A stretch of 64,000 nt of DNA from Candidatus Uhrbacteria bacterium CG10_big_fil_rev_8_21_14_0_10_50_16. Its GTDB lineage: Bacteria; Patescibacteriota; Patescibacteriia; UBA9934; UBA11717. The translations under genes and the position numbers were made by a program. The notes beneath the pieces are model-generated. The model was not told the origin of the DNA, ran no database searches, and saw only the letters and a list, made by a program, of their open reading frames with translations. The number at the start of each line of letters is the position of its first letter. Positions within the stretch are counted from its first letter, which is position 1. The stretch is from positions 246,153 to 310,152 of the forward strand of contig PCYM01000001.1 of assembly GCA_002774875.1 (NCBI GenBank), given 5' to 3'. Shown here in pieces: positions 1 to 64,000 of this stretch.

Positions 1-16
1 CATATTTACTCCTAGT

Positions 17-1858
17 ATGTCAACGCTTCGTTATAAACTCGCAGAACTTCGTGGACGATCGATTCGCTTTCACAAACCCTCCACCACAACAACAATTGTT
101 AGCCTCGTCGTGGTAATCGTAATGGCCCTCTTTGGATACCGTTATATTACAAATAAGGCCCAAATGACCGAGACATCCGTTACGCCTGCCGTACAGATGA
201 TCGCCGTCAAAGATTACCGTGCCAATACAGGCGTGGTACAGGCATCCGGTGAGGTGACATCTGTGGATCAAGTCACCATTAAGAGCGAGGTAAACGTGCC
301 TGTACGTTCCGTTTTTGTGTCCATCGGGCAAACCGTTTACGCAGGTCAACCACTCGTAGAGTTTGAACATGGCGATGTGGATGCACAGCTTGCACAAGCA
401 AATGCTGGAGTTGATCAAGCTCGCGCCCTTCTCAATGTGCAGCTCGCCGGCGCGCGGGCAGAAGACCTTACACGTGCACACCTCGCTGTTACCCAAGCAG
501 AACAATCACTCTACCAGGTGATCGCCGCACAAGATCAAACACGAATTGCAAACGAGGCCGCTATGAGCACACTTACCGCCTCGTTAACCAACGCGACTAA
601 CAACAGCATCCGAACGGCGCAACAAGTACTCTCCACCACAACCGATGGATTGGTAACCGTTGCAACGTATCAACAAACCTATTTTAATTGCACATCCCAA
701 TCCGTGTGTCATAAAATTGAGCTTGCGAAACACGATGCAATGCGAGAAATTTTTGCGGTCAACAACGGTGGGCAATGGAATGCGGAAACAGTCTTAGCGC
801 AACGAGGTGGGTTAATTGCACGTGTGCAACAGCTTGCAGAAAGCTCACATCCAGATCCAATCGAACTCGATGGTGTGCTAACAGACTTACTCGCCGGGCT
901 GCAGGACACGCGAACCGCACTCATACTCACACGTGAGGGATTTGAATTGCCAGTGGCATTCGCAGCCACGTCAACGGACAAGACAACCGTTGAAACAAAG
1001 CGTGCAGCGGTCGATGCGGCTATTACAACCCTCCAAACACAAATCCAAACGTTACATTCCGTTCAGGGAAATGGATTTGTGGGAGGAGACGCAAAATCGC
1101 TCGCCGATGAACGCGCACGTGCAGAGGCAAGCCGGCGCGCCACAAACGCCAGTATAGAAATTGCACAAACTGTTCTTGCATCTGCGCGACAAACGCTTGC
1201 TATTTTAGAAAACGGACCACGCGACGTAGATCTTGCGTCTCTCTATGCAAGCGTCCGATCGGCCGAGGCCGCACGAGACGCGCTCTCGTCACAATATCGA
1301 CGCTACCTTATTACAGCTCCCTTTAACGGTGTCGTGGCGTCGCTCCCTGCACGTATGGGAGAGATCATTGGCGCCGGTCAAACCGTGATTTCTCTCATCA
1401 ATCCTGATCTTCTGGAGATCGTGGCCTACATAAGCGATCAAGATCGAGCCCTTGTGCAGGCTGGCGCATCCGTCACCATTCGCGACACACACCAAGGCAT
1501 CGTGAGTTTCGTAGCGCCAAGTATCAACCCCGCAATCGGTAAAATCGAACTCCGTATTACGGTCCTTGATCCCAGCGCCACACTCACTATAGGTCAAACG
1601 GTTCCGGTCGTGATTGAGCAAACCATCTCCACAACCGATGCTGAATCGTATCGCCTCCCCCTACCATCCGTACGCATTCGACCAGCAGGATCCTTTGTCC
1701 TCATTGTCGACGATCAAGGAACTATTCAAGAACAGCAGGTAGAAACAGGTGTCGTGTTTGGAGCGCGCGTTGAGATTCTCTCAGGACTGTCTGTCAATGA
1801 TTCCATCCTCGCTTCCGTCCGAGGTCTCTCCGTCGGAGATCAGGTAACCATTGACTAG
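17..1858 (+). CDS. RND efflux periplasmic adaptor subunit (HlyD/membrane-fusion-protein family)
   Basis: 613 aa ORF with an N-terminal TM segment and a long coiled-coil/beta-barrel-like body. It overlaps the downstream RND permease by 8 nt, the typical operon arrangement. Confidence 0.6.
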   Translation: MSTLRYKLAELRGRSIRFHKPSTTTTIVSLVVVIVMALFGYRYITNKAQMTETSVTPAVQMIAVKDYRANTGVVQASGEVTSVDQVTIKSEVNVPVRSVFVSIGQTVYAGQPLVEFEHGDVDAQLAQANAGVDQARALLNVQLAGARAEDLTRAHLAVTQAEQSLYQVIAAQDQTRIANEAAMSTLTASLTNATNNSIRTAQQVLSTTTDGLVTVATYQQTYFNCTSQSVCHKIELAKHDAMREIFAVNNGGQWNAETVLAQRGGLIARVQQLAESSHPDPIELDGVLTDLLAGLQDTRTALILTREGFELPVAFAATSTDKTTVETKRAAVDAAITTLQTQIQTLHSVQGNGFVGGDAKSLADERARAEASRRATNASIEIAQTVLASARQTLAILENGPRDVDLASLYASVRSAEAARDALSSQYRRYLITAPFNGVVASLPARMGEIIGAGQTVISLINPDLLEIVAYISDQDRALVQAGASVTIRDTHQGIVSFVAPSINPAIGKIELRITVLDPSATLTIGQTVPVVIEQTISTTDAESYRLPLPSVRIRPAGSFVLIVDDQGTIQEQQVETGVVFGARVEILSGLSVNDSILASVRGLSVGDQVTID

Positions 1859-4800
1859 TATGTGGGCATTTTTTGTCACACATAGACAGTTCACAACCAT
1901 CATTACGATTGCCGTGGTGTTACTTGGTTTTGTCTCGACCATCCAAATTCCAAAAGAATCCAACCCGGACATTGCAATTCCGATCGTGGTTATCTCAACT
2001 CCCTTCCCCGGTGCCAACGCCGTAGACGTTGAATCGTTTGTCACGAAACCGATTGAAGACGCAGTGCTCGGACTCGCCGATATCGATGAAGTTACTTCTT
2101 CCTCGTCTCTTGGAATGTCGTCCGTGGTGGTGAGTTTTACCATCGGCGTTGACGCGAAAGAAAAACGCGACAGTGTGCAAGAGGTTGTGGACGCGATTTC
2201 TTACAAACTTCCAACGGACGCAAACGACCCGAACATCGCACGCGTCAGTTTTGATGATCGGCCTATTAAGGTCTATGCGCTGGGCGGTCCTTATCCGTTA
2301 GAGCAACTCAACGAGTTTGCAAAGGACCTGCAAGCAGATTTAGAACGCATCCCTGGCGTCTCTAGAGCACCTATTGTTGGAGGTGCCGACCGAGAGGTGC
2401 GTGTTCTTGTAAGTCCGCAACGATTAGACCAGTTTGACCTGAGCTTGTCCCAGGTCACCATGGCCATCTCGCGCGCCAACTCTAATATTCCCGTTGGAAC
2501 CATTGAGACAGCCAACCAGGAATACAGCGTTCGTTTTGAAGGTCGACTCACGGATCCAACACAGCTCAATGCGCTTCCTATTACCTCTCGGGGTGGTGCA
2601 ATTATTACCGTAAGCGATGTGGCAACGGTTATTGACGGATACACCACGCGTAACAGTGCCTCGCAACTCAGTCTCGACGGACAACCCGCTGCACCTTCCG
2701 TAACGCTTCAGATTGTTAAATCGGATGAAGGCAACATTTTGGATATTGTAAGCGCTGCAGACATCGTCTTTGCACGTGCGCGAGAGAATGATCTCCCACG
2801 TGATGTCAACATTGAGGTGGTGGATGATGACGCCCAATTTATTAAAGATGATCTGCGCAATCTGGGAGTCAGTGGACTACAGACAAGTTTTATTGTCTTC
2901 CTGCTTATCCTTGTGTTTCTTGGATGGCGGGAGTCGATCTTGGCGAGCTTAACGATTCCCGTCACGTTCCTCATTACGTTTGCCTGTCTCCAATTCCTCG
3001 GTTACACCCTCAATTTCCTCACGCTCTTTTCCTTGATTTTGTCGCTTGGAATCCTTGTAGACGGATCCATCGTGATGACGGAAGGGTTACACGCGCACAT
3101 GCAGTCCAGTATTACACCTAAGCAAGCGGCACTAAAAACCGTTAGGGAATTTAGCGCACCGTTGATTGCCGGGACACTCACAACGGTCTTTGCTTTTGTT
3201 CCCATGCTGCTCTCCTCCGGTTTGATTGGCGAGTTCATTAAGAGCATACCGGTAACGGTCAGTATCGTGTTGTTTGCGTCCCTCTTTGTTGCGCTTGCGC
3301 TCATTCCAACATTTGGCATGCAGCTTCTGTCTGATCGTATGGCACCATCAAAGCATTTTCAGGGATTCCGACGATGGGCAGTCGCGTTTGGATACAATCG
3401 TGTACAACACTTTTTTGCCCGCGCGCAGCAACAACGCGAGCAGATGGTGAAGTATATGCAGGATTGGTACGTTGCATCCCTCTCACGTTTTATGAATCAA
3501 CCAAAGCGTCGCAAACGGCTCACGCGCCTTCTTGTCGTTGGATTTATCATAAGCATCGCACTCCCAGTGACAGGCATTTTGCAGGTGGATATGTTTCCAG
3601 CCACGGATCTTGATCGTCTCTATGTTGATGTCACCTTCCCAATTGGGACACCCTTGGAGATTACCATGGAATCCATGGACCGTATTGAGTCTGTCTTGTC
3701 AGAAGACGATCGGATAACCTCCTACCTCATGAGTTCCGGTGCCGGTTCTCCACTTCGTGGTGGGTCTGGCGGGCATGTTGGGTCAATGGTGCTAAATCTC
3801 GTGGACCGATCAAAACGTCCAGATAGTCGCGATCTCGTACAGGAGCTTGAGGGGAATCTTAAACCACTTATTCCCCTTGCCACCGTCACGGTCTCACAAC
3901 TTTCTAATGGTCCAGACTCGGCACTACCCATTGAGATTCTTCTAAAGGGACCCGAGTTGGAAACGCTCGAAGAACTTGCGCGCACGTTTGAATCAGAGCT
4001 CAAAACTATTCCCGGCGCTCGCAACGTGTCGACCAGTATCCAAGAAACCGCCGGAGAGTTTGTGTTTGAACTCGACCGCGCAGCGATTGCTCAGTATGGA
4101 CTCTCTGCGTTTGACGTTGCCTCCGAGCTCCGTACGGCAGCGTTTGGGTCCAAGGCGACCACCATCGCAACCGTTACAGATGACCTGGATGTTGTGGTTA
4201 AATATCGCTTTAACGGAAACGACGATCAAGGAACCAAAAATCGCATCACCATTGATCAACTCGCCTCCATCACCATTCAAACGCCAGGCGGAGATATTCC
4301 GTTGAGCCGCTTCTTGTCCACGCACCTCACGCAAAGTCGCGCATCCATTTCGCACACAGATGGCGATCGTGTGGTTCGTGTCACGAGTTCCACGGCCAAG
4401 GACGTCACCGCCACAAGTATCTTTAATGAGATCCGTGCGCGTATGGAGCACATTGAGATTCCAGACGGCTACACCGTGACGCTTGGTGGACAGGACGAGA
4501 GCACACAACAGTCGTTTGCCGACCTCTACAAGGCGATGATCATTGGAATCTTCTTGATTGGTGCACTCCTCGTCCTGCAGTTCAACTCGTACCGACAACC
4601 CCTGTTTATCTTGTCGAGTATTCCCCTTTCGTTAATTGGTGTTTTGCCAGGACTCAGTCTTATTGGTCAGCCATTGAGTTTCCCTGGCATGATTGGAATC
4701 GTGGCACTCGCCGGTATTGTGGTAAATAACGGTATTATCCTCGTAGACCGGATCAATGAAAATCAATACAATCACCTACAAAAAAGTGACGCCATTCGAG

Positions 4801-5006
4801 AAGCCGCCGGCGCACGCTTGCGACCGATCCTTTTGACCACCATTACGACCATTGCCGGACTTTTACCTCTTGCACTCACGCAACCGTCCTGGGCACCGCT
4901 TGGATTTGCCATTATTTTTGGCCTGTTATTTGCCACCGTTCTCACGCTTTACGTGGTTCCATTGCTCTATCAACGGTTTGGAGAAACCCTCTCTAACCAG
5001 GCATAA
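1851..5006 (+). CDS. RND efflux transporter permease (AcrB/HAE1-like, 12 TM with two large periplasmic loops)
   Basis: 1051 aa. Size and TM/loop architecture are characteristic of the RND superfamily. Translationally coupled to the upstream adaptor gene. Confidence 0.85.
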   Translation: MTSMWAFFVTHRQFTTIITIAVVLLGFVSTIQIPKESNPDIAIPIVVISTPFPGANAVDVESFVTKPIEDAVLGLADIDEVTSSSSLGMSSVVVSFTIGVDAKEKRDSVQEVVDAISYKLPTDANDPNIARVSFDDRPIKVYALGGPYPLEQLNEFAKDLQADLERIPGVSRAPIVGGADREVRVLVSPQRLDQFDLSLSQVTMAISRANSNIPVGTIETANQEYSVRFEGRLTDPTQLNALPITSRGGAIITVSDVATVIDGYTTRNSASQLSLDGQPAAPSVTLQIVKSDEGNILDIVSAADIVFARARENDLPRDVNIEVVDDDAQFIKDDLRNLGVSGLQTSFIVFLLILVFLGWRESILASLTIPVTFLITFACLQFLGYTLNFLTLFSLILSLGILVDGSIVMTEGLHAHMQSSITPKQAALKTVREFSAPLIAGTLTTVFAFVPMLLSSGLIGEFIKSIPVTVSIVLFASLFVALALIPTFGMQLLSDRMAPSKHFQGFRRWAVAFGYNRVQHFFARAQQQREQMVKYMQDWYVASLSRFMNQPKRRKRLTRLLVVGFIISIALPVTGILQVDMFPATDLDRLYVDVTFPIGTPLEITMESMDRIESVLSEDDRITSYLMSSGAGSPLRGGSGGHVGSMVLNLVDRSKRPDSRDLVQELEGNLKPLIPLATVTVSQLSNGPDSALPIEILLKGPELETLEELARTFESELKTIPGARNVSTSIQETAGEFVFELDRAAIAQYGLSAFDVASELRTAAFGSKATTIATVTDDLDVVVKYRFNGNDDQGTKNRITIDQLASITIQTPGGDIPLSRFLSTHLTQSRASISHTDGDRVVRVTSSTAKDVTATSIFNEIRARMEHIEIPDGYTVTLGGQDESTQQSFADLYKAMIIGIFLIGALLVLQFNSYRQPLFILSSIPLSLIGVLPGLSLIGQPLSFPGMIGIVALAGIVVNNGIILVDRINENQYNHLQKSDAIREAAGARLRPILLTTITTIAGLLPLALTQPSWAPLGFAIIFGLLFATVLTLYVVPLLYQRFGETLSNQA

Positions 5007-5029
5007 TTATCCACAAACGTGATTGTGCT

Positions 5030-5058
5030 TGACAACAATACGTATTTGTGGCATAGTC
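5030..5058 (+). promoter_or_regulatory. sigma70-like promoter TTGACA-N17-CATAGT upstream of the RRM gene
   Basis: Exact -35 hexamer, 17-nt spacer and a weak -10, about 70 nt upstream of the start at 5125. Confidence 0.3.
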
Positions 5059-5124
5059 TTGGGGCTTTCTTGTTCCTGTAACACGTAATAAGAGAGTTCG
5101 TTTATTCACTCAGTTCGCTCTTAC

Positions 5125-5379
5125 ATGCAGAACAAGCTATTTGTTGGCGGCCTACCATGGGCCGTTGATGACGCTCAGCTCGAAGAGATCTTTGCCCCAC
5201 ACGGTGAAGTGACCTCAGCTCGCGTTGTCACAGACAAGTTCACAGGGAAGAGCCGCGGATTCGGATTCGTCGAATTTGCAACAGACGAGCAAGCGCAAGC
5301 TGCCGTCGATGCAATGGATGGATCAGAACTTGGCGGACGCACCATCAATGTGAACGTTGCTCGCCCAAAGGGAGAGTAA
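5125..5379 (+). CDS. RNA-binding protein with a single RRM domain
   Basis: 84 aa. RNP2-like LFVGGL and RNP1-like RGFGFVEF motifs are present. Confidence 0.85.
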   Translation: MQNKLFVGGLPWAVDDAQLEEIFAPHGEVTSARVVTDKFTGKSRGFGFVEFATDEQAQAAVDAMDGSELGGRTINVNVARPKGE

Positions 5380-5397
5380 TTCTCGCAAGAGATATCC

Positions 5398-5422
5398 AAA
5401 ACACCCCTCACGGGGTGTTTTG
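5398..5422 (+). terminator. rho-independent terminator after the RRM gene
   Basis: ACACCCC-TCAC-GGGGTGT hairpin followed by a T-run. Confidence 0.5.
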
Positions 5423-5433
5423 AGTTTTCAAGG

Positions 5434-5697
5434 TTATTTTGCGTCTCCTTGTAACCGGGTGAGCTTAAAATCCCACACCATCGGCTCCACGTCTACCTCG
5501 GCCTGGTACCGTGTCCCACAAACATCACAAGTCATCTCCCATATTTGATAGCCCATAGAGAGATCCACGCCTGCCATTCCCGGGAGCGCTCTTACCGTCG
5601 CGGGTATTCCCTCACTCTCTTTATCCAAAAAATCGATCGATACCCTGTCGGGGATCGTCGTACACCGCGCACATGCATTCCAAGGAGATCTGATCAT
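5434..5697 (-). CDS. small hypothetical protein with two Cys pairs (zinc-ribbon-like)
   Basis: 87 aa ORF carrying CARC and CDVC motifs. No recognisable family. Confidence 0.3.
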   Translation of the reverse strand: MIRSPWNACARCTTIPDRVSIDFLDKESEGIPATVRALPGMAGVDLSMGYQIWEMTCDVCGTRYQAEVDVEPMVWDFKLTRLQGDAK

Positions 5698-5871
5698 AAG
5701 GATATTTTTACGTGGGCCATGTATACTTTAACAGATCGATTCGTGGTCAACAGACATCCCCACGATTAGCTGCGCTATCGATATTTTTATAGGTGTGTGG
5801 CATAGAAGATTCAAGTATTTTTACGCGTGTTGATACACATCACTGGTCATGTGCGGTTGTACCTAAATAAT

Positions 5872-6435
5872 TTATTTGCTTATTGTAATAACTTTTGATC
5901 CAAACACGTACACAATCTGTGTTGATCCTAGCTGCGTGACAAGCGCATCTTCCTTTGGATACGTGTGACCGTGCAAAAGATACCCGGGCGCTTTTTGCTC
6001 AACGTATTCTCGTAATCCCTTGTATCCTGCATGAACAGAATCATCTGGTTCATCATTTACCCCAAACGGAGGAGCATGACAGAGCATAACATCTACACGT
6101 GAAAAATCACGTAGTAATTCGATCGATTCCTCCTGCGTGTACATTTTGGCAGACGTGTTTTTGTAACGTACGCATCCTTCAAATCCCCCAAACGTAACCC
6201 CATCAATCTCCAACGTTCGCAGATGCATATTCTCAATTCCCAGTTCCGTCATGTACATTCCTGAGCAATGATTGCCATAGACGCCTAGTTTTGGGATATC
6301 GGTGATCTGCTCCAGCTCGTAAATTTGTTGTTGTTCCAAATCTCCAAGTGTCACGATTACGTCGATCGCGTGTTTTAAGAGGATCGTCTTGATAGGTTGA
6401 TCCGGCGGTCTGTCCGCAATGGCGAGTATTTGCAT
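5872..6435 (-). CDS. metallophosphoesterase (calcineurin-like phosphoesterase)
   Basis: Start probably at MQILAIAD. Metal-ligand motifs TLGDL, GNHC and HAPPFG are present. Confidence 0.7.
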   Translation of the reverse strand: MQILAIADRPPDQPIKTILLKHAIDVIVTLGDLEQQQIYELEQITDIPKLGVYGNHCSGMYMTELGIENMHLRTLEIDGVTFGGFEGCVRYKNTSAKMYTQEESIELLRDFSRVDVMLCHAPPFGVNDEPDDSVHAGYKGLREYVEQKAPGYLLHGHTYPKEDALVTQLGSTQIVYVFGSKVITISK

Positions 6436-6597
6436 AGGATCTAAGTATAGCAAAATATACAACGTAAAGAGTATCTATAAAAAACCTGCACGGGCAGGCT
6501 CAACTCAAAGAGGCACTAACGATGTGGGCATCCAGGCCAGCAGCACGGGCGGCGTTTACGGATCACTAAAAAAACGTGATAAATCACGTTTTTTTGC

Positions 6598-6682
6598 TGG
6601 TGGGCCGGGAAGGACTCGAACCTTCGTAGGCAATGCCAGCAGGTTTACAGCCTGCCCTCGTTGACCGCTTGAGTACCGACCC
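6598..6682 (-). tRNA. tRNA-Tyr (anticodon GUA), long variable arm
   Basis: Hand-folded cloverleaf: acceptor GGGTCGG/CCGGCCC, anticodon loop CUGUAAA, T-arm GAAGG-TTCGAGT-CCTTC, encoded CCA, 85 nt. Confidence 0.8.
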
Positions 6683-6709
6683 ATAGATTGTTGCTTATCC
6701 AAAATTCAC

Positions 6710-6785
6710 TGGAGCCACCTATCGGACTCGAACCGATGACCTACGGTTTACAAAACCGTTGCTCTACCAACTGAGCTAAGGTGGC
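6710..6785 (-). tRNA. tRNA-Thr (anticodon UGU)
   Basis: Acceptor GCCACCT/AGGTGGC, anticodon stem ACGGT/ACCGT with loop TTTGTAA, T-arm ATCGG-TTCGAGT-CCGAT, discriminator U and encoded CCA, 76 nt. Confidence 0.8.
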
Positions 6786-6848
6786 CTCTCTCAAATAAGC
6801 AGTGGCATTGTACCCAACAAAAATCCACCTGTCAACGCTCAGTCGCTC

Positions 6849-7589
6849 CTACGTATACAGGCGCAAAAACCACGGCTCTAACCACAAAAATAGCACAGCA
6901 GCCATCATGAGGTATGCTCCCAGTGGAAGATGCATCTGCTTTTTAGCCCGCCCGTGCCCAATCAGCCAAAGAGCGTGCGTAGCCCCAATAACATATCCCA
7001 ATCCAATGGCAATCAACACCATCGGCCATCCAAACGCCGCGCCCAAGAGCACACCAATCCAGACATCCCCAAAACCGATCGCCCTGCCTTGGGTCACCAG
7101 ATATTGAAGCAAAAATACACCCCCACCAACAATCATCCCCATACCGGCATGATCTATTGTCAATGGCCAAGAAATTCCAAGAATCCCTATGGTCGCAATC
7201 CATGTTTCCGGGACAGCAACAAGTTGTTTCTCTGCGTCTAATCGAATCGCGTACAGCGCGTAGATCACCAAAACTGCTCCAAGCAACGCCGCTCTCAGAT
7301 CTGTAAATAGCAAACTCGCAACATAGGCGCCGCCCACAAACCCGATCAGTTCCGTCGTGAGATACCACCCAGAATAGATCTTCTTGCAACAGGCAGTCCT
7401 CCCGCGAGACAATACGTAACTCACGATAGGAATCAACACATACCACGGCAACACCTCTGCACAAACATCACAGATAGAACGTCCAGTTGTCCAAGAATGC
7501 CCCGTTCCTCGCCGCATAACGGCGCACGAGATAGCACTTGCAAGTGCTGCACCCACAACACCTCCAACCAATAGAATAAACCATGTCAT
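6849..7589 (-). CDS. type IV prepilin peptidase (A24 family)
   Basis: Polytopic membrane protein with the N-terminal CxxC...GRxxCC zinc-binding pattern (CDVCAEVL...SRGRTACC) typical of PilD-like enzymes. The start may be at 7646. Confidence 0.65.
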   Translation of the reverse strand: MTWFILLVGGVVGAALASAISCAVMRRGTGHSWTTGRSICDVCAEVLPWYVLIPIVSYVLSRGRTACCKKIYSGWYLTTELIGFVGGAYVASLLFTDLRAALLGAVLVIYALYAIRLDAEKQLVAVPETWIATIGILGISWPLTIDHAGMGMIVGGGVFLLQYLVTQGRAIGFGDVWIGVLLGAAFGWPMVLIAIGLGYVIGATHALWLIGHGRAKKQMHLPLGAYLMMAAVLFLWLEPWFLRLYT

Positions 7590-7687
7590 AGACAGAATTT
7601 GTTTTCTTGTGACCCCACTATACCCTCTCCTCACCCATCCGCCCACCTACACTTGCTGTCTGGCGCAAAATCACCTACCATCCACGC

Positions 7688-8035
7688 ATGAAGATCTCTG
7701 GAATCGTCCAAAAAGGGCAACAACGCGCGCGAGATTTTGGCTATCCAACCGCCAATATCCATCTGGACTCATACAATAAGGAGCCGGGCACGTATGCGGC
7801 GCACGCAACGGTTTTTGGTTCCACCTATCCCGCGGCCGCCTACATAAGCAAGCGCCACGGAGCCTGGATGTGCGAAGTGCATCTCTTTGACGTAGAAATG
7901 AATTTATACGGTGCAGAAATGACCGTAGACCTCCTCTCCCACGTAAGCCCCATAGACCCCTTTGAAAGCAGGCAACAAATGCAAAAAAAGATCCACAAGG
8001 ATATGCGCGATGTCCGCTTTTTTCACAACCCCTAG
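7688..8035 (+). CDS. riboflavin kinase (monofunctional, RibF C-terminal-domain type)
   Basis: 115 aa. The glycine-rich KGQQRARDFGYPTANI motif resembles the flavokinase domain. Confidence 0.65.
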   Translation: MKISGIVQKGQQRARDFGYPTANIHLDSYNKEPGTYAAHATVFGSTYPAAAYISKRHGAWMCEVHLFDVEMNLYGAEMTVDLLSHVSPIDPFESRQQMQKKIHKDMRDVRFFHNP

Positions 8036-8036
8036 T

Positions 8037-8630
8037 ATGTTTACCGGTATTATTAAGCAGCTTGGAACAATTACTTCCATGGATCGTCACGGCGATGATA
8101 TGCGACTCTGCGTAGAGATACACCCTGTGCCAGAGGTAGACATCGGCGCCAGCGTCTCCAACAGCGGTGTGTGTTTAACGGTGGTAGAAACAAGCAACTC
8201 GCGGCTTTCTTTTGACGTCATGACGCAAACCGTAAAGCTCACCTCGCTTGCCAATAAAAACGTTGGCGATCAACTCAATATTGAGACGTCTCTGCGTGTT
8301 GGAGATGAAATGGGCGGGCACTTTGTGTATGGACACGTGGATGGTGTGGCGCATGTGACACAGATTCAGCAAAAGGGCGACTCGGTTGTGATGACCATTC
8401 AACCGCCAGAGCACTTGATGCGCTACTTGGCACCGCAGGGATCCGTGGCCATCGACGGCGTGAGTCTCACAGTTGCCGATCAACGCGAACATGATTTTGA
8501 CGTGTCGCTTATTGATCACACTATGAAGGTCACGACACTCGGGCGTCTGACGGTCGGGGCGGCAGTCAATATAGAGGTAGATATGATGATGAAGTACTTA
8601 GATCGACTCACCAACGCAAAACCTGTATGA
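8037..8630 (+). CDS. riboflavin synthase alpha subunit
   Basis: Starts with the canonical MFTGII lumazine-binding repeat, about 197 aa. Lies 1 nt after the riboflavin kinase stop. Confidence 0.8.
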   Translation: MFTGIIKQLGTITSMDRHGDDMRLCVEIHPVPEVDIGASVSNSGVCLTVVETSNSRLSFDVMTQTVKLTSLANKNVGDQLNIETSLRVGDEMGGHFVYGHVDGVAHVTQIQQKGDSVVMTIQPPEHLMRYLAPQGSVAIDGVSLTVADQREHDFDVSLIDHTMKVTTLGRLTVGAAVNIEVDMMMKYLDRLTNAKPV

Positions 8631-9109
8631 GGCTCCCAATCAGAAAAGCAGAGCAAGAGCGGCTCGAGAACCAGATTGTAGATCATCACATGACGGCCGG
8701 TAAGTTAGAGCGGCTCAAAGCGGAACTTGCGCGTTTGCAGCGCGAGCATCCGGAGGCCAAGGAAGAGATGCAACGAACGGCGGAGGAAGGTGACTTTTCT
8801 GAGAACGCTGGGTACCAAGATGCAAAACGGCGTCTGCGTGGCATGAATTCTCGCATGCTCAGGTTGCAGGAACGGATTTCCCAGGCGGTTGTGATCAACG
8901 ACGGACCCACAGACGGCACGGTTGGCATCGGCTCCACCGTTGTTTTAAAAAATACACAGGGTGAGCGAACCTTTAGGATTGTCGGCGCGCAGGAGGTAGA
9001 CCTAAGCAAGGGTCGCATCTCGCACGTCTCGCCGCTTGGCGCAGCATTGTTGGGCAAACGCCCCGGTGACTCCGTAACCGTGGGTAGCACCGTTTGGGAG
9101 ATACAATAA
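8627..9109 (+). CDS. greA: transcription elongation factor GreA
   Basis: MTAGKLERLKAELARLQ aligns with the GreA N-terminal coiled-coil, and the length fits. ATGA overlap with the upstream gene. The true start may be the internal M at 8690. Confidence 0.8.
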   Translation: MRLPIRKAEQERLENQIVDHHMTAGKLERLKAELARLQREHPEAKEEMQRTAEEGDFSENAGYQDAKRRLRGMNSRMLRLQERISQAVVINDGPTDGTVGIGSTVVLKNTQGERTFRIVGAQEVDLSKGRISHVSPLGAALLGKRPGDSVTVGSTVWEIQ

Positions 9110-9225
9110 TTGATCACGTACCGATGCATCTACCCACCACTTACTGGTGGGTTTTTGTTTTTGTATCTCCTTGCCCTTCGATCCCCTCTAACACATTATA
9201 ATTTATCCCCATTTCAGATATCACT

Positions 9226-9245
9226 TTTGTCGTACCTACGACATT
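9226..9245. repeat. 20-mer TTTGTCGTACCTACGACATT (6-2-6 dyad), copy 1 of 2
   Basis: Identical 20-mer recurs at 49952-49971, with similar flanks over about 27 nt. Confidence 0.6.
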
Positions 9246-9265
9246 CTTGATACACGAAAAGGATC

Positions 9266-9294
9266 ACAAAAAAGAGCCCGAAGGCTCTTTTTTC
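9266..9294. terminator. bidirectional terminator between convergent greA and copA
   Basis: A-run, AGAGCC-CGAA-GGCTCT hairpin, T-run. Confidence 0.5.
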
Positions 9295-9488
9295 TTCCAT
9301 ACCCCATTTCCCATCAACCATCCCCCATCTACTATTCCTCGTTCCTCATCTTCCCCTAAAACATGATCATCACAAGCAACGTCGCGCCGATGCCGCACAC
9401 AAACCCAAATACAAAGCTTGTTTTGGACGGCATGCCAATTAAGAATTTCCACATAGAACCAGACGCACCTGATTTTTTTGACAACATA

Positions 9489-11630
9489 CTACAACCGTTT
9501 TAATCGCAATGAATTGAGAAGTACCGAGATAGAGGAAAACGCCATAGCACCTGCTGCGATCATTGGATTCAACAATCCTAGCGCCGCCAACGGGATACCT
9601 AACACATTATACAGGAACGCCCAAAATAGATTCTGTTTTATGGCGTTGAACGTCTTGCGCGAGATATAAATAGCCTCAGGAATCTTAGTTGGCTCGCCAC
9701 CCACCAGCACAATTTGACCAGACTCAATGGCAATATCCGTGCCGGTTCCCATCGCAATGCCAAGGTCCGCCTGGGTAAGAGCTGGTGCATCATTGATTCC
9801 ATCACCCACAAATGCCACACGGTTGCCTTTAGCCTGCTCCTCTTTTACGAGTCGTAGTTTATCCTCCGGCATTACCTCTGCGTGCACGTCATCAATTCCA
9901 ACGGCGTTTGCAATTGCGCGTGCCGTTTGTGTATTGTCTCCCGTGAGCATAACGGTGCGTGCGCCCATGGCCTGCAATTTTTTGATTGCCTGTTCTGCCC
10001 CTGCCTTTACAGGATCTGCAATTGCTACAAATCCCATCAATACACCCGCTTTAGAGACAAACACGACGGTCTTTGCCTCATGCTGCAGCACCTCTACCTG
10101 TTTTGTGACTATTGAATCGATCGCCTCAACCACATACGTCGCACGGCCAACACGCACGGTTTCTCCGTTGATTTCACCTTGGATTCCCTTTCCTGTTTCC
10201 GTTTGGACATTTTGAACCGGTGGCAACCCAGCCGTCCCCGCGTGTCGCACGATTGCATCTGCCAACGGATGCTCCGATAGTTTCTCCACAGCCGCCGCCA
10301 ACAAAATAAGCTCAACGTCTGATCCTTTTAGAGCAACCACGTCTGTAACGGCAGGTTTTCCCATAGTAATGGTTCCCGTTTTATCCAACATCACCACGTC
10401 CACCACCTTTCCTCGCTCCAACGCCTCACCCGACTTAATAAAGATACCGCTCTTTGCCGCACGACCCGTCCCTACTAAAATCGCCGTCGGCGTCGCTAAC
10501 CCAAGCGCGCACGGACAGGCGATCACCAGAACCGCAACCGCCGGAATCAACGCTGTTTGCAGATCACCGCTGATCAAGTACCACACAACAAACGTCACAA
10601 GCGCAATGCCAATCACAATAGGCACAAACACACCCGAAATCTGGTCTGCCAGCTTCTGCATAGGGGCCTTTTGCGCTTGTGCATCTTTGACGAGTTGTAC
10701 GATTTGCGACAACACCGATTCCCCCGCCAGCTTAGTCATCTTCACGTGGAGCGGTCCTTTTTGATTCACCGTTGCACCATACACCTGTGCACCGATCGTT
10801 TTCTTAATAGGCACACTCTCTCCTGTCAGCATGGACTCATCTATGGTTGATGTCCCTTCCGTCACTTCTCCGTCCAACGGAATCTTCTCACCTGGTCGTA
10901 CTAATACCACATCGCCAATCGCCAGTGTCTCTACATCCACATCTCTAAACGACCCGTCCTTCAACACAAGATGCGCCTGTTTTGCCCCGAGTTCGAGTAG
11001 CTTTTGAATCGCCTCGCCTGCACGCCCCTTACTCAACGCTTCAAAATACCGACCAATCAAAATCAACGCCGCAATCACCGCCGCCGTTTCAAAGTAGGCT
11101 TCTCCACTTTGTGTAATGGACCACACACTGAATACGGTCGCCACTAATGTCCCCATGGAAATAAGTGTGTCCATGTTGGCACGGCCTTTTTTGAGTTGAT
11201 TCCACGCGGTCACATGAAACCCGAGCCCCGGCCAGAAAATCACCACCAGCGTAAGCACCGCCTGAATCGCCAGACTCGACGGAATCCCAAACACCGCACC
11301 TGGCAACGAAATCTTAAACATCGCCAACACAAACACTGGAAGCGCCAATATCACGGCCGTCAGTGCCTTCTTCTTTGCCGCAGCACCCGTCTCATGCATA
11401 TGCTCATGTCCTTCCATTCCCTCCATCTTCTCGTTACGTACCGTATATCCCTCTTTTTTTACAATCTCCTCTAGAGCAGCACGATCCAAATCCGTCTCAA
11501 CCACTGCCTCTTCCGTTGCATAGTTGACGTTGGCGTTCGTTACCTCTGGCAACGCCTTAAACGCCCCTTCAATATTGACCGCGCAACTCGCACAATGCAT
11601 TCCTTCTATCTTGAGCGTATGTTTTGTCAT
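9489..11630 (-). CDS. copA: copper-translocating P1B-type ATPase
   Basis: N-terminal HMA motif GMHCASC, membrane CPC motif, DKTGT phosphorylation site, GDGINDAP hinge. Confidence 0.85.
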
Positions 11631-11638
11631 AGTTTAGG

Positions 11639-12973
11639 TTATGGTGTCACAATCATGGTTCCACGGATCATTCCCATGGAACAGCTAAACGTAAACGACC
11701 CTGTCTTTGTTGGTGTAAATTGTACCAGGTTTTGACCCGTTTTAATCCGCGTGTTCACGTTAAACGCTGGTAACACAAGTGTATCGGCACATCCAAGGAA
11801 GTCGGCACCCGTAATCTTCCAATCAACAGGAACTCCCTTCTTGACCGTAAGGATATTTGGCTCATATGATCCACGCGACGTCACCTCCATTGTGACTTCT
11901 TGTCGCGCACCATTTTGCACCGCCGCTTGCCCTGCCTCAACAGGCCCAACTGACAAATATTGATCCGTGTTAATGCCAAGCAACGTCATTCCGTTTGTAA
12001 TGTTGCTCATTCCAAGCACGAGCACCACCAACCCCGCTACTTGCACGGCACGCTTGAGCGTCGTGCCCTTTGCGTAGGCGGTCAGGCTCCCAATCCCGAG
12101 TAACACCGGTGCAGTTCCAAGTGCAAACAGTGCCATCACCACACCAGACATCAATGGATCCTGCAGAGAAAGTGCCAATAGCTGCATAGACTGTGTAAAT
12201 CCACAAGGCAAGAAAAACGTTGCCGCACCCAATACGAGCGGAGCCTTGGCGTCTTTTGACTCAGCGAGATCATGAATTTTGTGCGAGAGCCACTTAGGCA
12301 TGCCCACCACGGGCGTTGGAAATATTTCCATCAAGTTGATGCCAATCACCATCATCATCACCGCAACCACAATCAAGAACACTGCGTTTAACGTAATGTT
12401 GAGTTGTAGTGCTGATCCTACAAGTCCAATAAGAGCACCCAACACAAAGAACCCGCCAATACGCCCAATGTTAAACAGAATATGTGGCCGCATGCGTTCA
12501 AATGTAGTGAGACGCTCCTGCGTTTTTGCCACCGCGCTCGACACGGCTGCCACAAGGCCACCTACCACCGCCGTGCAAGAAGACACAGACGCAATCAACC
12601 CAATCACCAAAATCCCAAGCAAACTTGAAGGCTGCGCCGATGACGGACTAATCCGCAACAATCCTGTTGCATTCAAAACAAGATACAGCGCAATTGCCAA
12701 CACCACACCCGCACCCACGCGCTGCCATTTGATTTTTGGTTTTTGCAACCCGCCTTTCTGTTTCCCTCCAACGGTATAATCATGCTTTTGCAAAAGCGTG
12801 TTGAGCTCTCCATGCGAGAATTCCTTGTCTCCCTCCGTCTCAATCGTGAGTGTCTGTTTGTTGTGCGACACGTCCACTGTAAGGATCTCCGCTTGTTGAA
12901 TTAACTCGCGCTCAATCACCACTTCGCAGCTTTTACAGTGTGTTCCCTTTACGTAAAATTGTTGTTTCGCCAT
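11639..12973 (-). CDS. HMA-domain polytopic membrane protein with C-terminal cupredoxin-like domain
   Basis: N-terminal GTHCKSC metal-binding motif, about 8 TM helices, and a C-terminal beta-rich domain with Cys/Met/His residues. Lies 8 nt downstream of copA. Confidence 0.45.
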   Translation of the reverse strand: MAKQQFYVKGTHCKSCEVVIERELIQQAEILTVDVSHNKQTLTIETEGDKEFSHGELNTLLQKHDYTVGGKQKGGLQKPKIKWQRVGAGVVLAIALYLVLNATGLLRISPSSAQPSSLLGILVIGLIASVSSCTAVVGGLVAAVSSAVAKTQERLTTFERMRPHILFNIGRIGGFFVLGALIGLVGSALQLNITLNAVFLIVVAVMMMVIGINLMEIFPTPVVGMPKWLSHKIHDLAESKDAKAPLVLGAATFFLPCGFTQSMQLLALSLQDPLMSGVVMALFALGTAPVLLGIGSLTAYAKGTTLKRAVQVAGLVVLVLGMSNITNGMTLLGINTDQYLSVGPVEAGQAAVQNGARQEVTMEVTSRGSYEPNILTVKKGVPVDWKITGADFLGCADTLVLPAFNVNTRIKTGQNLVQFTPTKTGSFTFSCSMGMIRGTMIVTP

Positions 12974-13022
12974 AGAAAAATAAAAAAGAATAAGACGTCT
13001 TCATCACGCACGATGAGATGTT

Positions 13023-13406
13023 TTATTCCCTTGCTTGCGTGGAGAGATGTTTAGATCTCCACACATGATGACTACGTAAAAATATTTTTCTATAAAGTGT
13101 CTGTCTGCGGTCAAATCTTGCGTACGCAGTAACAGGTAATAACGATACGTACGTTGATTCAAACGACGTCGATATTGCCTCCACTTTATGATGAATTGTT
13201 TGTTGTAAACAATGCTCCAAACAAGGCTCTGGATTTGCACAGGAGTCGTTGCAGACAGATTGATCGCTTGTCTGCACGGCCAGGTGCTGATCCATGTCCA
13301 CATCCATGGCCATCGCCGCATGCGACACGGGAAGCAAACCCAAAACGAGTGTCCCAATCCACAGGAGCACCCAGCGACTAGACACCCTTTTGAGATGTTT
13401 CTGCAT
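13023..13406 (-). CDS. secreted Met/His/Cys-rich small protein (possible periplasmic metal-binding protein)
   Basis: Signal peptide followed by HAAMAMDVDMDQH and Cys-containing motifs. Sits next to the copper cluster. Confidence 0.35.
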   Translation of the reverse strand: MQKHLKRVSSRWVLLWIGTLVLGLLPVSHAAMAMDVDMDQHLAVQTSDQSVCNDSCANPEPCLEHCLQQTIHHKVEAISTSFESTYVSLLPVTAYARFDRRQTLYRKIFLRSHHVWRSKHLSTQARE

Positions 13407-13439
13407 AACAAGATTCTATCACATCCCGTAAACAAGAGG

Positions 13440-14630
13440 CTATACCCGCGTTTTTATCCGCGTTTTACCAACCATAAGAGCCAATAAGGCGATCACAATT
13501 GTACTCGTCCCCGCAAGCACAAAACTCACATGAAACACATTCGTGAGCAGCGCCAACAGGCCAAAGAGCACAGCTTGGGACCCCATATTAAACAGGTTGC
13601 GATACATGGACGCCGAGAGCGAATCCACTTTCTCCCCACGCTCGTAGATATTGCTGTCCGTTGGGATGAGGATCATCACCGCAAAGAGACCTACAAGGAA
13701 AATGCTTCCATAATAGAAGAATGATGAGGCGAGCACGAGTCGTAACAACCAAACAAGTGCAATCATCACGCCGCCGACCGTGACTGCCCGCAAACGATGT
13801 TGCTCTTTGATTCTCCCGGCGAAAAACGTAAAGATAATCGTGGTAATGGAGGCGATGATCGGAATGATTGCCACAGACTCCACCGAGGCAAACAACGTAA
13901 AAATAAACATCGGCCAAATAATCTCCTCAGCAGCACCATGCACCCCATAGAGACTCATGGTCACATAGTCTCTTAGCCCATGTCTCCTTTCAAAAAATTG
14001 CTTAAACGTAGGCTGCGGCGTAGACGGCTTGTCTGGCAAGTCTTTTGCACGCAAGAGCGGTAAGACGGAGAGGGCTAAGAAAACGGTACTTGTAATAATC
14101 AACGCTTGTTGATGGAAGAATATGAGAATCCCGGCTCCAAACGCTGGCGCCAAAAGACCACCAAATTGTCGTACCACACTCAGCGAGCTCGTATCTTTAG
14201 AGGTTTTACCACGCTTTTTGCTGCTCTCCATAAACAAAAAGATGTGAGCCACCCAGTAGAGCGCATCGTAGACTGCGGAAAAGAAGGCCAACAAAATGAG
14301 TAGCGGCCAGTCCCCAACCCCTAACGCAAACAATACACCAAAAAAGAGGATTGACGACAACGTGCTTATAGCTATTGTCAGCCGCGCCCCCCAACGTCGT
14401 GTGCTCCAACGCGCAATAAAGTTGAGTGGGATATCAAATGCACAGTAGATAAAGTAGTACAACATCACCCGCTCCACACCATAACCCAACTGCAACAAAA
14501 AGATGGGAATAAAGACGGAGATCAGAGCGCGACCAAACACATGGATCCAAACGGAAAGTTCAAACAAGTGAAAGTCCGAGTGGAGCGCACGGTGTTTTGT
14601 GAGCGCGTGATAATGACGATAGAGCTGCAT
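13440..14630 (-). CDS. MFS-type transporter
   Basis: About 12 predicted TM helices in a 6+6 layout with a central cytoplasmic loop. Start chosen at MQLYRHY. Confidence 0.5.
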   Translation of the reverse strand: MQLYRHYHALTKHRALHSDFHLFELSVWIHVFGRALISVFIPIFLLQLGYGVERVMLYYFIYCAFDIPLNFIARWSTRRWGARLTIAISTLSSILFFGVLFALGVGDWPLLILLAFFSAVYDALYWVAHIFLFMESSKKRGKTSKDTSSLSVVRQFGGLLAPAFGAGILIFFHQQALIITSTVFLALSVLPLLRAKDLPDKPSTPQPTFKQFFERRHGLRDYVTMSLYGVHGAAEEIIWPMFIFTLFASVESVAIIPIIASITTIIFTFFAGRIKEQHRLRAVTVGGVMIALVWLLRLVLASSFFYYGSIFLVGLFAVMILIPTDSNIYERGEKVDSLSASMYRNLFNMGSQAVLFGLLALLTNVFHVSFVLAGTSTIVIALLALMVGKTRIKTRV

Positions 14631-14692
14631 AGTGCCTACAGTATAGCAAATGTAAACGCCCGCAGGTGGCGGGCGTAGAAGCGTTGTTGATC

Positions 14693-15070
14693 CTAGGCTG
14701 CGTTGGCAGCCAACTTGGGGCACGAGAAGATGAGATCCGCGAGTTCAATTGAGGTGAGCCCGGTGGCCTCCAGCCAAACGGGAAACTCGTCCGTCACACC
14801 TTCCACCCGCCGGGAACGTGTGTCGATGCCATCCCAGTCCATGACCCTATGGAGCATCAGCCCCGCCTCAGGCGCGAATGGTCCCGTAACGAATCCCACG
14901 CAGAGCGTTCCGTTGGCAGTGCGGTCGTACACCAGAAACTTGGTGGTGTCTCTCGCTCGTGGACATACGTCCGTGATCTCCACCACGTACCAGCCCCTCG
15001 AGTAGCTCCTTACTTCACACAGCCTCTCACGCAAATCATCTCGAATTTGTGGCATTCTGCCTCCCATCAC
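14693..15070 (-). CDS. hypothetical protein in a GC-rich patch
   Basis: 125 aa ORF with locally elevated GC. No recognisable family. Confidence 0.3.
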   Translation of the reverse strand: MMGGRMPQIRDDLRERLCEVRSYSRGWYVVEITDVCPRARDTTKFLVYDRTANGTLCVGFVTGPFAPEAGLMLHRVMDWDGIDTRSRRVEGVTDEFPVWLEATGLTSIELADLIFSCPKLAANAA

Positions 15071-15296
15071 AAGCGTTATAATCCTCTTTTTCCGTTACGT
15101 CAATAGGTCGCTCGACACCTCGCTCCTGTGGATTCGGTTCCAACTTCTCCTTGAGCTCCCTTCGCTCGCGGACCAGTCGATCAAATTCCTTCGCTCGGGC
15201 GTGCTGTTCCCAGCTTTCTCGTCCGGAAGCAATCGCACACAGCATCAGCAACAGAAGAGCCAACAGCCAAACCATGCCCCTCCAGGACCGCTTCAT
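15036..15296 (-). CDS. small membrane-anchored coiled-coil protein in a GC-rich patch
   Basis: 86 aa with an N-terminal hydrophobic helix and a charged tail. Overlaps the downstream ORF by 35 nt. Confidence 0.3.
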   Translation of the reverse strand: MKRSWRGMVWLLALLLLMLCAIASGRESWEQHARAKEFDRLVRERRELKEKLEPNPQERGVERPIDVTEKEDYNACDGRQNATNSR

Positions 15297-15380
15297 TTCC
15301 GCGCCTCCTCAACATCTAGCACCCGCGCCAGATAAAAAGAAACTACTCCTCGATTCTATTAACGTCAATATACAGACCAA

Positions 15381-16049
15381 CTATTCCACTTCGCCGCCGA
15401 TCTCAATCGTATCACCCAAAAACTTGGGCTGTGTGTGCAACAGGACATCCAAAAGAACCTTAACGCGCGCCAAACGCTCACGTAACCAAATACGGGGGCT
15501 CCGTGCCACAGAAACATCCTGTACGTTATAGGCAATCGCCTCAATCCCGTTGGTCTGCGCAATATAGAGTGCGCGTTGATTTTGAAATGCCTGCGAGACA
15601 ATCACAAAATTATTTTCTAAAAACACCTTGTTGGCCCGCACGACGGAGTCCCAGGTTCTAAATCCGGCGTAGTCCAAGTAGATGCGATCGGAGGGGATTC
15701 CTCGATCCAGCAGATCTGTCTGCATCATCTTTGGCTCTGAGTATTGCAGAGTTCCGTTGTCTCCGCTAATGAGGATGTAGTCGACCTTCCCCGCCTCAAA
15801 TAGTTCCACGGCGGCGTTCATACGATACGTGTAAAACAGGTTATCGCGACCGTCTGGGACATACTTACTCGTGCCAAGCAACAGCGCGGTTTTCGTATGA
15901 GGCATCTCCGCAATGCTTGTATAAGCATGACCTTCTGCGGCTTTATTAACCACAAAATCCGCATAACCTATGAGCAGAAATGCCGCAAGCCCCGCTACAA
16001 TTAACAGCGGAAGAACAAGGGATCTATTGTTTTTTACGTGCGTGTTCAT
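15381..16049 (-). CDS. SanA/YdcF (DUF218) family protein
   Basis: N-terminal TM followed by a DUF218-like core (LLLGTSKY...ILISGDNG...YLDYAGFRTWDS). Confidence 0.65.
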   Translation of the reverse strand: MNTHVKNNRSLVLPLLIVAGLAAFLLIGYADFVVNKAAEGHAYTSIAEMPHTKTALLLGTSKYVPDGRDNLFYTYRMNAAVELFEAGKVDYILISGDNGTLQYSEPKMMQTDLLDRGIPSDRIYLDYAGFRTWDSVVRANKVFLENNFVIVSQAFQNQRALYIAQTNGIEAIAYNVQDVSVARSPRIWLRERLARVKVLLDVLLHTQPKFLGDTIEIGGEVE

Positions 16050-16198
16050 TCAGGCAATAGTAGCACAGATCCCGCAAGTAGGCGGCTTCGTGTTTAATTA
16101 ACCGACTGTCATTTCATTCATTGGCAACTATTTGATCAAAACGCTGACGTGCACTCGAGTCATTGTCACGTATTTCTTCCCATGGTACAAAGTGTTTC

Positions 16199-16864
16199 AT
16201 GAAACACTTTGCAATCATCATTGACGGCAACCGCCGATGGGCACGCGAACGCGGTCTGCCAACGTTGGAGGGACACCGACGCGGATATGAAAACGTCAAA
16301 ATCATCGGCCAGGCGGCCTTGGAGAGAGGTATTGAACACCTCACCATCTATGCGTTCTCCACAGAGAACTGGAAGCGCTCAGAAGAAGAAGTGGGCTATT
16401 TGATGGACCTTTTGTTGCGTGTGCTCACAGCGGATCGTCAATTTTTTATTAATCAAGGCGCACGAGTCCGCGTTATTGGACGTCGAGAAGGGTTGAACAA
16501 TAAAATTATTCAGGCAATACAAGAGACAGAGGCAGCAACGGCAGGTGGAACGCGAGGGCAAATCAATCTCTGTATTAACTACGGTGGGCGTGCAGAGATT
16601 GTGGATGCGGTGAATCAACTCTTTGCGGCAGGCCAAGAGGTCACCGAGGAGACAATCAACACGACCATTTGGATGCAAGGAGTCCCAGAACCAGACATAA
16701 TTGTACGCACCAGCGGTGAGCAACGGCTGTCTGGATTTCTTACATGGAGTGGCGTGTATAGCGAGCTCAAATTCATAGAAAAAAACTGGCCAGATTTTAC
16801 CGAAGCAGACCTGGACGATTGTCTGGCCGATTATGATCATCGGCAGAGGAGGTTTGGACAATAA
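16199..16864 (+). CDS. uppS: undecaprenyl diphosphate synthase (isoprenyl transferase)
   Basis: HFAIIIDGNRRWA, EGHRRGY and YAFSTENWKR are canonical cis-prenyltransferase motifs. Confidence 0.85.
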   Translation: MKHFAIIIDGNRRWARERGLPTLEGHRRGYENVKIIGQAALERGIEHLTIYAFSTENWKRSEEEVGYLMDLLLRVLTADRQFFINQGARVRVIGRREGLNNKIIQAIQETEAATAGGTRGQINLCINYGGRAEIVDAVNQLFAAGQEVTEETINTTIWMQGVPEPDIIVRTSGEQRLSGFLTWSGVYSELKFIEKNWPDFTEADLDDCLADYDHRQRRFGQ

Positions 16865-17066
16865 ACCACCCATCTGGGTGGTTTTTATGCAGCAATATTT
16901 TTCTCTAACACGTCCACGCGTATCTCCAGCCGATCAGACCTGGAACGGCTCACTGCAAGTTCTGCATTGTAAACTTTTTGACGGCCGGCCAATCCGTCGA
17001 TGTGCACAAACACCCCGGCCCCGTGGGCTCTTTTTCGATAATAAAATGGAGGCGGAGACTGACAAC

Positions 17067-17930
17067 CTATGCAGCGGCCTCATTCTGCGCCGCAGACGTC
17101 TGTGCCTCTTCCTTTGCGGTCACAACCTCTTTGTAATTTTTTAACTTCTCTTGCAACGGGATCAGCATCTCACTGATCAGTCTGTTTCCTTGTTCCCCTT
17201 GAGAAACAGCCCGCGCAGCCAGACCATCCACACCTTCATTCTTAAGAATATCCGGCTTTTCCCTATAGGAAACTTGTCCATCCAATACCTGAAACTTCTG
17301 TACAAGCTCTTCCCCCCTCTTCTTTTCCGATAAAAAGACATCGAGCTGATTCGAAAGCCGGTCGACTAATTTTAACGCCTGTTCTCCTGGCATGTTTGTA
17401 ATTGCGTCAGTGACGTCAAATTTAGGTAAGGACCCACCATTTTTATCCTTTGCCCATCCCTTTTTTGCATAACCAAGCTGATCTCGAATCATACGGTTTA
17501 AAGATGGGAGTTCGTCAATGCCATCACGGTCTTTAATTTGAGATGCAAGCGAATCAAATAATGACGGGTTTAGCTCACGTAATACGTCGGAAATAATTTC
17601 CAGCTCAGCCCCCAACATCTCAACACTTCTACCGTTTGGATCTACGAGTTCATTAAGCTCAAGCCCGGCCTTCTGGACACCTTCTCGATCGAGATTTGCT
17701 AGTTCTGGATATCGTTCTGCAAGTTCACTAGGACTAAGTGCCTCCGTTGCCGTCTCATAGATATCCTTGAGTTTCTCATCGGCGCTTGTGAGTGACTCCA
17801 TCTCTGGAGATTGGCTCAATAACTCCGCATTCTCCTTTATTCCCTGTTCCTCTTGAGAGACCTCCTCTAAGCCAAATCCACTCTCTGAGTTTGACGTTGA
17901 CATACTTCTTACATTAATTATTGATCCCAT
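17067..17930 (-). CDS. acidic hypothetical protein
   Basis: 287 aa, glutamate/serine-rich. No recognisable domain. Confidence 0.4.
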   Translation of the reverse strand: MGSIINVRSMSTSNSESGFGLEEVSQEEQGIKENAELLSQSPEMESLTSADEKLKDIYETATEALSPSELAERYPELANLDREGVQKAGLELNELVDPNGRSVEMLGAELEIISDVLRELNPSLFDSLASQIKDRDGIDELPSLNRMIRDQLGYAKKGWAKDKNGGSLPKFDVTDAITNMPGEQALKLVDRLSNQLDVFLSEKKRGEELVQKFQVLDGQVSYREKPDILKNEGVDGLAARAVSQGEQGNRLISEMLIPLQEKLKNYKEVVTAKEEAQTSAAQNEAAA

Positions 17931-18071
17931 TATAACAAAATTAACGTTTTTATTCTTCTTCGACCACTGTGCATTGCATTATTAACGTCAATTTATTACT
18001 TTCTGCTCTTATTTGAATAAATTAAGCAGGTGGTAACCTGGATGTCTTTCCAAAGGTGCAAAATGAGAGGA

Positions 18072-18092
18072 GGTGGATAAAGGGGACAGGCA
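18072..18092. repeat. 21-nt motif GTGCCTGTCCCCTTTATCCAC (inverted copy), copy 1 of 3
   Basis: Reverse complement of the motif at 61696-61716. A near-identical copy lies at 62748-62767. Confidence 0.6.
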
Positions 18093-18130
18093 CACGTATC
18101 CACACATGTATTTCTGCTTTCGCAGCACAA

Positions 18131-18160
18131 CAAAAAAACAAGCCTTTCAGCTTGTTTTTC
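18131..18160 (-). terminator. hairpin plus T-run immediately 3' of the displaced tRNA-Thr 3' fragment
   Basis: ACAAGC-CTTTCA-GCTTGT hairpin with a flanking A/T run. Consistent with the original chromosomal tRNA terminator. Confidence 0.45.
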
Positions 18161-18163
18161 TCA

Positions 18164-18208
18164 TGGAGCCACGATCGGGAATCGAACCCGAGACCTCATC
18201 CTTACCAT
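18164..18208 (-). repeat. attR-like partial tRNA-Thr(GGU) copy (tRNA positions 32-76, intron-less)
   Basis: 45 nt identical, apart from one T-loop base, to the 3' part of the tRNA gene at 26306-26345, and extending through an uninterrupted ATGGTAA anticodon loop. Confidence 0.7.
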
Positions 18209-18413
18209 GAAGTTCCCATAGAAGATAATGGAGAAGAGACACTGTTTACGGAGTAAAACCACGATTTTTATCTCTAGTACCTGTCTTCTATGTAGACCAC
18301 TTTATTACCTGCAACAATAGCTCTGTTGAAAGGTTCTGATGTTCGTAATAATGTGTTAATTTTGGTAAATTGTATAGGTATTATATAGTAAAAAATTGTA
18401 TTACTCAAGCTTT

Positions 18414-18911
18414 TTACAAATTATATTTATGTAAAAATGAATCGGTTATTTCTTCCCCAAGCGTTATTCCCAGTATGGTCTTTGTATCATCTGGAGTATC
18501 TGTAGATCTTCGTGCTCGTACTTTAAGCTGGTCTAATTCTCTCATTCCATTTTCTGGTAAACGTGCCATTTTTGCAAAACTTTCGCGGCCACCTCGTCGC
18601 TTTTTCTGTATATCTTCGACACTTAAAATTTCGACACGCTTTACATCTATATACGTTGTCGTTTTCGGAAAATGTCGTGTCTGTACATCACACCATTCTT
18701 TTGGTTCAACAATTTTCGTCGTCCACCTTTTGCAGGAGCTTCCCCGTGAGGTAAGTACAATAAACGGGAAGATAGCTAACTCATCAGCTATCACCGTATT
18801 GGCTAGTTTGTATTTTACCTTCACATCACCCGTGCTTTCTTCCCTTGAGAACTCATCACGATATACCCAGCCACGCTCAACAATATTGGCCATGAGTATG
18901 GAGAGTTGCAT
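18414..18911 (-). CDS. hypothetical protein downstream of the Panacea-domain gene (candidate toxin partner)
   Basis: 165 aa ORF starting 5 nt after the upstream gene. No recognisable family. Confidence 0.35.
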   Translation of the reverse strand: MQLSILMANIVERGWVYRDEFSREESTGDVKVKYKLANTVIADELAIFPFIVLTSRGSSCKRWTTKIVEPKEWCDVQTRHFPKTTTYIDVKRVEILSVEDIQKKRRGGRESFAKMARLPENGMRELDQLKVRARRSTDTPDDTKTILGITLGEEITDSFLHKYNL

Positions 18912-18916
18912 GCTAT

Positions 18917-19393
18917 CTACGCTTCAAGATTAAGAACCTCGTTGATGTGTTCATTACCACCAAGAGTTGCACCCAAAGCTTGCATAGGTGCAGTCTTGTA
19001 CGCAATGTCTGTTAGAGCCTTTGCACCGTAACCCTTTAGTGACTCCATGATTTCGTTGAACATAGCTTCCTGGACTTCCGTAATAGAAAAATCGGTATCA
19101 GTAGGTTCTTCGTTAAAATTATATACAATGTATTCCTTCCCGTCAGAAGTATATTCCGTCGTCGCAATGGCGACACCGTCGTCTATCAAAGCCTTCAAAT
19201 CATGATATATCGCTTCGTCAAATGGACCATAGGTATAGCGTCGATACACATAGCCAAAATAAACATCCTGTTCTTTTTTTCTAGCAATGAGATCCAGAAG
19301 GTACGCTAACTTCATCAAAACCGTTACCGTGGGTCGCTCGTGTCTTTGAATTAGTTGAGCGATTAATTTTTGGCGGTTTGATAATTCTGGCAT
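18917..19393 (-). CDS. Panacea/SocA-like (DUF4065) antitoxin-type protein
   Basis: LMKLAYLLDL...YTYGPFDEAIYHDL resembles the Panacea domain core. Called from memory of the family, not from a search. Confidence 0.45.
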   Translation of the reverse strand: MPELSNRQKLIAQLIQRHERPTVTVLMKLAYLLDLIARKKEQDVYFGYVYRRYTYGPFDEAIYHDLKALIDDGVAIATTEYTSDGKEYIVYNFNEEPTDTDFSITEVQEAMFNEIMESLKGYGAKALTDIAYKTAPMQALGATLGGNEHINEVLNLEA

Positions 19394-19447
19394 ATAAACA
19401 AAGTTTACACGAACACTGAGAGCCAGTAAACGTGAGGTATGGATAAG

Positions 19448-20407
19448 TCACCCAACATACTTCCCATTCCCAAGCTTCTCCACGCTATCACGTAGGGCCT
19501 CTGTAGTGACCTGACGGCCGTATTTTAGCGTCATACGCGGGTCTACGTGTCCCATGAGTTGTTGTACGTGAGAAAGCGAAACACCTTGTGCGTAGAGGTT
19601 CGCAGCGTACGTGTGCCTACAGCGGTGCACAAAGAAATTCACTCCGCTCTTTTGTTTGATCAGGTCGGCCAAGTGTTTTAACCCATGCTTACCAAGCGGA
19701 CGGTTTCTTTTTGAAGACACAAACAGTGCATTCGTCGTGTACGCAATAGGATGATCCTCTCTTGCTCGTAGATACCGCTGAAGCTCGACCATAAGTTCCC
19801 TCTGCAAGGGAATAGTCCGTGTCAATTTGGATTTAGACGTCTTGCCTTCCACAGTAAGTGTCCGTTGTTCCATATTTACGCTCTCCAATGTAAATCCGAG
19901 AAGTTCATTACGTCGTATACCCGTTAGAATGAGTAGTTTTAGTATAGTGTAATTTCTACAGCGAAGAAATTCCGTTGCCCACTCATAATCGTACTGACAA
20001 AACTGCAACAATTTATGTATCTCTGTTTCTGTAAGGTAACGTCTATCCACATACTCTACATGCGGTTTGCTGATTGTTGGCAAGGGATTCTCCTTAATTT
20101 GTCGTGTGTCTACCAACCATCGCATGAACTTCCCCCACTTACTCCTGTATGTTAGAAGCGTGGAGTTTTTTACACCCTTATGTTGTTTTCCGTTGTTGAG
20201 GGTTCGTGTTCGCGTTTGGAGCGTCTCAAAAAGTCCGATCCAAAAACTACGTTCTTGCACAGATTTTAAATCAGCATCAGGAGCGAGCTTAAAAAGTAAC
20301 GAGAGAGCGGCACGATACCCCTCTAACGTATCTGGGCGAGCACCTGCTGTATATTGTTGTTCGCGCAAAAAATCGTCGAACAAGACCTGTAATTCATTCT
20401 GTTGCAT
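19448..20407 (-). CDS. tyrosine-type site-specific recombinase/integrase
   Basis: C-terminal HRCRHTYA...GH...Y catalytic motifs, 319 aa. Confidence 0.85.
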   Translation of the reverse strand: MQQNELQVLFDDFLREQQYTAGARPDTLEGYRAALSLLFKLAPDADLKSVQERSFWIGLFETLQTRTRTLNNGKQHKGVKNSTLLTYRSKWGKFMRWLVDTRQIKENPLPTISKPHVEYVDRRYLTETEIHKLLQFCQYDYEWATEFLRCRNYTILKLLILTGIRRNELLGFTLESVNMEQRTLTVEGKTSKSKLTRTIPLQRELMVELQRYLRAREDHPIAYTTNALFVSSKRNRPLGKHGLKHLADLIKQKSGVNFFVHRCRHTYAANLYAQGVSLSHVQQLMGHVDPRMTLKYGRQVTTEALRDSVEKLGNGKYVG

Positions 20408-20816
20408 ATAATTATTTTGATAAATAAAAACCGCCTAAAGACCCAACATCCAAAATGGACATTCGATTTTTAGGCGGTTGCACTTATTTTGTGGCACGGT
20501 GTACATGTTTACGCTTCGGGATCCATGTACAGATAACCCCGACGAGCGGTCAGCGTCTTACGACGTCAACTTGTTGCTCCACATTTGTTGCTCAACCCAA
20601 ATTGAAATGTACTACGTGATACATTCTATGCGAAAAAGTCTCTTTGTCAACGTATACTAGCTAACTTTGTGAGGTTTATTTACTTTGCAACTTTATGAGC
20701 TTTTACACTTTGTAAACTTTTGTCTGCTAGATCTAGCAAATAACCAATAATCCAAAAAACAAAAAATCGGATCCCTGTCCGATTTTTGTGTTGACCTCTT
20801 GTGTGGATAACTACAT

Positions 20817-21713
20817 TCAGCTACCGATGCCTTCTAGTCGTTCATTCACGTCTTGATAGCTCGCATCTTCCGCACATACACGTTCGTAATACCGTTTTGC
20901 ATCTTTTGGTTTGCCGAGTGCCTCACTACTTACTCCGAGTTGATAGAGCGTTTCTAACAAATCCTGATCCAAGTTACGCTTTCGTGTTGGAGCCTTTTTT
21001 AGTGTCTCAATGGCTAGCTCATGCTTTCCTTGCTGAGAAAAACACCGTGCCAGCAGGTTAAGATAACGCGTCTCTTTTTCATCCCCCTCACAAAGCTTTT
21101 GCAATAAGGAGGTCGCCTCCGAATAACGTTGCAACTCAACGAGGCTATCCGCTAAAGGATAGATCGCCCCCATTGGAGGTTCTTCCTCCTCTCGCAATGC
21201 TTGGAAACCTTTTACAGCCTCCGCATAGTTCTTGTCTGCATAATCCAACAAACAGATCAGGAAATGTGTCTCTCTATTTGGTTTTTGGATTTCATTTAGG
21301 ATTAATCGTGCCGAGTCAATATCATGCTTGTCTATTGCATTTTTCGCCCTCTTATTCTTATAGGGTGCCGTTTTTGTGTGTTTCCAATAGAAATAGCCAA
21401 TAACGGCCCAACCCAACAATCCAACTGGAGGGGCTATTACCGTCAGAATAAGCAATATAACCACGCCCACAAAGGTACCGCAGCCAACAAGACCACGTGT
21501 AAAATCTTGCGCACCAGTTGATGAGTTACCACCAGATATCTGCTGACGCGAATAGATACCCGTTCCAGGAATACTGCCATGAACGTAGCTACCTTTCGAA
21601 TTCATTCCAACACGTAAGCCTTTAACACCAGCGCTAACACCGAGACCGCTTTTGCTCAAGTTCAACTTAACACCCTTGCCTAGTCTAATTGATTTTCGGA
21701 ATCCATATGCCAT
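20817..21713 (-). CDS. DUF4236-TM-TPR repeat protein
   Basis: N-terminal MAYGFRKSIRLGKGVKLNLSKSG matches the DUF4236 signature, followed by a TM helix and TPR-like repeats. Confidence 0.5.
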   Translation of the reverse strand: MAYGFRKSIRLGKGVKLNLSKSGLGVSAGVKGLRVGMNSKGSYVHGSIPGTGIYSRQQISGGNSSTGAQDFTRGLVGCGTFVGVVILLILTVIAPPVGLLGWAVIGYFYWKHTKTAPYKNKRAKNAIDKHDIDSARLILNEIQKPNRETHFLICLLDYADKNYAEAVKGFQALREEEEPPMGAIYPLADSLVELQRYSEATSLLQKLCEGDEKETRYLNLLARCFSQQGKHELAIETLKKAPTRKRNLDQDLLETLYQLGVSSEALGKPKDAKRYYERVCAEDASYQDVNERLEGIGS

Positions 21714-21746
21714 ATATCTACATGGTCTCAGATAATGTTCGTTTCA

Positions 21747-22280
21747 TCAATTCCTTTCTGTAATCGTGGGCTCTGACAAAACCTCCCAATTGCTCACCAT
21801 CATGGGCGAGCCTCCTTTGTATCGCAAGTCAACCGTATAGTACAAACGCCCTTCTGTACCTAAGGCATTTGATGCGATGACGTATCCACTCATCTGATAC
21901 GTATCGCCCCCTGTACTAACCAATCTAGCCTCTGTACAGCTTGGCTTACGTGCTTCGTCTGGGTATTTTGTATAACCTTCAATAACAGCCCCTGCTACAA
22001 ACGCGTGAATATCACAAGCTGTTGGCTCACGATCCACTGACGTGGTCGTGCTGCTGCTCGCCGTGCTCTCTCCCGAGTAATCTCCGGGTTCGCTCACCGC
22101 AACAGCAACAATCATAATAAAGAACAAAATACCAAAGAAGACGAAAGTGCCTTTCATGTTAAATCCGCCTTTCTTGACCGTTGTCTGGCTAGGTGTGCCG
22201 ATGTCTGATTTGCAATGCTTGCAGTAAATAGCTTCTGCAATAATTTCTTCCGCGCACAGTGGGCATTTCTTTTTCGTCAT
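21747..22280 (-). CDS. zinc-ribbon membrane protein
   Basis: N-terminal CPLCAEE...CKHC ribbon, one TM helix, extracytoplasmic Ser/Thr-rich domain. Confidence 0.4.
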   Translation of the reverse strand: MTKKKCPLCAEEIIAEAIYCKHCKSDIGTPSQTTVKKGGFNMKGTFVFFGILFFIMIVAVAVSEPGDYSGESTASSSTTTSVDREPTACDIHAFVAGAVIEGYTKYPDEARKPSCTEARLVSTGGDTYQMSGYVIASNALGTEGRLYYTVDLRYKGGSPMMVSNWEVLSEPTITERN

Positions 22281-22281
22281 A

Positions 22282-22608
22282 CTACGACTTCAACACGTTA
22301 ATAATTGCGACGAGCGTTGGTCCACCAAAGAAAATCACGAATGGAAGAAATACACGTACGCGATGAAGCGTTTTTTCCGAGACACGATGCCGAATAAGTG
22401 GCAAGTAGTAGTCTGTTAAGGAAAGTGCAAACAAAGCCATTATAAACGCATTTTGAGCGTTCTCAGACGTAGGTTCTGATAGCAGAGTTAGCCCACCAAA
22501 AAACAACAGGATTCCGATCACGTTTCCAACTTTCGCTCCCAACGAACGTTGCTGTGTCTTGTTTGGCGTCGAGCCTGAATCATCAGCCTTTGTTTTAACG
22601 TTTGTCAT
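22282..22608 (-). CDS. small membrane protein
   Basis: 108 aa with three predicted TM helices. Starts 2 nt after the upstream gene. Confidence 0.35.
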   Translation of the reverse strand: MTNVKTKADDSGSTPNKTQQRSLGAKVGNVIGILLFFGGLTLLSEPTSENAQNAFIMALFALSLTDYYLPLIRHRVSEKTLHRVRVFLPFVIFFGGPTLVAIINVLKS

Positions 22609-22614
22609 GGTTTT

Positions 22615-22680
22615 TTAGCAGTGCTTGCACTTCACCGCCTCGTCTTGCACCTCTTCGGCACAATAAGGACATTTTTTCAT
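22615..22680 (-). CDS. 21-aa zinc-ribbon peptide MKKCPYCAEEVQDEAVKCKHC
   Basis: Short ORF below the ORF-track cutoff. Its motif duplicates the N-terminus of the 21747-22280 protein. Confidence 0.25.
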   Translation of the reverse strand: MKKCPYCAEEVQDEAVKCKHC

Positions 22681-22886
22681 AATATTGCGGTTTTATGGGG
22701 CGGTATACTAAAAGCCCGCCACCAGCGATACCCCCGAGGGGATACCTGCCACCCTTTCGGATGACAACCGCAATAGTGCTCTGATGACGAGCTCAGAATA
22801 CTATTGCGGATTTGATGCCATGCCCTGGAAACCAAGGTTTAGGCTAAATTGTAGTAGTATTGTATTAAATACCCATTAATAAATCA

Positions 22887-23519
22887 ATGCCTCCATCCTA
22901 TATATCTATGATAGATAAGAACACTCTTAGTTCCTTCGTAAAAGAAGTCGATCATGCTTACCAACAGTTTTCTGTTTGGAAATACTGCAACAACCAATAC
23001 GCAGAACATTGTGATAACTTTGAGGAAAAGCTAGTACAGCACTGGGCAACGTCCGTGGAAGAATTCATGCAAAACAACCGTACATTTCAAAACTTTTGGG
23101 AGGTTACCTTACCGTCGCTACAACATGCTTGGATGATATCTGTTTGTAGATTAATGGATCCTGCTTTCTTTCAAAACGATAAGACCAAGCCAAACCTTTC
23201 CTTGGATTACATTATTGAACATCTTGATAACGATGTCCTGATCAACCAGATCCGTTTATCTGCAAAGACACACAGCAGTTACACCAAACATATGAAAACA
23301 TGGCGAGACAAATACCTTGCCCATAATGATTTTAATTTTGCGGAGCAAACTATTGAGGCGGGATATGAAGACTACATAGAGTTCCTTGTCGAAACCATTA
23401 AAAACATCAAGAAACAATACCCACACCTTAAGGACTGCAATAACGTCGACCTTATTTGGTTGGATCGTGTTTCTGAAACAGGTGTAAAAGAGGTCTTCGA
23501 AAAGCTTTCTGTTGATTAA
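22887..23519 (+). CDS. hypothetical protein with an Rx5H HEPN-like motif (candidate Abi-type protein)
   Basis: 210 aa helical protein with WRDKYLAHND near the C-terminal half. Tentative. Confidence 0.35.
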   Translation: MPPSYISMIDKNTLSSFVKEVDHAYQQFSVWKYCNNQYAEHCDNFEEKLVQHWATSVEEFMQNNRTFQNFWEVTLPSLQHAWMISVCRLMDPAFFQNDKTKPNLSLDYIIEHLDNDVLINQIRLSAKTHSSYTKHMKTWRDKYLAHNDFNFAEQTIEAGYEDYIEFLVETIKNIKKQYPHLKDCNNVDLIWLDRVSETGVKEVFEKLSVD

Positions 23520-23532
23520 ACGCTGGGCACCA

Positions 23533-23554
23533 AACTTATAATGCGTTATAAGTC
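23533..23554. repeat. 22-bp recombinase-type site (9-bp inverted arms around a 4-bp core), left copy
   Basis: AACTTATAA-TGCG-TTATAAGTC. A 21-nt exact match, in inverted orientation, to 25353-25373. Confidence 0.65.
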
Positions 23555-23718
23555 TACGTGCTTGACCGTTTCTACCCCCCCTACCAGGGGTAGACGTTTT
23601 CGACGTTTATTCGATCGACCTATGCCGAATAAATACTAAGATTAGAGATAAATAAAAATCGTACTTTATCTACTTTGCGTGGTTTTTCTGTGGATAACCT
23701 TCCGATTCTTTCGGAAGA

Positions 23719-24705
23719 CTACGATACCAATGCTCTTCTTAGATTTTTAAAGTGAATAGTCTCACTTTGGTCCTTCGGGAACATCTCCAACAAGGTGTAC
23801 GGATAATATCCAGCAAGCCCACTGATAATAGTCGCGCCATATTTCACATCTTCTTCAACACGTTTTTTCCAATCTTTGGGCTGTGTCGAACTAATGACAT
23901 AGATACGTAATCCATGGTTTATTACACCGTCTGCAAGAACGGCGTTTATGTGTTCATCCCCGAAACCATAGCCTATAATAAGCATTTTTTTACTGTCTTC
24001 TTGAACAGCTGAGGAAAATAGATCGAAATACGCTTTTAGTAAAGGTTCAGATGTAATCGTGTGTACTTTATTCTTCCCAATAACCATCCTTGTGGACCCG
24101 TCAGAAGCAACCCAACCATAGGAACCATGAAGCTTAATATAAACTGGTCCAGCATGACCTCTGATGGCGGTTTCGACAAGATTGTTAACTTTATCTTCCG
24201 TTGGTAATACTAAGAAATCAGACTCCTCCAATGATGTCGTGCTCAGCCCGCCCTTTTGTGCATGAAATCCAGGCACCCCTGGGCATACACTTCCGCTCCT
24301 GCGTTCCATGAACAGGTCTTGATTCAGTGTGAAGAATACGCTAATTTTTTCTCTGCCACTATTGAATAAGCTGAGTAATCTATTTAATGTATACCAACAT
24401 ACAGGATGTGCTGAATCGTCTCGGAAAACCCAGTCCTTAGTGGCTATGTCTAGATTCTTATAAGCCTCTCTAACGGCACTCTGTATTCTCTCTTTATCCT
24501 CACAAGATACGGACTTGTCATCATTCACACGGCTGTACACGGATTCGTAGTCAAAGTCATCACACAGTAAACTCCTTAATTTCTCTGATGATTGAACATC
24601 TGGGTGATTGTATATTTGAGACCACATCTCTGAAGCCAAAAAACCACCAAAGTTTTTAGTAAACCCCGCCCCAGTCAGCAATATTAGGTTATGGTAATTA
24701 GACAT
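23719..24705 (-). CDS. SIR2-like domain protein (SIR2_2/defence-type, standalone)
   Basis: LLTGAGFTKNFGG Rossmann start, FTLNQD (the TTNYD-like motif), IKLHGS, IGYGFGDEHI. 328 aa. Overlaps the upstream gene by 8 nt. Confidence 0.65.
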   Translation of the reverse strand: MSNYHNLILLTGAGFTKNFGGFLASEMWSQIYNHPDVQSSEKLRSLLCDDFDYESVYSRVNDDKSVSCEDKERIQSAVREAYKNLDIATKDWVFRDDSAHPVCWYTLNRLLSLFNSGREKISVFFTLNQDLFMERRSGSVCPGVPGFHAQKGGLSTTSLEESDFLVLPTEDKVNNLVETAIRGHAGPVYIKLHGSYGWVASDGSTRMVIGKNKVHTITSEPLLKAYFDLFSSAVQEDSKKMLIIGYGFGDEHINAVLADGVINHGLRIYVISSTQPKDWKKRVEEDVKYGATIISGLAGYYPYTLLEMFPKDQSETIHFKNLRRALVS

Positions 24706-25384
24706 CTTTACCTTCCTCCTCTGGGGATGTCTCTTCTAGCCCCTTAGTCACCATGGACGGCAGAACGAACAGAAACTCTGCAAGAGCTTGAGCAAAGTTG
24801 ACAGTCAACTTTGCATCTTGGTAGCTAGGCATCATTGCATCATCGTCAGCATGTCGTTCTTCATTGGCCTCTAATCGTACTTGATGCGCCCAAGTGGACA
24901 TATCTTGGGTTATAAGATGCTTACCTGCCGCCTCATCTATTCGGCTGTATAATGAACCGTCTACGTAACCTTTTTCTTTCAACATCGCATCAACCGAACT
25001 TGCGGCAAGCATGATAGCACCAGAAGGCGCATGGAGACATTCTAATGCCTGCAAGAGGTAGGCCCTAGGCTTCTCTGGTATCACTTCATCTACACTCATG
25101 ACATTTGGATAGATTTCCAAAACAGCGCCCCCGGGATGTCTACTTGAACACACAACCACACCACCACAACGCTTGCAAACATACAGACCCCAATAACGTC
25201 GATTGTCACCTTTGTGATCGGCTGAGCCAACCCCATGCTCCAGTACCAAACTTGGGGTGTCTGTGGTGCAATGTGGACATCGATCCAGTTCAAGATTTTG
25301 GGATAAATTTGGCATACAATAGAAATTTGTGTAGATATTACCACATTTCTCGGACTTATAACGCATTATAAGTCGAGCTATCAT
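24698..25384 (-). CDS. zinc-ribbon + DUF4145-like (HEPN-related) protein
   Basis: N-terminal CPHC...CKRC ribbon. C-terminal helical domain with LKEKG...LYSRIDEA...AHQVRLEANEERH, resembling the DUF4145 R..(G/A)N...H signature. The start codon lies inside the 22-bp site. Confidence 0.5.
   Translation of the reverse strand: MIARLIMRYKSEKCGNIYTNFYCMPNLSQNLELDRCPHCTTDTPSLVLEHGVGSADHKGDNRRYWGLYVCKRCGGVVVCSSRHPGGAVLEIYPNVMSVDEVIPEKPRAYLLQALECLHAPSGAIMLAASSVDAMLKEKGYVDGSLYSRIDEAAGKHLITQDMSTWAHQVRLEANEERHADDDAMMPSYQDAKLTVNFAQALAEFLFVLPSMVTKGLEETSPEEEGKDV
25353..25374. repeat. 22-bp recombinase-type site, right copy (inverted)
   Basis: GACTTATAA-CGCA-TTATAAGTC. It encodes the last codons plus stop of the integrase and the first codons (MRYKS) of the DUF4145-like gene. 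Confidence 0.65.
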
Positions 25385-26273
25385 CCAATGGATGTTTGTT
25401 AATCTGTGTGCGCAGGTGTTCTGCTGAAGCGGCGAGGTAAATGCTTGTCGTTTTTAGGTCGGCATGACCTAGCATTTTTGAGAGAGAGTAAATGTCACAT
25501 CCGCCCTCTAGCATCATCGTAGCGAAGCTGTGACGTAGCTTGTGCACGCTGAATTTTATTCCTGACGCTTCCTTCATCTTCTCAACCAACCTCTTCATAC
25601 CTGTCCCCGTGAATCCAACGTTACGGTTAAGGGAGGCAAAGAACTCTGGGCAGGTTTTGTGTAGCCGTTTACGTTCTACAAGATAACGATCTAGACTCTC
25701 CTGTAATGCTGAGCAAATCGGCACTACGCGATCCTTTGACCCTTTGCCCTGTCGAATAAAGATAGAGCGGTTCTCTACATCTATATCGTTGTACTGCAGG
25801 TTAAGCAATTCCTGTTTTCGCAGTCCTGCATATAAGAATGTAGCAAAAATCGCATGATTGCGATACTTAAGGTACTTGTAAGGATAAGGGAAGTTCATAG
25901 CCGTTTCCAATATCCGCATCGCCTCTTGTTTGGTGAGCTTAGGAGGCAAACGCCGTTCAAGTTTTGGCATCTCCATTCCATCCGCAGGGTTCTCTTGCAT
26001 ATACCCCTGTTCCACACACCACCTGAAAAAGACGACAAAGCTCTTGTGGTACGTGATGAAGCTGTTAGCCGACCATTTGCGCGTTGTCCTACCATAGAGC
26101 ATGTAGCGCTCAAAACAAGGCTTAGTGACCTGCTGAAGCGTTTCTATGCCTTCTGTACGTATAAAGAATCCCACGGCGTTCTTATATCGCTGAATAGTCG
26201 TTGGTCTGTACCCACGAATAAACGAAGAGTGGTCACAAAATTGTCGCAACGCTGTTTGTATGTACATAAACAA
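25356..26273 (-). CDS. tyrosine-type integrase adjacent to the tRNA-Thr attachment site
   Basis: HKLRHSFAT...GH...Y catalytic box, 305 aa. A terminator hairpin separates it from the tRNA 3' end. Confidence 0.85.
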   Translation of the reverse strand: MFMYIQTALRQFCDHSSFIRGYRPTTIQRYKNAVGFFIRTEGIETLQQVTKPCFERYMLYGRTTRKWSANSFITYHKSFVVFFRWCVEQGYMQENPADGMEMPKLERRLPPKLTKQEAMRILETAMNFPYPYKYLKYRNHAIFATFLYAGLRKQELLNLQYNDIDVENRSIFIRQGKGSKDRVVPICSALQESLDRYLVERKRLHKTCPEFFASLNRNVGFTGTGMKRLVEKMKEASGIKFSVHKLRHSFATMMLEGGCDIYSLSKMLGHADLKTTSIYLAASAEHLRTQINKHPLDDSSTYNAL

Positions 26274-26305
26274 AAAATCCTGATGGTGAACATCAGAACC
26301 TTTCG

Positions 26306-26589
26306 TGGAGCCACGATCGGGATTCGAACCCGAGACCTCATCCTTCGCTTACACCCTAATTTATTTCGTCACGTATATAGGGACTAGACTGTATATTAGG
26401 CATATTCCCTAAGGAACTTAGCCCCCCTTGTCAGTCGTTCGGGCGTTTCTTCGATTGACGCCACGGTCTTACCCTTGTGACAGGGCTTTAACCGTTATTC
26501 GGGATTCACTCTACCGTTTCCAGTGGGGTGGGCTACTTTCTCGTATGAAAGTGACCATGGATGCGCTCTACCGACTGAGCTATCGCGGC
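26306..26589 (-). tRNA. tRNA-Thr (anticodon GGU) interrupted by a ~208-nt intron between positions 36 and 37
   Basis: Exon 1 at 26589-26554 (GCCGCGATAGCTCAGTCGGTAGAGCGCATCCATGGT). Exon 2 at 26345-26306 (AAGGATGAGGTCTCGGGTTCGAATCCCGATCGTGGCTCCA). Joined they give a canonical 76-nt cloverleaf with a G4-U69 wobble. The intron-less version of the same 3' part is present at 18164-18208. Confidence 0.6.
26346..26553 (-). ncRNA. putative group I-type self-splicing intron in the tRNA-Thr anticodon loop
   Basis: The 5' exon ends in U and the intron ends in G. A UAUACAGUCUAGUCC segment resembles the group I S/P7 region. No ORF inside. Confidence 0.35.
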
Positions 26590-26751
26590 TTAATTGTTTT
26601 CTTGGTATATGGTGAAAGCACCATCATTGTAATACAGAGGTGTCCCCTTCGGGGACTACTTTAGTAAAGGAAGTGGTATCTATCTCTCACACAACAGCCG
26701 AAACGGCTGTAGTCTTAGGGATAATACTCTTCTTAACTATAGACCTCTTTA

Positions 26752-26789
26752 TTACCATGGATGCGCTCTACCGACTGAGCTATCGCGGC
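26752..26789 (-). repeat. second copy of tRNA-Thr(GGU) positions 1-38 (pseudo-tRNA 5' fragment)
   Basis: A 36-nt exact repeat of exon 1 plus AA. It is followed by degenerate tRNA-like sequence and a 164-nt hairpin-rich spacer. Confidence 0.55.
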
Positions 26790-26800
26790 ACGAGCCTCGC

Positions 26801-27589
26801 CTACAACGGCAGACTATAAATGCGATCCTGGAACTCCTCGATCTTATTATTCTCAGGATTCACCTGTTTGAGCAATTTCAACCCTTTTTGAGCGCGTTTG
26901 CGATCGCCGGCAAGTATACTCGCATCGATCAGAAAATCAAGGTACTTGGGGTTATTGGAACGTAAATCCACCGCCGCCTCAAAATACTCCACAGCTTTTT
27001 GCGTCTCGCTCGCCCGCATAGCCAACTCTCCAAGCGACGTCAAAATACTCGCATCCTCCGGCGCCAACGCCGACGCATACTCAAATGTCTGCCGTGCTTG
27101 GTCAAACTGTTTCATATCCACATACACTTTCCCCAACAACTCATACACTTCCGCATTCTTGGCATCCAAACTCAACAACTCAATCAATCGCTGCTCAGCC
27201 GCCGCGTAGGATTCCTTCTCAATCAACTCCTCCGCCTCTTCTTTAAGGTGATTGCGCATCTCCAACGTTCCCGCCACATCGCCAGACGACTCCTTTTGCA
27301 ATCGCTTGTAATGACGCTCCATGGCCTGTGCGTGGTGATACAATTTTTTGATCAACCCTTTCCCCTCACGCGTAACACTCGACGCTGCCTTTCCAGCCTT
27401 CTGCGCACGCTCACCGCCAATGCGCTCCAACCGTTGCACAAACAACGCACGCTTTTTGCGACGTTTCTCGCGTTCCGGGTCCGAGGACACATCCAACACA
27501 ATCAACTTGCTGTAATAACGCACCACAAACCAAACAATAACGGCTAAAGACACAACCAGCAACAGTAACGGTAATAACCACCAAAGCAT
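26801..27589 (-). CDS. membrane-anchored TPR-repeat protein
   Basis: N-terminal TM segment. TPR-like helical repeats in the C-terminal half. Confidence 0.55.
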   Translation of the reverse strand: MLWWLLPLLLLVVSLAVIVWFVVRYYSKLIVLDVSSDPEREKRRKKRALFVQRLERIGGERAQKAGKAASSVTREGKGLIKKLYHHAQAMERHYKRLQKESSGDVAGTLEMRNHLKEEAEELIEKESYAAAEQRLIELLSLDAKNAEVYELLGKVYVDMKQFDQARQTFEYASALAPEDASILTSLGELAMRASETQKAVEYFEAAVDLRSNNPKYLDFLIDASILAGDRKRAQKGLKLLKQVNPENNKIEEFQDRIYSLPL

Positions 27590-27591
27590 AT

Positions 27592-28338
27592 TTACGATAA
27601 TTCGGAGGCGAGTTGAATCAACTCAATCAACGATTTAATACGAACGCCTGCACCTCCTACAAGCGCGCCATCCACTGACGAGTGATTTAAGAACTCGTAC
27701 GCGTTTTCCGGTGTCACACTTCCCCCATAAAGCACCAAAACGTCCGGAATGTCAAGTTGCGCAAGCTGTTCCTTGATCTGTGTGTGCACCACGGAAACGT
27801 CTTGAATGGAGGGAACTTTACCGCTGCCAATGGCCCATAACGGCTCATACGCCACATAGATGGTATGCCGTTTTGTTGGATGAATCCCCATAAAAATCGT
27901 GCTAATTTGATCGTGGATGTACCCTGCGGTCTCTCCCGCCTCACGCGTGGCCATCGGCTCTCCCACCGCCACGATTACGTCCAATCCATGTTGCAGGGCC
28001 AACGCCACCTTCTCGCGCACGTCCGCGTCCGTCTCGCCTTGCCGTCGGCATTCCGAATGTCCCAAAATCACCGCCTGCGCTCCCACTTCCTTAAGAACCC
28101 GTACGGATACACTCCCTGTATAGGCACCAACCTCCTCCGTATGCATGTTCTGCGCGGCCATTTGCACACGGGACCGCCCTAGGACTTTGGACACCTCAAA
28201 CAACGCCGGGAACGTTGGCGCCACAAGAATATTTGGAATATCTTGCATGCCCCGAAGCCCACGCAAAACACCCCGTGCAAGAGCCACGGACTCACGCACG
28301 CCTAGTTCCATTTTCCAATTGGCAATGATGGTTTTCAT
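27592..28338 (-). CDS. tpiA: triose-phosphate isomerase
   Basis: IIANWKM start and TIM-barrel motifs, 248 aa. Confidence 0.9.
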   Translation of the reverse strand: MKTIIANWKMELGVRESVALARGVLRGLRGMQDIPNILVAPTFPALFEVSKVLGRSRVQMAAQNMHTEEVGAYTGSVSVRVLKEVGAQAVILGHSECRRQGETDADVREKVALALQHGLDVIVAVGEPMATREAGETAGYIHDQISTIFMGIHPTKRHTIYVAYEPLWAIGSGKVPSIQDVSVVHTQIKEQLAQLDIPDVLVLYGGSVTPENAYEFLNHSSVDGALVGGAGVRIKSLIELIQLASELS

Positions 28339-28388
28339 AAGGATGAGTTACGGGTTTGCAAACTACGTCTTGGGTGAGATCTCGCGGA

Positions 28389-29660
28389 TTATCGAGGAGG
28401 AAGTGTTGCACGGATTACATCTGGGTCTGTCTCGGGTCCAATGTAGGACATGGTCATCTTAGAGCGATCAAACAGCTCTTTTGCGAGCGTCTGCACGTCT
28501 TGCTTAGTGATTTTCTGCAACGCGGCAATACGGTCCTCAGGTGATGGAACCACCTCTTGAAATAACGCTTGCTTGGCATACCACTCGGCACGCTCGGACG
28601 AATCCTCAATACCCAACAATATTCGTCCACGCAGAAAAGCTTTGGTACGGTCCATTTCCTCGTCCGTCGGTCCATTGGTCACAAGATCGTTGATCTCTTC
28701 AAAAATGCGATCCATGGCCTCCGACAGCCGTGTCTTGTCCAACCCTGCCAAAATAGATGTGATACCGGCATCCTCGTACGCACTGTGGTAACAGTTGATT
28801 CTATACGCTAATCCCCCTTTTTCTCGCACATTCATAAACAAACGAGAACTCATATTGCCACCCAACATCGTACTCAACAAGCGCATGGTGTCCCCTCGCT
28901 CATCATTGTGTGACAACCCCGGAAATCCGAGTCCAATGTGCACTTGCTCGGTGGCCTTTTGCTGCATCTCGATCGGCGGAACATCTTGGGACGCAAACCC
29001 ATTAAACGCACCGTACCCGTCCGACGCTAATAAGCTCTCAACTGTTCCAAACGTCGCATTAAGCCACGTCTCAACCTCCGGTGTTACGTTTCCTGCAACG
29101 GCGATCGTCATGCGATCTGGTGTGTAATGTTGATCTCTAAATGCCATCACAGCCTTACGATCCATGGCACGCATGGTAGCAGGCGTCCCGGCAATGTCTC
29201 GTTCCAAAGAGTTACCTCTAAACATCACACGCTCCAACAACTCGTCGATGTGACGTGTAGGGCTATCCTCATACATGTTGATCTCCTCAATAATCACGCG
29301 TCGCTCGCGGTCCATCTCCTCCTCGTTGTAGAGCGAATCAAAGTTCATGTCATATAACGTTTGAATGGCGAACTGCGCATGCGTGGAATCCGACTTAATA
29401 TAGTACCCCGTATATTCCTTACTCGTGTAGGCATTAAACTCGGCCCCAATGGCGTCCAACGCGCGCGACACATGCGCGGGAGTGGGCAGTGCTGTAGAGC
29501 CCTTAAACATCATGTGCTCAATAAAATGTGAGGCACCACTTAACTCCGGTGTCTCATAGCGAGATCCAACCTTTGCCATCACCAAAACTGTCGTGGCTTG
29601 GGTGCCTTCAACCGGTACAAGAAAGGCGCGCATGCCGTTGGTCAATTCAATTTGTTTCAT
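28389..29660 (-). CDS. M16-family zinc metallopeptidase (insulinase-like)
   Basis: Inverted zinc-binding motif HFIEHMMFKG near the N-terminus, about 420 aa. Confidence 0.75.
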   Translation of the reverse strand: MKQIELTNGMRAFLVPVEGTQATTVLVMAKVGSRYETPELSGASHFIEHMMFKGSTALPTPAHVSRALDAIGAEFNAYTSKEYTGYYIKSDSTHAQFAIQTLYDMNFDSLYNEEEMDRERRVIIEEINMYEDSPTRHIDELLERVMFRGNSLERDIAGTPATMRAMDRKAVMAFRDQHYTPDRMTIAVAGNVTPEVETWLNATFGTVESLLASDGYGAFNGFASQDVPPIEMQQKATEQVHIGLGFPGLSHNDERGDTMRLLSTMLGGNMSSRLFMNVREKGGLAYRINCYHSAYEDAGITSILAGLDKTRLSEAMDRIFEEINDLVTNGPTDEEMDRTKAFLRGRILLGIEDSSERAEWYAKQALFQEVVPSPEDRIAALQKITKQDVQTLAKELFDRSKMTMSYIGPETDPDVIRATLPPR

Positions 29661-29705
29661 AGATTCACGTCGGGAATAAAGATCAATCGCTACCAATACA
29701 GGCGA

Positions 29706-31106
29706 CTACGCCGCAAGACGCTGCGCCAGGTACGCCGTAAGCTCTACAATCGGCACACGCGTTTGTTGCATGGTATCGCGATCACGCACGGTCACAGCCT
29801 TGTCTTCCAATGTCTCAAAGTCCACCGTTACACAAAACGGTGTTCCAATCTCGTCCTGCCGGCGATAGCGTTTTCCAATGGATCCCGAGGCGTCAAACTC
29901 CACGCGTGCCATTGGAAGGAGTTGATCGACCAATTTCTGTGCCGGCTCAATAAGTTGGTCTTTCTTAGAAAGCGGCAGGACTGCTACCTGATAAGGCGCT
30001 AACGCAGGCACAAATTTCATCACAACACGTGTATCTGTTCCGCCTTTAGAATCAGGGACCTCCTCTTCCGTATAGGCGCTTGTAAGCAACGCAAGTAGCG
30101 TTCGGTCCACGCCAAGTGACGGTTCGATCACATGCGGAACCACTTTCTTTGACTGTTCGTCTGGATCGGTATATTCCAATTTTTGTTTGGAGTGATTTTG
30201 ATGATTGGTCAAATCAAAATCTGTTCGATACGCGAGACCCCAAAGTTCTTTTGTGCCAAATGGAAAGTCAAACTCAAAATCCACCGTACGCTTGGAATAA
30301 TGCGCCAACGCGTCCTTTGCAACTTCCAATCGATGTACGTGTGCTATGTCGATTCCAATTTGTTTGCCCCAGTTTTCTATGGTGTCTGCCCATGTCTCAA
30401 ACTGTGCCTGCCAATCCTGCTCTTCCAAAAAATACTCAATCTCCATTTGCTCAAACTCAAGCGTTCTAAATGTAAAGTTTCCCGGCGTAATCTCATTCCT
30501 AAATGCTTTTCCGATTTGCGCAATCCCAAATGGCAATCGTATGCGTGTTGTATCTAACACGTTTTTAAAGTTCACGAAAATAGCTTGCGCTGTTTCTGGC
30601 CGAAGGTAAATCACTTGATCCCCTTCTCCGGCCGCACCTGCGGTGGTTTCAAACATCCCGCTAAACTGTCGCGGCGGCGTCAGCGCATTTCCATCTGGGC
30701 TCTTGAGGCTCTTCGCCTCGATAATCGCCGCAAGTTCCTCAAGCGACTTTCCATCGACATTCTCTCCTGTCATCTCCTGGATCAAATGATCGGCTCGAAA
30801 CCGTTTATGGGTTATTTTATCTTCTACTAACGGGTCATTAAACGTCTCTACGTGACCCGACGCCTCCCACACACGCGGATTCATCAAAATCGAACTATCG
30901 ATTCCCACAATATCTTGTCGGCGTTCCACAAATGTTTTCCACCAACTATCCTTAATATTTTTCTTAAGCTGAGACCCCAATGGACCATAATCCCAGGTAT
31001 TGGCAAGCCCCCCGTAAATCTCCGAACCAGGAAACACAAACCCGCGCCGCTTGCACAGCGACACGATTTTATTCATGAGATCCTCGGGTTGTTCTTGTTT
31101 GGGCAT
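29706..31106 (-). CDS. glyQS: glycine--tRNA ligase (dimeric class II type)
   Basis: N-terminal MNKIVSLCKRRGFVFPGSEIYGG signature, class II motifs, and a C-terminal anticodon-binding domain. Confidence 0.85.
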   Translation of the reverse strand: MPKQEQPEDLMNKIVSLCKRRGFVFPGSEIYGGLANTWDYGPLGSQLKKNIKDSWWKTFVERRQDIVGIDSSILMNPRVWEASGHVETFNDPLVEDKITHKRFRADHLIQEMTGENVDGKSLEELAAIIEAKSLKSPDGNALTPPRQFSGMFETTAGAAGEGDQVIYLRPETAQAIFVNFKNVLDTTRIRLPFGIAQIGKAFRNEITPGNFTFRTLEFEQMEIEYFLEEQDWQAQFETWADTIENWGKQIGIDIAHVHRLEVAKDALAHYSKRTVDFEFDFPFGTKELWGLAYRTDFDLTNHQNHSKQKLEYTDPDEQSKKVVPHVIEPSLGVDRTLLALLTSAYTEEEVPDSKGGTDTRVVMKFVPALAPYQVAVLPLSKKDQLIEPAQKLVDQLLPMARVEFDASGSIGKRYRRQDEIGTPFCVTVDFETLEDKAVTVRDRDTMQQTRVPIVELTAYLAQRLAA

Positions 31107-31113
31107 AGACTCA

Positions 31114-31740
31114 CTAGACTTTCATAATCTGATCCTCCTTGGCGTCCCCCAAACGCTCAAGCGCATCATTAACCTCTTTGACAAACGCATCCAACTCCTC
31201 CTGCAATCGATAGCGTTCGTCCTCGCGAATTTCATTTTCCTTCTCGGCGCGCTCAATATCTTTTTTTATTTCATCACGCCCCGTGCGCACACGAATCCGT
31301 GCCTCCTCCACTTTTTTGCCAACCATCTTTGCTAGCTCTTTACGTCGATCCTCCGTAAGCGGTTGCACCACCATACGAATAATCTTACCACTCACGTTTG
31401 GCATGATCCCAAGATTAGCCTCGGTGAGCGCCTTCTCAATATCCTTAACGACACTCGCATCCCACGGTTCAATTTGCACCGTATGCGCGTCTGGCGTAGA
31501 GATGGCCGCGAGGTTTTTGAGCACTTGTGCTGATCCATACGTGGTCACCAACACCCCGTCTACGAGTCCGGTACTTGCCCGGCCCGTTTGAATCCCGGCG
31601 AGTTCTCCTTCTAAAAATTCGATGGCTTTTTCTACGTCTGATTTTCGTTCTGTGAGAAATTGATGCATACACGACTGGTCAAGAATTACGGGAACCGTCA
31701 GATAAGGATTCATCTGAATTGTAGGAACCTTAGCAAACAA
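31114..31740 (-). CDS. frr: ribosome recycling factor
   Basis: Alignable with RRF over the whole length (KAIEFLEGELAGIQTGRAS...). The start is probably an internal Met. Confidence 0.8.
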   Translation of the reverse strand: MFAKVPTIQMNPYLTVPVILDQSCMHQFLTERKSDVEKAIEFLEGELAGIQTGRASTGLVDGVLVTTYGSAQVLKNLAAISTPDAHTVQIEPWDASVVKDIEKALTEANLGIMPNVSGKIIRMVVQPLTEDRRKELAKMVGKKVEEARIRVRTGRDEIKKDIERAEKENEIREDERYRLQEELDAFVKEVNDALERLGDAKEDQIMKV

Positions 31741-31752
31741 ACCCAGAATCTC

Positions 31753-32838
31753 CTAGAACACGAGTCCGCTTTGTTCCTCAAACGCGCGCAGCCCCAAATA
31801 GGCCGTAGAACCGTTCTCTGGATCAATTAATAGCTGATACCCACGTGAATTTGCTGGCATTTTTTCTGGGTCCCAACGTGATCCGCCATTAACCGACGTG
31901 TAAATTGTTGATCCCGCAACATATATCACATGGTTTCCGTCACGTGGATCCACGGCAAGTGCCGAGATATCCGACCCTGCCGCAAGTAAGGGAACCGGGC
32001 TCCACGTTTCTCCGCGATCCGTGGACGTCAACAAACCGTAATCGGTTGACACCCAGTAGGTATCACCCGCGGCTGTTTGCACAATGTCACGCACATTTTT
32101 TACGCCATCCAAATCTTTATATTGATCGTCTGCAAACAGATTCACCCACGTAGCACCGCCATCAATGGATCGTCGTAGCCCACTTTGGGCGGTGGACAAA
32201 AGCAAGATGCGACTATCCCGGTTATCAATTTCTAAATCTCGATTAAATCCACCCTTGTTATACGCTGTCATCCAGTTGACGCCCGCGTCTGTTGATTTCA
32301 AGACTTCTCCGGCTGTGTTGGTGAGATACACCACATTTGGATTAAACCAATCAACCTCGATATCGGTAATTACCACATCTGCTCGTGGGTCCACATACAT
32401 TTCTGTGTTAAATGTACGCCCGCAATCATCGGTTTTGAGCAATCGCTGACCGCGTGACACATACACCGTACATTTGTTGTTTGGGTCTACAGAGATCGCA
32501 CGCACGCGTCCATCTCGTAGTAAGGGTTCTCGCACACGATTCCACCCCGCACCGCCGTCATAACTATAAAGGAGTCCGTTTGCGAGCGTCCCCATGTACA
32601 GCGCAAAATGATCCGACGGATCAAACACGAGCTCGTTCACTTCTACGCTTGTAATGTCCCCCACACCTGTTGGGGTTGGAAGAGCTGCTTGTTTTTCCCA
32701 GTTAGCGCCACCGTCCACAGATTTCCACGCGCTAAATTGGTCCGCTTCACTGTTACCACCAAAAATACAGCCAGCACCGGTAAGGATGAGAATTCCGCAG
32801 AGCGCGGAGAGTTGAACGAGAGATCGATTCATATGCAC
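31753..32838 (-). CDS. BNR/Asp-box repeat lipoprotein (beta-propeller)
   Basis: Lipobox LTGAGC, then six SxDxGxTW-type Asp-box repeats. Confidence 0.55.
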   Translation of the reverse strand: MHMNRSLVQLSALCGILILTGAGCIFGGNSEADQFSAWKSVDGGANWEKQAALPTPTGVGDITSVEVNELVFDPSDHFALYMGTLANGLLYSYDGGAGWNRVREPLLRDGRVRAISVDPNNKCTVYVSRGQRLLKTDDCGRTFNTEMYVDPRADVVITDIEVDWFNPNVVYLTNTAGEVLKSTDAGVNWMTAYNKGGFNRDLEIDNRDSRILLLSTAQSGLRRSIDGGATWVNLFADDQYKDLDGVKNVRDIVQTAAGDTYWVSTDYGLLTSTDRGETWSPVPLLAAGSDISALAVDPRDGNHVIYVAGSTIYTSVNGGSRWDPEKMPANSRGYQLLIDPENGSTAYLGLRAFEEQSGLVF

Positions 32839-33794
32839 TGCATGAGTTGAATGAGAGCAAGTTTTGGATTGAGATGTTGTTGCAATTGTACCCTAAGCAC
32901 CGGCAAAGCGTGTAATAACCCTGTGAGTTGTTTGACCTCCATGTTGCTTTGGATTTGTTGGGCGGCAAGATCTGAGCACTGCAATTGCACAAGGAGTGCG
33001 TCGCGTGTTTGCATCTCAAGCGCACTTACGCGTTGCAACAATTCTGTGCGTGTTTTGACATGGTCTTCCTCGTAGGCCGGTAGCACACCGCGACTCGCCA
33101 AAATACGTTTTTGTACAGAAGCGTCCAAACATGCCAACGTGAGTGCATTTCGTTGATCAATCAATTCCCGCAATTGTGGATCCTCGGCGAGTGAGATAGC
33201 CACACCCGGAGATCCGGCCGAGAGGCCAGCTAACACGTGTGCTTCTTCACGCGACGAGGCACGTTCCTCCAACCCCGCACAAATCATCTCTCGTGCCACA
33301 AGACTTAACCGCAACGGCTGAACGCGAGAGGTAATCGTTGGTAAAAGCAATGTATCGTCTGTCACCGTCAACAAGATGCACGCATTCCCGCGCGGTTCCT
33401 CAAGAGTTTTGAGTAAGGCATTTGCGGCCGTAGTGGAGAGGAGATGTGCGTCTTGCACAATCAACACCTTGTATCCACCATGTAGCGCCGACTGTTGAAA
33501 CCGTTTACGCGCCTCTTGAATTTGCTCCACGGTAATCTGCTCACGCAATCTATTGGTTTTTTTATTTAATCCACGTTGCACGACCACCAGATCCGGATGC
33601 GTCTTGAGTGTCCCGGGATGTGTTTTAAGCAATCGCGCCGCAAAACGCCATGCAACGGTCATTTTTCCAACAGATTGCGGGCCCACAAGCAAGTATGCAT
33701 GGCTCACACATTGGCGATCCAACACACGATCCAAAAATTCCAACACCGTCTGGTGACCAATGACATTCCAAGGTTGTGGCGTTGTTTGAGGCAT
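32829..33794 (-). CDS. holB: DNA polymerase III delta-prime subunit
   Basis: N-terminal HAYLLVGPQSVGK AAA+ P-loop, and size typical of HolB. Confidence 0.7.
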   Translation of the reverse strand: MPQTTPQPWNVIGHQTVLEFLDRVLDRQCVSHAYLLVGPQSVGKMTVAWRFAARLLKTHPGTLKTHPDLVVVQRGLNKKTNRLREQITVEQIQEARKRFQQSALHGGYKVLIVQDAHLLSTTAANALLKTLEEPRGNACILLTVTDDTLLLPTITSRVQPLRLSLVAREMICAGLEERASSREEAHVLAGLSAGSPGVAISLAEDPQLRELIDQRNALTLACLDASVQKRILASRGVLPAYEEDHVKTRTELLQRVSALEMQTRDALLVQLQCSDLAAQQIQSNMEVKQLTGLLHALPVLRVQLQQHLNPKLALIQLMQCI

Positions 33795-33855
33795 AACTCT
33801 ATTATAGCAAAGTCTTGAATACAGCTAACGTTAGTGGAGATTATAAGGGTACCTC

Positions 33856-33884
33856 TTGACAAAATCACAAAAACATGTTATAAG
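33856..33884 (+). promoter_or_regulatory. near-consensus sigma70 promoter TTGACA-N17-TATAAG
   Basis: Exact -35, 17-nt spacer, 5/6 match at -10. It faces a GC-rich ORF-free segment. Confidence 0.45.
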
Positions 33885-33885
33885 G

Positions 33886-34575
33886 GACGGTTCCCAAAGG
33901 TACACACATGCGTGTGCGATTCGCGTATACCAATCTGGGGGAGAGAAAACGGCGTGAGTGTAGAGCAACAGCTCGAGGCTCCGCTGCTGGTATCAAGTGC
34001 TTAGACTGGGTCTTGACTCACTCTTCGCACACACCCGATACCATCGATAGTCAATCCAAGCTTTGCGCGGATGACGGCTATCATTGTTCCCCAGGTTGGT
34101 GTACGTGGACGTCTACACCAGTAGCGGTTCCATCTGCTCACGACCGGCGTCCTCCTGGACGTCGGCCCGACCACCCGCGAGATCAATTTGATTGAGCTTG
34201 CAGGTGGTCGCCACGACCCTCTATCTCCGTGCGAGGAGATGGCAGTCTCCAAGGCCAACCGCATTCGCGGGTTGCGCAGCTGCGCCTAAGAATGTTCTGC
34301 CAAATACCGAAAGGTGGCTCCCATTCTCACCGTGCCAACCGAGGCTGATATTGCAAGAGGAATCGAGATAGTCCACCACGTGTGGGTTATCTCCCTCCAA
34401 CTAGCCCCACGAGCAATCGTGAGGCTTAATGAGGACACTTTGTGTCTCTTCCGGGATCGCACTCCCGAGACGCAAAGTACATTTCTCTCCCCGAGAGGCC
34501 GCCAGGGTGTTTTATGCCTTGTGCGGCTTTTCTTATTTTGCTAGCAAAAACAGAGCCATTGCGGCCCTGTTTTGT
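33886..34575 (+). ncRNA. candidate large structured ncRNA or decayed foreign remnant (GC-rich, no ORF >100 aa in any frame)
   Basis: About 700 nt of elevated GC downstream of the promoter, with many local dyads and a possible terminator near 34547-34575. No match I can recognise to RNase P RNA, tmRNA or SRP RNA. Confidence 0.2.
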
Positions 34576-34780
34576 ATACCTATTTAAGTGAGAGTGTCGG
34601 TTCAATCGCGTCTTTTACCTCCTGACATCCATGCGCTCGGCCCGGTCCATCATCAAAGCCTGTACCACATGCATTGGTAAACACCAACCAGTCACCATTC
34701 AACATCGCCAGATTCACCCGTACACCCGTGTCACAAATTTTAAAATCCATGTTAAATGCATCGAGTGACGTGTAGCACAA

Positions 34781-35563
34781 TTAACTCGATGGAAACGCAA
34801 TGTCCGTTGGTGCCGCGTCCCAGGCAAGATTAAACACGCGACGCAGGGCTTGCGCCAACGGCGGATTCTCAATCACCACACCCACAGGGATTCCTTCAAA
34901 CGCGACCCCATATACTTCGTTACCTTTGACACTTATTTGACCCGTTAGCGGCGCGTCGTCACTTGGCAGATACCGCACATGCCATCCGTGACGCTCGTGC
35001 ATCTCACGCATAGATTCTACCGGTGGAACATCGGCCACAACCAGCACGCGCCCGTGGATACAATTATGCGTAAGCGTCTCACGATGATCTGCGTATTCAT
35101 GCGCCTCAATAAACGTATGCAGCGCATCGTAGGGAACAATTTCAAAAAAATCTGCAGAGCATTCCTCGTATCGGCGGGAAAGCTGCCTAATCCCCTCCCT
35201 CCCCTCATACATAAACATACGCGGGCGATGTTGAATGGTTTTTTCAAGCGCCATGAGCTCCGGCAACAACTCCTCCACAGCTTCCATGCGACGCAACAAC
35301 TCATCCGCCTTTGATTTGAGCATACGCACAATCACTTCTGGCGGCTCGGCGGCATACGTGTTCTTGCCTTTTTGCTCCAGGCTTGTCATGAGACCCGTCT
35401 CGATCAAGGATTCAATCACATTGTAAACCGTGGTACGCGTAATCTGCGACGCATGCGCAATCTCCTGCACACTGGCCGATCCCAACGACAGCGTGGTTAA
35501 ATACACACGCGCCTCGCGGTCCGACAAGCCGGCTAGTTGGAGTTGTTCGACAATATGCTGCAT
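34781..35563 (-). CDS. TrmB-family transcriptional regulator
   Basis: N-terminal winged HTH (REARVYLTTLSLGSASVQEIA) and a TrmB-like C-terminal domain. Confidence 0.6.
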   Translation of the reverse strand: MQHIVEQLQLAGLSDREARVYLTTLSLGSASVQEIAHASQITRTTVYNVIESLIETGLMTSLEQKGKNTYAAEPPEVIVRMLKSKADELLRRMEAVEELLPELMALEKTIQHRPRMFMYEGREGIRQLSRRYEECSADFFEIVPYDALHTFIEAHEYADHRETLTHNCIHGRVLVVADVPPVESMREMHERHGWHVRYLPSDDAPLTGQISVKGNEVYGVAFEGIPVGVVIENPPLAQALRRVFNLAWDAAPTDIAFPSS

Positions 35564-36624
35564 AGAACTTGCAGTGTTTTTTGTGCGGTCGCCTCCCAGG
35601 TAAACATCGCGACTCGCTCCAATCCTTGTGCGATTTTCTCCTCCATCAATTCACCACACACACGGTCAAATGCCGCCATCCATTGCCCCGCATCCTCTCG
35701 ATCAACAAATAACGGAACCTCTCCCCCCACTTCGTGCAACGCAGGGAGATTGGAACAAATCACCGGCACGCCCACCGCCATTGCTTCTAAAATAGGTATG
35801 CCAAACCCTTCTTTTTTTGTTGGAAACACAAAGGCCTTTGCGCCGGCCACAATCGCCGCCGCATCTCTCCCGTCTACCCAGCCAAGTACGTGCACGCCTA
35901 GATGTTGCGCAAGCGTTTGAATCTCTGTATAGCCATCCTCTCCAGGGGTGCCCACAAGCACGAGGTCCACGTCTGCATGTTGCTCACGCCACGTCGCGAA
36001 CATACGCAATAGGTCTGCCTGGCCCTTCCGTTGATCTAATCGCCCCACGCACACAAAATAGGTCTGCGGTAATTGATACTGCGCACGCACTTCTTGAATA
36101 CGATCAATCGCCTGCATGTTGTACAACGTGTGATCAATCCCAAGCGGCGTAACCGTCATGCGCTGTGTGTCCACCCCATAGGCACGCGCCACATCCTGCC
36201 TGGTTTGATCGGCCACCATCAACAACTTTGTTGCCACACGTGCGCAACGCAGGTGATCCTTTTCTAATTGTTTGACACGCTTTGCAGAAAAAAGTTCTGG
36301 ATTCCAATGAAACGCAATGTCATGAAGCGTCTGTACACTCTTTTGTGGAATGTAGGGCGGCAGAGCATCGCCAGGTGAAAACGTGACTTCTGGTTTTTCT
36401 AACCAAAGATACAGGCTCCACATCCATTTCCACCCCGGGAACGGCCACATAATGACCACGTTCTTCCAATTTCCCGCCAACGCAAAATCCAACGGACGAT
36501 GCGTATACACGCACACCTCCAATTCTGGTTGGAGTTTATTCATGGCTTTAATCAGATGGTACACGTACCACTCAACGCCCGTTTTGATAGGTTTTGCCGC
36601 CGGTACACCGTCGATTGCGATCAT
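35533..36624 (-). CDS. glycosyltransferase family 4 (GT-B, group 1)
   Basis: EGFGIPILEAMAVGVPVI motif and GRLDQRKG. Canonical start at MIAIDG. The ORF extends further upstream, to 36819. Confidence 0.7.
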   Translation of the reverse strand: MIAIDGVPAAKPIKTGVEWYVYHLIKAMNKLQPELEVCVYTHRPLDFALAGNWKNVVIMWPFPGWKWMWSLYLWLEKPEVTFSPGDALPPYIPQKSVQTLHDIAFHWNPELFSAKRVKQLEKDHLRCARVATKLLMVADQTRQDVARAYGVDTQRMTVTPLGIDHTLYNMQAIDRIQEVRAQYQLPQTYFVCVGRLDQRKGQADLLRMFATWREQHADVDLVLVGTPGEDGYTEIQTLAQHLGVHVLGWVDGRDAAAIVAGAKAFVFPTKKEGFGIPILEAMAVGVPVICSNLPALHEVGGEVPLFVDREDAGQWMAAFDRVCGELMEEKIAQGLERVAMFTWEATAQKTLQVLCSILSNNSN

Positions 36625-36843
36625 AGGATTATTTATGCCGTGTGCTCGTTTAGTATACCGTATAGAGTAGTATCGATCGTCATTGCGAGTTTTACGAAGC
36701 AATCTATTTATTCTTTCTCTCTCCTTTTTGTTTCGCCAAAACAGAAGGGCTTCGTTTATGCCAAGGTCATAACGGCGTACTCGTGGGGACACGCAGAGAG
36801 AACTCTCGATGTTGCTCACGAATTCCTTTTATCTTAACAACCC

Positions 36844-37854
36844 TTAACTCGTAAACACACTTCGCTTGTAAGCCTCCAGGTTCTCCAACGCTATACCCGT
36901 GCCACGTGCCACGCACAACTGGGTGTCGTCGGCAATGTACGTAGGCACACCGGTCGACTCCGCAATCAACTTATTGATGTTGCGTAGCTGACTCGACCCT
37001 CCCGACATCACAATCCCCTTATCCATAACGTCTGCAGACAACTCCGGCGGCGTTTTTTGCAATACGTCTTTGACCGCATCCACAATCCCCTGCATCTCGT
37101 TGGTAATAGCATCCGTTACGTCATCGCTGTTGACTTTAATCAATTTTGGCATGCCCGTAATGAGATCGCGACCCTTGACCTCCATCTCTAATTTATCTTC
37201 CAAATACATAGCCGACCCAATCTCAATCTTGATCGCCTCGGCCGTACGTTCACCAATCGCCAATCCATACACGCGCCGCACATGATCTTGAATTGCCGCA
37301 TCAAACCGCACGCCGCCTATTCGCACACTCGTACTTGCCACAATGCCACCAAGCGATATGACCGCCATCTCGGACGTTCCCCCGCCAATATCAATAATCA
37401 TGTGACCCGACGGACTTCCAATGGGAATATTGGCGCCAATAGCTGCAACAATCGGCTCCGTAATAATGTAGGCTGCCTTAGCACCTGCCGCAAGTGTTGC
37501 ATCGATCACCGCACGTCGTTCTGTAGACGTGATTCCGCCTGGCACCGCCACCATCACTTCTGGACGAATAAAACGCACACCGCCTAACGCCTTGTTAATA
37601 AAATAGCGCAACATGGCCTCTGTGGTCCGATAATCTGCGATCACGCCGTCTTTGAGCGGTCGACGCGCCACAATGGTGTCCGGGGTTCGGCCCAGCATGT
37701 CTTTTGCCTCTTTTCCGACGGCCAGAACCTTTCCATCAATCGTAGAAACCGCAACCACGGAGGGCTCGTTGATAATAATTCCGCGTTTTGGCACGTACAC
37801 CAATACGGTGGTCGTTCCCAAATCAATCCCAATTTTTTTCTGAAAAACGGCCAT
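36844..37854 (-). CDS. mreB: rod shape-determining protein MreB
   Basis: IGIDLGTTTVLVY actin-fold phosphate-1 motif, 336 aa. Confidence 0.9.
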   Translation of the reverse strand: MAVFQKKIGIDLGTTTVLVYVPKRGIIINEPSVVAVSTIDGKVLAVGKEAKDMLGRTPDTIVARRPLKDGVIADYRTTEAMLRYFINKALGGVRFIRPEVMVAVPGGITSTERRAVIDATLAAGAKAAYIITEPIVAAIGANIPIGSPSGHMIIDIGGGTSEMAVISLGGIVASTSVRIGGVRFDAAIQDHVRRVYGLAIGERTAEAIKIEIGSAMYLEDKLEMEVKGRDLITGMPKLIKVNSDDVTDAITNEMQGIVDAVKDVLQKTPPELSADVMDKGIVMSGGSSQLRNINKLIAESTGVPTYIADDTQLCVARGTGIALENLEAYKRSVFTS

Positions 37855-38005
37855 GTAGAGAGGGGTTCTAAGTGGCCCTATCTTATCAAAGCCCTAGGTA
37901 AAGGGAAAGGATGGCGTTATGGGGCCCCGAATATTATTCTAAGGGGATCTTCGTTGACATAGGGGCTTATTAACACCACATCCCCATGCTGGGGAATGGA
38001 GGTAG

Positions 38006-38614
38006 ATGGCTATGACAAATTGTGCTTTGTTCGGTGAGCGGTACGGAGAACACCAGATAGACGATCTATTGAGACTGCACGAGAGGATCGTCGAGCATGC
38101 ACACATGATGGGGAAGCTTCTGGACTTTGCGAAGAGTTTGAACCTGAGTTTTACCTTTTACGTAATTCCGGCGTCAGCAAGCCACCAATATATCTGCGTG
38201 GTGAATGTCTTGAGCTACACCATCCGGATGGTGCTCAACAACCATAACGGTAGATGTACCTTGTCTTTTGGTGAGCTCGAGGAAGTTCCCGGATCAATCT
38301 TCGAGATCGATTGGTTCGGCATATGTCACACTTCATCCATGGACAATGGTGTGCAACAGATCATTGGCGAATCCGGTTCCCCCATGGAGGACGTGCTGGA
38401 ATCGCCTGCTGGCAGAGCTCACGCGACGTCACGAGGTTCGCTCCCGGCAGCCAGCGCCGGCCAATCTCGCCTGAGGCCACAACGCTCTCCCTACACGCTC
38501 CGAGCCTTGCTCGGAGTCCACTTTTTTAAACTTATACACACCGATCCCCCGTTGACAGGTTTACGGGTCCTTTGCTGCCAGGAAACCATTGACAAAATCA
38601 ACAAATCCACGTAA
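38006..38614 (+). CDS. hypothetical ORF (3' part doubtful)
   Basis: The ORF runs through a terminator hairpin at 38497-38527. The real gene is probably shorter or frameshifted. Confidence 0.2.
   Translation: MAMTNCALFGERYGEHQIDDLLRLHERIVEHAHMMGKLLDFAKSLNLSFTFYVIPASASHQYICVVNVLSYTIRMVLNNHNGRCTLSFGELEEVPGSIFEIDWFGICHTSSMDNGVQQIIGESGSPMEDVLESPAGRAHATSRGSLPAASAGQSRLRPQRSPYTLRALLGVHFFKLIHTDPPLTGLRVLCCQETIDKINKST
38497..38527 (+). terminator. rho-independent terminator
   Basis: CTCCGAGC-CTT-GCTCGGAG hairpin followed by T6. Confidence 0.45.
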
Positions 38615-38654
38615 ACAAGAGGCAGTTCTCCTAACCTTGGATCCTGGAGGTCCC

Positions 38655-39080
38655 ATGAGCATCAGTATTTTTGCAGAACGACTCAGCGAGCAGGCTTTGC
38701 TCCTCAACGAACTTCTGGCAGAACTCACTACTTCTGTCGATGGCGACGAAGGACAACCGCAATCCAACCAGGGCAGGACTGACCAGGATCTCTCCATGAC
38801 GGTCACGGTGGGTGGACGCCACGCGCGCGTCACCTACCGGCAAGAAGGTCAGGACACTGGCAGGCCCGAGGTCGAGGTCGCGTTGCTGCTTGGCAACCAG
38901 GAACGTCCGTCGATCGCCTGGTGCAGAGGGTTGAATGGCGAGGCCTACACCACTGGTGTGATCGGCTGCTACGACCCCGTGTTGATTGCGTGCGAAGGCA
39001 TAGAGAAGAGGTCGCTGAACTGCAAACTCCGCTCTTTGCTCGCGCTCATGGACAAGCACAAGAACACCCCCGTCGCTTAG
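38655..39080 (+). CDS. hypothetical protein, GC-rich patch
   Basis: Start at MSISIFAERL. Clearly higher GC than the flanks. A long antisense ORF on the minus strand looks spurious. Confidence 0.35.
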   Translation: MSISIFAERLSEQALLLNELLAELTTSVDGDEGQPQSNQGRTDQDLSMTVTVGGRHARVTYRQEGQDTGRPEVEVALLLGNQERPSIAWCRGLNGEAYTTGVIGCYDPVLIACEGIEKRSLNCKLRSLLALMDKHKNTPVA

Positions 39081-39104
39081 GCGACACACCCACCCGGAGA
39101 CACC

Positions 39105-39569
39105 ATGCACGACCCGTTTAACGACTTGCTGGAGAATCACAAAGTTCGGGGTATCGTTCTGAAGCTCGTATGCGAAATGCAGGCATTCGCGCAAGAACAT
39201 GGGTACGCATGCCGTCTGGAGCGGTTCAATCGCGGCAGCTATGCAAGAGGCTCTATCGCCACGCTCCGCATTGCCGAGCACGAGGTGAGTGTCGAGGTGA
39301 GTGAGACGGCCACAAGCCCAACGGCGATCAACATCGGTCTCAAGTGGTTCACTGGGCAACCAGGGAATCACTCGGTGCAATGGAACTTCGCTCATCACGA
39401 CATGGACGGACGCATCGTTCTGGCTGCGACCTACGGCGACAACGCTGTTCAACGCGTGGTTGATCAGGCGCCCGAGACCACCGGGACGGCACTCGCTCTG
39501 CTCCTGGACGCCCTCCACGAGGCCGCCCAAGCAGAACACGCCAAGCAGCGCAGCCCGACGCTCCACTAG
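39105..39569 (+). CDS. hypothetical protein, GC-rich patch
   Basis: 154 aa ORF co-directional with the previous gene. No family recognised. Confidence 0.35.
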   Translation: MHDPFNDLLENHKVRGIVLKLVCEMQAFAQEHGYACRLERFNRGSYARGSIATLRIAEHEVSVEVSETATSPTAINIGLKWFTGQPGNHSVQWNFAHHDMDGRIVLAATYGDNAVQRVVDQAPETTGTALALLLDALHEAAQAEHAKQRSPTLH

Positions 39570-39640
39570 CACCTCATGACCCGTTCATCCACGACCCTAT
39601 CGTCTGGTGCGCGGGTCGCAATTTTTTTCTCAAACAAACC

Positions 39641-39676
39641 AAAAACCACCACCGCTTATTGGGCGGTGGGTTTTAT
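39641..39676. terminator. bidirectional terminator between convergent genes
   Basis: A-run, CCACCGC-loop-GCGGTGG hairpin, T-run. Overlaps the stop of the DUF4012 gene. Confidence 0.45.
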
Positions 39677-41713
39677 TTCTAATTGAATATTGAAGGTTTG
39701 GAACGGTCCTGCCTGAGTGGTGTAGGTGTAACTGTCGTTAAACCAGAACTCGGAAACCTCTGGCGGAGTCGCCGACATAATTGGCTTCCCTAGATCCAGG
39801 TCCAGATTCAACGCCACGCCTCCCACACCAGGTTGCCGCTGAATATCCAGCACATACTCCCCGCGATCCACCATCTCCTTAACGTAGTCTGGCAATTTAT
39901 AGGTAAATGAAAGTTGTCCATTTGCACCCGGCTCCACCGCGGTAAACGCCCCAAACACCGTAGCGCCAAACTCCTGGCCCACGTCCACCGCACCTGCAGC
40001 ACCCGAAGGATTCTTGGTTCGATCATTAAGTAACGACCCCTCTACACGAATCAACTCGCTTCCCAACGGCGCATAGACCCGGGTATAAGTACGGTAGCGC
40101 GTGGTTCGGTAATCAAATCCCCCCAAATGATCGTAGTTAATCTGCGCGGTTGCAATCAACTCGCCTGCAGGGTTTGTGTGCACCGAGTAGGTATACGCAC
40201 GCGTAATCGCTTTATCCGTCTTGAGCGCCGCTAGATTTGTATCCACAATCATCATATGATCGTGCTCGGCATTAATGCGCAGATCCCCCGACCAATGCTC
40301 GCGCTCAAAAATACGTTGTACCTCGGGCTTCACGCCATAGAGCATAATGTCGTTGTTATCGAGCAATTGCAGCGTCATGCGCGCCAAGTCTCCCAACTGC
40401 TCCGTATTCGCGTCCTTTAACCGTGCAAACAACGCATTGATCATCTCTCCAATCACATCTTTACGATCCAGAGTCTCAATTCCCTTATTCACAAACGCCT
40501 GTTCTACCTCAAACTCTAATACGTCATAAAAATTCTCCGGTGTGAACGTTACAGACCCCGTATCTACATCTCCAAACAACTTGAGCAACTCCACACCAAG
40601 CTGCGGATTTACCAAGATCACGCCCTGAAAATTGACACGCGGAGCGGTAACGTATTGTTGATCCGGTAAACGCGTTTCGTTGGCATAGGCCTCCAACGCG
40701 CGCTGTGCGGATGCAGGCACATCTGGTGACCAATTGATGTCACGTAAATACCATTTGTCGATTCCAAGATAGCGTTTCATGGGAAGAGGGGGCTCTGCGG
40801 TAATCACTCCCTCGGAGGGAAAATCAACCGCATACACATCGTCTGTAAAAATCTCTGCGATCTCTCCATTTTCTACTCGTAGCACGCCATAGGTTCCCCA
40901 AAAACCGCCCGTTGGCCGCAACTCACCATCGTTTTGTAGCAAAAGAAGGTAATGCTGTGCCCCATTAAAGCCACCCATATCCGGTAAAACGCTCAACACC
41001 GGTATAAGTACGTTCAACGTGTCGTCCAAGCGACGGATTTGATCGAGGAGTTCTGTTCGGACAATCCTAAGACCAAAAAATAGTTCATCTCCATCAAGCG
41101 TCTCCAGTCCAAGTCGTTGTTGATTTAATCGTGCCTTCGCGCGCTCCAAATCTGGCACTTTTCGACTCAGTGCAAACACAAGCTCTTTCCGCATTTCAGG
41201 CGTTAGCTCCGTAAAATGCTCCACGCTCGCCAATCCTTCCACTAACCCCACGGATTGCAAATCAGATTCAATGTCAACACCAATATCTAACAAGGTTCGA
41301 ATTACCTCCAACGACACACGACCGTCATTCACAAGTTCGATTAAGGACGACACCTGATTCCCCAAATACGGAACAGGCCTTAAAAATCCAAACAAACGTA
41401 CTCGCGACTCAATCGTCTCAAGCTCTGTGGTTGCGTCTGTAATCGCCAAACTTGCACCCGCAATATCTCTATTGACCAACGCCGTCTGCGCATCACCAAC
41501 ACGTTCACGAATCACGCTTGCGCGCTGCAAACCGTCCACAACGGCCAGCGAACTCAGGCCAAGAACAAGCACAACAATGCCTGCCGCGATCGCAACAAAC
41601 AAGGCAACTTTTTTTTGACGGTGACGTCGATGAAAGAATGCGTCCGTGTGTGACATATAGGGAGAGTATAGCACGCTAAACAATGTACCCGTTAATAACA
41701 GAAACGGGTTCAC
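39656..41713 (-). CDS. DUF4012 domain protein (cell-envelope polysaccharide-associated)
   Basis: N-terminal TM and the hallmark HYLLLLQNDGELRPTGGFWGTYGVL segment, 685 aa. Confidence 0.6.
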   Translation of the reverse strand: MNPFLLLTGTLFSVLYSPYMSHTDAFFHRRHRQKKVALFVAIAAGIVVLVLGLSSLAVVDGLQRASVIRERVGDAQTALVNRDIAGASLAITDATTELETIESRVRLFGFLRPVPYLGNQVSSLIELVNDGRVSLEVIRTLLDIGVDIESDLQSVGLVEGLASVEHFTELTPEMRKELVFALSRKVPDLERAKARLNQQRLGLETLDGDELFFGLRIVRTELLDQIRRLDDTLNVLIPVLSVLPDMGGFNGAQHYLLLLQNDGELRPTGGFWGTYGVLRVENGEIAEIFTDDVYAVDFPSEGVITAEPPLPMKRYLGIDKWYLRDINWSPDVPASAQRALEAYANETRLPDQQYVTAPRVNFQGVILVNPQLGVELLKLFGDVDTGSVTFTPENFYDVLEFEVEQAFVNKGIETLDRKDVIGEMINALFARLKDANTEQLGDLARMTLQLLDNNDIMLYGVKPEVQRIFEREHWSGDLRINAEHDHMMIVDTNLAALKTDKAITRAYTYSVHTNPAGELIATAQINYDHLGGFDYRTTRYRTYTRVYAPLGSELIRVEGSLLNDRTKNPSGAAGAVDVGQEFGATVFGAFTAVEPGANGQLSFTYKLPDYVKEMVDRGEYVLDIQRQPGVGGVALNLDLDLGKPIMSATPPEVSEFWFNDSYTYTTQAGPFQTFNIQLEIKPTAQ

Positions 41714-42698
41714 GCTGTTGCATCTTCATTTCTTGACGTTTTTTGCGTATGGATGGCAACGTGGTTCCGATTGATCGTAGATACGACAATCCATATCGAT
41801 CCCCTACCACCATCTTAACCGTCGGTAGAACATCTCCAATAAAAAACGAAGCAGAGCGTCTGAGCACCTGACCCAACGACACGTGTTTTGCAAGACAGAG
41901 CAATCGATCACGCTGTCGTAGTCCCCGAAGTCGATGTTTGCGCGTGTCTACCTGTTCCCCATAAACCCCGCTAAATGTATAGGCGTGCGCATCCGACGTA
42001 ACGGCTATTCCCCAGCCTGCGCGTTGTAATCGCCACGCGAGATCGACAAAACATTCTTCTGTTTTAAAATCTGTATCAAAAAATTGTTTACCCGTGTGTT
42101 GAATGCTCTCGAGCGCAGAAAGTCTAAGCAATACGCATGCGTCAGACAGAGCAAACACGTGTGTAAGCCCCTCATACTGATTTTGATTAACTTCGTCCTT
42201 CCCTCGATCCTCCACCGCAAGCCCGCGCGTCAGAAAGCGACCTGCCGAAGCCAAATGATCCGACTCCACACGCTCGCGCAATGCCTCGTCCGACCGATTT
42301 TCTTCAAAAAGTTTTAGGATCAACGGACCAACAGCCGCTAATGTTGGATCTTTATCGAGTTGGTCAACAAGGGCATCTAAACACCCTGCGTCTAAAACAG
42401 TATCAATCCCCAAGCAAAGCACATAGGCCTGTGTCGTGGGTTGATCACCCGTTGCCTGCAGGGCGAGACGTACGCCTTGATTTTGCGCCACTGCCACGCC
42501 TTTATTGTTTGGGTTACGTACAAGCACCGTCGAGGGAGATTGATGACGAAGCATCTCTGCAAGTCCATCGACAGACGCATTGTCAATCACCCGCAATCTA
42601 AATGTCTCTAATGTTTGCTCAGACAACGCCTTAAGCACTTCTGGCAATGTCGTCATGTTATTACACGTAACAAGATGCACACTCACGCGTGGGATCAT
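41676..42698 (-). CDS. glycosyltransferase family 2
   Basis: N-terminal GT-A fold (VSVHLVTCNN...VIDNASVDG). Confidence 0.6.
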   Translation of the reverse strand: MIPRVSVHLVTCNNMTTLPEVLKALSEQTLETFRLRVIDNASVDGLAEMLRHQSPSTVLVRNPNNKGVAVAQNQGVRLALQATGDQPTTQAYVLCLGIDTVLDAGCLDALVDQLDKDPTLAAVGPLILKLFEENRSDEALRERVESDHLASAGRFLTRGLAVEDRGKDEVNQNQYEGLTHVFALSDACVLLRLSALESIQHTGKQFFDTDFKTEECFVDLAWRLQRAGWGIAVTSDAHAYTFSGVYGEQVDTRKHRLRGLRQRDRLLCLAKHVSLGQVLRRSASFFIGDVLPTVKMVVGDRYGLSYLRSIGTTLPSIRKKRQEMKMQQREPVSVINGYIV

Positions 42699-42699
42699 A

Positions 42700-44169
42700 C
42701 TAACGCCGCTTTTTTGTCACATTGAATCCGAGATATTTACCAAGGGCAAAGCGTGTTTGTGCGTCGATCGCAGGAATAGCACCAAACAAGATAAACGTCA
42801 CCGGCAAAAGCACCCACTGTGCAATTAAGATCAGCCATGTCCAAGATTTAACTTGTTTTGGGCGGCGAGGAAGTAAGGAGAATGAAAGCGCACCTGAGAA
42901 GAGGATTCCCATAGCCGCCACACGCATAATCCATTCCAACGTAAACGGTGCGTTGTGCGCAATCGCATCCGAGCTATTTTTTGCAAGCTCTAGCGGTAAC
43001 CAACCCATGATAAAGATCACAATCGGCGCTGTGGCCCATGTAAACATACCTTCCAAATGGTTCCACAACAATCGCCAGCGTATAGTAAACGGAATTTCCT
43101 TGTCCTCCCAAATCTGTCTAATAATGTAAGGAAAATGCTCTACCCCCCACGCCCATCGACGTTGTTGTTTATACAATGCACGCAAACTATTCGCATATCC
43201 CGTCCCAGCAACAGCATCCATACTCACTGGCAAATATAATGGTTCAGCACGGTAGTCCCCCTTGTATCGCTTCACGCCCTGCAAAAAAATGCGTGAATCC
43301 TCCGACACCATGTCTTTTTCCCAAAATCCCACATCTACCAACATCTTAAACGGCATGGAGTGAGAAGAGAACGTCCACATACGGTGCGGGCGTGCGAGTT
43401 CTCCAAACAGCCAAAACGTCGTTCCAAATGCCGAGATACGAATTGGCGCAGGTGATTCCCAAATATTATTGTTAAACACAATCACGGGTTGATAGCTCGT
43501 GCGCTGTGGCTTGGCCGTTGTGGCAAAAGAATGCGTAAGGTGAGCAAAATACTGCAAATGCACCACCGTATCCACGTCAAAAGACGAGGCGATGGCTCGC
43601 TCATAAGGGATACCGCGACGATCAAGTTCCTTTTGTACCTGGTGTCCGGACCAATTAAGGTTGGATCCTTTTCCTGGAATCTCATCCGGCAAATTCGCCG
43701 GATGTTCTGTGACAAACAGTCCGCCAAACTCCTTTCCATATTTTTTTTGCATCAGAGAACACACGCTTGCAAAATGCTCGTGCGCCCGTTCTTCGCCTGC
43801 CAGCACGATCAAAATCCGCTCGTTTGGAAACGTCGACTGCTTAATAGTGCGTAAGGTTTCATCCACAATCTCCACCGGCTCCTTCACCATCGGCAAAAAA
43901 ACCACATGCCAATACTCTTCCCAGTGATCCACCTCCGTTTGCAGTCGTTCCATCCAATTGGTAGCCTCTGCAATCCGATGTTGTCGCCAGGCGTGAATAA
44001 CAAACACAATAAAATACAGGACGCGATACATCCAATAAAGATCAAACACGATAATGACCTCGATTGCAAGGATAGGGGCAAAAAACGACAACGCAATTGC
44101 CACAACAAACGTTCCCCACACGAGAGAAGCTGGGATCATCTCCAGTCCACGATGTTTTCCGTATTGCAT
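42700..44169 (-). CDS. membrane-embedded processive family 2 glycosyltransferase (cellulose/chitin-synthase-like)
   Basis: QQRRWAWG (the QxxRW motif) with flanking TM helices. The stop lies 2 nt before the upstream GT2 start. Confidence 0.55.
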   Translation of the reverse strand: MQYGKHRGLEMIPASLVWGTFVVAIALSFFAPILAIEVIIVFDLYWMYRVLYFIVFVIHAWRQHRIAEATNWMERLQTEVDHWEEYWHVVFLPMVKEPVEIVDETLRTIKQSTFPNERILIVLAGEERAHEHFASVCSLMQKKYGKEFGGLFVTEHPANLPDEIPGKGSNLNWSGHQVQKELDRRGIPYERAIASSFDVDTVVHLQYFAHLTHSFATTAKPQRTSYQPVIVFNNNIWESPAPIRISAFGTTFWLFGELARPHRMWTFSSHSMPFKMLVDVGFWEKDMVSEDSRIFLQGVKRYKGDYRAEPLYLPVSMDAVAGTGYANSLRALYKQQRRWAWGVEHFPYIIRQIWEDKEIPFTIRWRLLWNHLEGMFTWATAPIVIFIMGWLPLELAKNSSDAIAHNAPFTLEWIMRVAAMGILFSGALSFSLLPRRPKQVKSWTWLILIAQWVLLPVTFILFGAIPAIDAQTRFALGKYLGFNVTKKRR

Positions 44170-44277
44170 AGCTCTAGTATAGCATTATCTTCTTCCAAGC
44201 CTATTTGTTGACATTCCAAGTGGCTGAGGACGAAATAAAAACACCCCGCGTCATCTGACCGCGAGGTGTTCCATTTT

Positions 44278-44958
44278 TTATTTGTGACCAATATCTTCTC
44301 CGAGTTTCTTAAGGAATGCTTTTGCGTGCTCCTGTCCTCCGAGCCCAAAGGCGAGACCACCCGCAATCGCGAGCATACCGACTAATCCCATGGTCAACGT
44401 CTGCAACAATGCTGGAGCGATTCCCAATTGTTCCATCGCTGCAATGAAGGCGAATACAAACACGGCCCACTTAGAAATTCCTGCCAACAGGTGTGCACCA
44501 CCAAGTTTAGAAGCTTTCACCGCGGTCATCACGATGTCATAGACGAACGATCCCAACACGACACCCATCAACAAAATCACGGCTGCAATAAACGCGCTTG
44601 GGATATAGAGAACCACATCGTTTAAGAACTGTGTGATCTGTGACCAACCGAGAACGTCCGCAGCAGCGATCAATGCGAGAATAATCACGAACCATTTTAC
44701 GATCCATCCAAACAACATTCCCACATGCAAGTTAAAGCCAACCTTCTTTGCCATGTCGGTGACACCCGTGCGCTTCAACAACATGTCTACTCTAATTGCG
44801 GACACGATTTTTTCTACAACCACACGCAACGCCCAAGCAACAATCAACCCAATAATGAGAATAATAATAGCTCCAAGGAGCTCGGGAAGAAAAGAGAACA
44901 TCTGGGCGAGCAGCGACTGAAACGTCAACTGCAATACACCAATAGCATCTTGTTGCAT
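44278..44958 (-). CDS. membrane protein with conserved TM-helix repeats (mechanosensitive-channel-like N-terminal module)
   Basis: 226 aa with four or five TM helices and a repeated hydrophobic pattern. Confidence 0.4.
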   Translation of the reverse strand: MQQDAIGVLQLTFQSLLAQMFSFLPELLGAIIILIIGLIVAWALRVVVEKIVSAIRVDMLLKRTGVTDMAKKVGFNLHVGMLFGWIVKWFVIILALIAAADVLGWSQITQFLNDVVLYIPSAFIAAVILLMGVVLGSFVYDIVMTAVKASKLGGAHLLAGISKWAVFVFAFIAAMEQLGIAPALLQTLTMGLVGMLAIAGGLAFGLGGQEHAKAFLKKLGEDIGHK

Positions 44959-45106
44959 AGGAGAGTTGTTAGGCCCGAAGGCTGTTTAAGATAAGAGAAC
45001 GATATCCTTGTACGCGATTCTATCAACGTCCGCATGAAAGGTTTATCTGACTCTAGTATAACACTCTGGGTCACAGATACATGGGCATCTGTGGATAAAT
45101 TTGTGT

Positions 45107-45511
45107 TCAAGAAACCTTTTTGGCCAATGAGATATTTGGCTCAGAAAAATAGTCTGGTTCCAAAGGTATTATGGCGAGTGTTGCCTTAGAAAGGTTATCT
45201 TCAAATAGCTGTACCTCTTTACTATGGAGAGGTGCCAATGCATTAACAAGCGTGATCAGCCCTCTAACCGACGTATAAGATTCCACATGTGCCGAAACAA
45301 ACCATACCGTGATTTTTTCCCAACCACCACTTTTTTGAACCTCTAACTCTATTTCGCGTAAATAGTGTTCCGAGGGGATCATCTGAGCCGTTGCCGATAG
45401 AACGTCAAAAGACGCTACATTTTCTGTAACGCCTACCTGGATTCCCGCTTTTACAAGCCGAGTGATCAAAACCATGTTAAGGAAGCGTGTTATGAATCTC
45501 AATGAATTCAC
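45107..45511 (-). CDS. hypothetical protein
   Basis: 134 aa. Overlaps the upstream gene by 35 nt. Confidence 0.3.
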   Translation of the reverse strand: MNSLRFITRFLNMVLITRLVKAGIQVGVTENVASFDVLSATAQMIPSEHYLREIELEVQKSGGWEKITVWFVSAHVESYTSVRGLITLVNALAPLHSKEVQLFEDNLSKATLAIIPLEPDYFSEPNISLAKKVS

Positions 45512-46085
45512 CGTCTAGAATTGACATCAGGAACCGATCCGAAATATCTCGTCGATACAAATATTCATCCGTTGGCATCACTGTGTAGTTAATCTCACAG
45601 CCAAGTTCCTGTTCAAACCCCTCAATACGTTCTTTGAGATTTTTTTGTTCTGGAGATCCAACAATCAACATATCCGTTTCATTCTCCGTGCCTCCTGTAA
45701 ACATCCCCGTCAAAATCAACACCTGAATGGGTTGCTCATCAACAAGCGTACGAACCAGGTCCTGCTGGATTAATACCGAGGCTTTTGCAAACAACGATTG
45801 CAATTCTTCATAGAGACCAAAATTCTTGTTCACCTGATAGTACTTTTTTCGATCCTTTTTCCCCTCGTCCTCCGTATCTTCCATCTCTACAACAACGCCT
45901 AATTCCACCAGGTTATTGAGCTCGCGTCGCACGGAATTCAACTGGGCGTTGATTTTCCGCGTCAATTCACGCACAAAAAAACGTGTATCCTGATTTTTCA
46001 GGAACAACTGTAAAAGTCGAGATCGGGTCTTTGAACCAAAAAGCTGTTCAATACCGAATCGTTCGTTGTCGCTTCCCTTCTTCAT
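45477..46085 (-). CDS. winged-helix DNA-binding protein (ArsR/MarR-like N-terminus) with an unknown C-terminal domain
   Basis: SRLLQLFLKNQDTRFFVRELTRKI resembles a wHTH. Confidence 0.4.
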   Translation of the reverse strand: MKKGSDNERFGIEQLFGSKTRSRLLQLFLKNQDTRFFVRELTRKINAQLNSVRRELNNLVELGVVVEMEDTEDEGKKDRKKYYQVNKNFGLYEELQSLFAKASVLIQQDLVRTLVDEQPIQVLILTGMFTGGTENETDMLIVGSPEQKNLKERIEGFEQELGCEINYTVMPTDEYLYRRDISDRFLMSILDGEFIEIHNTLP

Positions 46086-46169
46086 AGGATATGAGAGGTT
46101 ATCAATAAGCTCGTCCTCCTCTTTTTGCTATGGTAGTATCCTACGTGAGATAGCTCTTTTCCGCAATAT

Positions 46170-48311
46170 ATGGAATCCAGTAGGTTAGAAATCAAAGCAG
46201 CGAGTCGAGAAATGCTCCGAGGGAAACCTCGTGGGACGTTTTTAACATTCACACAGCCGCTTGAACACAATAACGGCCACGTGTTCCTTTTATTAGACTT
46301 AGACGCTACGTGTAAGGTGGCGCCCAACGTGATTGCACTATTAAGAGAATCCGTAGAACGCCTTGGTCGTACGTTAAGCGCCGAAAGTCACCTACAACAT
46401 AGATTCGAACAAGTATTGCAATCAGTGAATGAAGATCTTTCTGAGTTGATAGAAAAGGGTGTGTGTCCGACAGAGAGTCTTCATATTGCGCTTGGCGTCT
46501 TGCGTGATGGCGCATTCATTCTTTCGGCCACAGGAGAACTTAATGCCCTTTTTTTGCGCAAAACAGCAAAGCAACGGTTCCGTGTTTTTGATCTTTCACA
46601 AAATTTACAATCAGAGGCCGGTAAAATTGAGGAACGAAAATTATTTAGTGTTGTCCTTGATGGAGATCTACAGGCAGACGACGTACTCTTTCTTGCATCA
46701 CGCGAATTACAAAATGTTCTCACGGTAGAGGAGATTCACCCCCTCCTTTCTACCCTCCCGCCAGCGAGCGCGCTTGAGGCTATTGAGCAATATCTCCCCG
46801 TTAAAACACATCTCTCAATTGTGCTCTTTCAGGTGCGTGTGGAAAAGGACATCCTCACAGGGTTTGGAAAGCACACAACCGGCAAATCGAGTATGAACGC
46901 TCTTCTGGAGTCAGAGCGTAAAACAACATCCATGTTGGAATTAGAAAAACCGCACGTGCAACAAACATTTAGCCAATTTGTTCGTCTGGTGCGATCCGGC
47001 AATGCCATTGAACGCAAGGAGACCTTGCGACGTATTGGCGAGCGTCTCTTGCATTGGATAAAAATACTCGGCTCACAAGCGTTTCATATTCTCACGAGTA
47101 TTGCCGTTTCGGTTGTTTCTCTTCTCTCCGCGATCGTAACGCGAGGGTCAAGACGTGAGCGATCGATTAAAAATATGAAGAGTACCTGGGGACGCACAAT
47201 CAACTCTATTAAGGCACAATTTCATCATGCGGGCTGGGGAAGCCGGCTTTTGCTCATAAGTGGTATCGTGTTTGTCGTCCTTTTCTCCAGTATTACCGCC
47301 TACACACGATTCCAGACAACCTCCCAAACAGAACGCGAAGTGATCACTGCAACGTTTGATGAGATTCAAAGTAAACGCGATCGTGCACACGCAAGCAATC
47401 TCTATCAAGACGAAGCCGCTGCACGACAACAACTCCAAGAGGCACTCTCGCTACTCGACACAATTGATACCAAGAAGCAGACACAGAAAGACCAAGTTGA
47501 ACAAGTTCGTGCGGGTATCCTGGAGGATCTTAATGTCATTCGACACCTCTTGCAGCCAACGATTACAACGATTCCCGTCGTAAACCAGGTCATTGCTTCC
47601 GGCGAGAAATCAACGGTCTATTTCCGTGACGGATCCCAGGCGAACCTCAACGGATCAACTCTGGAGCCCGCTGAACGTACGGGCGAGGAAACGGGCTATT
47701 TGAGACTTGTCACCACCTATAACGACACGGTCGTGGGGCTTGATGAACACAATACGTTTCTTGCCTATCACTCTGATACGCAATCATGGAGTCGTGTTGG
47801 AATTAACTCGGTAGAAGGTGAATTTACCGACGCCGTAGATCTTTTCCATTACGGGGAACGACTCTATGTTCTCACGTCCAGCAATCTCTACAGGCATCAA
47901 CGTGTAGAAAACGGCGAATACGGCCCCGGCACTTCCTGGCTCCAAGATCCCGTTGATTTGAGTCAGGTGCAGGCGATTGCGATCGATGGCAATGTCTGGC
48001 TGGCCGACAATGGTTCTGTACGACGATTAGAGCAAGGACGCGAAGTTGGAGCAGACATGAGTTCCATCGATCCACCACTTGGAGCTGTGCGTGATTTGTG
48101 GACCAACGCGGAGACGCCGTTTCTCTTTATCTTAGACCCTGCCAACAAACGCGTGATTGTCTACAATAAGGAAACGCAGACTCTCGTGAACCAATACGTG
48201 GACGACGCCATCGGGAGCGCCTTTGGCATGCGTGTAGATATCGCAAACAAAACAATTATTCTCTACGCTCCCACAACGGTCTACACCTTCCCTCTCTCAG
48301 ATACCCTTTAG
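46170..48311 (+). CDS. large membrane protein: N-terminal cytoplasmic domain, two TM helices, coiled coil, C-terminal beta-rich domain
   Basis: 713 aa. No family recognised. Confidence 0.45.
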   Translation: MESSRLEIKAASREMLRGKPRGTFLTFTQPLEHNNGHVFLLLDLDATCKVAPNVIALLRESVERLGRTLSAESHLQHRFEQVLQSVNEDLSELIEKGVCPTESLHIALGVLRDGAFILSATGELNALFLRKTAKQRFRVFDLSQNLQSEAGKIEERKLFSVVLDGDLQADDVLFLASRELQNVLTVEEIHPLLSTLPPASALEAIEQYLPVKTHLSIVLFQVRVEKDILTGFGKHTTGKSSMNALLESERKTTSMLELEKPHVQQTFSQFVRLVRSGNAIERKETLRRIGERLLHWIKILGSQAFHILTSIAVSVVSLLSAIVTRGSRRERSIKNMKSTWGRTINSIKAQFHHAGWGSRLLLISGIVFVVLFSSITAYTRFQTTSQTEREVITATFDEIQSKRDRAHASNLYQDEAAARQQLQEALSLLDTIDTKKQTQKDQVEQVRAGILEDLNVIRHLLQPTITTIPVVNQVIASGEKSTVYFRDGSQANLNGSTLEPAERTGEETGYLRLVTTYNDTVVGLDEHNTFLAYHSDTQSWSRVGINSVEGEFTDAVDLFHYGERLYVLTSSNLYRHQRVENGEYGPGTSWLQDPVDLSQVQAIAIDGNVWLADNGSVRRLEQGREVGADMSSIDPPLGAVRDLWTNAETPFLFILDPANKRVIVYNKETQTLVNQYVDDAIGSAFGMRVDIANKTIILYAPTTVYTFPLSDTL

Positions 48312-48315
48312 GAGT

Positions 48316-49290
48316 ATGCTTATTCACGATGCGGTTTACGGTCCAACAGAGATTCTGGAACCTGTTCTTTTAGACGTGATAAACGCGCCTTCTGTTCAGC
48401 GTCTCAAACACATTGCACAATTTGGCTTGCCAGACGCCTATTGTCACCTGCATGGGTTTTCTCGTTTTGATCATTCCGTTGGTGTCCTTCTCCTGCTCGC
48501 ACACCTCGGCGCCTCGCTCGAGGAACAAGTTGCCGGGCTTCTGCACGATGTGTCCCACACCGCCTTTTCTCACGCCACAGACTGGATTTATCAAGAATCT
48601 ATCACAGAAGATGGTCAAGATTCTATTCATGCACATTTTTTGTGCACATCCGATCTCCCCACTATCTTAGAGACGCACGGGATGACCGTTACACGCATAG
48701 CGGATCATCATCTTTTTTCTCTCTTAGAACAAGACGCACCCGCGCTCTGTGCGGATCGTGTGGATTATACGTTGCGAGAATGTGACACATCCGTAACGCA
48801 AGCGTGTCTTCCATACCTGATGGTCCACGAGCATCGGATCGTTTTTTCTGATCTTGCCGCGGCACAAACACTTGCCCATGCTTACGCGGAGAGACAGCGT
48901 GTGCATTGGGGGAGCGCAGACAGCGTCTCCCGTTATAAACTCGCAGGACTGTTGTTTAAAATTGGGTTGAAGGAAGGCGTAATAACAAAGCAAGATTTTT
49001 GGACAACAGATGAGCAGGTTCTCACAAAATTAGAGTACGCCTCTTCCGCGCAGATTCAACATCTTCTCTCCGTGCTCAAAACGCCTTCGCTCTTTGAACA
49101 ATTCGCCTTTACCGTACCAACACACAAAAAATTCCGTCACATTGATCCGGATGTGTTGGTAGATCATCAGCTCGTCAGACTCTCGGAAATGGATCCGGAC
49201 TATTGCAAAACGCTCGACCAGGCACGAGTGGATAACGCACAAGGTGTACGTACTCTGGACCTTGAGGACGTAATGAGGGGGATCGAATAA
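48316..49290 (+). CDS. HD-domain phosphohydrolase
   Basis: H...HD...H...D metal-binding pattern (HSVGV...LLHDVSHTAFSH). Confidence 0.7.
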   Translation: MLIHDAVYGPTEILEPVLLDVINAPSVQRLKHIAQFGLPDAYCHLHGFSRFDHSVGVLLLLAHLGASLEEQVAGLLHDVSHTAFSHATDWIYQESITEDGQDSIHAHFLCTSDLPTILETHGMTVTRIADHHLFSLLEQDAPALCADRVDYTLRECDTSVTQACLPYLMVHEHRIVFSDLAAAQTLAHAYAERQRVHWGSADSVSRYKLAGLLFKIGLKEGVITKQDFWTTDEQVLTKLEYASSAQIQHLLSVLKTPSLFEQFAFTVPTHKKFRHIDPDVLVDHQLVRLSEMDPDYCKTLDQARVDNAQGVRTLDLEDVMRGIE

Positions 49291-49667
49291 TCGTGGTCAA
49301 AAACCCAAAAGACTTTTATAAAATATTCACCCGCGGCAAGTGTGCCGCGGGTTTGACGTTGTTGAACTGTGTTCAGTTGGTCCCGAGATAGTGCCTGAGC
49401 CCTCGCACATCGGCTTCCGTCGCGTAGAGCCGAAACTCGATGTTTTTTTGTTTCCGGCAGAAAACCGACCTCCAAAAACCGCTGGGTGCACACGAGCCCA
49501 CCTACGGCCGTAGCCTCGATCTGCCGCCGAAGCTCCGCCTGCATGGCCAACACGATCAAAAACAAGCACTTTTCCGCTCGATCTTGGTGCAGTTCCACAT
49601 CCCTCGTAAAGACCGCCTCCTCGTCGTACGTGAAGTTCATGTAGACTCGCTTGTTGCCGTTCTGCAC
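49200..49667 (-). CDS. hypothetical ORF in a GC-rich patch (possibly a pseudogene or mis-delimited gene)
   Basis: 155 aa ORF. Its 3' end runs through the HD-gene terminator and 90 nt into the HD gene. Confidence 0.2.
   Translation of the reverse strand: MQNGNKRVYMNFTYDEEAVFTRDVELHQDRAEKCLFLIVLAMQAELRRQIEATAVGGLVCTQRFLEVGFLPETKKHRVSALRDGSRCARAQALSRDQLNTVQQRQTRGTLAAGEYFIKVFWVFDHDYSIPLITSSRSRVRTPCALSTRAWSSVLQ
49329..49353 (+). terminator. terminator hairpin after the HD gene
   Basis: CCCGCGGCA-AGTG-TGCCGCGGG followed by TTT. Confidence 0.4.
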
Positions 49668-49733
49668 AAACTGGGGTACACCTCCTTTATCGGCAAGGTG
49701 TCAACAAAGTGGGTGACCGTCAATCAATCACTC

Positions 49734-49755
49734 TTTCAAAACACCGACGATCGTC
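49734..49755. repeat. partial copy (22 nt) of the palindrome half-site TTTCAAAACACCGACGATCGTC
   Basis: Identical to 49819-49840. Confidence 0.7.
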
Positions 49756-49816
49756 ACCTTGTTAATTTTGTGATAATAGCGATTATATGAGAGATTGTGC
49801 TAATTATCAAAACGCC

Positions 49817-49854
49817 CGGTTTCAAAACACCGACGATCGTCGGTGTTTTGAAAC
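49817..49854. repeat. perfect 38-bp palindrome GGTTTCAAAACACCGACGA|TCGTCGGTGTTTTGAAACC
   Basis: Verified base by base as its own reverse complement. Confidence 0.8.
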
Positions 49855-49951
49855 CTTATCAATCACCCTATTAAGAACGCGTCACGCCCCACTTTTCTTT
49901 ACATGATCCTTTCTCTTTCCCTTCTTTTTTGCTCCTACAGAACGTAACAGA

Positions 49952-49971
49952 TTTGTCGTACCTACGACATT
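49952..49971. repeat. 20-mer TTTGTCGTACCTACGACATT, copy 2 of 2
   Basis: Identical to 9226-9245. Lies 28 nt upstream of the rplJ -35 element. Confidence 0.6.
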
Positions 49972-49999
49972 TTTGTTATGAACGGATTCTACCTCCCAC

Positions 50000-50028
50000 T
50001 TGACAGCCCTCATTAAGCCCTATATACT
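50000..50028 (+). promoter_or_regulatory. sigma70-like promoter TTGACA-N17-TATACT for the rplJ-rplL operon
   Basis: Exact -35 and a good -10. It leaves a ~190-nt leader before rplJ, the L10 leader position. Confidence 0.5.
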
Positions 50029-50221
50029 CCTCATAACCTTAACCGTAGACAACGGCTGCCTGAAAAGGCTTAATTGGCCGTCGAGGTAGAGAATCGTATA
50101 AAATCCTAGGATTTACACGCGTTTCTTCCGATGTCTGTGGTTTAGGGCCACAGGTTTTTTTAATTAGAAGTGGGATCCGGGACGGTGTTCTTCTCCCCTA
50201 TTCCTCAATTCTACAGATGGT

Positions 50222-50746
50222 ATGGCAAAAACACGTGCTCAGAAAGAGCAAATGATTGCCGACCTGACGGACACGTTCTCAAAGACCAAATCCGTGGTGT
50301 TCGCTGAGTTTTCCGGAGTTCCCGTCCAAGCAATGGACCGTCTCCGTACACAGGCACGCAATGAAAACATTGCTGTGTCGGTCTCCAAAAAGACCCTCAT
50401 GAACATTGCAGCGCAACAGGCTGGTTGGACCGGTGTGGATACGGCTCAACTGCCAAATAGCGTGGTCACCCTTATGGGGTACGAGGACGAGGTACTTCCA
50501 GCAAAGTTGGTCGCAGCTTTTGCAAAGGGACAGGCCGGTGTCCAGATTGTCGGTGGCGTGCTCGAGGGAGCCTATGCTTCCGCCGACCAAATGATTGCCT
50601 TGTCACAGCTTCCTGGAAAGCAGGAGTTGTACGCAAAGCTCGTTGGTTCGATCAATGCCCCCGTCTCTGGTTTCGTCAATGTATTGGCAGGCAACATTCG
50701 TGGCCTGCTCTACACATTGAACGCGATCCAGGAACAAAAGGCATAA
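50222..50746 (+). CDS. rplJ: 50S ribosomal protein L10
   Basis: [15 protein letters not shown]...VVFAEFSGV is canonical L10. Confidence 0.9.
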
Positions 50747-50801
50747 CCAGGGTTGGCTATCTACCGCCCTCAATTTATTCGACTATTCTAAGCCCCTACA
50801 T

Positions 50802-51227
50802 ATGGCAGATGAAGTAACAGAGGTTGTAGCAGAAGAAAAAGCTGCTGTACCTGCAAAGTTCGCGTCTCTTGTTGAGACAATTGAGCAGTTGTCCGTTTTG
50901 GACCTTGCTGAGTTAGTAAAAGTTTTGGAGGACAAGTTTGGTGTGAGCGCCGCAGCTCCTATGATGATGGGTGGCATGATGCCAGCCGGAGGAGAAGCTG
51001 GTGGTGCTGAGGAAAAGACTTCATTCGATGTTGAGTTGTCCGCAATTGGCGAGAGCAAGATCAACGTGATCAAGGTTGTAAAAGAACTCCTCGGACTTGG
51101 TTTGAAGGAAGCCAAGGATCTCGTAGATGGAGCACCTGCAATCCTTAAGGCCGGTGTTGCCAAGGATGAAGCAGAAGCAATCAAAGCGAAGATTACAGAA
51201 GCAGGTGGTGCCGTTACCCTTAAGTAA
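50802..51227 (+). CDS. rplL: 50S ribosomal protein L7/L12
   Basis: N-terminal dimerisation helix, Ala/Gly/Met-rich hinge, and the C-terminal domain with the KVIKVVKEL...[13 protein letters not shown] motif. Confidence 0.9.
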
Positions 51228-51240
51228 TTGCCCCAACAAA

Positions 51241-51266
51241 AACCCACTCAAAAGAGTGGGTTTTTT
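51241..51266. terminator. bidirectional terminator after rplL
   Basis: CCCACTC-AAAAG-AGTGGG hairpin followed by T6. Confidence 0.55.
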
Positions 51267-51277
51267 AATTCCTGTTG

Positions 51278-51544
51278 CTAGTTAAACAAGGAGACGAGGA
51301 ACGTCAATACACCTGCAAGTACAACAGACGCAAGTAAAAGCATGAGCATCCCGACCCAGAGGGCAAACATTGCAGAAAAATGATGCCCGATCACGGCGAA
51401 TGCGCGCTTCCAAAAATGATCTCCCAAGAGCCAGCTACTTTGATTGTGATGTTCCAATGCAGCGATACGAGCTTCTAATGAAGCAATGGACGGCGCAGGC
51501 GATTTTGCTGCGCGCTTTGTGGGTTTCTTTTTTGTTGTTGGCAT
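51278..51544 (-). CDS. small membrane protein (Lys/Pro-rich N-terminus, two TM helices)
   Basis: 88 aa ORF convergent with rplL. Confidence 0.35.
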   Translation of the reverse strand: MPTTKKKPTKRAAKSPAPSIASLEARIAALEHHNQSSWLLGDHFWKRAFAVIGHHFSAMFALWVGMLMLLLASVVLAGVLTFLVSLFN

Positions 51545-51572
51545 ACCTCCTTTTATGAATACGTGCAGTATA

Positions 51573-52283
51573 CTAGTTTATTGTCGTTCCAACAAATGGC
51601 TTTCCATCAAAAATCTTTTCGAGGTTTTTGAGCTTGCCTCCATTTGCAATGACCACCGGAATTCTCGACGCATGCGCGAGCTTAGACGCCACGGGATCAA
51701 ACGGTACATTCATCCCCGGATCCCAGGTGCTTCCTACCAATTTCCTAAATTCCTCCCAACGCATTTCCTTGATCTTCACCGCATCCTTGTGTGTGCGCGG
51801 GTCTTTGTCATACACGTAATCAATATTAGAAACATTGATCACCATTTTTGCGTTGAGCTGTTTTGCAATCCGCACGGCACCATCATCCGTAGATCGTCCC
51901 GGTTTCCAGCCGGCGGCAATCACTAATTTATGCTTTCCCAAATGGATTGTGTTGGGATTTTTTTGAATCGTCGGACGTGCAACGTCTCGAAAGATGGTTC
52001 GCAATAAGTGCGCATTTAAGCGTGTCGCATGAATCCCGAGCCAGTCCACGTCGTCCCGCGTGAGCGTTGTCACCTTCTCGGCCGCGCGTTGATACCCACG
52101 AGATGTTCCTCCACCCCCCGCAATAATCACAAATTTATCGCCCTGGATAATCCGTTTTTCAATCAACGTTCGAAACCCCTTAAGAAATTTGGTATCAATA
52201 TCGGTTCCTGGAACAATCATCGATCCGCCAACAGAGAGGACATAGGTAGGCATAAGAACGTTTGAAGAGAATGGGTTTGGTGT
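51573..52283 (-). CDS. pyrH: UMP kinase
   Basis: Start at MPTYVLSVGGS, then GGGGTSRGYQ and the aspartokinase/UMPK fold. The in-frame upstream extension to 52640 overlaps the next gene and is probably not translated. Confidence 0.8.
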   Translation of the reverse strand, partial: TPNPFSSNVLMPTYVLSVGGSMIVPGTDIDTKFLKGFRTLIEKRIIQGDKFVIIAGGGGTSRGYQRAAEKVTTLTRDDVDWLGIHATRLNAHLLRTIFRDVARPTIQKNPNTIHLGKHKLVIAAGWKPGRSTDDGAVRIAKQLNAKMVINVSNIDYVYDKDPRTHKDAVKIKEMRWEEFRKLVGSTWDPGMNVPFDPVASKLAHASRIPVVIANGGKLKNLEKIFDGKPFVGTTIN

Positions 52284-52315
52284 ATCTAAATAGGTGCTAG
52301 CAAAAAAACCGAGGA

Positions 52316-52657
52316 TTACTCGGTTTTCAATAACCAACTGGTGATCCACCCAACGACCCACATAAAGATCGCCGCGAGCATCGCCGTAAAAAATGAATCG
52401 ATCGAGAACCCAGGAACCAAGCTCGAAGCCAACCAAATCACGAGACCATTGACCACAAGCAGAAACAATCCGAGCGTCATGACCGTGATTGGCAATGTCA
52501 GGACCACGAGCAACGGTCGAACGAGCGCATTGACAAGTCCCAACACGAGCGCTGCCAAAATCGCCAATAAGATTCCATCTAATTGAAATCCTGGGAGCAC
52601 ATAGGCAATCCCCAAAAGTGCTGCGGCGTTGACCATCCAACGAAAGAGAAGTTTCAT
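52316..52657 (-). CDS. DUF360/YvlD-type 4-TM membrane protein (phage holin 4-1 superfamily)
   Basis: Start at MKLLFRWMVNAAALLG, with four TM helices. Confidence 0.5.
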   Translation of the reverse strand: MKLLFRWMVNAAALLGIAYVLPGFQLDGILLAILAALVLGLVNALVRPLLVVLTLPITVMTLGLFLLVVNGLVIWLASSLVPGFSIDSFFTAMLAAIFMWVVGWITSWLLKTE

Positions 52658-52664
52658 AGGTTGA

Positions 52665-52874
52665 TTACACGTTAAATTTTTCTCGAATTTCTTTAACACG
52701 GACTTCCAACGTCTGGATGTGTTGTTTGCAGATCTGCGCAAGCTCCAAGCCACGCTCAAAGTCTTTGAGACCAGATTCTAAATCCACATCATCGCGTTCA
52801 AACGTCTCGGCGATCTTCTCTAATTCCTCAAACGCTTGTTTAAACGTTGGTTGTTTTTTTGTGGGCATAGTCAT
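52665..52874 (-). CDS. xseB: exodeoxyribonuclease VII small subunit
   Basis: 69 aa. FEQAFEELEKIAETFE...LE is the XseB helical hairpin pattern. Confidence 0.8.
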   Translation of the reverse strand: MTMPTKKQPTFKQAFEELEKIAETFERDDVDLESGLKDFERGLELAQICKQHIQTLEVRVKEIREKFNV

Positions 52875-54175
52875 TAATTTGCTTCCTGTACGTCTGCGCG
52901 AATCGTTCCGTGGGCCAATTGTACCTGGATTGTGTCTCCTTGACCAACCTTTGATGCATCCTTCAACACAGCATCTCCCGCATGCACAATCGCATAGCCT
53001 CGGCTCAAAACACGTACTGGATCCATCTCTTTTAAGTAACGTCCCATCCCCTCCACGCGTTCTTTATACCTTGTCAGCTCGTGTAACAAAACATCTCCCA
53101 CATTCTGCACGGTTGTCATCACACGATTCACCTCAAACGCTAACGACTGCATGACGCGCGTCAGTTTTGCGACAGCCGACTCGACGCCGTACATCCGAGT
53201 CTGTACCGCATCTTGCACACGATCCACGAGTCGACGTTCTGTCATCTCAATTTGATTCAGCACCGAGTCTTTGTCTGGCACGACGCGCTCGGCGGCATTT
53301 GAGGGTGTTGAGGCACGCACGTCAGCCGCGTATTCGGCAAGTGATTCGTCTCGTTCATGCCCAATTCCCACCACAATTGGCACAACACTCGCAAATACGG
53401 AGCGTACCACCTGTTCGTCATTAAACGCCGCGAGGTCCTCCAGACTTCCACCGCCACGCGTAAGGACAAGGACGTCTGGTCGGTCCTCCACCGGTAGTTG
53501 ATTCACATATCCAAGCGCACCCACAATATCGGGCACCGCACGTTCACCCTGTACCGCCACGTGCAGCGATTGCACCTCGACCCCACCCCATCGATTCTGC
53601 AGAATCCGCAAAAAATCTGAGTATGCGGCCGATTCTCGACTCGCAATAAGTCCAATCTTCTCCGGGTACAACGGAAGCGCACGTTTCCGATCCACCGCAA
53701 ATAACCCTTCTGCCTCCAATTTTTTTCGCAAACGCTCGAGCTGCTGCGCTAAGGCACCTGCACCCACAATCTCAATGGTATTCACATTCAACGTCAACTG
53801 ACCGTAACGTGGATACACTTTAGGCGTTGCGCCAACAATAATTTTGTCGCCATTCTCAATCTCAACCTGCAATTGATACACCGTCAAAAAACACTTGAGC
53901 AGGGCGCCGTCCTCTAAATCCTTGAGCGTAAACCGCACCCACTTTCCTTGCGAGACAGAAAACTCGCTCACCTCGCCCTCAATAAGCATATTTGGGCCCG
54001 CGATAGAAAAGAGCTGTTGATTGATCAGCTCCACGGCTGCAGACACAGAAAGCGCCACGGGCTTCCCTAGCGTCTGTGCAGATTCAAAAAGGTTATCTTG
54101 GAATGGATCTATCATGTGTTTACATAAACCAACTTGGCTGGAACCATTGCACCACCCACACATAGCCAATGACAA
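52874..54175 (-). CDS. xseA: exodeoxyribonuclease VII large subunit
   Basis: N-terminal OB fold, GGGSLEDL and TPSNAAE motifs. Overlaps xseB by 1 nt. Confidence 0.85.
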   Translation of the reverse strand: MSLAMCGWCNGSSQVGLCKHMIDPFQDNLFESAQTLGKPVALSVSAAVELINQQLFSIAGPNMLIEGEVSEFSVSQGKWVRFTLKDLEDGALLKCFLTVYQLQVEIENGDKIIVGATPKVYPRYGQLTLNVNTIEIVGAGALAQQLERLRKKLEAEGLFAVDRKRALPLYPEKIGLIASRESAAYSDFLRILQNRWGGVEVQSLHVAVQGERAVPDIVGALGYVNQLPVEDRPDVLVLTRGGGSLEDLAAFNDEQVVRSVFASVVPIVVGIGHERDESLAEYAADVRASTPSNAAERVVPDKDSVLNQIEMTERRLVDRVQDAVQTRMYGVESAVAKLTRVMQSLAFEVNRVMTTVQNVGDVLLHELTRYKERVEGMGRYLKEMDPVRVLSRGYAIVHAGDAVLKDASKVGQGDTIQVQLAHGTIRADVQEAN

Positions 54176-54599
54176 GCAAGATCATTGTCACGGCTGTCTC
54201 TAACCAGACCCACGTGTCTTCCTTGGTACCAAACGCTCCAAGTCCCATGAACGGAAATACAATCAGATTGGCAATCAAATACAGGGCCGCACCATAGGTC
54301 ATGACACTCACAAGTCCATACGCTCCACCCATCCACGACCACACACCAGGATTAAACGGATACAGCGCGCCAAACGCTAGTCCCAGCACGAGATGAAACA
54401 ACAACCCTAGTGCAAACGACTCGCGATCAGATAATTTCTTGCCCGCAAAATCTTGAATATCAATCAACAACGGATGTCCGTGGTGTCGACGCCGCATCTC
54501 ATGCACAAGCGCCGGAATACTTAACACAAGCGCCAAGAGCGCGCCAATTCCACCTCCCAATGCAATATCATTTATCATACCGTTAGCGTTTATGAACAA
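54120..54599 (-). CDS. hypothetical membrane protein
   Basis: 159 aa with four TM helices. Confidence 0.35.
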   Translation of the reverse strand: MFINANGMINDIALGGGIGALLALVLSIPALVHEMRRRHHGHPLLIDIQDFAGKKLSDRESFALGLLFHLVLGLAFGALYPFNPGVWSWMGGAYGLVSVMTYGAALYLIANLIVFPFMGLGAFGTKEDTWVWLETAVTMILLVIGYVWVVQWFQPSWFM

Positions 54600-55413
54600 C
54601 GATAATCATTTTTGCCCCCTGCGCCGGGTTTCCGCCATTCCAATCTCCCATCGCCTCCATGATCGTATCAAATGTGTACAAATACTGCTCACCTCGGCGG
54701 GTTCCGGGATCGTTGGTAATAAAACTTGTGGATGTATAGCCCCGCAAAACAAGCATGTGGTACAAAGGACCTACTCCCGAATAAAAGGGATTCTGCAATT
54801 TCCGACCCGCCGCCGGCACAATCACCGGGACACCGTTTGCCAATAGCGTCTTTATTTCATCAATCGTCGGGTTATTGACGGACGTAAACACCAAGCTCGG
54901 GAAACGCGCATTGGCAACTCGTATCGTTTCTTCCACCGTTGTGTCTAAATAGGCCCCCAATTGTGTTTCCTCCAACGCGACAAACGATAAGATCTCTTGC
55001 TCAGCCAGTACGGGTGTTGATAGATCAACCTCTGCATTCAAAAATGCGGCCGCCATGAGCACACTCGCCTCCTCACATGCTTCTTGGTACGGCAGCCCCC
55101 AATCAGTTTGCGGTGCTTGTGAAGTGAACGGAATCGCCAGGTTGATACTCTGTGGTGGAGGCACGGGCTCCGTTGGGTCAATCGTGCCTGTCTGTAAATC
55201 TTGCGGTGTCTCTGTCTCGTCTAATCCTTTGTCTGACTCAACAGGTTGATCTTGATCGTTGACAACTGGCGCAACCACGAGATCGTACTCTACAGCCTTA
55301 GGAATCGTAAGCGACTGCACCGTTTGCGACACAATAAATCGCTGTCGATACAACGCATAACCACCTCCCAACAAAAGAACAATGATCAATGCAACAATGA
55401 TGTTATTCTTCAT
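54583..55413 (-). CDS. membrane-anchored protein with peptidase C39-like domain
   Basis: Start at MKNNIIVALII. The FTSQAPQTDWGLPYQEACEEASVLMAAAF segment resembles C39_2-type papain-fold domains. Confidence 0.4.
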   Translation of the reverse strand: MKNNIIVALIIVLLLGGGYALYRQRFIVSQTVQSLTIPKAVEYDLVVAPVVNDQDQPVESDKGLDETETPQDLQTGTIDPTEPVPPPQSINLAIPFTSQAPQTDWGLPYQEACEEASVLMAAAFLNAEVDLSTPVLAEQEILSFVALEETQLGAYLDTTVEETIRVANARFPSLVFTSVNNPTIDEIKTLLANGVPVIVPAAGRKLQNPFYSGVGPLYHMLVLRGYTSTSFITNDPGTRRGEQYLYTFDTIMEAMGDWNGGNPAQGAKMIIVVHKR

Positions 55414-56915
55414 ACGGAGGGTCGTTGTTTTTTTAACCAGGTCTTTAGCAGATACGTCGCACGCACATCGTCTTCGTTGTATTGCACGATGCGCTCCAAT
55501 AAACTTTTGTCTCCTCGCTCCAACCATTCGTGATACCAACGGATGGAATTAACCCCACTCGCATCTTCCGCACGCCAAGAAAACCCAATATATCTAGCAA
55601 GATCTTTAAGCGAATAAAATGGAAGTGGAAAAATAACTGCTGACCGCAGCTGCGCATTGAGATCAATGAAATTCTTTTCCAAACTCTCCAACACCCCGTC
55701 AGGTGCGCCATAGCGATCGATCATTTTATGACACACGCTGATCTCATACCAACCATAGTGATACACCGGCGCGTGTTTATGCTCGTGCAAAAACTGCGCA
55801 AATTCCTCCCACGCACGTTGTTCTTCTTCCTCCGATTTTGCCAAAAATGCCTGGTAGGACTCTTCCGTAGTGCCGTCTTCTTTAGAGACAACCGTTAGCA
55901 CACCAAACAAATAATCCAAATCACGCACGGGGTCTGACTCAATATCAAAGTAGAGTTCAATGTTGGATTGTGGGAATGTAATGACCTCCACTACGTCATG
56001 CACACGCTCTTTTAAACTCACGGCTTGGCGATGCAAAAAACGTAATCGGTCTTCCTTCATGTCTAACAGTTTGTCTGCCAATGGAGCAACATCGGCGGCG
56101 GCGAGTTCCAAAACCGTTGTAACACCGGCACCCTGCAGCTCTTCCACCTCACTCGCCTGAATACGATTCAACAATGACAGGTCATCGCAATCCTCCGTCT
56201 CATCCATGCAAACGTTGAAAAACGGAGAGGTCTTGCATCCACTCGTAAGGATATGTGCCGGATCTTCTCCGGCGAGAATACGCTCAATCGCATCCAACGT
56301 CAGCCGATAATTGGCTTCAAACCGCTCCAAATCATAGCGCATAATAACGCCCGAGGAGGACATAATATATCCGCTCGTTGGTTTGACATCTTGCACACGC
56401 TCAAGGAGCTCCGCATAAAACGCGCCCTGCATTTTGTGCTCGTCACGGATGGAACGTGGATCGCTCATCCGTTTTATATCCACCGCCACGTAATAATAGG
56501 CGCCCAGTGCACTTTTGCCCTCCACACGCTCCAATACATCCGGACGCGCGACCCAATGCCCGTCCACAAACACCCCTCTATAAATAGTCTGCACGCCACT
56601 CTTCATCAATTCCATCGTGCGACTAAACGCGTCATTTTGATCTTCATCCTCCACCACGCTGTACTGTCCGCGGATGGTCAAAAGTTTCTCCATAACTTCC
56701 GGCAACAGCCCATCATCAATCAATCGCGCTTGCAATGCGTCTAAATTTGCCCCATGTACAACGGATCGTCGCACCCACTTTGGGCACTTTGCGTAGTAAA
56801 AAAAGGTTTTTTCTGTAAGTTCCATGATAGACACAGTATAACATGCTTGAGGTAACCGCTTGACAGATCCGCGTATTTTTTCTACATTCCGCCCGTAACG
56901 GAAGGAGGGGATCAT
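55410..56915 (-). CDS. RecB/Cas4-like PD-(D/E)xK nuclease fused to an RNase-H-fold exonuclease domain (TM0106-like)
   Basis: YVAVDIK...QGAFYAELL (the QxxxY motif), a Cys cluster CKTSPFFNVCMDETEDC, and a C-terminal YFDIESD exonuclease-like start. Confidence 0.5.
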   Translation of the reverse strand: MIPSFRYGRNVEKIRGSVKRLPQACYTVSIMELTEKTFFYYAKCPKWVRRSVVHGANLDALQARLIDDGLLPEVMEKLLTIRGQYSVVEDEDQNDAFSRTMELMKSGVQTIYRGVFVDGHWVARPDVLERVEGKSALGAYYYVAVDIKRMSDPRSIRDEHKMQGAFYAELLERVQDVKPTSGYIMSSSGVIMRYDLERFEANYRLTLDAIERILAGEDPAHILTSGCKTSPFFNVCMDETEDCDDLSLLNRIQASEVEELQGAGVTTVLELAAADVAPLADKLLDMKEDRLRFLHRQAVSLKERVHDVVEVITFPQSNIELYFDIESDPVRDLDYLFGVLTVVSKEDGTTEESYQAFLAKSEEEEQRAWEEFAQFLHEHKHAPVYHYGWYEISVCHKMIDRYGAPDGVLESLEKNFIDLNAQLRSAVIFPLPFYSLKDLARYIGFSWRAEDASGVNSIRWYHEWLERGDKSLLERIVQYNEDDVRATYLLKTWLKKQRPSV

Positions 56916-57834
56916 GCAGATTCCGGATTACATTGGACCCTACAGGGTTGTTTGCCGCGTTGGTACTGGCTTCATGGGGGAGGTGTACGAAGCTGAACGG
57001 GAAATTACAGGAGACGGGGCCGTGTTCCTGGAAACCGTAGCGATCAAGTTGCCCCGTTCTCGCTTGCCACGATTAGCCGAATTCTTCCATCACGAATACG
57101 CCATCGGGCGGCACATGCGCTACCAGCATCTCGTGTGGATCCAGGATCTCATCCTTCTCGAAGATCACACGCCATGCTTGGTGATGGAGTTTGTTCACGG
57201 GCAACTCTTGGGATCACTCGTGGACAACATCCGCACGCTGGAGGCTCTGGAGATCATCCGTCAGGTCGCCCTGGGGCTTGATTGGTTCCACACAAGGTGC
57301 GACGGGAGCACATGGCTCCGAGCCGTACATAGTGATGTCAAGCCTGACAACATCTTTCTCACCAATGAGGGGACTATTCGGGTCTTTGACTACAGCATCG
57401 CAGACCATTTGATCCGTAACCGACAAATCGAAACTGAGACCACCCAAGGAACCCCTGTCTACATGTCCCCGGAGCTGGCGCTGGCACGCGCCATCGACTT
57501 CCGGTCGGACCTCTTCACTCTTGGGACCCTGCTGTTTGAGCTCCTCTTTCATTGGCGACCGTTTGATCGAGCAAACACGTTCGAGACAATGACGTACATC
57601 GCAAACGGCAGCTTCAAAGGGCAGATCAATGAGGTAAATAGGCATTATCATCACCTTCCGGATCTTTCTCGCGTTCTTGCATCCTGCTGGGAAAGGGACC
57701 CGGGAAAACGACCGAAAAGCGCCATGACCGTAGCTTTTGCCATGGAGGGGTTCATCTTACAGGAGCAAAAGCACAAGCATCTCCCCATTGGACCCGTGAG
57801 TCTCCTTCCACTCCTTGGCAATCACACTCCGTAA
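56914..57834 (+). CDS. Hanks-type Ser/Thr protein kinase (kinase domain only)
   Basis: G-loop GTGFMGEVY, VAIK, HSDVKPDNIFL, DYS, YMSPE. Confidence 0.75.
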   Translation: MQIPDYIGPYRVVCRVGTGFMGEVYEAEREITGDGAVFLETVAIKLPRSRLPRLAEFFHHEYAIGRHMRYQHLVWIQDLILLEDHTPCLVMEFVHGQLLGSLVDNIRTLEALEIIRQVALGLDWFHTRCDGSTWLRAVHSDVKPDNIFLTNEGTIRVFDYSIADHLIRNRQIETETTQGTPVYMSPELALARAIDFRSDLFTLGTLLFELLFHWRPFDRANTFETMTYIANGSFKGQINEVNRHYHHLPDLSRVLASCWERDPGKRPKSAMTVAFAMEGFILQEQKHKHLPIGPVSLLPLLGNHTP

Positions 57835-57978
57835 ATCCCCGACCATCCAGGCCGGGGCTCATTTTTTATAAGATCACCCAGGGATTGACAAACGCCCTAC
57901 GATCGACTATATTCCCCTGTCACCAACCACAACCTAGAGGGAGGAACCGTGACACTTACACGCGTTGGTTCGTATTAC

Positions 57979-58932
57979 ATGGAGGAAGAGGAGTTGGGGC
58001 AAGGATGGCTGTGCACCGTACACGAGGCGTGGAAGCCCGTTCAGTTGAAAACTGGTACGTGGGGAAGGAAGTACGTGGCCATCAAGCGCTACAGGGACAA
58101 TGTATCTCCCAATCAGCCAACGTGGGAATCGTTGAGAGACGAGGCAACCATCGGTACGGCGGTAGACCACCCCAATCTTCTGCGTGTGCAGGAGGTGATC
58201 GAGACCGACCGTGGTCCACACCTGGTTATGGAGCTCTTGGACGGCGTGACACTGGACAGACTCACTACCGACGGACGGCACCTCGTTCCCCTCATGCCGC
58301 CGCTTGCGCTCGAGATTATCTATCAGGTGGCGCTAGGACTACACTCCTTGCACACGCTGGAGATAGACGGCAAGCCCGTGTTCCCTGTGCATCGGGACGT
58401 CAAGCCGCACAACGCATTCCTGACGCGAGATGGTCGTGTTGTGCTCTTTGACTACGGAATCTGTCACTTCACGGGAATGAAGTTACAGGACCTGCCCAAT
58501 CAGGTCTACGGCAGCTGCCATTACATGTCTCCAGAACAAGCGCTTGGGCTAGTAGACATTACCCATATGACTGACCAGTACGGGCTCGCGACGATGCTCT
58601 ACCAGCTCATCGCCGGACGCTACGCCTACGAAGGCTGTGCGCAGAATATCCTGTACGACGTTGTCAATCCTGAGAAGTCGCCGCCCCTCGACCTCATCGA
58701 GCAGCGATGCCCGCAGGTGGTGCCCATTCTGCGGCGATGCTGGCAGAACAACCCGAAGATGCGCTACCCCAACATGCGGTGGCTGGCGCGAGCCCTGTGG
58801 CAAGCGCGACGCACCTACCAGAGTATCAACAACCTGGCTGTTGTCCGACCCGCACTCACAGGATGGACGCTCCCCTCGTCAACCCCGACGCGGCGCGTAG
58901 CTACTGCGCCCATGCCAACGGCCCACGAATAA
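57979..58932 (+). CDS. Hanks-type Ser/Thr protein kinase paralogue
   Basis: VAIKRY, HRDVKPHNAFL, DYG, YMSPEQ. GC-rich. Overlapping Arg-rich ORFs in other frames are spurious. Confidence 0.75.
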   Translation: MEEEELGQGWLCTVHEAWKPVQLKTGTWGRKYVAIKRYRDNVSPNQPTWESLRDEATIGTAVDHPNLLRVQEVIETDRGPHLVMELLDGVTLDRLTTDGRHLVPLMPPLALEIIYQVALGLHSLHTLEIDGKPVFPVHRDVKPHNAFLTRDGRVVLFDYGICHFTGMKLQDLPNQVYGSCHYMSPEQALGLVDITHMTDQYGLATMLYQLIAGRYAYEGCAQNILYDVVNPEKSPPLDLIEQRCPQVVPILRRCWQNNPKMRYPNMRWLARALWQARRTYQSINNLAVVRPALTGWTLPSSTPTRRVATAPMPTAHE

Positions 58933-58980
58933 AAGCACCCGACCTCCACTGGAGGCCGGGGCTCAATTTTTTTTACAACC

Positions 58981-59712
58981 TTACTCAACGGGCAAAATCT
59001 CGATCGACTTAATAACCGGTGGAGTTAACGGCTTGTCTGATGGCGGACCACTCGTCTCCACCGTTGCAAGCATGTTTACCACATCCATGCCATCCGTCAC
59101 CTGTCCAAAAATCGTGTAGAGATTTGGAAGCGGCGTGTTGCCATGCATAATAAAGAACTGACTACCGTTGGTGTTAGATCCGGAGTTTGCCATAGCCAGT
59201 GTTCCTGGTTGGTACGTATTATGTCCACGTCCAAGTTCATCTGGGAATTGGTATCCCGGGCCACCCATACCCCATCGCGAGCTCAGGTTGACATCCTTTG
59301 ACTGTGGATCTCCTGTTTGAATCATAAAATCCTTGATAATGCGATGAAATCGTACCCCATCGTAAAACCCTGTATTTGCAAGGATAAGAAAGTTACTCAC
59401 GGCCGCCGGGGCCTCATCTCCATACAACGCAATCGTCACATCTCCCTTATCGGTGTGCAAAACAACGGATCGATTCACACGTTCTGCCTCCACCAAAATC
59501 CCAGGGAATGCCGTTGGCGGCGCAGTAAAGTCAGACAAGGACACGTCTCCAGTCACAGGTTCAACAACGGGTTCTTCCATAGGAACAGTATTAGGTTCTA
59601 CTTGTAATTCGATCGGTTCCTCCACGGAGGCCGGGACGCATCCCGCTCCCACAAACATAAACAGGCCCAAAAACGCGCACAGTGATGTAAGTTGTTTCAT
59701 AGATTGATTCAT
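58981..59712 (-). CDS. cyclophilin-type peptidyl-prolyl isomerase, lipoprotein
   Basis: Lipobox VGAGC, then FHRIIKDFMIQTGDP and GxxxMAN motifs. Confidence 0.85.
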   Translation of the reverse strand: MNQSMKQLTSLCAFLGLFMFVGAGCVPASVEEPIELQVEPNTVPMEEPVVEPVTGDVSLSDFTAPPTAFPGILVEAERVNRSVVLHTDKGDVTIALYGDEAPAAVSNFLILANTGFYDGVRFHRIIKDFMIQTGDPQSKDVNLSSRWGMGGPGYQFPDELGRGHNTYQPGTLAMANSGSNTNGSQFFIMHGNTPLPNLYTIFGQVTDGMDVVNMLATVETSGPPSDKPLTPPVIKSIEILPVE

Positions 59713-59812
59713 AGCCTGCCGATAGTATCAACTCATGTTCCGTCCGTCAAAAAGCCCTCCACAAAAAAAACATGACCCTTACGAATCATGTTTCAACGAA
59801 CCGATCTGTCCG

Positions 59813-59962
59813 TTATTGTTTGAGTAACTCAATCTGGTGTGCCTGGGTCTCAATCACCGTCTGCTGCTCACGCATGCGGAAGTTGGAAATGGACATCACA
59901 ATTACCAGCCCAAACACGGTCACCAATAACATAACCATAAGTTCTACGTGACCCTTTGACAT
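59813..59962 (-). CDS. small single-TM protein (FtsL/septum-formation-initiator-like topology)
   Basis: Start at MSKGH. One TM helix, then a short coiled coil. Confidence 0.25.
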   Translation of the reverse strand: MSKGHVELMVMLLVTVFGLVIVMSISNFRMREQQTVIETQAHQIELLKQ

Positions 59963-60070
59963 GCAGCGTATACATCCATGAACGCACGAGGTACACGATT
60001 TTTTAACGGATGAGGATTTTGTTTTTGTTGCCATAAGGTTTTATTGATACTTGTATTCTATCAAATTTTT

Positions 60071-60835
60071 TTACGGTGTCTGTGGATGAATAAGTGTCGA
60101 GCAACCGGAACCTACGTCCCAATGTGTTATGGCACGCAGCGTTGCGGATCGTTCCACACCATCTATGCGCAGACTCACCGATTTATCACTCACCGTTTGC
60201 ACACGTTTATCGCGCACGGACACGGGCTGCGCACAAATCCATCGATCCGCTTCTTGATCCAACAACACGAAATCTGCGTCCACCGTGGCATAGGCTAAAT
60301 CTACCGAGTAGCCTGTAGTGCCAACGGGAATCATGGCGTGGACGTCGGCCAAAAGCGCCTCTCGATCTGTATCAAATGTATTGATTACTGGCCGCTCCAA
60401 TAACGCCCAGTGAGAAAAATGGTTGGTGTGCGCCTCAAACAAGCCGGTCTCGGTGTTGCGTGTGGTGTCCACCGGCACCCAGGTATTACGATCGCCATCA
60501 AAATAGGCAATAGAGTACGTCTTAGATCCACTGTAATCTGCAGCTTTCATATGAATCGTCACTGGCACGGGTAACAAGACCCCATCAGGCTCTGCCACAT
60601 AGACATCGCTCACCACAGACGTCCAAACCTTATTAGAAGCGTCTACATCTTTTGCAACATGAACGGCAACCGTAGAGGGGACATCTCCCTCAACAGCAAA
60701 GAGACCGTCGTCCGATTGTGCCTGCACAAATTCTGGACGCACATCCAAAAAAAGAACGGCCCACAAAATCGTGGACAAAAATCCGACGACAAGCAACGGT
60801 CCCACCCATTGTTTCTTCCGTTTGTGCTGCAACAT
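60071..60835 (-). CDS. membrane-anchored hypothetical protein
   Basis: Start at MLQHKRKK. One N-terminal TM helix, then an extracytoplasmic domain. Confidence 0.4.
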   Translation of the reverse strand: MLQHKRKKQWVGPLLVVGFLSTILWAVLFLDVRPEFVQAQSDDGLFAVEGDVPSTVAVHVAKDVDASNKVWTSVVSDVYVAEPDGVLLPVPVTIHMKAADYSGSKTYSIAYFDGDRNTWVPVDTTRNTETGLFEAHTNHFSHWALLERPVINTFDTDREALLADVHAMIPVGTTGYSVDLAYATVDADFVLLDQEADRWICAQPVSVRDKRVQTVSDKSVSLRIDGVERSATLRAITHWDVGSGCSTLIHPQTP

Positions 60836-60903
60836 GATGCAAGTATAACATGCGATGGTCAGAAAAAAAGTGGAGGGCGCCCAGTGGACACCCTCGCGTA
60901 AGT

Positions 60904-61482
60904 CTATGCGTGCCGCGCAAGCCACCTGTCGCGCGTCAACACCCACAGAAGTTCATCATGCCACGTTCCATCACGGAAGAACTGATCCGGCATCCGACCA
61001 ACCTCCACGTATCCGCTCTTCTGCAAGGATCTATTTGATCGCAGGTTGTTGGCGACCGTAGCGGATCGTACCGTGCGCAGATTGAGCGTGTTAAACGCGT
61101 GACCGAGCAAAAGCTCCTTGGCCTCGGGTCCATACCCACAGCCACGACATTCCACCTCACCGATCAGCATCCCAGTAACCGCTGATTGATTGAGATGATC
61201 AATCCTATGCAGACCGATGTTGCCAATGTGTCGATTTCCCTCGTTGAGTACGATTGCGAGCACAATCTCATTCTCGTCTTGATACAGACTCTCGATCCAC
61301 GCCTGTTCACGTGCCAGATTGTAGACTCCACGACTTCCGAGCCACTTGCGAGTCTCGGGGTGATTGATCCACCGAGTGGCACACGGCGCGTCTTCCACCT
61401 CCAACGGACGCAAATACAGACGGACTCCTTGTAAAAAGACGACGGGCTTTTGCGGTTCCATATATCTTCTCCTGGTCGCCAA
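60904..61482 (-). CDS. GNAT family N-acetyltransferase (RimJ/RimL-like)
   Basis: 192 aa with the GNAT A-motif region RGCGYGPEA. Called from overall similarity to RimJ/RimL-type acetyltransferases. Confidence 0.65.
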   Translation of the reverse strand: MATRRRYMEPQKPVVFLQGVRLYLRPLEVEDAPCATRWINHPETRKWLGSRGVYNLAREQAWIESLYQDENEIVLAIVLNEGNRHIGNIGLHRIDHLNQSAVTGMLIGEVECRGCGYGPEAKELLLGHAFNTLNLRTVRSATVANNLRSNRSLQKSGYVEVGRMPDQFFRDGTWHDELLWVLTRDRWLARHA

Positions 61483-61695
61483 TCAAAACACCCCTACCGT
61501 CCAATTACGGCAAGGGTGTGCTGACTGCATCTATCTAGTCGATCACAACACCTAGCCGCTTGGAGCGACGTTCATCTGCTTGGCGCAGATAAGCACGTGT
61601 TGTGTGTAGGATATATTCATAACACTTCTATAAGACCATACGGCTGTGCATCTGTCAACCCCTCTCCCCTCACCCTTGACACTCTGTGAGAAAAG

Positions 61696-61716
61696 GGTGC
61701 CTGTCCCCTTTATCCA
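61696..61716. repeat. 21-nt motif GTGCCTGTCCCCTTTATCCAC, copy 2 of 3
   Basis: Direct repeat partner of 62748-62767 (one deletion). Inverted copy at 18072-18092. Confidence 0.6.
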
Positions 61717-62050
61717 CAATTCATGTGGCCTCAAACAAGGACATCCGTTAATAGCGAACAGATCACCCCCTCACCCCTCCTTCGCAGGGAGGGGAGGAAA
61801 GCTAGATCAAATCCAGCCTGTCGCAACCCGAGGATATGTGCGTTTTGAAGGCGAGCCCATAACTCACTCAAAACACACATGTCCGAAGATGAGCGAGTGC
61901 GGCAAAGGGTTCTAGCAATGCAGGAGCGAAGTACGTTGCTTATAAATAATCCGCGTTGGGCGTCGACCCAATCTTTAGCAGACGCAGGCAATACACTGGT
62001 ATGTCGACGACTCCTTGCGGATTATTTAAAGCAATGTGCCGAGCGACCCC

Positions 62051-62079
62051 TTGACAAATGGGTCTTTTTGTGGTATAAG
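62051..62079 (+). promoter_or_regulatory. near-consensus sigma70 promoter TTGACA-N17-TATAAG
   Basis: Same -10 hexamer as the promoter at 33856. About 55 nt upstream of the GC-rich gene start. Confidence 0.45.
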
Positions 62080-62133
62080 AAGCGGGTTCGCAAACCCCTA
62101 TTTCGCCTAAAACGGCGGAGAGAGACGTGCAAA

Positions 62134-62676
62134 ATGGAGCAGTTCCTCGTTCCCATCCTGTTGGTCGGCAACCTCCTGGGCTGGAGCCTTGTGCTCTGGT
62201 TCGGAAACGAGTTCAGGAAGAAGTTCTCCTACATGGACGATTTCCGGCGAAATGCCGGGAACATGGCCTGTGACTTCTGGATCGAGGCCATGACCTCGCT
62301 CCACGGCCAGAAGGATCGTGCCGGTAGGAAGCCCGGCATGAACACCTTCCAGCTCCAGGCCGACGAGGCGTTCACCACGCTCGTCGGGTTCAATCTGGTG
62401 GTGCCTCAGTGGGCCCGCCCGCTGTTCCGCGCCCTCTGCGGGCGTGACAGCGGGTTCGACTACTACGGCCGGGTGTCTTCGACCGTCATCGACGGCCGAC
62501 ACACGGCCTTCGTGACGACCTGGTTCGGGAAGAACCAGTGCATATTCCGGTTCCTCTCGTCCACGAGGGGGGTAAAGATCACCCTCCTCAAGGAGCCGGT
62601 CACTTACCGGCACGAGGACGCCCACGGCGTGTACCCGCCGCACTTCTACCAACGCTGGCTCGGGTGGTACGCCTGA
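62134..62676 (+). CDS. hypothetical protein with N-terminal TM helix, GC-rich cassette gene
   Basis: Start at MEQFLVPILLVGN. GC is clearly above the flanks. The long antisense ORF is spurious. Confidence 0.4.
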   Translation: MEQFLVPILLVGNLLGWSLVLWFGNEFRKKFSYMDDFRRNAGNMACDFWIEAMTSLHGQKDRAGRKPGMNTFQLQADEAFTTLVGFNLVVPQWARPLFRALCGRDSGFDYYGRVSSTVIDGRHTAFVTTWFGKNQCIFRFLSSTRGVKITLLKEPVTYRHEDAHGVYPPHFYQRWLGWYA

Positions 62677-62689
62677 TCTCTCCTTCAGC

Positions 62690-62737
62690 CCCCAAGTCAA
62701 AGTCCCCTGGACTTCTCGACTCGGGGGCTTTGACGTT
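62690..62737 (+). terminator. long imperfect hairpin after the cassette gene
   Basis: AGCCCCCAAGTC...GACTCGGGGGCT 12-bp stem with one mismatch. Confidence 0.35.
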
Positions 62738-62747
62738 TGCATTATGG

Positions 62748-62767
62748 GTGCCTGTCCCCTTTACCAC
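62748..62767. repeat. 21-nt motif copy 3 of 3 (GTGCCTGTCCCCTTTA-CCAC)
   Basis: See 61696-61716. Confidence 0.6.
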
Positions 62768-62787
62768 AGGCAAACAAAAACAGCCCC

Positions 62788-63840
62788 TTAATCGGAGCTG
62801 TTTGTTTTTTGCACGTTTTCCCACGGCAAATCCACCCTCCCCACTTGTCCGTAACTGGACAGTGCACGATACAGCGGCTTGTCGAGTCCAAATCGCTGCA
62901 CAATAGATTCAATCGAAAATTCAAACTGTTCTTTTATATACTCCGTGAGATCCTCACCTGCATCACCCGTCGCCTCGATGATAATTGGATCCACGCGACC
63001 AATCGTGTAGACAATTTTGACCAGCGCCTGACTTGCCTTACCCTGAGACACAAGTGTCTTGGCAATAAATCGCGCCATGTAACTCCCCGCACGCGCAGGA
63101 TGACGCGGATCTTTACCGCAGAGAGAAATATTCCCTTGTGGCACAAGTCCACCATATAAATCCGCGCCTACTCTGCGTCCCGACTGCCCCGTAGCACACG
63201 CAAGCCCGCCTTGCGTAAACGGACCCGCAGGATTTACAAATAGCTTCACTTTGTCCACCGATCCAATCACTGGTCGAATAATATGTTCCAAAATGCCTCC
63301 GTGAATCTCTTGCACTTTTACCTGGGCATCGTGCTGCGCAAAAATAGAAACATGGGATACTTCGCGACCGTTCATGGCCACCAACACGCGGCCGTCGGGC
63401 CGGAGCCACTTCATAGCAACATCATGCTGCCGCGCCTCGTCGATTTTACTCGCCAGCGCGTTTGCATACACAAGCGACGGTGGCAACATCTCGCGCGTAG
63501 CTTTTGTGGCGTATCCATAGCAAACAGCTTGATCGCTCGCTGCGCCCTTCCCCACCAACGCCGACCATTCTCGCTCGTGCGCACCCAAATGTACAAATGG
63601 TTCCACCTCATCCTCGTAACCTGCCTCCCTATACACGCGTTTTGCAATCGCACTCACATCAAAATCAGCCCGCGAATCCACCTCGCCAGAGATCATCATA
63701 GCTCCGTGACCACCAAACACCTCAATATTCACGCGCGCATCTTTATCGCGACGCAAAAACTCGTCTACAATAGCGTCGGCAACTTGATCACATAATTTAT
63801 CGGGGTGCCCCGCAAGCACCGCCTCGGCGACTTTTAACAT
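62788..63840 (-). CDS. metK: S-adenosylmethionine synthase
   Basis: GHPDKLCDQV, GKDP and the C-terminal FGR motifs. Alignable along the full length with bacterial MetK. Confidence 0.9.
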   Translation of the reverse strand: MLKVAEAVLAGHPDKLCDQVADAIVDEFLRRDKDARVNIEVFGGHGAMMISGEVDSRADFDVSAIAKRVYREAGYEDEVEPFVHLGAHEREWSALVGKGAASDQAVCYGYATKATREMLPPSLVYANALASKIDEARQHDVAMKWLRPDGRVLVAMNGREVSHVSIFAQHDAQVKVQEIHGGILEHIIRPVIGSVDKVKLFVNPAGPFTQGGLACATGQSGRRVGADLYGGLVPQGNISLCGKDPRHPARAGSYMARFIAKTLVSQGKASQALVKIVYTIGRVDPIIIEATGDAGEDLTEYIKEQFEFSIESIVQRFGLDKPLYRALSSYGQVGRVDLPWENVQKTNSSD

Positions 63841-64000
63841 AGTGGGTTTACCTTAGCATGGACTTGCGGGAATGAGAAGAACCACGCATACTGCTTAGGA
63901 ACCTTAGTATTAACTTCCGGGTCTGCAAATGCGGCCCCAAACCCTCATATATGGACCATGAACATGATCATGATCACGAGGAGGAATGCTGCTCCTCACC

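Follow-up and report, generated by a model that had tools for sequence, protein, structure and literature searches.

Genes and features of the locus

The window analysed here is a 64,000-nucleotide stretch of Candidatus Uhrbacteria DNA, in which an 8,550-bp integrative island (positions 18209–26751 plus one copy of a 7-bp core) splits the intron-less host tRNA-Thr(GGU) gene at its anticodon loop. The island comprises, in order, a 162-nt spacer, a replacement tRNA-Thr(GGU) gene, the recombinase gene int1, defence and toxin-antitoxin cargo, the recombinase gene int2 and the other att arm (Table 1). The initial annotation had proposed an integrative element in tRNA-Thr(GGU) that carries immunity-type cargo and a pair of tyrosine recombinases. 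This holds, the cargo being of the defence or toxin-antitoxin kind, and profile matches returned the genes it listed (Phage_integrase, SocA_Panacea, DUF4236 with TPR, a weak zinc-ribbon, HEPN_AbiU2, SIR2_2 and DUF4145). Composition differs too, with a G+C content of 38–46% within the island and about 50% outside. The only other threonine tRNA found by ARAGORN in the 64-kb window is UGU.

Table 1. Features of the island and its junctions, in window coordinates.
Feature	Position	Strand	Remarks
Host tRNA-Thr(GGU) 5′ fragment, positions 1–38	26752..26789	−	Contiguous with TPR/TIM flank; matches L001 tRNA (two D-loop bases apart) to ATGGTAA, then diverges
attL core copy ATGGTAA	26752–26758	−	Last 7 nt of host 5′ fragment
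attL element-side arm (P′ arm) = spacer, 162 nt	26590..26751	−	Conserved C′ motif at start
C′ motif TAAAGAGGTCTA	26740–26751	−	Opens spacer, directly after core
Replacement tRNA-Thr(GGU), element-borne	26306..26589	−	Spliced product a canonical 76-nt tRNA
Replacement tRNA 5′ exon	26554–26589	−	
Group I intron	26346–26553	−	
Replacement tRNA 3′ exon	26306–26345	−	CCA encoded
Hairpin and T run past replacement tRNA	26272..26297	−	Read directly; equivalent hairpin in L060, L062, L063
int1, Xer-like tyrosine recombinase, 303 aa	25356..26267	−	Pfam Phage_integrase 1e-32, plus SAM-like N-terminal domain
DUF4145 protein	24698..25384	−	Pfam 1.3e-06; start uncertain, 205–228 aa between gene calls
SIR2-like protein	23719..24705	−	Pfam SIR2_2 1.7e-07; PADLOC SIR2 models down to 1.7e-11
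HEPN AbiU2-like protein	22887..23519	+	Pfam 2.4e-11
LOOT RNA (Rfam RF03000), within cargo	22727..22845	−	69.1 bits; gathering score 46.4
Two small ORFs, 108 aa and 177 aa	21747..22608	−	Second has weak zinc-ribbon match
DUF4236 + TPR protein	20817..21713	−	Pfam 3.5e-19 and TPR families
int2, second Xer-like tyrosine recombinase, different family, 319 aa	19448..20407	−	Pfam 2.2e-29
SocA/Panacea-domain protein	18917–19393	−	Pfam 3.4e-09; pair spans 18414..19393
165-aa partner of SocA/Panacea protein	18414–18911	−	No known family
attR element-side arm (P arm)	18209..18344	−	Second C′-like motif inside
C′-like motif GGTAATAAAGTGGTCTA	18291–18309		~96 nt from core, in P arm
Displaced host tRNA-Thr(GGU) 3′ part, positions 32–76	18164..18208	−	Identical to L001 tRNA including T loop; runs into homologous ~145-nt 3′ flank
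attR core copy ATGGTAA	18202–18208	−	First 7 nt of displaced 3′ part
Original terminator of host tRNA gene	18132..18154	−	Read directly; conserved in L001

Boundaries of the island and the empty site

The initial annotation had placed the element at 18164–26345, between two copies of the 3′ part of a tRNA gene. The 43-nt direct repeat is real (18161–18203 and 26303–26345, 95% identity); TTCGATT versus TTCGAAT in the T loop is the only difference within its tRNA part, beyond it the distal copy runs on across an anticodon loop that has no interruption, and each copy is followed by a hairpin and T run. The 40/45-nt repeat is nevertheless not the att duplication: its two copies belong to two different tRNA genes, an outcome that the annotation had named as refuting its reading. 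On the int1 side there is a second tRNA-Thr(GGU) 5′ half, absent from the initial annotation, of which 26754–26789 is identical at 36/36 positions to the 5′ exon of the complete gene; it extends through ATGGTAA and then departs from the tRNA sequence. This piece alters the reading of the locus. The boundary on this side is at 26751/26758, not 26345.

The empty site, for which the initial annotation had suggested a search among related genomes, is found in a relative. In Ca. Uhrbacteria UBA11717 (locus L001; TIM 86% identical), the TIM and TPR genes are followed by an intact, intron-less tRNA-Thr(GGU) gene and then by the same terminator and 3′ flank as in the window. This tRNA equals the window 5′ half (26789..26752) joined to the distal 3′ part (18208..18164), save two D-loop bases, and has the distal T loop, TTCGATT. 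The intron, the spacer and the extra 5′ half are all absent from it. A further locus, L002, has an intron-less gene after the TIM gene, plus a downstream ORF, and the presence of the island varies between species.

Comparison of the junctions, CATCC-ATGGTAA-TAAAGAGGTCTA at attL and CTTCA-ATGGTAA-GGATG at attR, reveals just 7 bp of shared identity. The anticodon loop is the sole sequence common to both partners and is now the direct repeat bounding the island; the crossover lies within it, rather than 3′ of the T-loop mismatch as had been proposed. ARAGORN finds no tRNA at either junction, and the host gene, rebuilt at neither, persists as two dead pieces. The attL sequence is not a tRNA, and attP has no tRNA 3′ segment able to rebuild the gene. 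The intron-bearing gene taken as the target is instead cargo, with 26306–26345 being the 3′ exon of a carried replacement gene.

A classical tRNA island, whose attP held the 3′ 40–45 nt of tRNA-Thr and which entered an intron-bearing host gene and rebuilt it beside int, would be the commonest tRNA-island arrangement (PMC4383910), and would match both the 39/40 identity of the two 3′ copies and the position of int1 next to the intact gene. It is at odds with the bare L001 site and with the distal copy, whose T loop is of the L001 type and which passes without a break into the host flank. It also leaves the 5′ half at 26752–26789 and the 162-nt spacer unaccounted for, yet these accompany int1 in 25 loci, and the paired ends and attP forms described below argue against it as well. 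We regard this reading as very improbable, and are confident that the island was inserted at the anticodon loop of the host tRNA-Thr(GGU) gene.

The replacement tRNA carries a group I intron

The intact tRNA gene carries an intron, as initially annotated. The 208-nt insert separates U36 from A37 exactly, inside the crossover core, and the interrupted gene is detected by neither plain ARAGORN nor Rfam. With the insert removed, it yields a canonical tRNA-Thr(GGU), position 59 being the one difference from the rejoined host halves. An alignment of 20 homologues gives covariation support to a P1–P9 fold: 93.7% of cells are paired (33–43% in slid controls), 45 pairs are changed on both sides, and the covariation score is 0.438 against about 0.08 for controls. 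The tRNA exon stems in the same alignment are 100% paired and all covary.

Sequence and fold hallmarks of group I introns are present. The U36.G wobble at the 5′ splice site is invariant (20/20), two invariant G-C pairs adjoin it and the P1 extension covaries, while the last intron base, G244 of the window precursor, is an invariant terminal omega G. The core has the order P3-P4-P5-P6-P7-P3′-P8-P7′-P9 with a P3/P7 pseudoknot; helices P2, P5, P6, P8 and P9 covary, P3 has one covarying pair, and P4 and P7 are invariant, and so neutral as evidence. The insert is a group I intron whose fold is kept by covariation. It has no match to Rfam RF00028 at the gathering score or at E ≤ 10, and no exact match of its core was found in viral contigs.

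‘Divergent group I introns’ have been reported at 36/37 of Patescibacteria tRNA-Thr(GGU) (Williams 2020, bioRxiv 10.1101/2020.01.27.920355; mSystems 2026, PMC13011429). RF00028 likewise misses this class, for which a bacterial tRNA-intron model was used (PMC13011429). The window intron shares the phylum, tRNA and insertion point, is of similar length, is overlooked by the same RF00028 and plain ARAGORN searches, and is very probably a member. It would self-splice, and the spliced tRNA would replace the split gene in decoding.

About 115 nt of the spacer form a covarying folded domain (five sequences; 87% of cells paired, compared with 37–51% in slid controls; both partners altered in 15 pairs) that has no match in Rfam. 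The replacement gene showed no sigma-70-like promoter, a point against the insertion account; it may be transcribed from the host tRNA promoter via the spacer. A motif TAAA(C/G)nGGTCTA follows the core in most of 25 attL junctions, and an (A)AACAGGTC-type motif lies 90–100 nt 5′ of the core in L071, L131, L083, L152, L126, L120 and L068.

Two recombinases and variable cargo

The tyrosine recombinase gene int1 does lie beside the tRNA, 38 nt 3′ of the proximal copy, although it starts at ATG 26267 and not at TTG 26273 as first annotated. R150, K175, H242, R245 and Y277 of int1 are invariant and the catalytic residues of int2 are kept. Homologues of int1 (52–78% identity) adjoin tRNA genes or tRNA fragments; int2 shares 25% identity with int1 and 33–54% with its counterparts at the other loci compared. 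Both are Xer-like and have no arm-binding domain. The int1 scores fall below the NCBIfam equivalog cut-offs for XerA (180 versus 220), XerC (172 versus 335) and XerD (167 versus 330), and those of int2 are lower still.

Two-recombinase systems include XerC/XerD and TnpA/TnpB of Tn554, which likewise combine two different simple tyrosine recombinases of ~300 aa in one unit. Unlike XerC/XerD, int1 and int2 flank attP instead of acting at dif and lie below the Xer cut-offs. Exchange at the anticodon-loop edges would be catalysed by int1 and/or int2; probably both are needed at the one asymmetric core site, where they may work in the manner of XerC and XerD, each at its own half-site.

The SIR2-like protein, which is a candidate effector of defence by NAD depletion, scores well below the cut-off of NCBIfam SIR2_antiphage, and the SocA/Panacea pair has weak PADLOC matches to PDC-M19A and DarG. 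Inverted 20-bp palindromes occur on both sides of the SIR2 module. No phage structural, lysis or repressor genes were found among the scanned ORFs with Pfam, NCBIfam and PADLOC. Cargo at other loci includes Shedu, restriction-modification genes, a diversity-generating retroelement, AAA ATPases and an nSTAND NTPase.

The same design at other loci

The design recurs at about 25 metagenomic loci, with attB, attL/attR and attP forms all represented; the host 5′ half, core and spacer occur together at 25 distinct loci. Both ends are present in L071 (7,350 bp), L131 (8,387 bp, core TTGGTAA) and the intron-less L083 (6,415 bp). In these and the window, the four complete elements, int1 follows the tRNA and int2 is the last gene before attR. 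The outer halves of L083 pair with one another (TCACC/GGTGA) and not with the inner gene, which has CAACC/GGTTG. The attP forms, in which int2 is followed by P arm, core, spacer, tRNA and int1, are of the intron type in L126, L120 and L068 and intron-less in L152; they hold the whole tRNA gene and not a 3′ segment. Two successive 5′ halves are seen in L070, and L152 has a tandem junction. Some relatives of int1 and int2 do follow the classical scheme, their attP carrying either a 3′ half or a 5′ half.

The locus might instead record two or more separate events, namely the scar of an older element (5′ half and spacer), an independent intron invasion and a later island. Nested and tandem cases and the second C′-like motif copy near attR are in keeping with such a history, to which we assign only a small chance: a single insertion with a 7-bp repeat accounts for the entire difference from L001, the parts are arranged alike in many hosts, and the P-arm motif is no scar but recurs regularly in attP forms, some 95 nt from the core.

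No excision product or empty allele was found within the same population, and every contig that has the identical TPR gene and reaches past it carries the island, so the island may be fixed and no longer active here. This raises a further reading, that the locus is domesticated and int1 and int2 now serve cargo inversion or exchange, or dimer resolution, rather than integration and excision. The Xer-like character of both proteins, with no arm-binding domain, would suit such roles, as would the palindromes bracketing the SIR2 module. At about 20 loci on long contigs, moreover, int2, attP and int1 are adjacent and no second att site lies within 10 kb, which the preferred account does not explain. 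Set against this are the species-to-species variation in presence, the variable cargo and the existence of attP-form contigs. We consider domestication unlikely; it would in any case be compatible with past site-specific insertion. The preferred account as a whole (insertion, replacement gene and the steps proposed from them) is likely to be right. One observation against it is that intron-type genes in many different hosts have exons that match the host halves exactly, which a simple ‘foreign gene’ picture does not predict.

Relation to known systems

A crossover in the anticodon loop, with the symmetric stem to either side, is shared with the anticodon-loop sublocation class of integrases, reportedly recognised by Williams in 2002. 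Classical Islander/TIGER-type islands (PMC4383910) likewise show tRNA-gene specificity, an integrase beside the tRNA and a displaced fragment at the far end (18164–18208). They differ in that the attP of the present island has no target-restoring tRNA segment, both host halves stay fragments and a whole extra gene is supplied.

Close parallels exist with tRNA-dependent lysogeny, described for actinobacteriophages such as Fionnbharth, Cluster L and Gaia, and perhaps also seen in the Lj965 prophage (Guerrero-Bustamante & Hatfull 2024, PMC10865867). In both systems element-encoded tyrosine recombinases (two here) act at a tRNA gene through a short core (8–10 bp in the phages, 7 bp here), and the element supplies a tRNA, which here, once spliced, is one nucleotide off the rejoined host gene. 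The island, in contrast, is not a phage and has only defence and toxin-antitoxin cargo, without virion or lysis genes, and two Xer-like proteins with no arm-binding domain in place of one lambda-type Int. Its core coincides exactly with the anticodon loop, 162 nt separate the crossover from the replacement gene, and this spare gene is near-identical to the target but interrupted in the core by an intron (or, in relatives, has a re-coded stem).

Both parts of the system are already published separately, tRNA-dependent lysogeny in actinobacteriophages and divergent tRNA-Thr introns in Patescibacteria, and we found no report in the literature that links them; the text of PMC13011429 makes no mention of an integrase or recombinase. 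The difference from the published introns is that here the intron-bearing gene is cargo of an island splitting an intron-less host gene.

A possible shielding role for the intron

The anticodon stem of the carried gene is the same as that of the target in 13/16 intron-type loci and different in 9/9 intron-less loci (Fisher p = 1e-4, for loci that are related and thus non-independent). In five intron-less loci, 13/25 stem positions differ compared with 4/95 positions just 5′ of the stem (p = 9e-8), and the stems have many different sequences, which implies repeated change. These patterns suggest that either an intron or a stem change prevents the island's own recombinase from acting on the spare gene. 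The intron would part the two half-sites of an otherwise perfect attB within the island, a separation that would stop the recombinase deleting or rearranging it, and intron-less relatives would reach the same protection by re-coding the anticodon stem. We judge the case for a shielding role of the intron to be evenly poised.

Alternatively, integration took place as described and the intron is a selfish or neutral passenger, the stem differences reflecting foreign origin. Many tRNA genes retain group I introns that have no function (PMC13011429), the phylogenetic relatedness of the loci means that the contrast of 13/16 with 0/9 may represent few events, and attP half-sites are only loosely similar to attB, pointing to loose recognition. 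Against this, the differences cluster in the 5-bp stem and have arisen in many forms, and the intron lies within the 7-bp core, whereas the other Patescibacteria tRNA introns are at 33/34 or 35/36 (PMC13011429). A passenger intron seems somewhat unlikely to us.

Shielding by an intron has a precedent in the Randau-Soll proposal, as far as it is summarised in PMC4390854, that disruption of tRNA genes is maintained for the protection it gives from integrating elements; there too, an intron in a tRNA integration site would make the gene a non-target. That proposal concerns archaeal host genes with protein-spliced introns, whereas here, in Bacteria and with a presumably self-splicing intron, the beneficiary would be the mobile element.

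We tentatively propose, at a little less than an even chance, that the Patescibacteria tRNA-Thr(GGU) group I intron is a recombination shield that lets a two-recombinase island carry an otherwise perfect copy of its target without self-destruction; that the island is the vehicle spreading this endonuclease-less intron between genomes; and that relatives of the recombinase pair mend their tRNA targets in three interchangeable ways, attP supplying a 3′ half, a 5′ half or a whole gene. The intron-bearing tRNA-Thr genes reported from complete Patescibacteria genomes would then be island cargo, lying beside the fragments of the original gene.

An integrative island splits the host tRNA gene at its anticodon loop

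The source genome belongs to Candidatus Uhrbacteria, in the CPR/Patescibacteria, and its window carries a tRNA-splitting integrative defence island with an intron-bearing replacement tRNA. The empty site expected of such an island is found in a relative. In comparison locus L001, whose TIM protein is 86% identical to that of the window, the same TIM and TPR genes are followed by an intact, intron-less tRNA-Thr(GGU) gene with the same terminator and 3′ flank. This gene equals window 26789..26752 joined to 18208..18164, the T loop TTCGATT included, except for two D-loop bases. A second relative, L002, has an intron-less gene after the TIM gene, plus a downstream ORF. From the comparison with the empty site, the window carries a single insertion, 18209-26751, with the 7-bp anticodon loop repeated in direct orientation at its two ends. 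Synteny with L001 on the 3′ side of the host tRNA ends after about 145 nt, comprising the terminator and a hairpin (GTGGATA..TATCCAC), so the right flank backs the empty site over that length only.

The initial annotation had placed an island between two copies of the tRNA 3′ end, with a crossover 3′ of a T-loop mismatch. The island and the repeat are real (18161-18203 against 26303-26345, 95% identity over 43 nt, the T loop being the sole difference within the tRNA part), whereas the boundary and mechanism are revised to the insertion defined here and a host gene split at the anticodon loop. The uninterrupted anticodon loop ATGGTAA reported for the distal copy is present at 18202-18208, and the intron reported for the intact gene was confirmed: the proximal copy is its 3′ exon, the 5′ exon lies at 26554-26589, and 208 nt separate U36 from A37. 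The precursor is 284 nt long, and its joined exons give a canonical 76-nt tRNA-Thr(GGU). An extra 5′ half at 26754-26789, overlooked at first, is identical to the 5′ exon at 36/36 positions and runs on through ATGGTAA before departing from the tRNA as TAAAGAGGTCTATAG. Every piece of tRNA-Thr(GGU) lies on the minus strand. A tRNA-like molecule made of this 5′ half and the spacer (the 162 nt that follow it) was rejected on reading, as TAAAG is no partner for CATCC and a 3′ acceptor strand is missing from the spacer.

Read from attL on the minus strand, the insertion comprises the 162-nt spacer, the intron-bearing tRNA gene, the recombinase gene int1, cargo, the second recombinase gene int2 and the other arm. 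The junctions are CATCC-ATGGTAA-TAAAGAGGTCTA (attL) and CTTCA-ATGGTAA-GGATG (attR). Like attB, CATCC-ATGGTAA-GGATG, the attP core reconstructed from them (CTTCA-ATGGTAA-TAAAG) forms an imperfect palindrome; tyrosine recombinases use a 7-bp overlap between symmetric arms. The junctions predicted for excision would read ...GGGAACTTC-ATGGTAA-TAAAGAGGTCTATAG... for attP and ...GAGCGCATCC-ATGGTAA-GGATGAGGTCTCGG... for attB, the latter continuing into the TPR flank on one side and the 18163 flank on the other. The G+C content is 38-46% inside the island against about 50% outside. Within the window's population, every contig reaching beyond the TPR gene has the island, which may therefore be fixed and no longer active there.

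Beside the host gene, a gene at 17067-17930 (287 aa, 41-45% G+C) has no family match and is unrelated to the neighbour in L001; the region 17067-18163 looks like a second variable spot next to the tRNA. Two Logan contigs (L149 and L150) stop about 40 nt past the TPR gene, at the repeated 5′ half.

The replacement tRNA gene carries a divergent group I intron

A group I fold comprising P1-P9 and the P3/P7 pseudoknot was drawn up and scored on an alignment of 20 intron sequences. In this fold 93.7% of cells are paired, against 33-43% when the pairing partners are slid, with two-sided changes at 45 pairs and a covariation score of 0.438 against about 0.08. Neither the U.G pair at the 5′ splice site nor the terminal G ever changes; P4 and P7 also show no variation and are therefore neutral toward the fold. 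L2 is a GAAA tetraloop, and the P8 motif CUAAG/UAUG would, in our reading of the sequence, resemble the 11-nt tetraloop receptor. The exon helices covary with 100% pairing, so selection maintains the interrupted gene as a tRNA.

Neither plain ARAGORN nor Rfam detected the gene; ARAGORN with introns allowed did so with a displaced splice site, calling it Arg, His or Pro. Rfam scans (the window at the gathering score; 26200-26900 at E <= 10) assigned neither the intron nor the spacer to any family, group I (RF00028) included, and the E <= 10 scan gave only chance matches to tmRNA and YrlA through the T arm. A scan of 26200-26900 showed no promoter-like site, and an exact search of viral contigs with 20 nt of the intron core gave no match. 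The 'divergent group I introns' at position 36/37 of Patescibacteria tRNA-Thr(GGU), which escape RF00028 and ARAGORN (PMC13011429; bioRxiv 10.1101/2020.01.27.920355), describe exactly the situation of the window intron. Table 1 of PMC13011429 lists three genomes with such introns, GCA_001029635.1, GCA_016700375.1 and GCA_030583745.1. Nowhere does PMC13011429 mention an integrase or recombinase.

Two Xer-like recombinases accompany the island

The products of int1 (303 aa) and int2 (319 aa) belong to the simple Xer-like tyrosine recombinases. They share 25-36% identity, score under the XerA/C/D equivalog cut-offs, and have XerC-like and XerA proteins as their closest solved structures. Both retain the R, K, HxxR and Y residues. 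Between loci, Int1 is 56-78% conserved and Int2 33-54%. An exact look-up of Int1 from the TTG start gave no match; an ATG-start form is on record. In three complete elements (L071, L131 and L083) int2 is the final gene ahead of attR; the window differs in having the Panacea pair, and no other gene, after int2. About 20 further loci have int2 directly upstream of int1, separated from it by an att-like site. By analogy with XerC/XerD, we infer that the two proteins may act jointly on the asymmetric core.

The island family occurs in other genomes

Relatives of int1 number in the thousands, and we examined 84 loci with Int1 identities of 52-78%. Among these loci, all of them found through int1, 22 have a tRNA-Thr(GGU) with a homologous intron directly upstream of int1 and about 13 an intron-less tRNA-Thr(GGU); in a small number the tRNA is Thr(CGU), Thr(UGU) or Lys(UUU). 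Counting only loci with enough upstream sequence, a host-like 5′ half ending [A/T]TGGTAA precedes the replacement gene in the window, in 16 further loci of the intron type and in 9 without an intron. The spacer after it is 100-189 nt long and in most loci starts with a TAAA(C/G)nGGTC-type motif.

In the complete intron-less element L083, the outer halves pair mutually (TCACC/GGTGA) and the inner gene has the stem CAACC/GGTTG; the outer halves are therefore one former gene and the inner gene is a different one. The unintegrated order (int2, P arm, core, spacer, tRNA, int1) is seen in three intron-type loci (L126, L120 and L068) and one intron-less locus (L152). In all four, 90-100 nt separate the core from an (A)AACAGGTC-like motif on its 5′ side, which the window also has at 18291-18309. 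Thus attB, attL/attR and attP forms are all seen for this element family. Where int2, the site and int1 lie side by side on long contigs, no second att site was found within 10 kb. In relatives of the recombinase pair, the site between int2 and int1 holds a 3′ half, a 5′ half or a whole tRNA gene, so that one element family mends its target in three ways.

Locus L070 (9455-9954) has two successive host-like 5′ halves ahead of the replacement tRNA and an oddly joined 3′ copy after it, about 3.4 kb downstream, probably reflecting nested or tandem elements in one tRNA gene.

Features of the island family and of the window (an empty cell means that no value applies or was reported; in the rows on the spacer folded domain the coordinates are those of the whole spacer)
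Feature	Locus	Position or length	Strand	Remarks
LOOT RNA (RF03000)	window	22727-22845	-	Rfam 69 bits against a gathering score of 46.4; within the cargo, with the AbiU2-like gene on one side and the 108-aa and zinc-ribbon ORFs on the other
Spacer folded domain	window	26590-26751	-	
Spacer folded domain	L060	9716-9886		
Spacer folded domain	L062	31-196		
Spacer folded domain	L063	31-211		
Spacer folded domain	L064	7237-7425		
tRNA-Thr(UGU) and tRNA-Tyr pair	window	6598-6785	-	tRNA-Thr(UGU) is the one further threonine tRNA of the window
Ribosomal protein L10 leader (RF00557)	window	50025-50171	+	
Complete element	L071	7,350 bp		both ends present
Complete element	L131	8,387 bp		core TTGGTAA; both ends present
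Complete element	L083	6,415 bp		intron-less; both ends present
att site between int2 and int1, 3′ half	L087, L113			Lys-CUU
att site between int2 and int1, 3′ half	L077			Thr-GGU
att site between int2 and int1, 5′ half	L104, L111			Lys-CUU
att site between int2 and int1, 5′ half	L137			Arg-CCU
att site between int2 and int1, whole tRNA gene	L127, L152			

The intron may shield the replacement gene

The intron lies inside the 7-bp core (ATGGT|AA), placing 208 bp between the half-sites of an otherwise perfect attB that lies 162 bp from attL in direct orientation. The anticodon stem of the target is kept in 13/16 intron-type replacement genes and is unlike the target in 9/9 intron-less ones, which have many different compensated stems (Fisher p = 1e-4 against intron-type, with loci that are not independent). 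In five intron-less loci, again not independent, differences fall at 13/25 stem positions against 4/95 just 5′ of the stem (p = 9e-8). In our reading, an attB-like site inside the element may be selected against, with the intron and a re-coded stem as alternative ways of avoiding it; because of the non-independence of the loci, we regard this shielding step as evenly balanced between right and wrong.

In nine loci, including the window (with L071, L075, L079, L080, L084, L101, L105 and L131), the intron-bearing replacement exons are identical to the split host halves, though host sequences differ. Gene conversion is a guess at the cause; transfer only between near relatives could also account for it.

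Cargo, spacer and side features

The cargo first annotated between the repeats, including the Panacea pair, zinc-ribbon proteins and DUF4145-SIR2 module, was upheld. A literature search on the LOOT motif returned only an author so named. Among contigs of the window's population (L144-L148), gene calls in the zinc-ribbon/LOOT region vary by contig, 108+136 aa versus 132+177 aa. Two 20-bp palindromes, ACTTATAA-TGCG-TTATAAGT at 23534-23553 and ACTTATAA-CGCA-TTATAAGT at 25353-25372, are exact mutual reverse complements and flank the DUF4145-SIR2 pair, one overlapping the 3′ end of int1 and the other lying 14 nt past the AbiU2 stop codon. Sites of inversion, the ends of a cassette and RNA hairpins are all possible readings of them.

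A 17-nt perfect inverted repeat (18328-18344/26288-26304), of which about 0.003 would be expected by chance in 10 kb, joins the sequence just 3′ of the replacement tRNA to the P arm near attR. As an arm-type site of the family it was rejected, being absent from L071, L131 and L083. The spacer contains a domain of about 115 nt with compensatory changes, whose closing helix covaries (GAGG/CCUC, CAGG/CCUG, GUGG/CCAC). Without an Rfam family and confined to this subfamily, the domain may represent a new structured RNA or a fold of the att DNA.

Comparison with known systems and significance

The closest system is the tRNA-dependent lysogeny of actinobacteriophages, with a short core, a tRNA that is not rebuilt and a phage tRNA of the same isotype (PMC10865867). 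The window element works likewise, but it is not a phage and has two Xer-like recombinases; unlike in that system, its spare gene may be shielded, a step to which we give an even chance. Classical tRNA islands rebuild their target (PMC4383910). This defining feature is absent from the window, although the att site of some relatives of the recombinase pair includes a 3′ half (L087, L113, L077) or a 5′ half (L104, L111, L137). Resistance of disrupted tRNA genes to integrating elements has been proposed for Archaea (summarised in PMC4390854).

For annotation, the working gene escapes standard tRNA finders, and island finders would set the boundary at the wrong repeat. If shielding is true, the island would be a working case of a tRNA interruption protecting against site-specific recombination, the beneficiary being the element itself. 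The island ties a bacterial group I intron to site-specific recombination in a way that is fairly surprising and open to testing. Few mobile elements and genetic tools are available for the Candidate Phyla Radiation (CPR), and the small pair of Xer-like recombinases, whose 7-bp core is defined and lies in a universal tRNA, might be developed into a means of integration for CPR organisms. tRNA-dependent integration would widen from actinobacteriophages to non-phage defence islands of the CPR. The tRNA-Thr introns of Patescibacteria, lacking a homing endonuclease, are thought to move rarely, and riding an integrative island would explain their spread.

Follow-up and report, generated by a model that had tools for sequence, protein, structure and literature searches.

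The window analysed here, a stretch of 64,000 nucleotides from a Candidatus Uhrbacteria (CPR) genome, contains a 21-bp sequence, ACTTATAATGCGTTATAAGTC at 23534-23554 of the plus strand, which is the exact reverse complement of positions 25353-25373. The two copies enclose a pair of defence-related genes and adjoin a tyrosine recombinase gene, and an earlier note on this DNA took the arrangement for an inversion switch acting on a two-gene defence module. The question is what such a pair of repeats does. Judging from the locus and its relatives, the repeats are probably recombination sites of about 22 bp with dyad symmetry, which would delimit an exchangeable cassette (23555-25352) in an island integrated in tRNA-Thr(GGU).

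Two copies of a dyad-symmetric site

The repeat described in the earlier note was confirmed with a match at 21 of 21 positions, its arms being 1798 nt apart, and 100 dinucleotide-preserving shuffles produced no match. With up to three mismatches permitted, the pair are the sole two sites in the 64-kb window, and a search for decayed extra copies within the island, permitting up to five mismatches, found none. The two sites are as follows.

25353..25374, no strand assigned: site 1, a perfect 22-bp palindrome, GACTTATAA-CGCA-TTATAAGTC on the plus strand
23533..23554, no strand assigned: site 2, AACTTATAA-TGCG-TTATAAGTC, 21/21 identical to site 1 in inverted orientation

Site 1 overlaps the stop codon of the recombinase gene, named int1 here, the open reading frame at 25356-26273 (minus strand) terminating in STYNAL-TAA within the site, as had been noted before. 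Site 2 sits 14 nt past the stop codon of an AbiU2-type gene, and its arms match at 8 of 9 positions because A replaces G at 23533. The only asymmetry between the sites concerns the two positions flanking an invariant central GC (TGCG and CGCA on the plus strand), so that they are identical at 21/21 positions in the inverted alignment and differ at two positions in the direct alignment. The dyad is clear and leaves a non-palindromic centre of 4 nt, with 8-6-8 or 7-8-7 readings being equally possible; the known crossover regions of tyrosine recombinases, at 6 to 8 bp, are longer than this centre. The sites can form hairpins (-7.9 to -15.2 kcal/mol, z -3.8 to -7.1). Site 1 would be the recombinase-proximal boundary of a cassette and site 2 the distal one.

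The recombinase and its island

The elements that define the island are listed below.

25356..26273, minus strand: int1, a Xer-like tyrosine recombinase of 303-305 aa (Pfam Phage_integrase, 1.1e-32, and a SAM-like N-terminal domain)
26306..26589, minus strand: tRNA-Thr(GGU), the proximal attachment site, adjoining int1 (5' half 26554-26589, 3' half 26306-26345)
18164..18208, minus strand: distal attachment repeat, ATGGTAA plus the tRNA-Thr 3' half, 44/45 identical, marking the far end of the island
19448..20407, minus strand: int2, a second tyrosine recombinase, 25% identical to int1

The int1 protein retains all the catalytic residues (R, K, H-x-x-R, H, Y), which are invariant among close homologues, and shares with these the C-terminus TY[NK]AL. 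Its best NCBIfam models are XerA (180 bits, cut-off 220), XerC (172 bits, cut-off 335), and XerD (167 bits, cut-off 330), and solved XerA and XerD structures are also its best structural matches; because it scores under every equivalog cut-off, int1 is described here as a Xer relative and not as an assigned member. The best 120 homologues are all at least 60% identical, and the conservation of 74% exceeds the 45-57% of the neighbouring housekeeping genes, which points to horizontal spread or unusual constraint and leaves vertical inheritance of int1 unsupported. The homologues adjoin different tRNA genes and lie in mobile elements, including in Bacteroidota with a serine recombinase, and the viral collection yielded no relative of int1. 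Homologues of int2 are found together with int1 homologues in most related loci.

The island covers about 8 kb (about 18.2-26.3 kb of the window) and is low in GC, with values of 0.40-0.46 over 17-27 kb against about 0.50 outside. The halves of the tRNA-Thr gene are split by an insert of about 208 nt within the anticodon loop, and neither ARAGORN nor Rfam called the tRNA at 26306..26589; in relatives, an intact tRNA-Thr(GGT) lies directly upstream of int1. A group I intron was considered for the insert and rejected, as Rfam gave no match even at E-values up to 1. The direct repeat 18164-18208/26306-26345 consists of the tRNA-Thr anticodon loop and 3' half (44/45), and its distal copy is followed by a terminator-like hairpin. 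A tRNA gene is found directly upstream of the int1 homologue in L009, L012-L015, L019, and L020. With an integrase beside a tRNA gene, a distal tRNA repeat, and a deviant composition, the locus is a tRNA-integrated island.

Sites, arrays, and breakpoints in related loci

The earlier note had proposed checking whether the sites persist at homologous loci. We compared 22 sites from 11 loci, several of them from related lineages. The site at the 3' end of the recombinase gene is kept in relatives whose recombinases are 66-85% identical; a homologous site is found at the int1 3' end in L009, L024, L025, L026, L029, L030, L031, L032, and L052. The dyad site is conserved, with arms that have changed between lineages and stayed palindromic. 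All 22 sites have the form arm-NGCN-arm' with an invariant central GC, and they are perfect or near-perfect palindromes of 20-24 bp. The arms vary between loci (ACTTATAA, ACATATAA, ACCGATAA, ACCTATA-, ACTTAAAA, and ACCTAAAA) and are constant within one locus. Dyad symmetry is retained in 93.6% of cells, with both-side changes at 8/10 arm pairs, and none of 500 shuffles attains it. Compensatory changes thus keep the palindrome. The earlier description of the repeats as recombinase-associated dyad sites that did not arise by chance is supported.

The site recurs one to three times per related locus in these 11 loci and encloses unrelated defence genes, the cargo including an OLD-family nuclease, a ThsB TIR protein (2e-68), a CapP-like protease, type II restriction-modification, SIR2, and HNH. 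Second or third sites delimit cassettes in L009, L024, L025, L026, L030, L049, and L052. In L052, three identical 22-bp palindromes separate a MOSC gene from a 199-aa gene and a ThsB-TIR gene, giving two cassettes, and in L049 three related sites part a SIR2 gene, two reverse-strand genes, and a 353-aa gene. Because the paired sites of relatives are direct (L009), fully symmetric (L030, L052, and L026), or mixed, or stand in the three-site arrays of L052 and L049, the general design is one of cassette boundaries and not of a two-state switch. Decayed first sites are seen in L027 and L010/L029, and L049 has no site at the int1 end, so that upkeep of the site is not universal.

The breakpoints between loci fall on the sites. 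The DNA of L024 and L029 is about 80% identical until position 3417 of L024, which lies in site 2 (3400-3419), and unrelated beyond, and the homology between L052 and L030 stops at site 1. The closest comparison is a metagenome contig, L061, a single short contig of 1.4 kb that is 100% identical to positions 26589-25353 of the window (1237 nt), a stretch that takes in the int1 gene and the site in full. Contig and window part precisely at the inner edge of the right copy, and past this point an HNH_5 gene (4e-10) takes the place of the DUF4145 gene of the window. A protein search with the 58-aa HNH fragment of L061 returned no matches, and among the AbiU2-bearing contigs none has an alternative neighbour. 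Since L061 keeps int1 and the site and continues with a different cassette, and since the homology of relatives breaks at the sites, we read the sites as cassette boundaries, and the contig suggests that cassettes are replaced within the population. The earlier note had itself named a mobile-element boundary through the sites as evidence against a switch, and L061 places such a boundary where the right copy ends on its inner side. In principle, a cassette could also be replaced through homologous recombination within the backbone that flanks it, instead of by a site-specific exchange.

The island family would have a fixed backbone with, in order, the tRNA, int1, an array of site, cassette, and site, the LOOT RNA, the gene of a zinc-ribbon protein, and int2. 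Its first site would abut or overlap the int1 stop codon, and every cassette would close with a further site copy, the cassettes holding mostly anti-phage genes with a content that varies between genomes and even between co-occurring strains. A recombinase dimer, which we infer to be most likely int1, would bind both inverted arms, and an exchange around the invariant central GC may insert, remove, or replace cassettes, as in integron arrays and Acinetobacter pdif modules.

Genes of the cassette and the backbone

The cassette and the adjoining backbone contain the following features.

24698..25315, minus strand, with longer open reading frames up to 25366 and 25384: DUF4145 gene, cassette gene 1 (Pfam DUF4145, 28.8 bits, cut-off 23.1)
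23719..24705, minus strand: SIR2_2 gene, cassette gene 2 (Pfam SIR2_2, 1.7e-07; PADLOC SIR2 models down to 1.7e-11)
23571..23594, no strand assigned: G+C-rich hairpin TCTACCCC-N8-GGGGTAGA, in the cassette between site 2 and the SIR2 stop codon
22887..23519, plus strand: AbiU2-type HEPN gene (Pfam HEPN_AbiU2, 2.4e-11)
22727..22845, minus strand: LOOT RNA (Rfam RF03000, 69.1 bits, gathering score 46.4)
21747..22280, minus strand: p177, a zinc-ribbon protein with homologues in L026 and L030

Pfam backs the earlier gene calls (HEPN-like, SIR2-like, DUF4145-like, and tyrosine recombinase). The protein of cassette gene 1 joins a Cys4 zinc ribbon to DUF4145, a divergent HEPN RNase, and the residues C36, C39, C70, C73, R170, and H178 are invariant in the alignment of its homologues. 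The second protein belongs to the SIR2_2 family and is a putative NADase effector; its homologues, 58-60% identical, form the first cassette gene in L026 and L049, where their orientation relative to int1 is the same as in the window. The two genes overlap by 8 nt. The segment does carry defence genes, as the earlier note held, but its idea of a joint two-gene system is not established, because DUF4145-type and SIR2 homologues are each found elsewhere without the other.

The hairpin at 23571..23594 looks like a terminator and would travel with the cassette. The AbiU2 gene is convergent with the cassette and placed between site 2 and the LOOT RNA. LOOT is present in L024, L026, L029, L030, L049, and L051, in relatives starts 39-68 nt past the last site, and is a conserved backbone element of the island family. 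The p177 gene, downstream of LOOT, is a conserved backbone gene as well, and a hydrophobic stretch of its product resembles a membrane span, as judged by eye.

Proposed inversion of the cassette

In the switch proposed earlier, int1 would flip the 1.8-kb segment at appreciable frequency and so move the DUF4145 and SIR2 genes between the int1 and AbiU2 transcription units, making the defence phase variable. We consider this unlikely. Some features of an inversion switch are present, namely, inverted sites with an identical crossover region, matching at 21/21 positions in the inverted alignment with two differences in the direct one, and a recombinase encoded at the locus, whose intact gene ends in one of the sites. 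Whichever way the segment pointed, a gene of the same direction would precede the two genes, and the terminator-like hairpin within the segment would move along. Tyrosine recombinases require identical crossover regions; if int1 is still active and shares this requirement, the outcome would be inversion and not excision. A precedent exists in Acinetobacter plasmids, where oppositely oriented pXerC/D pairs with identical spacers were found experimentally to invert resistance modules reversibly, other pairs fusing or resolving replicons (PMC9947245).

The contigs give no sign of it. Six contigs from six samples span both sites, all of them in the reference orientation and none breaking at a site, and all 11 AbiU2- or SIR2-bearing contigs have the reference arrangement, assemblies showing the majority form only. 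The predicted junctions of the inverted form are CACCAAACTTATAATGCGTTATAAGTCCGAGAAATG and GGTCAAGCACGTAGACTTATAACGCATTATAAGTCGAGCTATC; the inverted junction CACCAAACTTATAATGCGTTATAAGTCCGAGAAA had no matches in JGI metagenome contigs and GTDB genome contigs. The predicted empty-site junction joins the int1 end, one site, and TTGGTGCCCAGC, and no recombination product (circle, empty site, or inverted form) was directly observed in contigs. The inverted pair is not conserved among relatives, with their direct pairs, symmetric sites, and three-site arrays, and the SIR2 homologues of L026 and L049 are oriented relative to int1 as here. A promoter scan gave 5 sites against 8.5 expected, none of which tells the two orientations apart.

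The switch had also been argued from a start codon within the repeat, which, with the first five residues (MRYKS), would be preserved on inversion. An in-frame ATG is indeed present in the right repeat at 25366-25364 and is adopted by one gene caller, and the same MRYKS reading appears at the left copy because the copies form an inverted repeat. However, homologues of the DUF4145 protein align from M24 of the 228-aa open reading frame, an invariant Met at which 8 of 10 aligned rows begin, and the NCBI annotation uses the same Met for a protein of 205 aa. This makes the ATG at 25315-25313 the most probable true start; it lies 38 nt inside the repeat inner edge and 51 nt further in than the repeat ATG. 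The argument for a preserved start thus takes as start an ATG that probably has no such role, and it fails. What stands of the invertible-cassette claim are recombinase-type sites around defence genes; inversion itself was not seen. The inversion-prone geometry is a property of this site pair and does not amount to evidence of a working switch.

Symmetric TGCA and CGCG core types both occur in relatives, and we considered whether TGCG/CGCA could be a hybrid of a symmetric TGCA backbone site and a CGCG cassette site. This idea was set aside, because any core combination can be so explained and it provides no test, although it carries the caveat that an inverted site pair need not be designed for inversion. 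A hybrid origin would also require a crossover within the central GC, which is atypical of tyrosine recombinases.

Other explanations of the repeats

Somewhat less probable than a switch is that the palindromes have nothing to do with recombination and are operators of a dimeric regulator, or hairpins of RNA or DNA acting in processing or termination, their intergenic position accounting for the mosaic boundaries. The covariation of the dyad fits any dimeric DNA-binding protein or hairpin equally well, the sites fold as hairpins, and one phage contig has the same 16 arm bases ahead of promoter-like sequences (L044, L047). However, the site pattern matched viral contigs five times (L044-L048), about the number expected by chance for an 18-base pattern; the two matches in the phage contig are unrelated to int1, for which the viral collection gave no relative, and we judged them coincidental or operator-like. 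The sites are not followed by a T-run, and site 2, which is itself upstream of no gene, adjoins a separate G+C-rich hairpin that is terminator-like. Only two copies exist in 64 kb, the first site is linked to the 3' end of the recombinase gene across lineages, and homology, both among relatives and between L061 and the window, stops at the site edge to the base.

A chromosomal dif site at the end of int1, with int1 as the housekeeping Xer protein and the cassette as a Xer-exploiting (IMEX-like) element, is very unlikely. The similarity of int1 to the XerA, XerC, and XerD models and to the solved XerA and XerD structures would fit, as would its high conservation (best 120 homologues at least 60% identical), and the inner arms ATAA...TTAT of the site resemble those typical of dif sites. 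Yet GC skew is negative and its cumulative curve falls monotonically over the 64-kb window with no switch at 25 kb, and the genes on either side are mostly on the same strand. Every Xer model falls under its cut-off, the homologues of int1 lie beside different tRNA genes and in mobile elements, and int1 is more conserved than its housekeeping neighbours (74% versus 45-57%), in a locus that is bounded by tRNA repeats. We rejected a chromosomal dif on GC skew and island context.

Least credible of all is a transposon, decayed or non-autonomous, that carries the two genes and has the repeats as its terminal inverted repeats. A perfect 21-bp inverted repeat around 1.8 kb of cargo free of a transposase would suit it, but there is no target-site duplication, either end is itself palindromic, the same site forms direct pairs and three-copy arrays in relatives, many lineages have a copy fixed at the end of the recombinase gene, and the window holds no further copies.

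Comparison with known systems

Cassettes bounded by recombination sites, the reading we prefer, have a close likeness in the pdif (pXerC/D) modules of Acinetobacter, where short Xer-type dyad sites bound accessory modules and form arrays and mosaics; discrete site-bounded modules with a mosaic distribution are found here, too. A pdif site has one arm for XerC and another for XerD around a 6-bp spacer; the sites here are near symmetric, which suggests one recombinase on both arms, and have the centre NGCN. The array is chromosomal, lies in a tRNA island, and starts from the stop codon of a recombinase gene dedicated to it; its cargo consists of anti-phage genes, and its host is a CPR bacterium.

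As in integrons, a primary site beside a tyrosine recombinase gene is followed by one to several cassettes, which mostly share one orientation and are each closed by a palindromic site, and the cassette content varies among close relatives (one cassette in the window, two in L052, and an alternative one in L061). The recombinase is not IntI, scoring 110.9 bits with TIGR02249 (cut-off 265) and 81.4 bits with NF011946 (cut-off 435). The sites are palindromes of 20-24 bp, whereas attC sites are imperfect ones of 57-141 bp; the recombinase gene and the cassettes point the same way, whereas in integrons they diverge. Unlike integron cassettes, those described here may hold several genes and their own terminator, and the platform is part of a tRNA island that encodes a further recombinase.

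Programmed inversions often carry defence genes (PMC9881135, PMC7672463), and an inverted pair of short sites beside a tyrosine recombinase gene is shared with invertons, shufflons, Type I hsdS switches, and Mycoplasma Xer1/vpma. Such systems are found in both orientations within populations and exchange promoters or coding segments, whereas one orientation is seen here, the segment contains whole genes with their own start, and relatives do not keep the inverted arrangement. With tRNA-integrated defence islands, the locus shares an integrase beside the tRNA, a repeat of the tRNA 3' half at the far end, a lower GC content, and a cargo of defence and toxin-antitoxin genes; the site-bounded cassette array, the LOOT RNA, and the paired recombinases set it apart from standard ones.

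We tentatively put forward, as a broader and more doubtful idea, that Uhrbacteria-like CPR bacteria carry an undescribed integron-like platform for gene capture. It would consist of a tRNA-Thr island with a Xer-like recombinase and a dyad site of about 22 bp starting from the stop codon of its own gene, at which cassettes may be inserted, exchanged, and possibly flipped, with LOOT in the fixed part. The symmetry of the bases beside the central GC would decide between excision and inversion, and the cassette of the window would be flippable and not excisable. If the sites are what the comparison of loci suggests, CPR bacteria with small genomes would have a recombinase platform dedicated to swapping anti-phage genes in the form of cassettes, which would help account for the turnover of defence genes in these bacteria, and the orphan LOOT RNA would gain a context and a testable role. 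The principle of cassette exchange is known from integrons and Acinetobacter dif modules; here, it would work with another recombinase and a far simpler site and be carried by a mobile tRNA island, the 22-bp site and the recombinase of about 300 aa making a compact pair. The locus also illustrates that a perfect inverted repeat beside a recombinase gene need not be a switch, as relatives carry direct, symmetric, and arrayed forms.

Both cassette genes have partial counterparts among known defence proteins. The SIR2 gene scores 36.6 bits with NF042942 (cut-off 500), and unlike the SIR2 effectors ThsA, DSR, SIR2-HerA, and SPARSA, it has no SLOG, HerA, or Argonaute partner in the island. No PADLOC family matches cassette gene 1 at E-values up to 0.01. 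The single-gene defence protein RAZR (PD-T7-4) combines an N-terminal Cys4 zinc ribbon with a C-terminal DUF4145 HEPN-like domain (PMC13017515), an arrangement that recurs in cassette gene 1, where R and H lie eight residues apart; the likeness is one of architecture, not of a sequence comparison with RAZR, and unlike RAZR, cassette gene 1 overlaps a SIR2 gene.

The repeat pair and its surroundings

The inverted repeat is exactly as an earlier note had described it: ACTTATAATGCGTTATAAGTC at 23534-23554 recurs at 25353-25373 as its perfect reverse complement, and 1798 nt separate the two arms. By its closest protein match, the organism is Candidatus Uhrbacteria bacterium CG10_big_fil_rev. At up to 3 mismatches, just these two copies occur in the 64-kb window, with 0 matches in 100 dinucleotide-preserving shuffles, and a looser scan found no decayed third copy inside the island. 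The right copy, GACTTATAA-CGCA-TTATAAGTC (25353-25374), is perfectly palindromic over 22 bp, and the left copy has a single outer mismatch in the palindrome; the asymmetry of the sites is confined to the two bases flanking the central GC. The gene calls of that note (AbiU2-type HEPN, SIR2_2, DUF4145, and tyrosine recombinase) are also upheld.

Features of the island around the repeat pair
19448-20407, int2, second recombinase, 25% identical to int1
22727-22845, minus strand, LOOT RNA
22887-23519, plus strand, AbiU2-type HEPN gene
23719-24705, minus strand, SIR2_2 gene
24698-25384, minus strand, DUF4145 protein gene (long ORF)
25356-26273, minus strand, int1, tyrosine recombinase, with its stop codon inside the right copy

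Sites and cassettes in related loci

Sequence comparison indicates that the two repeats are the boundaries of one cassette, belonging to a site-bounded cassette array beside a dedicated Xer-like recombinase. The comparison set comprised retrieved loci from other genomes and metagenomes that encode int1 relatives (L numbers). The C-terminus TY[NK]AL shared by close int1 homologues is the translation of the site. The site conservation that the earlier note had proposed to look for is found in nine loci (L009, L024, L025, L026, L029, L030, L031, L032, and L052), where the same kind of site begins at, or no more than 40 nt from, the int1 stop, and additional copies lie downstream of the first site in int1-relative loci. 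When 22 sites of 11 loci are aligned, the central GC is invariant, while the arms match within a locus and differ between loci. The two arms co-vary, with 93.6% of positions still complementary and changes on both sides at 8 of the 10 arm pairs, a covariation reached in 0 of 500 shuffles.

The DNA between the sites differs in every lineage.

Cassette contents by locus
Window, ZnR-DUF4145 and SIR2
L009, one 207-aa protein
L024, OLD-family nuclease
L025, HTH/CapP-like pair and two small genes
L026, SIR2 and a type II restriction-modification system
L052, MOSC, then a 199-aa gene and ThsB-TIR
L049, SIR2, then two reverse-strand genes, then a 353-aa gene

L052 and L049 are true arrays, since each has three sites. 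Homology between loci breaks off at the sites: L024 and L029 share 80% DNA homology that starts upstream of int1, covers the first cassette, and ends at L024 position 3417, within site 2 (3400-3419), and the homology of L052 and L030 ends at site 1. The most informative contig, L061 (ENA ERZ27293362), matches the window at 100% identity for 1237 nt, spanning the tRNA 5' half and int1 up to the final base of the right repeat (25353), past which it continues into unrelated sequence encoding an HNH_5 endonuclease. It therefore represents a co-occurring strain in which the same recombinase and site carry a different cassette, and its junction differs from the one predicted for inversion.

The orphan LOOT RNA (Rfam RF03000) belongs to the conserved backbone of this island family and is also found at L024 6564-6690, L026 7558-7684, L029 7142-7257, L030 3302-3415, L049 12178-12306, and L051 5506-5633. 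It begins 39 to 68 nt after the last palindromic site in L026, L030, and L049, where it is followed by a zinc-ribbon protein gene. In the window, site 2 (the left copy) and LOOT are separated by the AbiU2 gene, and in L024 a diversity-generating retroelement (bAvd and reverse transcriptase, 5117-6515) lies between the last site and LOOT.

Distant relatives without the palindromic site have a DnaA-box-like TGTGGATAA directly after the int1 stop (L036 at about 3575-3590, L037, and L038 at about 3505-3520). The 86-kb phage contig IMGVR_UViG_3300037067_007581 has two copies of ACTTATAA-NGCA-TTATAAGT (L044 9252-9271 and L047 3471-3490). After each copy come TTATCCACA and a TTGACA-like hexamer, an arrangement that resembles a repeated operator-promoter unit; nothing was found that connects these copies with int1.

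Orientation of the segment

The earlier note had proposed a recombinase-driven inversion switch that re-addresses the DUF4145-like/SIR2-like module. This interpretation is supported in part: its view of the repeats as recombinase-type sites stands, and the orientation data give no sign of inversion. An identical SIR2 or AbiU2 protein occurs in eleven contigs of public assemblies, and the eight displayed (L001-L008) all have the reference arrangement and identical sites. Six of these eight, from six samples, span both sites, all six in reference orientation, and none ends at a site. Searches of JGI metagenome contigs and of one genome for each GTDB species turned up no exact match to the junction expected after inversion. 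Coming from assembled contigs, these results argue against a frequently flipping, unbiased switch; a minority orientation may still occur.

Site conservation, dyad covariation, arrays, breakpoints, cassette replacement in the population, and island limits are all observed; beyond these, we infer that int1 would be the enzyme acting on the sites, with strand exchange around the central GC and a requirement for identical crossover regions. Under such rules, the inverted pair of the window would give inversion, not excision, the direct pair of L009 would give excision, and sites with fully symmetric cores (AGCT or TGCA, in L030, L052, and L026) would give either; L024 and L025 have mixed orientations. 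Inversion of the window segment is thus possible, and the site pair does not in itself show a designed or active switch. Alternatively, the inverted cores could have arisen incidentally when two symmetric parental sites (TGCA x CGCG) recombined, a route that requires an atypically central crossover. A chromosomal dif site was rejected, as GC skew is monotonic over the window, int1 falls below the cutoff of every Xer equivalog model, and the locus lies within a tRNA island.

Relation to known systems

Gene cassettes delimited by sites next to a tyrosine recombinase are already known, and the window feature is a variant of these. The nearest functional analogue is the Acinetobacter pdif modules, accessory modules that are bounded by Xer sites and in which oppositely oriented pairs with identical spacers reversibly invert the module (PMC9947245). 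The recombinase-plus-array logic is shared with integrons, but int1 scores below the cutoff of the integron-integrase models (110.9 bits against 265) and the sites are not attC-like. No account of arrays of this kind in CPR bacteria came up in the literature searches. The interest of the locus comes mainly from the cassette platform and less from the proposed switch.

The cassette genes

Alignment of DUF4145 homologues (55 to 60% identical, about 200 aa) with the long ORF starts at its Met24; this Met is invariant among them and is also where the NCBI gene call begins. The gene start is therefore likely at 25315, within the segment at a distance of 38 nt from the repeat, which weakens the argument that inversion would preserve the start codon and MRYKS. 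The protein combines a Cys4 zinc ribbon with DUF4145 (R170 and H178 invariant), the architecture of the single-gene defense system RAZR/PD-T7-4 (PMC13017515); none of the PADLOC models matches it. Its gene overlaps the SIR2 gene by 8 nt. Homologues of the first stand alone in other genomes, and SIR2 homologues are the first cassette gene in L026 and L049 without it, so that the two are only a candidate for a functional two-gene system. The sole L009 cassette protein (6927-7550), which has no family match, is 53% identical to the product of the L026 gene directly after SIR2 (2564-3172), hinting at a SIR2 partner that may also travel alone.

The tRNA-Thr island and its recombinases

int1 lies just downstream of, and on the same strand as, a tRNA-Thr(GGU) gene. 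A 44/45 copy of the anticodon loop and 3' half of this tRNA, followed by a terminator-like hairpin, is found at 18164-18208, and GC content falls to 0.40-0.46 over 17-27 kb, compared with about 0.50 elsewhere; the repeats thus lie inside a tRNA-integrated island of about 8 kb. It also contains int2, LOOT RNA, and, just within its distal end, a SocA/Panacea-domain antitoxin-like gene (18917-19393, minus strand) adjoined by a 165-aa gene without family match; the two (18414-19393, minus strand) are probably a toxin-antitoxin pair. The tRNA-Thr(GGU) gene (region 26306-26789, minus strand) is split exactly in the anticodon loop by about 208 nt (26346-26553), and a second copy of its 36-nt 5' half lies 200 nt upstream (26754-26789). 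Neither ARAGORN nor Rfam calls the interrupted tRNA, and the insert has no group I intron match. L009 has a homologous 5'-half-like piece and spacer upstream, then an intact tRNA-Thr.

The catalytic residues (R, K, HxxR, H, and Y) are intact in int1. In many lineages its homologues come immediately after a tRNA gene for Thr, Phe, or Val. The window, L010, L027, and L029 share the gene order ProRS-M16-TIM-TPR-tRNA-int1 (window 25356-31106). Between these genomes int1 is 74% identical, versus 45% for TIM, 48% for the M16 peptidase, and 54 to 57% for ProRS (37 to 57% overall, including TPR), a pattern that would fit an island spreading horizontally into the same tRNA target, or else an unusual constraint.

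Homologues of int2 accompany those of int1 in most loci, including a Bacteroidota mobile element, forming a conserved tyrosine recombinase pair across CPR lineages and Bacteroidota (L017, L018, L034-L040, and L050). They are adjacent, convergent or in tandem, in distant lineages, and in the subgroup of the window the cassette array separates them; L050 contains a total of three recombinase genes together with a Replic_Relax gene. PDB chain 9i5v_14 (401 aa), named ribosome-associated translation inhibitor RaiA, matches int1 residues 79-296 (E = 2.7e-23), suggesting that a ribosome-associated protein contains a recombinase-like domain.

Follow-up and report, generated by a model that had tools for sequence, protein, structure and literature searches.

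A RAZR-like zinc-ribbon HEPN gene and a minimal SIR2 gene, probably two stacked autonomous defences, on a tRNA-integrated element of a CPR bacterium

Defence SIR2 enzymes usually work together with a sensor, as in Thoeris, DSR, SIR2-HerA and SPARSA, and we know of no autonomous trigger mechanism for any SIR2 protein of 330 aa. RAZR-type RNases have, to our knowledge, been characterised in Enterobacteria only. RAZR (ring-activated zinc-finger RNase) is PD-T7-4 of E. coli UMB1727, a validated single-gene abortive-infection RNase (PMC9519451, PMC13017515) that forms a complete sensor and effector by itself (PMC13017515). Ring-shaped phage proteins activate it, it assembles into a 24-mer and it cleaves ssRNA. 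Its length, derived from CDS coordinates, is 219 aa (PMC9519451), with a Zn ribbon at about residues 13-56, a DUF4145 domain at 87-175 and the catalytic residues R146 and H154 (PMC9519451 and its Tables S1-S3; PMC13017515), and its gene frequently overlaps an integrase gene (PMC9519451). DS-38 of DefensePredictor is likewise a validated single-gene defence combining a Zn-finger with HEPN (bioRxiv 10.1101/2025.01.08.631726). Among SIR2 proteins, the SIR2_2/SIRim clade is overall enriched near defence systems (bioRxiv 10.1101/2024.09.18.613514), and FAM118B self-assembles into filaments, an example of self-assembly as a means of regulating a SIR2_2 protein (PMC12700824; bioRxiv 10.1101/2024.09.18.613514). 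Here we describe two overlapping genes that probably represent two autonomous single-protein abortive-infection defences stacked in one transcription unit rather than a new two-part system.

The genes lie in a window of 64,000 nucleotides (the whole stretch of DNA analysed) from a genome of Candidatus Uhrbacteria, a CPR bacterium. Within the window, an 8.1-kb integrative element is inserted in a tRNA-Thr-like gene whose 3' half occurs at both ends as a 43-nt direct repeat: attL (26303-26345, minus strand) is the 3' half within the tRNA-Thr(GGU)-like gene itself, and attR (18161-18203, minus strand), a 95% identical copy, marks the far end of the island. The tRNA gene (about 26306-26589) is detected by ARAGORN only when introns are allowed, because it holds a 208-nt intervening sequence; no group I intron match was found for the latter in Rfam. 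The G+C content of the island is 40-46%, compared with about 50% across most of the flanking sequence. The island carries a tyrosine integrase, int1 (25356-26273, minus strand; Pfam Phage_integrase, 113.7 bits), and the window has a second integrase, int2. Together, the tRNA repeat, the low G+C content and int1 bear out the tRNA-integrated, integrase-adjacent island of the original prediction. Its mention of other immunity-type genes nearby also holds: a HEPN_AbiU2 gene (22887-23519, plus strand; Pfam HEPN_AbiU2, 43.9 bits), convergent with the SIR2 gene, is predicted to be a further single-gene Abi-type module, and Pfam identifies SocA/Panacea as another immunity-type gene on the island. Pfam and PADLOC profile scans found no TIR gene on the island.

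The two genes follow int1 on the same strand. The upstream one encodes a Zn-ribbon and DUF4145 (HEPN) protein of 228 aa in its longest ORF (24698-25384, minus strand). Its true start is probably not at 25384, as first read, but at M24 (24698-25315, 205 aa), since the NCBI annotation agrees and the homologues, of 195-212 aa, span 81-90% of the long ORF; M24 lies 40 nt past the integrase stop. The downstream gene (23719-24705, minus strand) encodes a stand-alone SIRim-type SIR2_2 protein of 328 aa, a predicted NAD+ hydrolase by its Pfam assignment, motifs and fold. Each has homologues in the hundreds to thousands at E < 1e-60, and both ORFs are therefore real genes and not chance occurrences. 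The 8-nt overlap originally described is present (24698-24705, minus strand; ATGTCTAA) and combines the stop of the upstream gene with the start of the SIR2 gene; with no terminator between the genes, it implies co-transcription. A scan for a sigma-70-like promoter 5' of the pair found none, with fewer matches overall than in shuffled sequence, and is uninformative for a CPR genome. The C-terminal tail of the upstream protein that enters the overlap (residues 193-205) is the least conserved stretch of its family, and the two reading frames may overlap simply because they came to lie side by side in a compact genome.

The upstream protein scores 28.8 bits against Pfam DUF4145 (cut-off 23.1), with the domain at about residues 87-176, and the ribbon and DUF4145 signature read in the original prediction are both well conserved. 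Among 26 homologues, C13, C16 and C50 of the C13-x2-C16...C47-x2-C50 ribbon (M24 numbering) are invariant and C47 nearly so, while R147-x2-A-N151-x3-H155 is invariant or nearly so. In the AF2 model the N-terminal domain is beta-rich, and the ribbon region is the most variable part of the protein, as is reported for RAZR. Its link to RAZR is indirect, because the PADLOC PD-T7-4 model (PDLC04109) misses the protein even at E <= 1. Two relatives match that model weakly (E 0.019 and 0.085), and an intermediate from Rhodococcus matches it over the full length (E 2.8e-7); the profile of the window family aligns in turn with this intermediate at an hhalign E of 9e-13 and 27.6% identity. PADLOC and NCBIfam profiles gave no match to the protein, the protein and its family profile retrieved nothing significant from PDB sequences, and the RAZR structures 9Y9C and 9Y6U were not among the PDB matches by sequence or Foldseek. 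Searches for E. coli RAZR itself (RRL46918.1) returned nothing by tblastn against phages, solely Rhodococcus, Vibrio and other distant matches in plasmids, and nothing in E. coli genomes with a prophage homologue as the blastn query. Judged by sequence, the protein looks like a distant relative of RAZR/PD-T7-4, a named single-gene system.

SIR2_2 is the only Pfam domain of the downstream protein (31.8 bits, cut-off 24.5), which has no fused partner, as the original prediction stated. The GAG, TLNQD and LHGS motifs on which that prediction relied are not only present: T11-G12-A13-G14, N128 and D130 (TLNQD) and H193 (KLHGS) are invariant among 30 homologues, and TLNQD and KLHGS align in phmmer with FTTNYDL and KLHGS of the E. 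coli SIR2 of SIR2-HerA. The AF2 model (pLDDT 90) has the SIR2 of SIR2-HerA as its top Foldseek match (E 5e-9), followed by SPARSA and DSR2, whereas sirtuins match far more weakly (E > 1e-2); the CxxC pairs that form the zinc module of canonical sirtuin deacetylases are absent from the sequence. About 3,000 homologues were detected, patchily spread over bacterial phyla and archaea, and family members are of similar length (322-341 aa, about 330 aa); one close homologue is fused to Mrr-type nuclease domains. The family neighbourhoods are variable and include restriction-modification genes, recombinases and transposases. A PADLOC run had been proposed for both proteins; together with NCBIfam it yielded for the SIR2 only partial, sub-threshold matches to generic SIR2 models (NF042942, 36.6 bits, cut-off 500), and for the upstream protein none. 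The protein is thus predicted to be a defence-type SIR2 with intact catalytic motifs that fits no named system.

Overlap and a common island had suggested a dedicated sensor-effector pair, and here the relatives give a different answer. The best 80 loci per scan were taken, out of about 3,000 SIR2 and about 1,000 Zn-ribbon-DUF4145 homologues. In this sample no Zn-ribbon-DUF4145 gene was found within 5-6 kb of SIR2-family genes (0/89 loci), and no SIR2 gene beside Zn-ribbon-DUF4145 family genes (0/117 loci). BLAST clustering of the sampled loci revealed no recurrent neighbour for either family, and in Pfam scans of the adjacent genes no family was seen in more than 4 of the 82-94 neighbours scanned. 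An integrase precedes the two closest SIR2 homologues (58-60% identical) by 33-48 nt, with nothing between. In the closest elements, the genes beyond SIR2 show no homology to one another or to the AbiU2 gene of the window. Element L161 carries its SIR2 gene (58% identical) directly after the integrase and has no DUF4145 gene; it is a sister element, because both its integrases match those of the window (67.7% identity with int1 and, for the second, 40% with int2). The dedicated pair is therefore not supported by these comparisons. A lineage-specific two-gene system, in which the Zn-ribbon-HEPN protein serves as the infection sensor and either licenses the SIR2 NADase or acts together with it, perhaps after recent recombination into one cassette, would account for the 8-nt overlap without an intervening terminator, for the inverted repeat described below, and for the sensor that defence SIR2 enzymes are generally known to have. 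All contigs with this exact SIR2 share one identical arrangement, which would also suit such a system, although they represent one population and are not independent. We nevertheless consider it unlikely: against it count the lack of co-occurrence (0/206 related loci, best 80 per scan), the variable neighbours of both families and the sister element, which has the SIR2 gene alone. Furthermore, the overlapping tail is poorly conserved, and the upstream protein is not a degenerate sensor, since its HEPN catalytic residues are intact and RAZR-type units are self-sufficient (PMC13017515).

The observation that the stacking of two defences leaves unexplained is a perfect 21-nt inverted repeat that encloses exactly these two genes (2 matches compared with 0.01 expected by chance) and leaves the HEPN_AbiU2 gene outside. 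Its upstream arm (25353-25373), the palindrome ACTTATAA-N4-TTATAAGT, encodes the last integrase codons and the stop, and its downstream arm (23534-23554) lies 165 nt past the SIR2 stop; further copies in the window do not exceed chance. In L161, too, the SIR2 gene is followed by a homologous palindrome; such palindromes separate gene modules in that element, and one symmetric base-pair substitution has left the palindromic symmetry intact. The repeat would be consistent with a single cassette and allows for a joint function. It could also mark the 1.8-kb block as an invertible or mobile cassette driven by a recombinase, with phase-variable expression of both genes, for which the palindromic sites at both ends, one of them over the integrase stop, and their conservation in L161 would speak. 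However, none of the contigs returned for the exact SIR2 has the block in the opposite orientation, the site is absent from 216 other loci examined, and AT-rich hairpins could be mere operators or transcript-end structures, which makes phase variation very improbable. A bolder idea, to which we give little credence, is that palindromic sites of 20-24 nt define a recombinase-serviced cassette array in CPR elements that shuffles compact defence genes behind the integrase; the RAZR-like RNase and the minimal SIR2 would here be joined as a jointly regulated, possibly cooperating double module, and the SIR2 family would be an undescribed autonomous NADase defence. Finally, the SIR2 may be no immune effector at all, only the upstream gene being defensive, and may instead be a cargo or housekeeping NAD-dependent deacylase or ADP-ribosyltransferase, or an addiction toxin that stabilises the element. 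The function of this family is predicted from sequence and fold, its PADLOC and NCBIfam matches stay below threshold, and in each of the three closest elements it is found immediately behind the integrase, where element-maintenance genes also typically lie. Against this stand the SIR2_2 type without deacetylase CxxC pairs, the fold nearer to defence SIR2 proteins than to sirtuins, the patchy spread in mobile-element-rich neighbourhoods and the enrichment of the SIR2_2/SIRim clade near defence systems (bioRxiv 10.1101/2024.09.18.613514), and a non-immune role seems rather improbable to us.

We therefore favour two stacked autonomous defences as the likely reading, in which the 8.1-kb element in the tRNA-Thr-like gene would carry two independent defences right after its integrase, probably co-transcribed. 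The way they would act is proposed from their homologues; this applies to the RNase and NADase activities, to triggering by phage, to the steps of oligomerisation and to abortive infection as the outcome. By analogy with RAZR, the variable N-terminal Cys4 ribbon of the upstream protein would recognise a phage structural protein; ligand binding would rearrange pre-formed oligomers such that active RNase sites are assembled from the C-terminal HEPN domains (R147, H155), and the activated protein would cleave cellular RNA and stop translation. The minimal SIR2_2 enzyme, once triggered, would hydrolyse NAD+ by means of N128 and H193 and starve the infected cell; that it self-assembles, as other defence SIR2 proteins do, is a guess. 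While no new two-gene immune system is revealed, RAZR-type zinc-ribbon HEPN RNases would have distant relatives on integrase-borne islands of CPR bacteria, in many other phyla and in prophages. As the large family of minimal SIR2-only proteins occurs without a partner, one may ask what keeps a bare SIR2 NADase silent and what then triggers it. The locus also illustrates that, without a check of co-occurrence, gene overlap and a common island say little about whether two genes function as a pair.

Compared with the named SIR2 systems, the window SIR2 is closest in both sequence and fold to SIR2-HerA (Nezha; PDB 8sub, 8j4u; phmmer E 9e-6, Foldseek E 5e-9), with which it shares the GAG Rossmann start, the N of TTNYD/TLNQD, the H of KLHGS and a C-terminal GYGFxDxHIN region. 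It is, however, about 70 residues shorter, with a TM-score of about 0.56 and 16-19% identity, and no HerA ATPase was found in the window or adjoining the 89 SIR2-family members (neighbours of 82-84 loci Pfam-scanned). DSR1/DSR2, ThsA, the SIR2-APAZ of SPARSA and Avs5 likewise have a SIR2_2-type NADase domain on mobile or defence loci. In DSR1/DSR2 this domain is fused to a large sensor region (about 1000 aa in total), whereas the window protein is a SIR2 domain only; Thoeris combines the SLOG or Macro domain of ThsA with the TIR protein ThsB, and the window SIR2 has neither. Neither the short pAgo of SPARSA nor the fused STAND NTPase/ATPase of Avs5 was found in the window protein, the island or the family neighbourhoods. 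FAM118A/B and other SIRim proteins resemble it, by description, as SIR2_2-only proteins without a zinc module (PMC12700824; bioRxiv 10.1101/2024.09.18.613514), although FAM118 forms a vertebrate clade and the window SIR2 is bacterial. The original statement that no named system fits thus stands for the SIR2 but not for the upstream gene, which has the PD-T7-4/RAZR architecture (PMC9519451, PMC13017515). DS-38 is, by description, like the window protein in being a single Zn-finger and HEPN gene, but its Zn-finger is reportedly unlike that of PD-T7-4 (bioRxiv 10.1101/2025.01.08.631726). The window protein differs from RAZR in its distant sequence, compared through published coordinates and the intermediate, in its CPR host and in the overlap of its gene with a downstream SIR2 gene. 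In both, nonetheless, a single gene adjoining an integrase on a mobile element encodes a protein of similar size (219 aa in RAZR, 205 aa here), with a Cys4 zinc ribbon as its most variable region, a conserved linker and a C-terminal DUF4145/HEPN domain at near-identical coordinates, and with an Arg...His dyad that has 7 residues between its members (R146/H154 in RAZR, R147/H155 in the window).

The two overlapping genes were found on the minus strand, with the SIR2 ORF at 23719-24705 (328 aa) and the upstream Zn-ribbon-DUF4145 ORF at 24698-25384 (228 aa for the longest ORF), sharing 8 nt (ATGTCTAA). Both domain assignments hold, as the Pfam scores lie above the cut-offs for SIR2_2 (31.8 bits, cut-off 24.5) and DUF4145 (28.8 bits, cut-off 23.1), and the sequences of COV06_01450 and COV06_01455 from Candidatus Uhrbacteria bacterium CG10_big_fil_rev_8_21_14_0_10 are identical to the two proteins. 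Translation of the upstream gene most likely begins at M24 (24698-25315, 205 aa), because this start is annotated by NCBI and homologues, at 195-212 aa, span 81-90% of the long ORF. The GAG, TLNQD and LHGS motifs first recognised in the SIR2 protein from sequence alone are borne out by an alignment of 30 homologues, in which T11-G12-A13-G14, N128 and D130 (TLNQD) and H193 (KLHGS) are invariant; in phmmer, FTLNQDL and KLHGS align with FTTNYDL and KLHGS of the Escherichia coli SIR2 from SIR2-HerA. Likewise, the CxxC ribbon and the DUF4145 signature of the upstream protein are preserved across 26 homologues, with C13, C16, C50, R147, N151 and H155 invariant and C47 nearly so.

Both genes reside in an 8.1-kb island delimited by a 43-nt direct repeat (18161-18203 and 26303-26345, 95% identical) that corresponds to the 3' half of a tRNA-Thr(GGU)-like gene. 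The G+C content is 40-46% over 18-27 kb, compared with ~50% in most of the flanking sequence. The adjoining integrase, int1 (25356-26273, minus strand; Phage_integrase, 113.7 bits), ends 40 nt before the M24 start of the upstream gene, whereas the long ORF overlaps it. Pfam further assigned island genes to HEPN_AbiU2, to SocA/Panacea (with an unknown gene after it), to DUF4236-TPR and to a second integrase, so that the predicted tRNA-integrated island with further immunity-type genes is indeed present. Since the ORFs, domains, motifs, integrase and island were all found, the underlying observation is confirmed.

Several other features of the island were noted. The second tyrosine integrase (19448-20407, minus strand) is 25% identical to the first. 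At the far end, 18414-19393 (minus strand) encodes the SocA/Panacea-domain protein (158 aa) and then an adjoining ORF of 165 aa that matches no family, which together look like a Panacea-type toxin-antitoxin pair. Within the island, 22727-22845 (minus strand) holds a LOOT RNA (Rfam RF03000, 69.1 bits; gathering score 46.4), and directly downstream of it is a gene whose 108-aa product is predicted to be a membrane protein (22282-22608). The tRNA gene is missed by ARAGORN with default settings because a 208-nt sequence interrupts its anticodon loop, and is called with the intron option; no group I intron was matched by Rfam in this intervening sequence. The tRNA region (26303-26789, minus strand) holds the 36-nt 5' half once more, as an exact copy at 26754-26789 that lies 200 nt upstream and has no 3' half of its own. 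The sequence that follows this orphan half (26722-26756) is 74% identical to 18275-18309, ~70 nt before the 3'-half copy at attR, which hints that the island split the original tRNA gene or an earlier integration. Just inside both island ends, a perfect 17-nt inverted repeat (18328-18344 and 26288-26304) adjoins the att repeats, and its arms may be integrase binding sites.

The original prediction was that the two genes may form an undescribed DUF4145-plus-SIR2 defence system. Here its domain identities and genomic context stand, but the proposed system is not supported. Co-occurrence was assessed on the best 80 loci per scan. No match to the Zn-ribbon-DUF4145 profile was detected within 6 kb, even at E <= 10, at 80 GTDB species-representative loci with a SIR2 relative (27-53% identity), and no SIR2 match at E <= 1e-3 at 80 metagenome loci encoding a Zn-ribbon-DUF4145 relative (50-57% identity). 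Viral or prophage loci (15 and 34) likewise lacked the partner gene, as did five loci retrieved by exact-protein look-up. Counting only loci with strong matches, the two genes co-occur at 0/89 SIR2 loci and 0/117 Zn-ribbon-DUF4145 loci. When all neighbours within 3-3.5 kb were clustered by BLAST, neither gene showed a recurrent partner: the commonest clusters were a serine recombinase (7 loci) and a DNA methyltransferase (6) for SIR2, and phenylalanyl-tRNA synthetase (4 loci, at least two near-identical) and integrase (3) for the upstream family. Among immediately adjacent genes, the top Pfam families were Peptidase_M78 upstream (4/82) and resolvase/recombinase downstream (3/84) of SIR2, and integrase upstream of the Zn-ribbon-DUF4145 gene (4/86), with the top family downstream of the latter reaching only 2/94. 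The remaining neighbours are scattered among restriction-modification, Abi_alpha, Shedu, TIR, RhuM, transposases and housekeeping functions. In many predicted prophages (IMG/VR contigs L192, L194, L195, L197, L198, L202 and L203) the Zn-ribbon-DUF4145 gene is the first or last gene of the contig, a boundary position typical for accessory defence genes.

The two closest SIR2 homologues, P0003 (58%) and P0002 (60%), directly follow a tyrosine integrase, at a distance of 33-48 nt and with no intervening gene. The locus L161, whose SIR2 is 58% identical to ours, represents a related element, since its integrases are 67.7% and 40% identical to int1 and int2, respectively. Its order is integrase, SIR2, other cargo and second integrase (9035-9997); possession of two integrases is therefore a conserved layout rather than a tandem accident. 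The DUF4145 gene is missing from L161, and hence in the nearest known relative SIR2 exists, and presumably functions, without this partner.

Some signs of linkage were nevertheless seen. The two genes are likely co-transcribed, as no terminator-like element was found between them and hairpins occur downstream of the SIR2 stop. A perfect 21-nt inverted repeat (23534-23554 and 25353-25373) encloses exactly these two genes; each arm is itself palindromic (ACTTATAA-N4-TTATAAGT), and the 20-nt palindrome pattern has 2 matches versus 0.01 expected by chance. The upstream arm also codes for the last codons and stop of the integrase. In L161, three copies of a related palindrome, CCTATA-N6-TATAGG (6008-6025, 7171-7188 and 8521-8538), set apart SIR2, a block of two genes and one more gene; the copy just past SIR2 matches our downstream arm at 16/20 positions, one symmetric base-pair substitution keeping the palindrome. 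Such 20-24-nt sites lie at gene-module boundaries in both elements, and none was present in the 216 other loci searched. They may be recombination sites, operators or transcript-end hairpins. Contigs with the identical SIR2 all show the same arrangement, with no case of the repeat-flanked block in the opposite orientation, and represent one population, hence are not independent. Given the palindromic sites, a single-cassette arrangement of the two genes retains a small probability. With co-occurrence at 0/89 and 0/117 loci and L161 lacking the DUF4145 gene, the central claim of a new two-gene system is unsupported. Most probably, the integrase of a small integrative element is followed by a stack of two single-gene abortive-infection modules that act autonomously: the first would be a RAZR-like Zn-ribbon HEPN RNase and the second a minimal stand-alone SIR2 NADase, with AbiU2 and the putative Panacea toxin-antitoxin pair carried on the same element. 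The little-explored stand-alone SIR2 family, RAZR-like proteins reaching into CPR bacteria and the palindromic sites remain of interest.

The SIR2 family comprises 2,997 matches at E <= 1e-3, nearly all of 322-341 aa, from CPR phyla, Desulfobacterota, Nitrospirota, Gammaproteobacteria, Planctomycetota and archaea. It stands alone: no HerA, TIR, SLOG, pAgo or STAND partner was found by Pfam or PADLOC in the window, or by Pfam among genes adjacent to family loci. Fusion of SIR2 to an Mrr-type nuclease is typical of conflict systems, and one close homologue of 494 aa (P0093; 49% identity, with 88% of the query aligned) has C-terminal PF22722 and Mrr_cat (PF04471) nuclease domains; another, P0092, is likewise extended (519 aa). 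Foldseek with the AF2 model (pLDDT 90) ranked the SIR2 of SIR2-HerA first (E 5e-9, TM ~0.56), followed by SPARSA and DSR2, with human sirtuins only at E > 1e-2. The NCBIfam SIR2_antiphage model scores 36.6 bits against a cut-off of 500. On this evidence the family falls into the SIR2_2/SIRim branch, outside every named system. Taken as a whole, this branch shows enrichment in the vicinity of defence systems (bioRxiv 10.1101/2024.09.18.613514). By analogy with FAM118B, which is regulated by self-assembly into filaments (PMC12700824), one might guess that the bare SIR2 is likewise regulated in this way.

The upstream protein resembles PD-T7-4, which emerged from a functional selection in E. coli, is listed as 'Zn finger-HEPN', and is a single CDS (219 aa by coordinates 34-694) with a Zn ribbon at ~13-56 and DUF4145 at 87-175 by HHpred; an overlap with an integrase gene is frequent (PMC9519451). 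Since renamed RAZR, it is a single-protein abortive-infection RNase that cleaves ssRNA and forms a 24-mer ring. Its zinc-finger domain, the most variable region, sets specificity and recognises phage proteins that are themselves ring-shaped (T7 portal, SECphi27 Gp77); R146 and H154 are essential (PMC13017515). DS-38 is another validated Zn-finger-HEPN defence gene (bioRxiv 10.1101/2025.01.08.631726). Compared with RAZR as published, our 205-aa protein has its ribbon at C13-C50, DUF4145 at ~87-176 and the corresponding R147/H155, its ribbon is also more variable than its HEPN domain (entropy 1.7-2.1 versus 0.94 bits), and the gene's position directly at the integrase, with overlap by the long ORF, agrees as well. 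The PADLOC PD-T7-4 model did not match it and weakly matches two members of its family; RAZR was absent from the PDB results of sequence and Foldseek searches. A Rhodococcus plasmid DUF4145 protein connects the two: it is 27.6% identical to ours over 87% of the length (E 2e-8), is matched by our family profile with 97.8% probability (E 9e-13, 180 columns), and aligns almost end to end with the PD-T7-4 model (E 2.8e-7). On the basis of the shared architecture and this indirect chain, we call the upstream gene RAZR-like, probably encoding a distant relative of the same architecture. The placement of the pair outside every named system thus stands for SIR2 but not for the upstream gene, whose architecture is that of RAZR/PD-T7-4.
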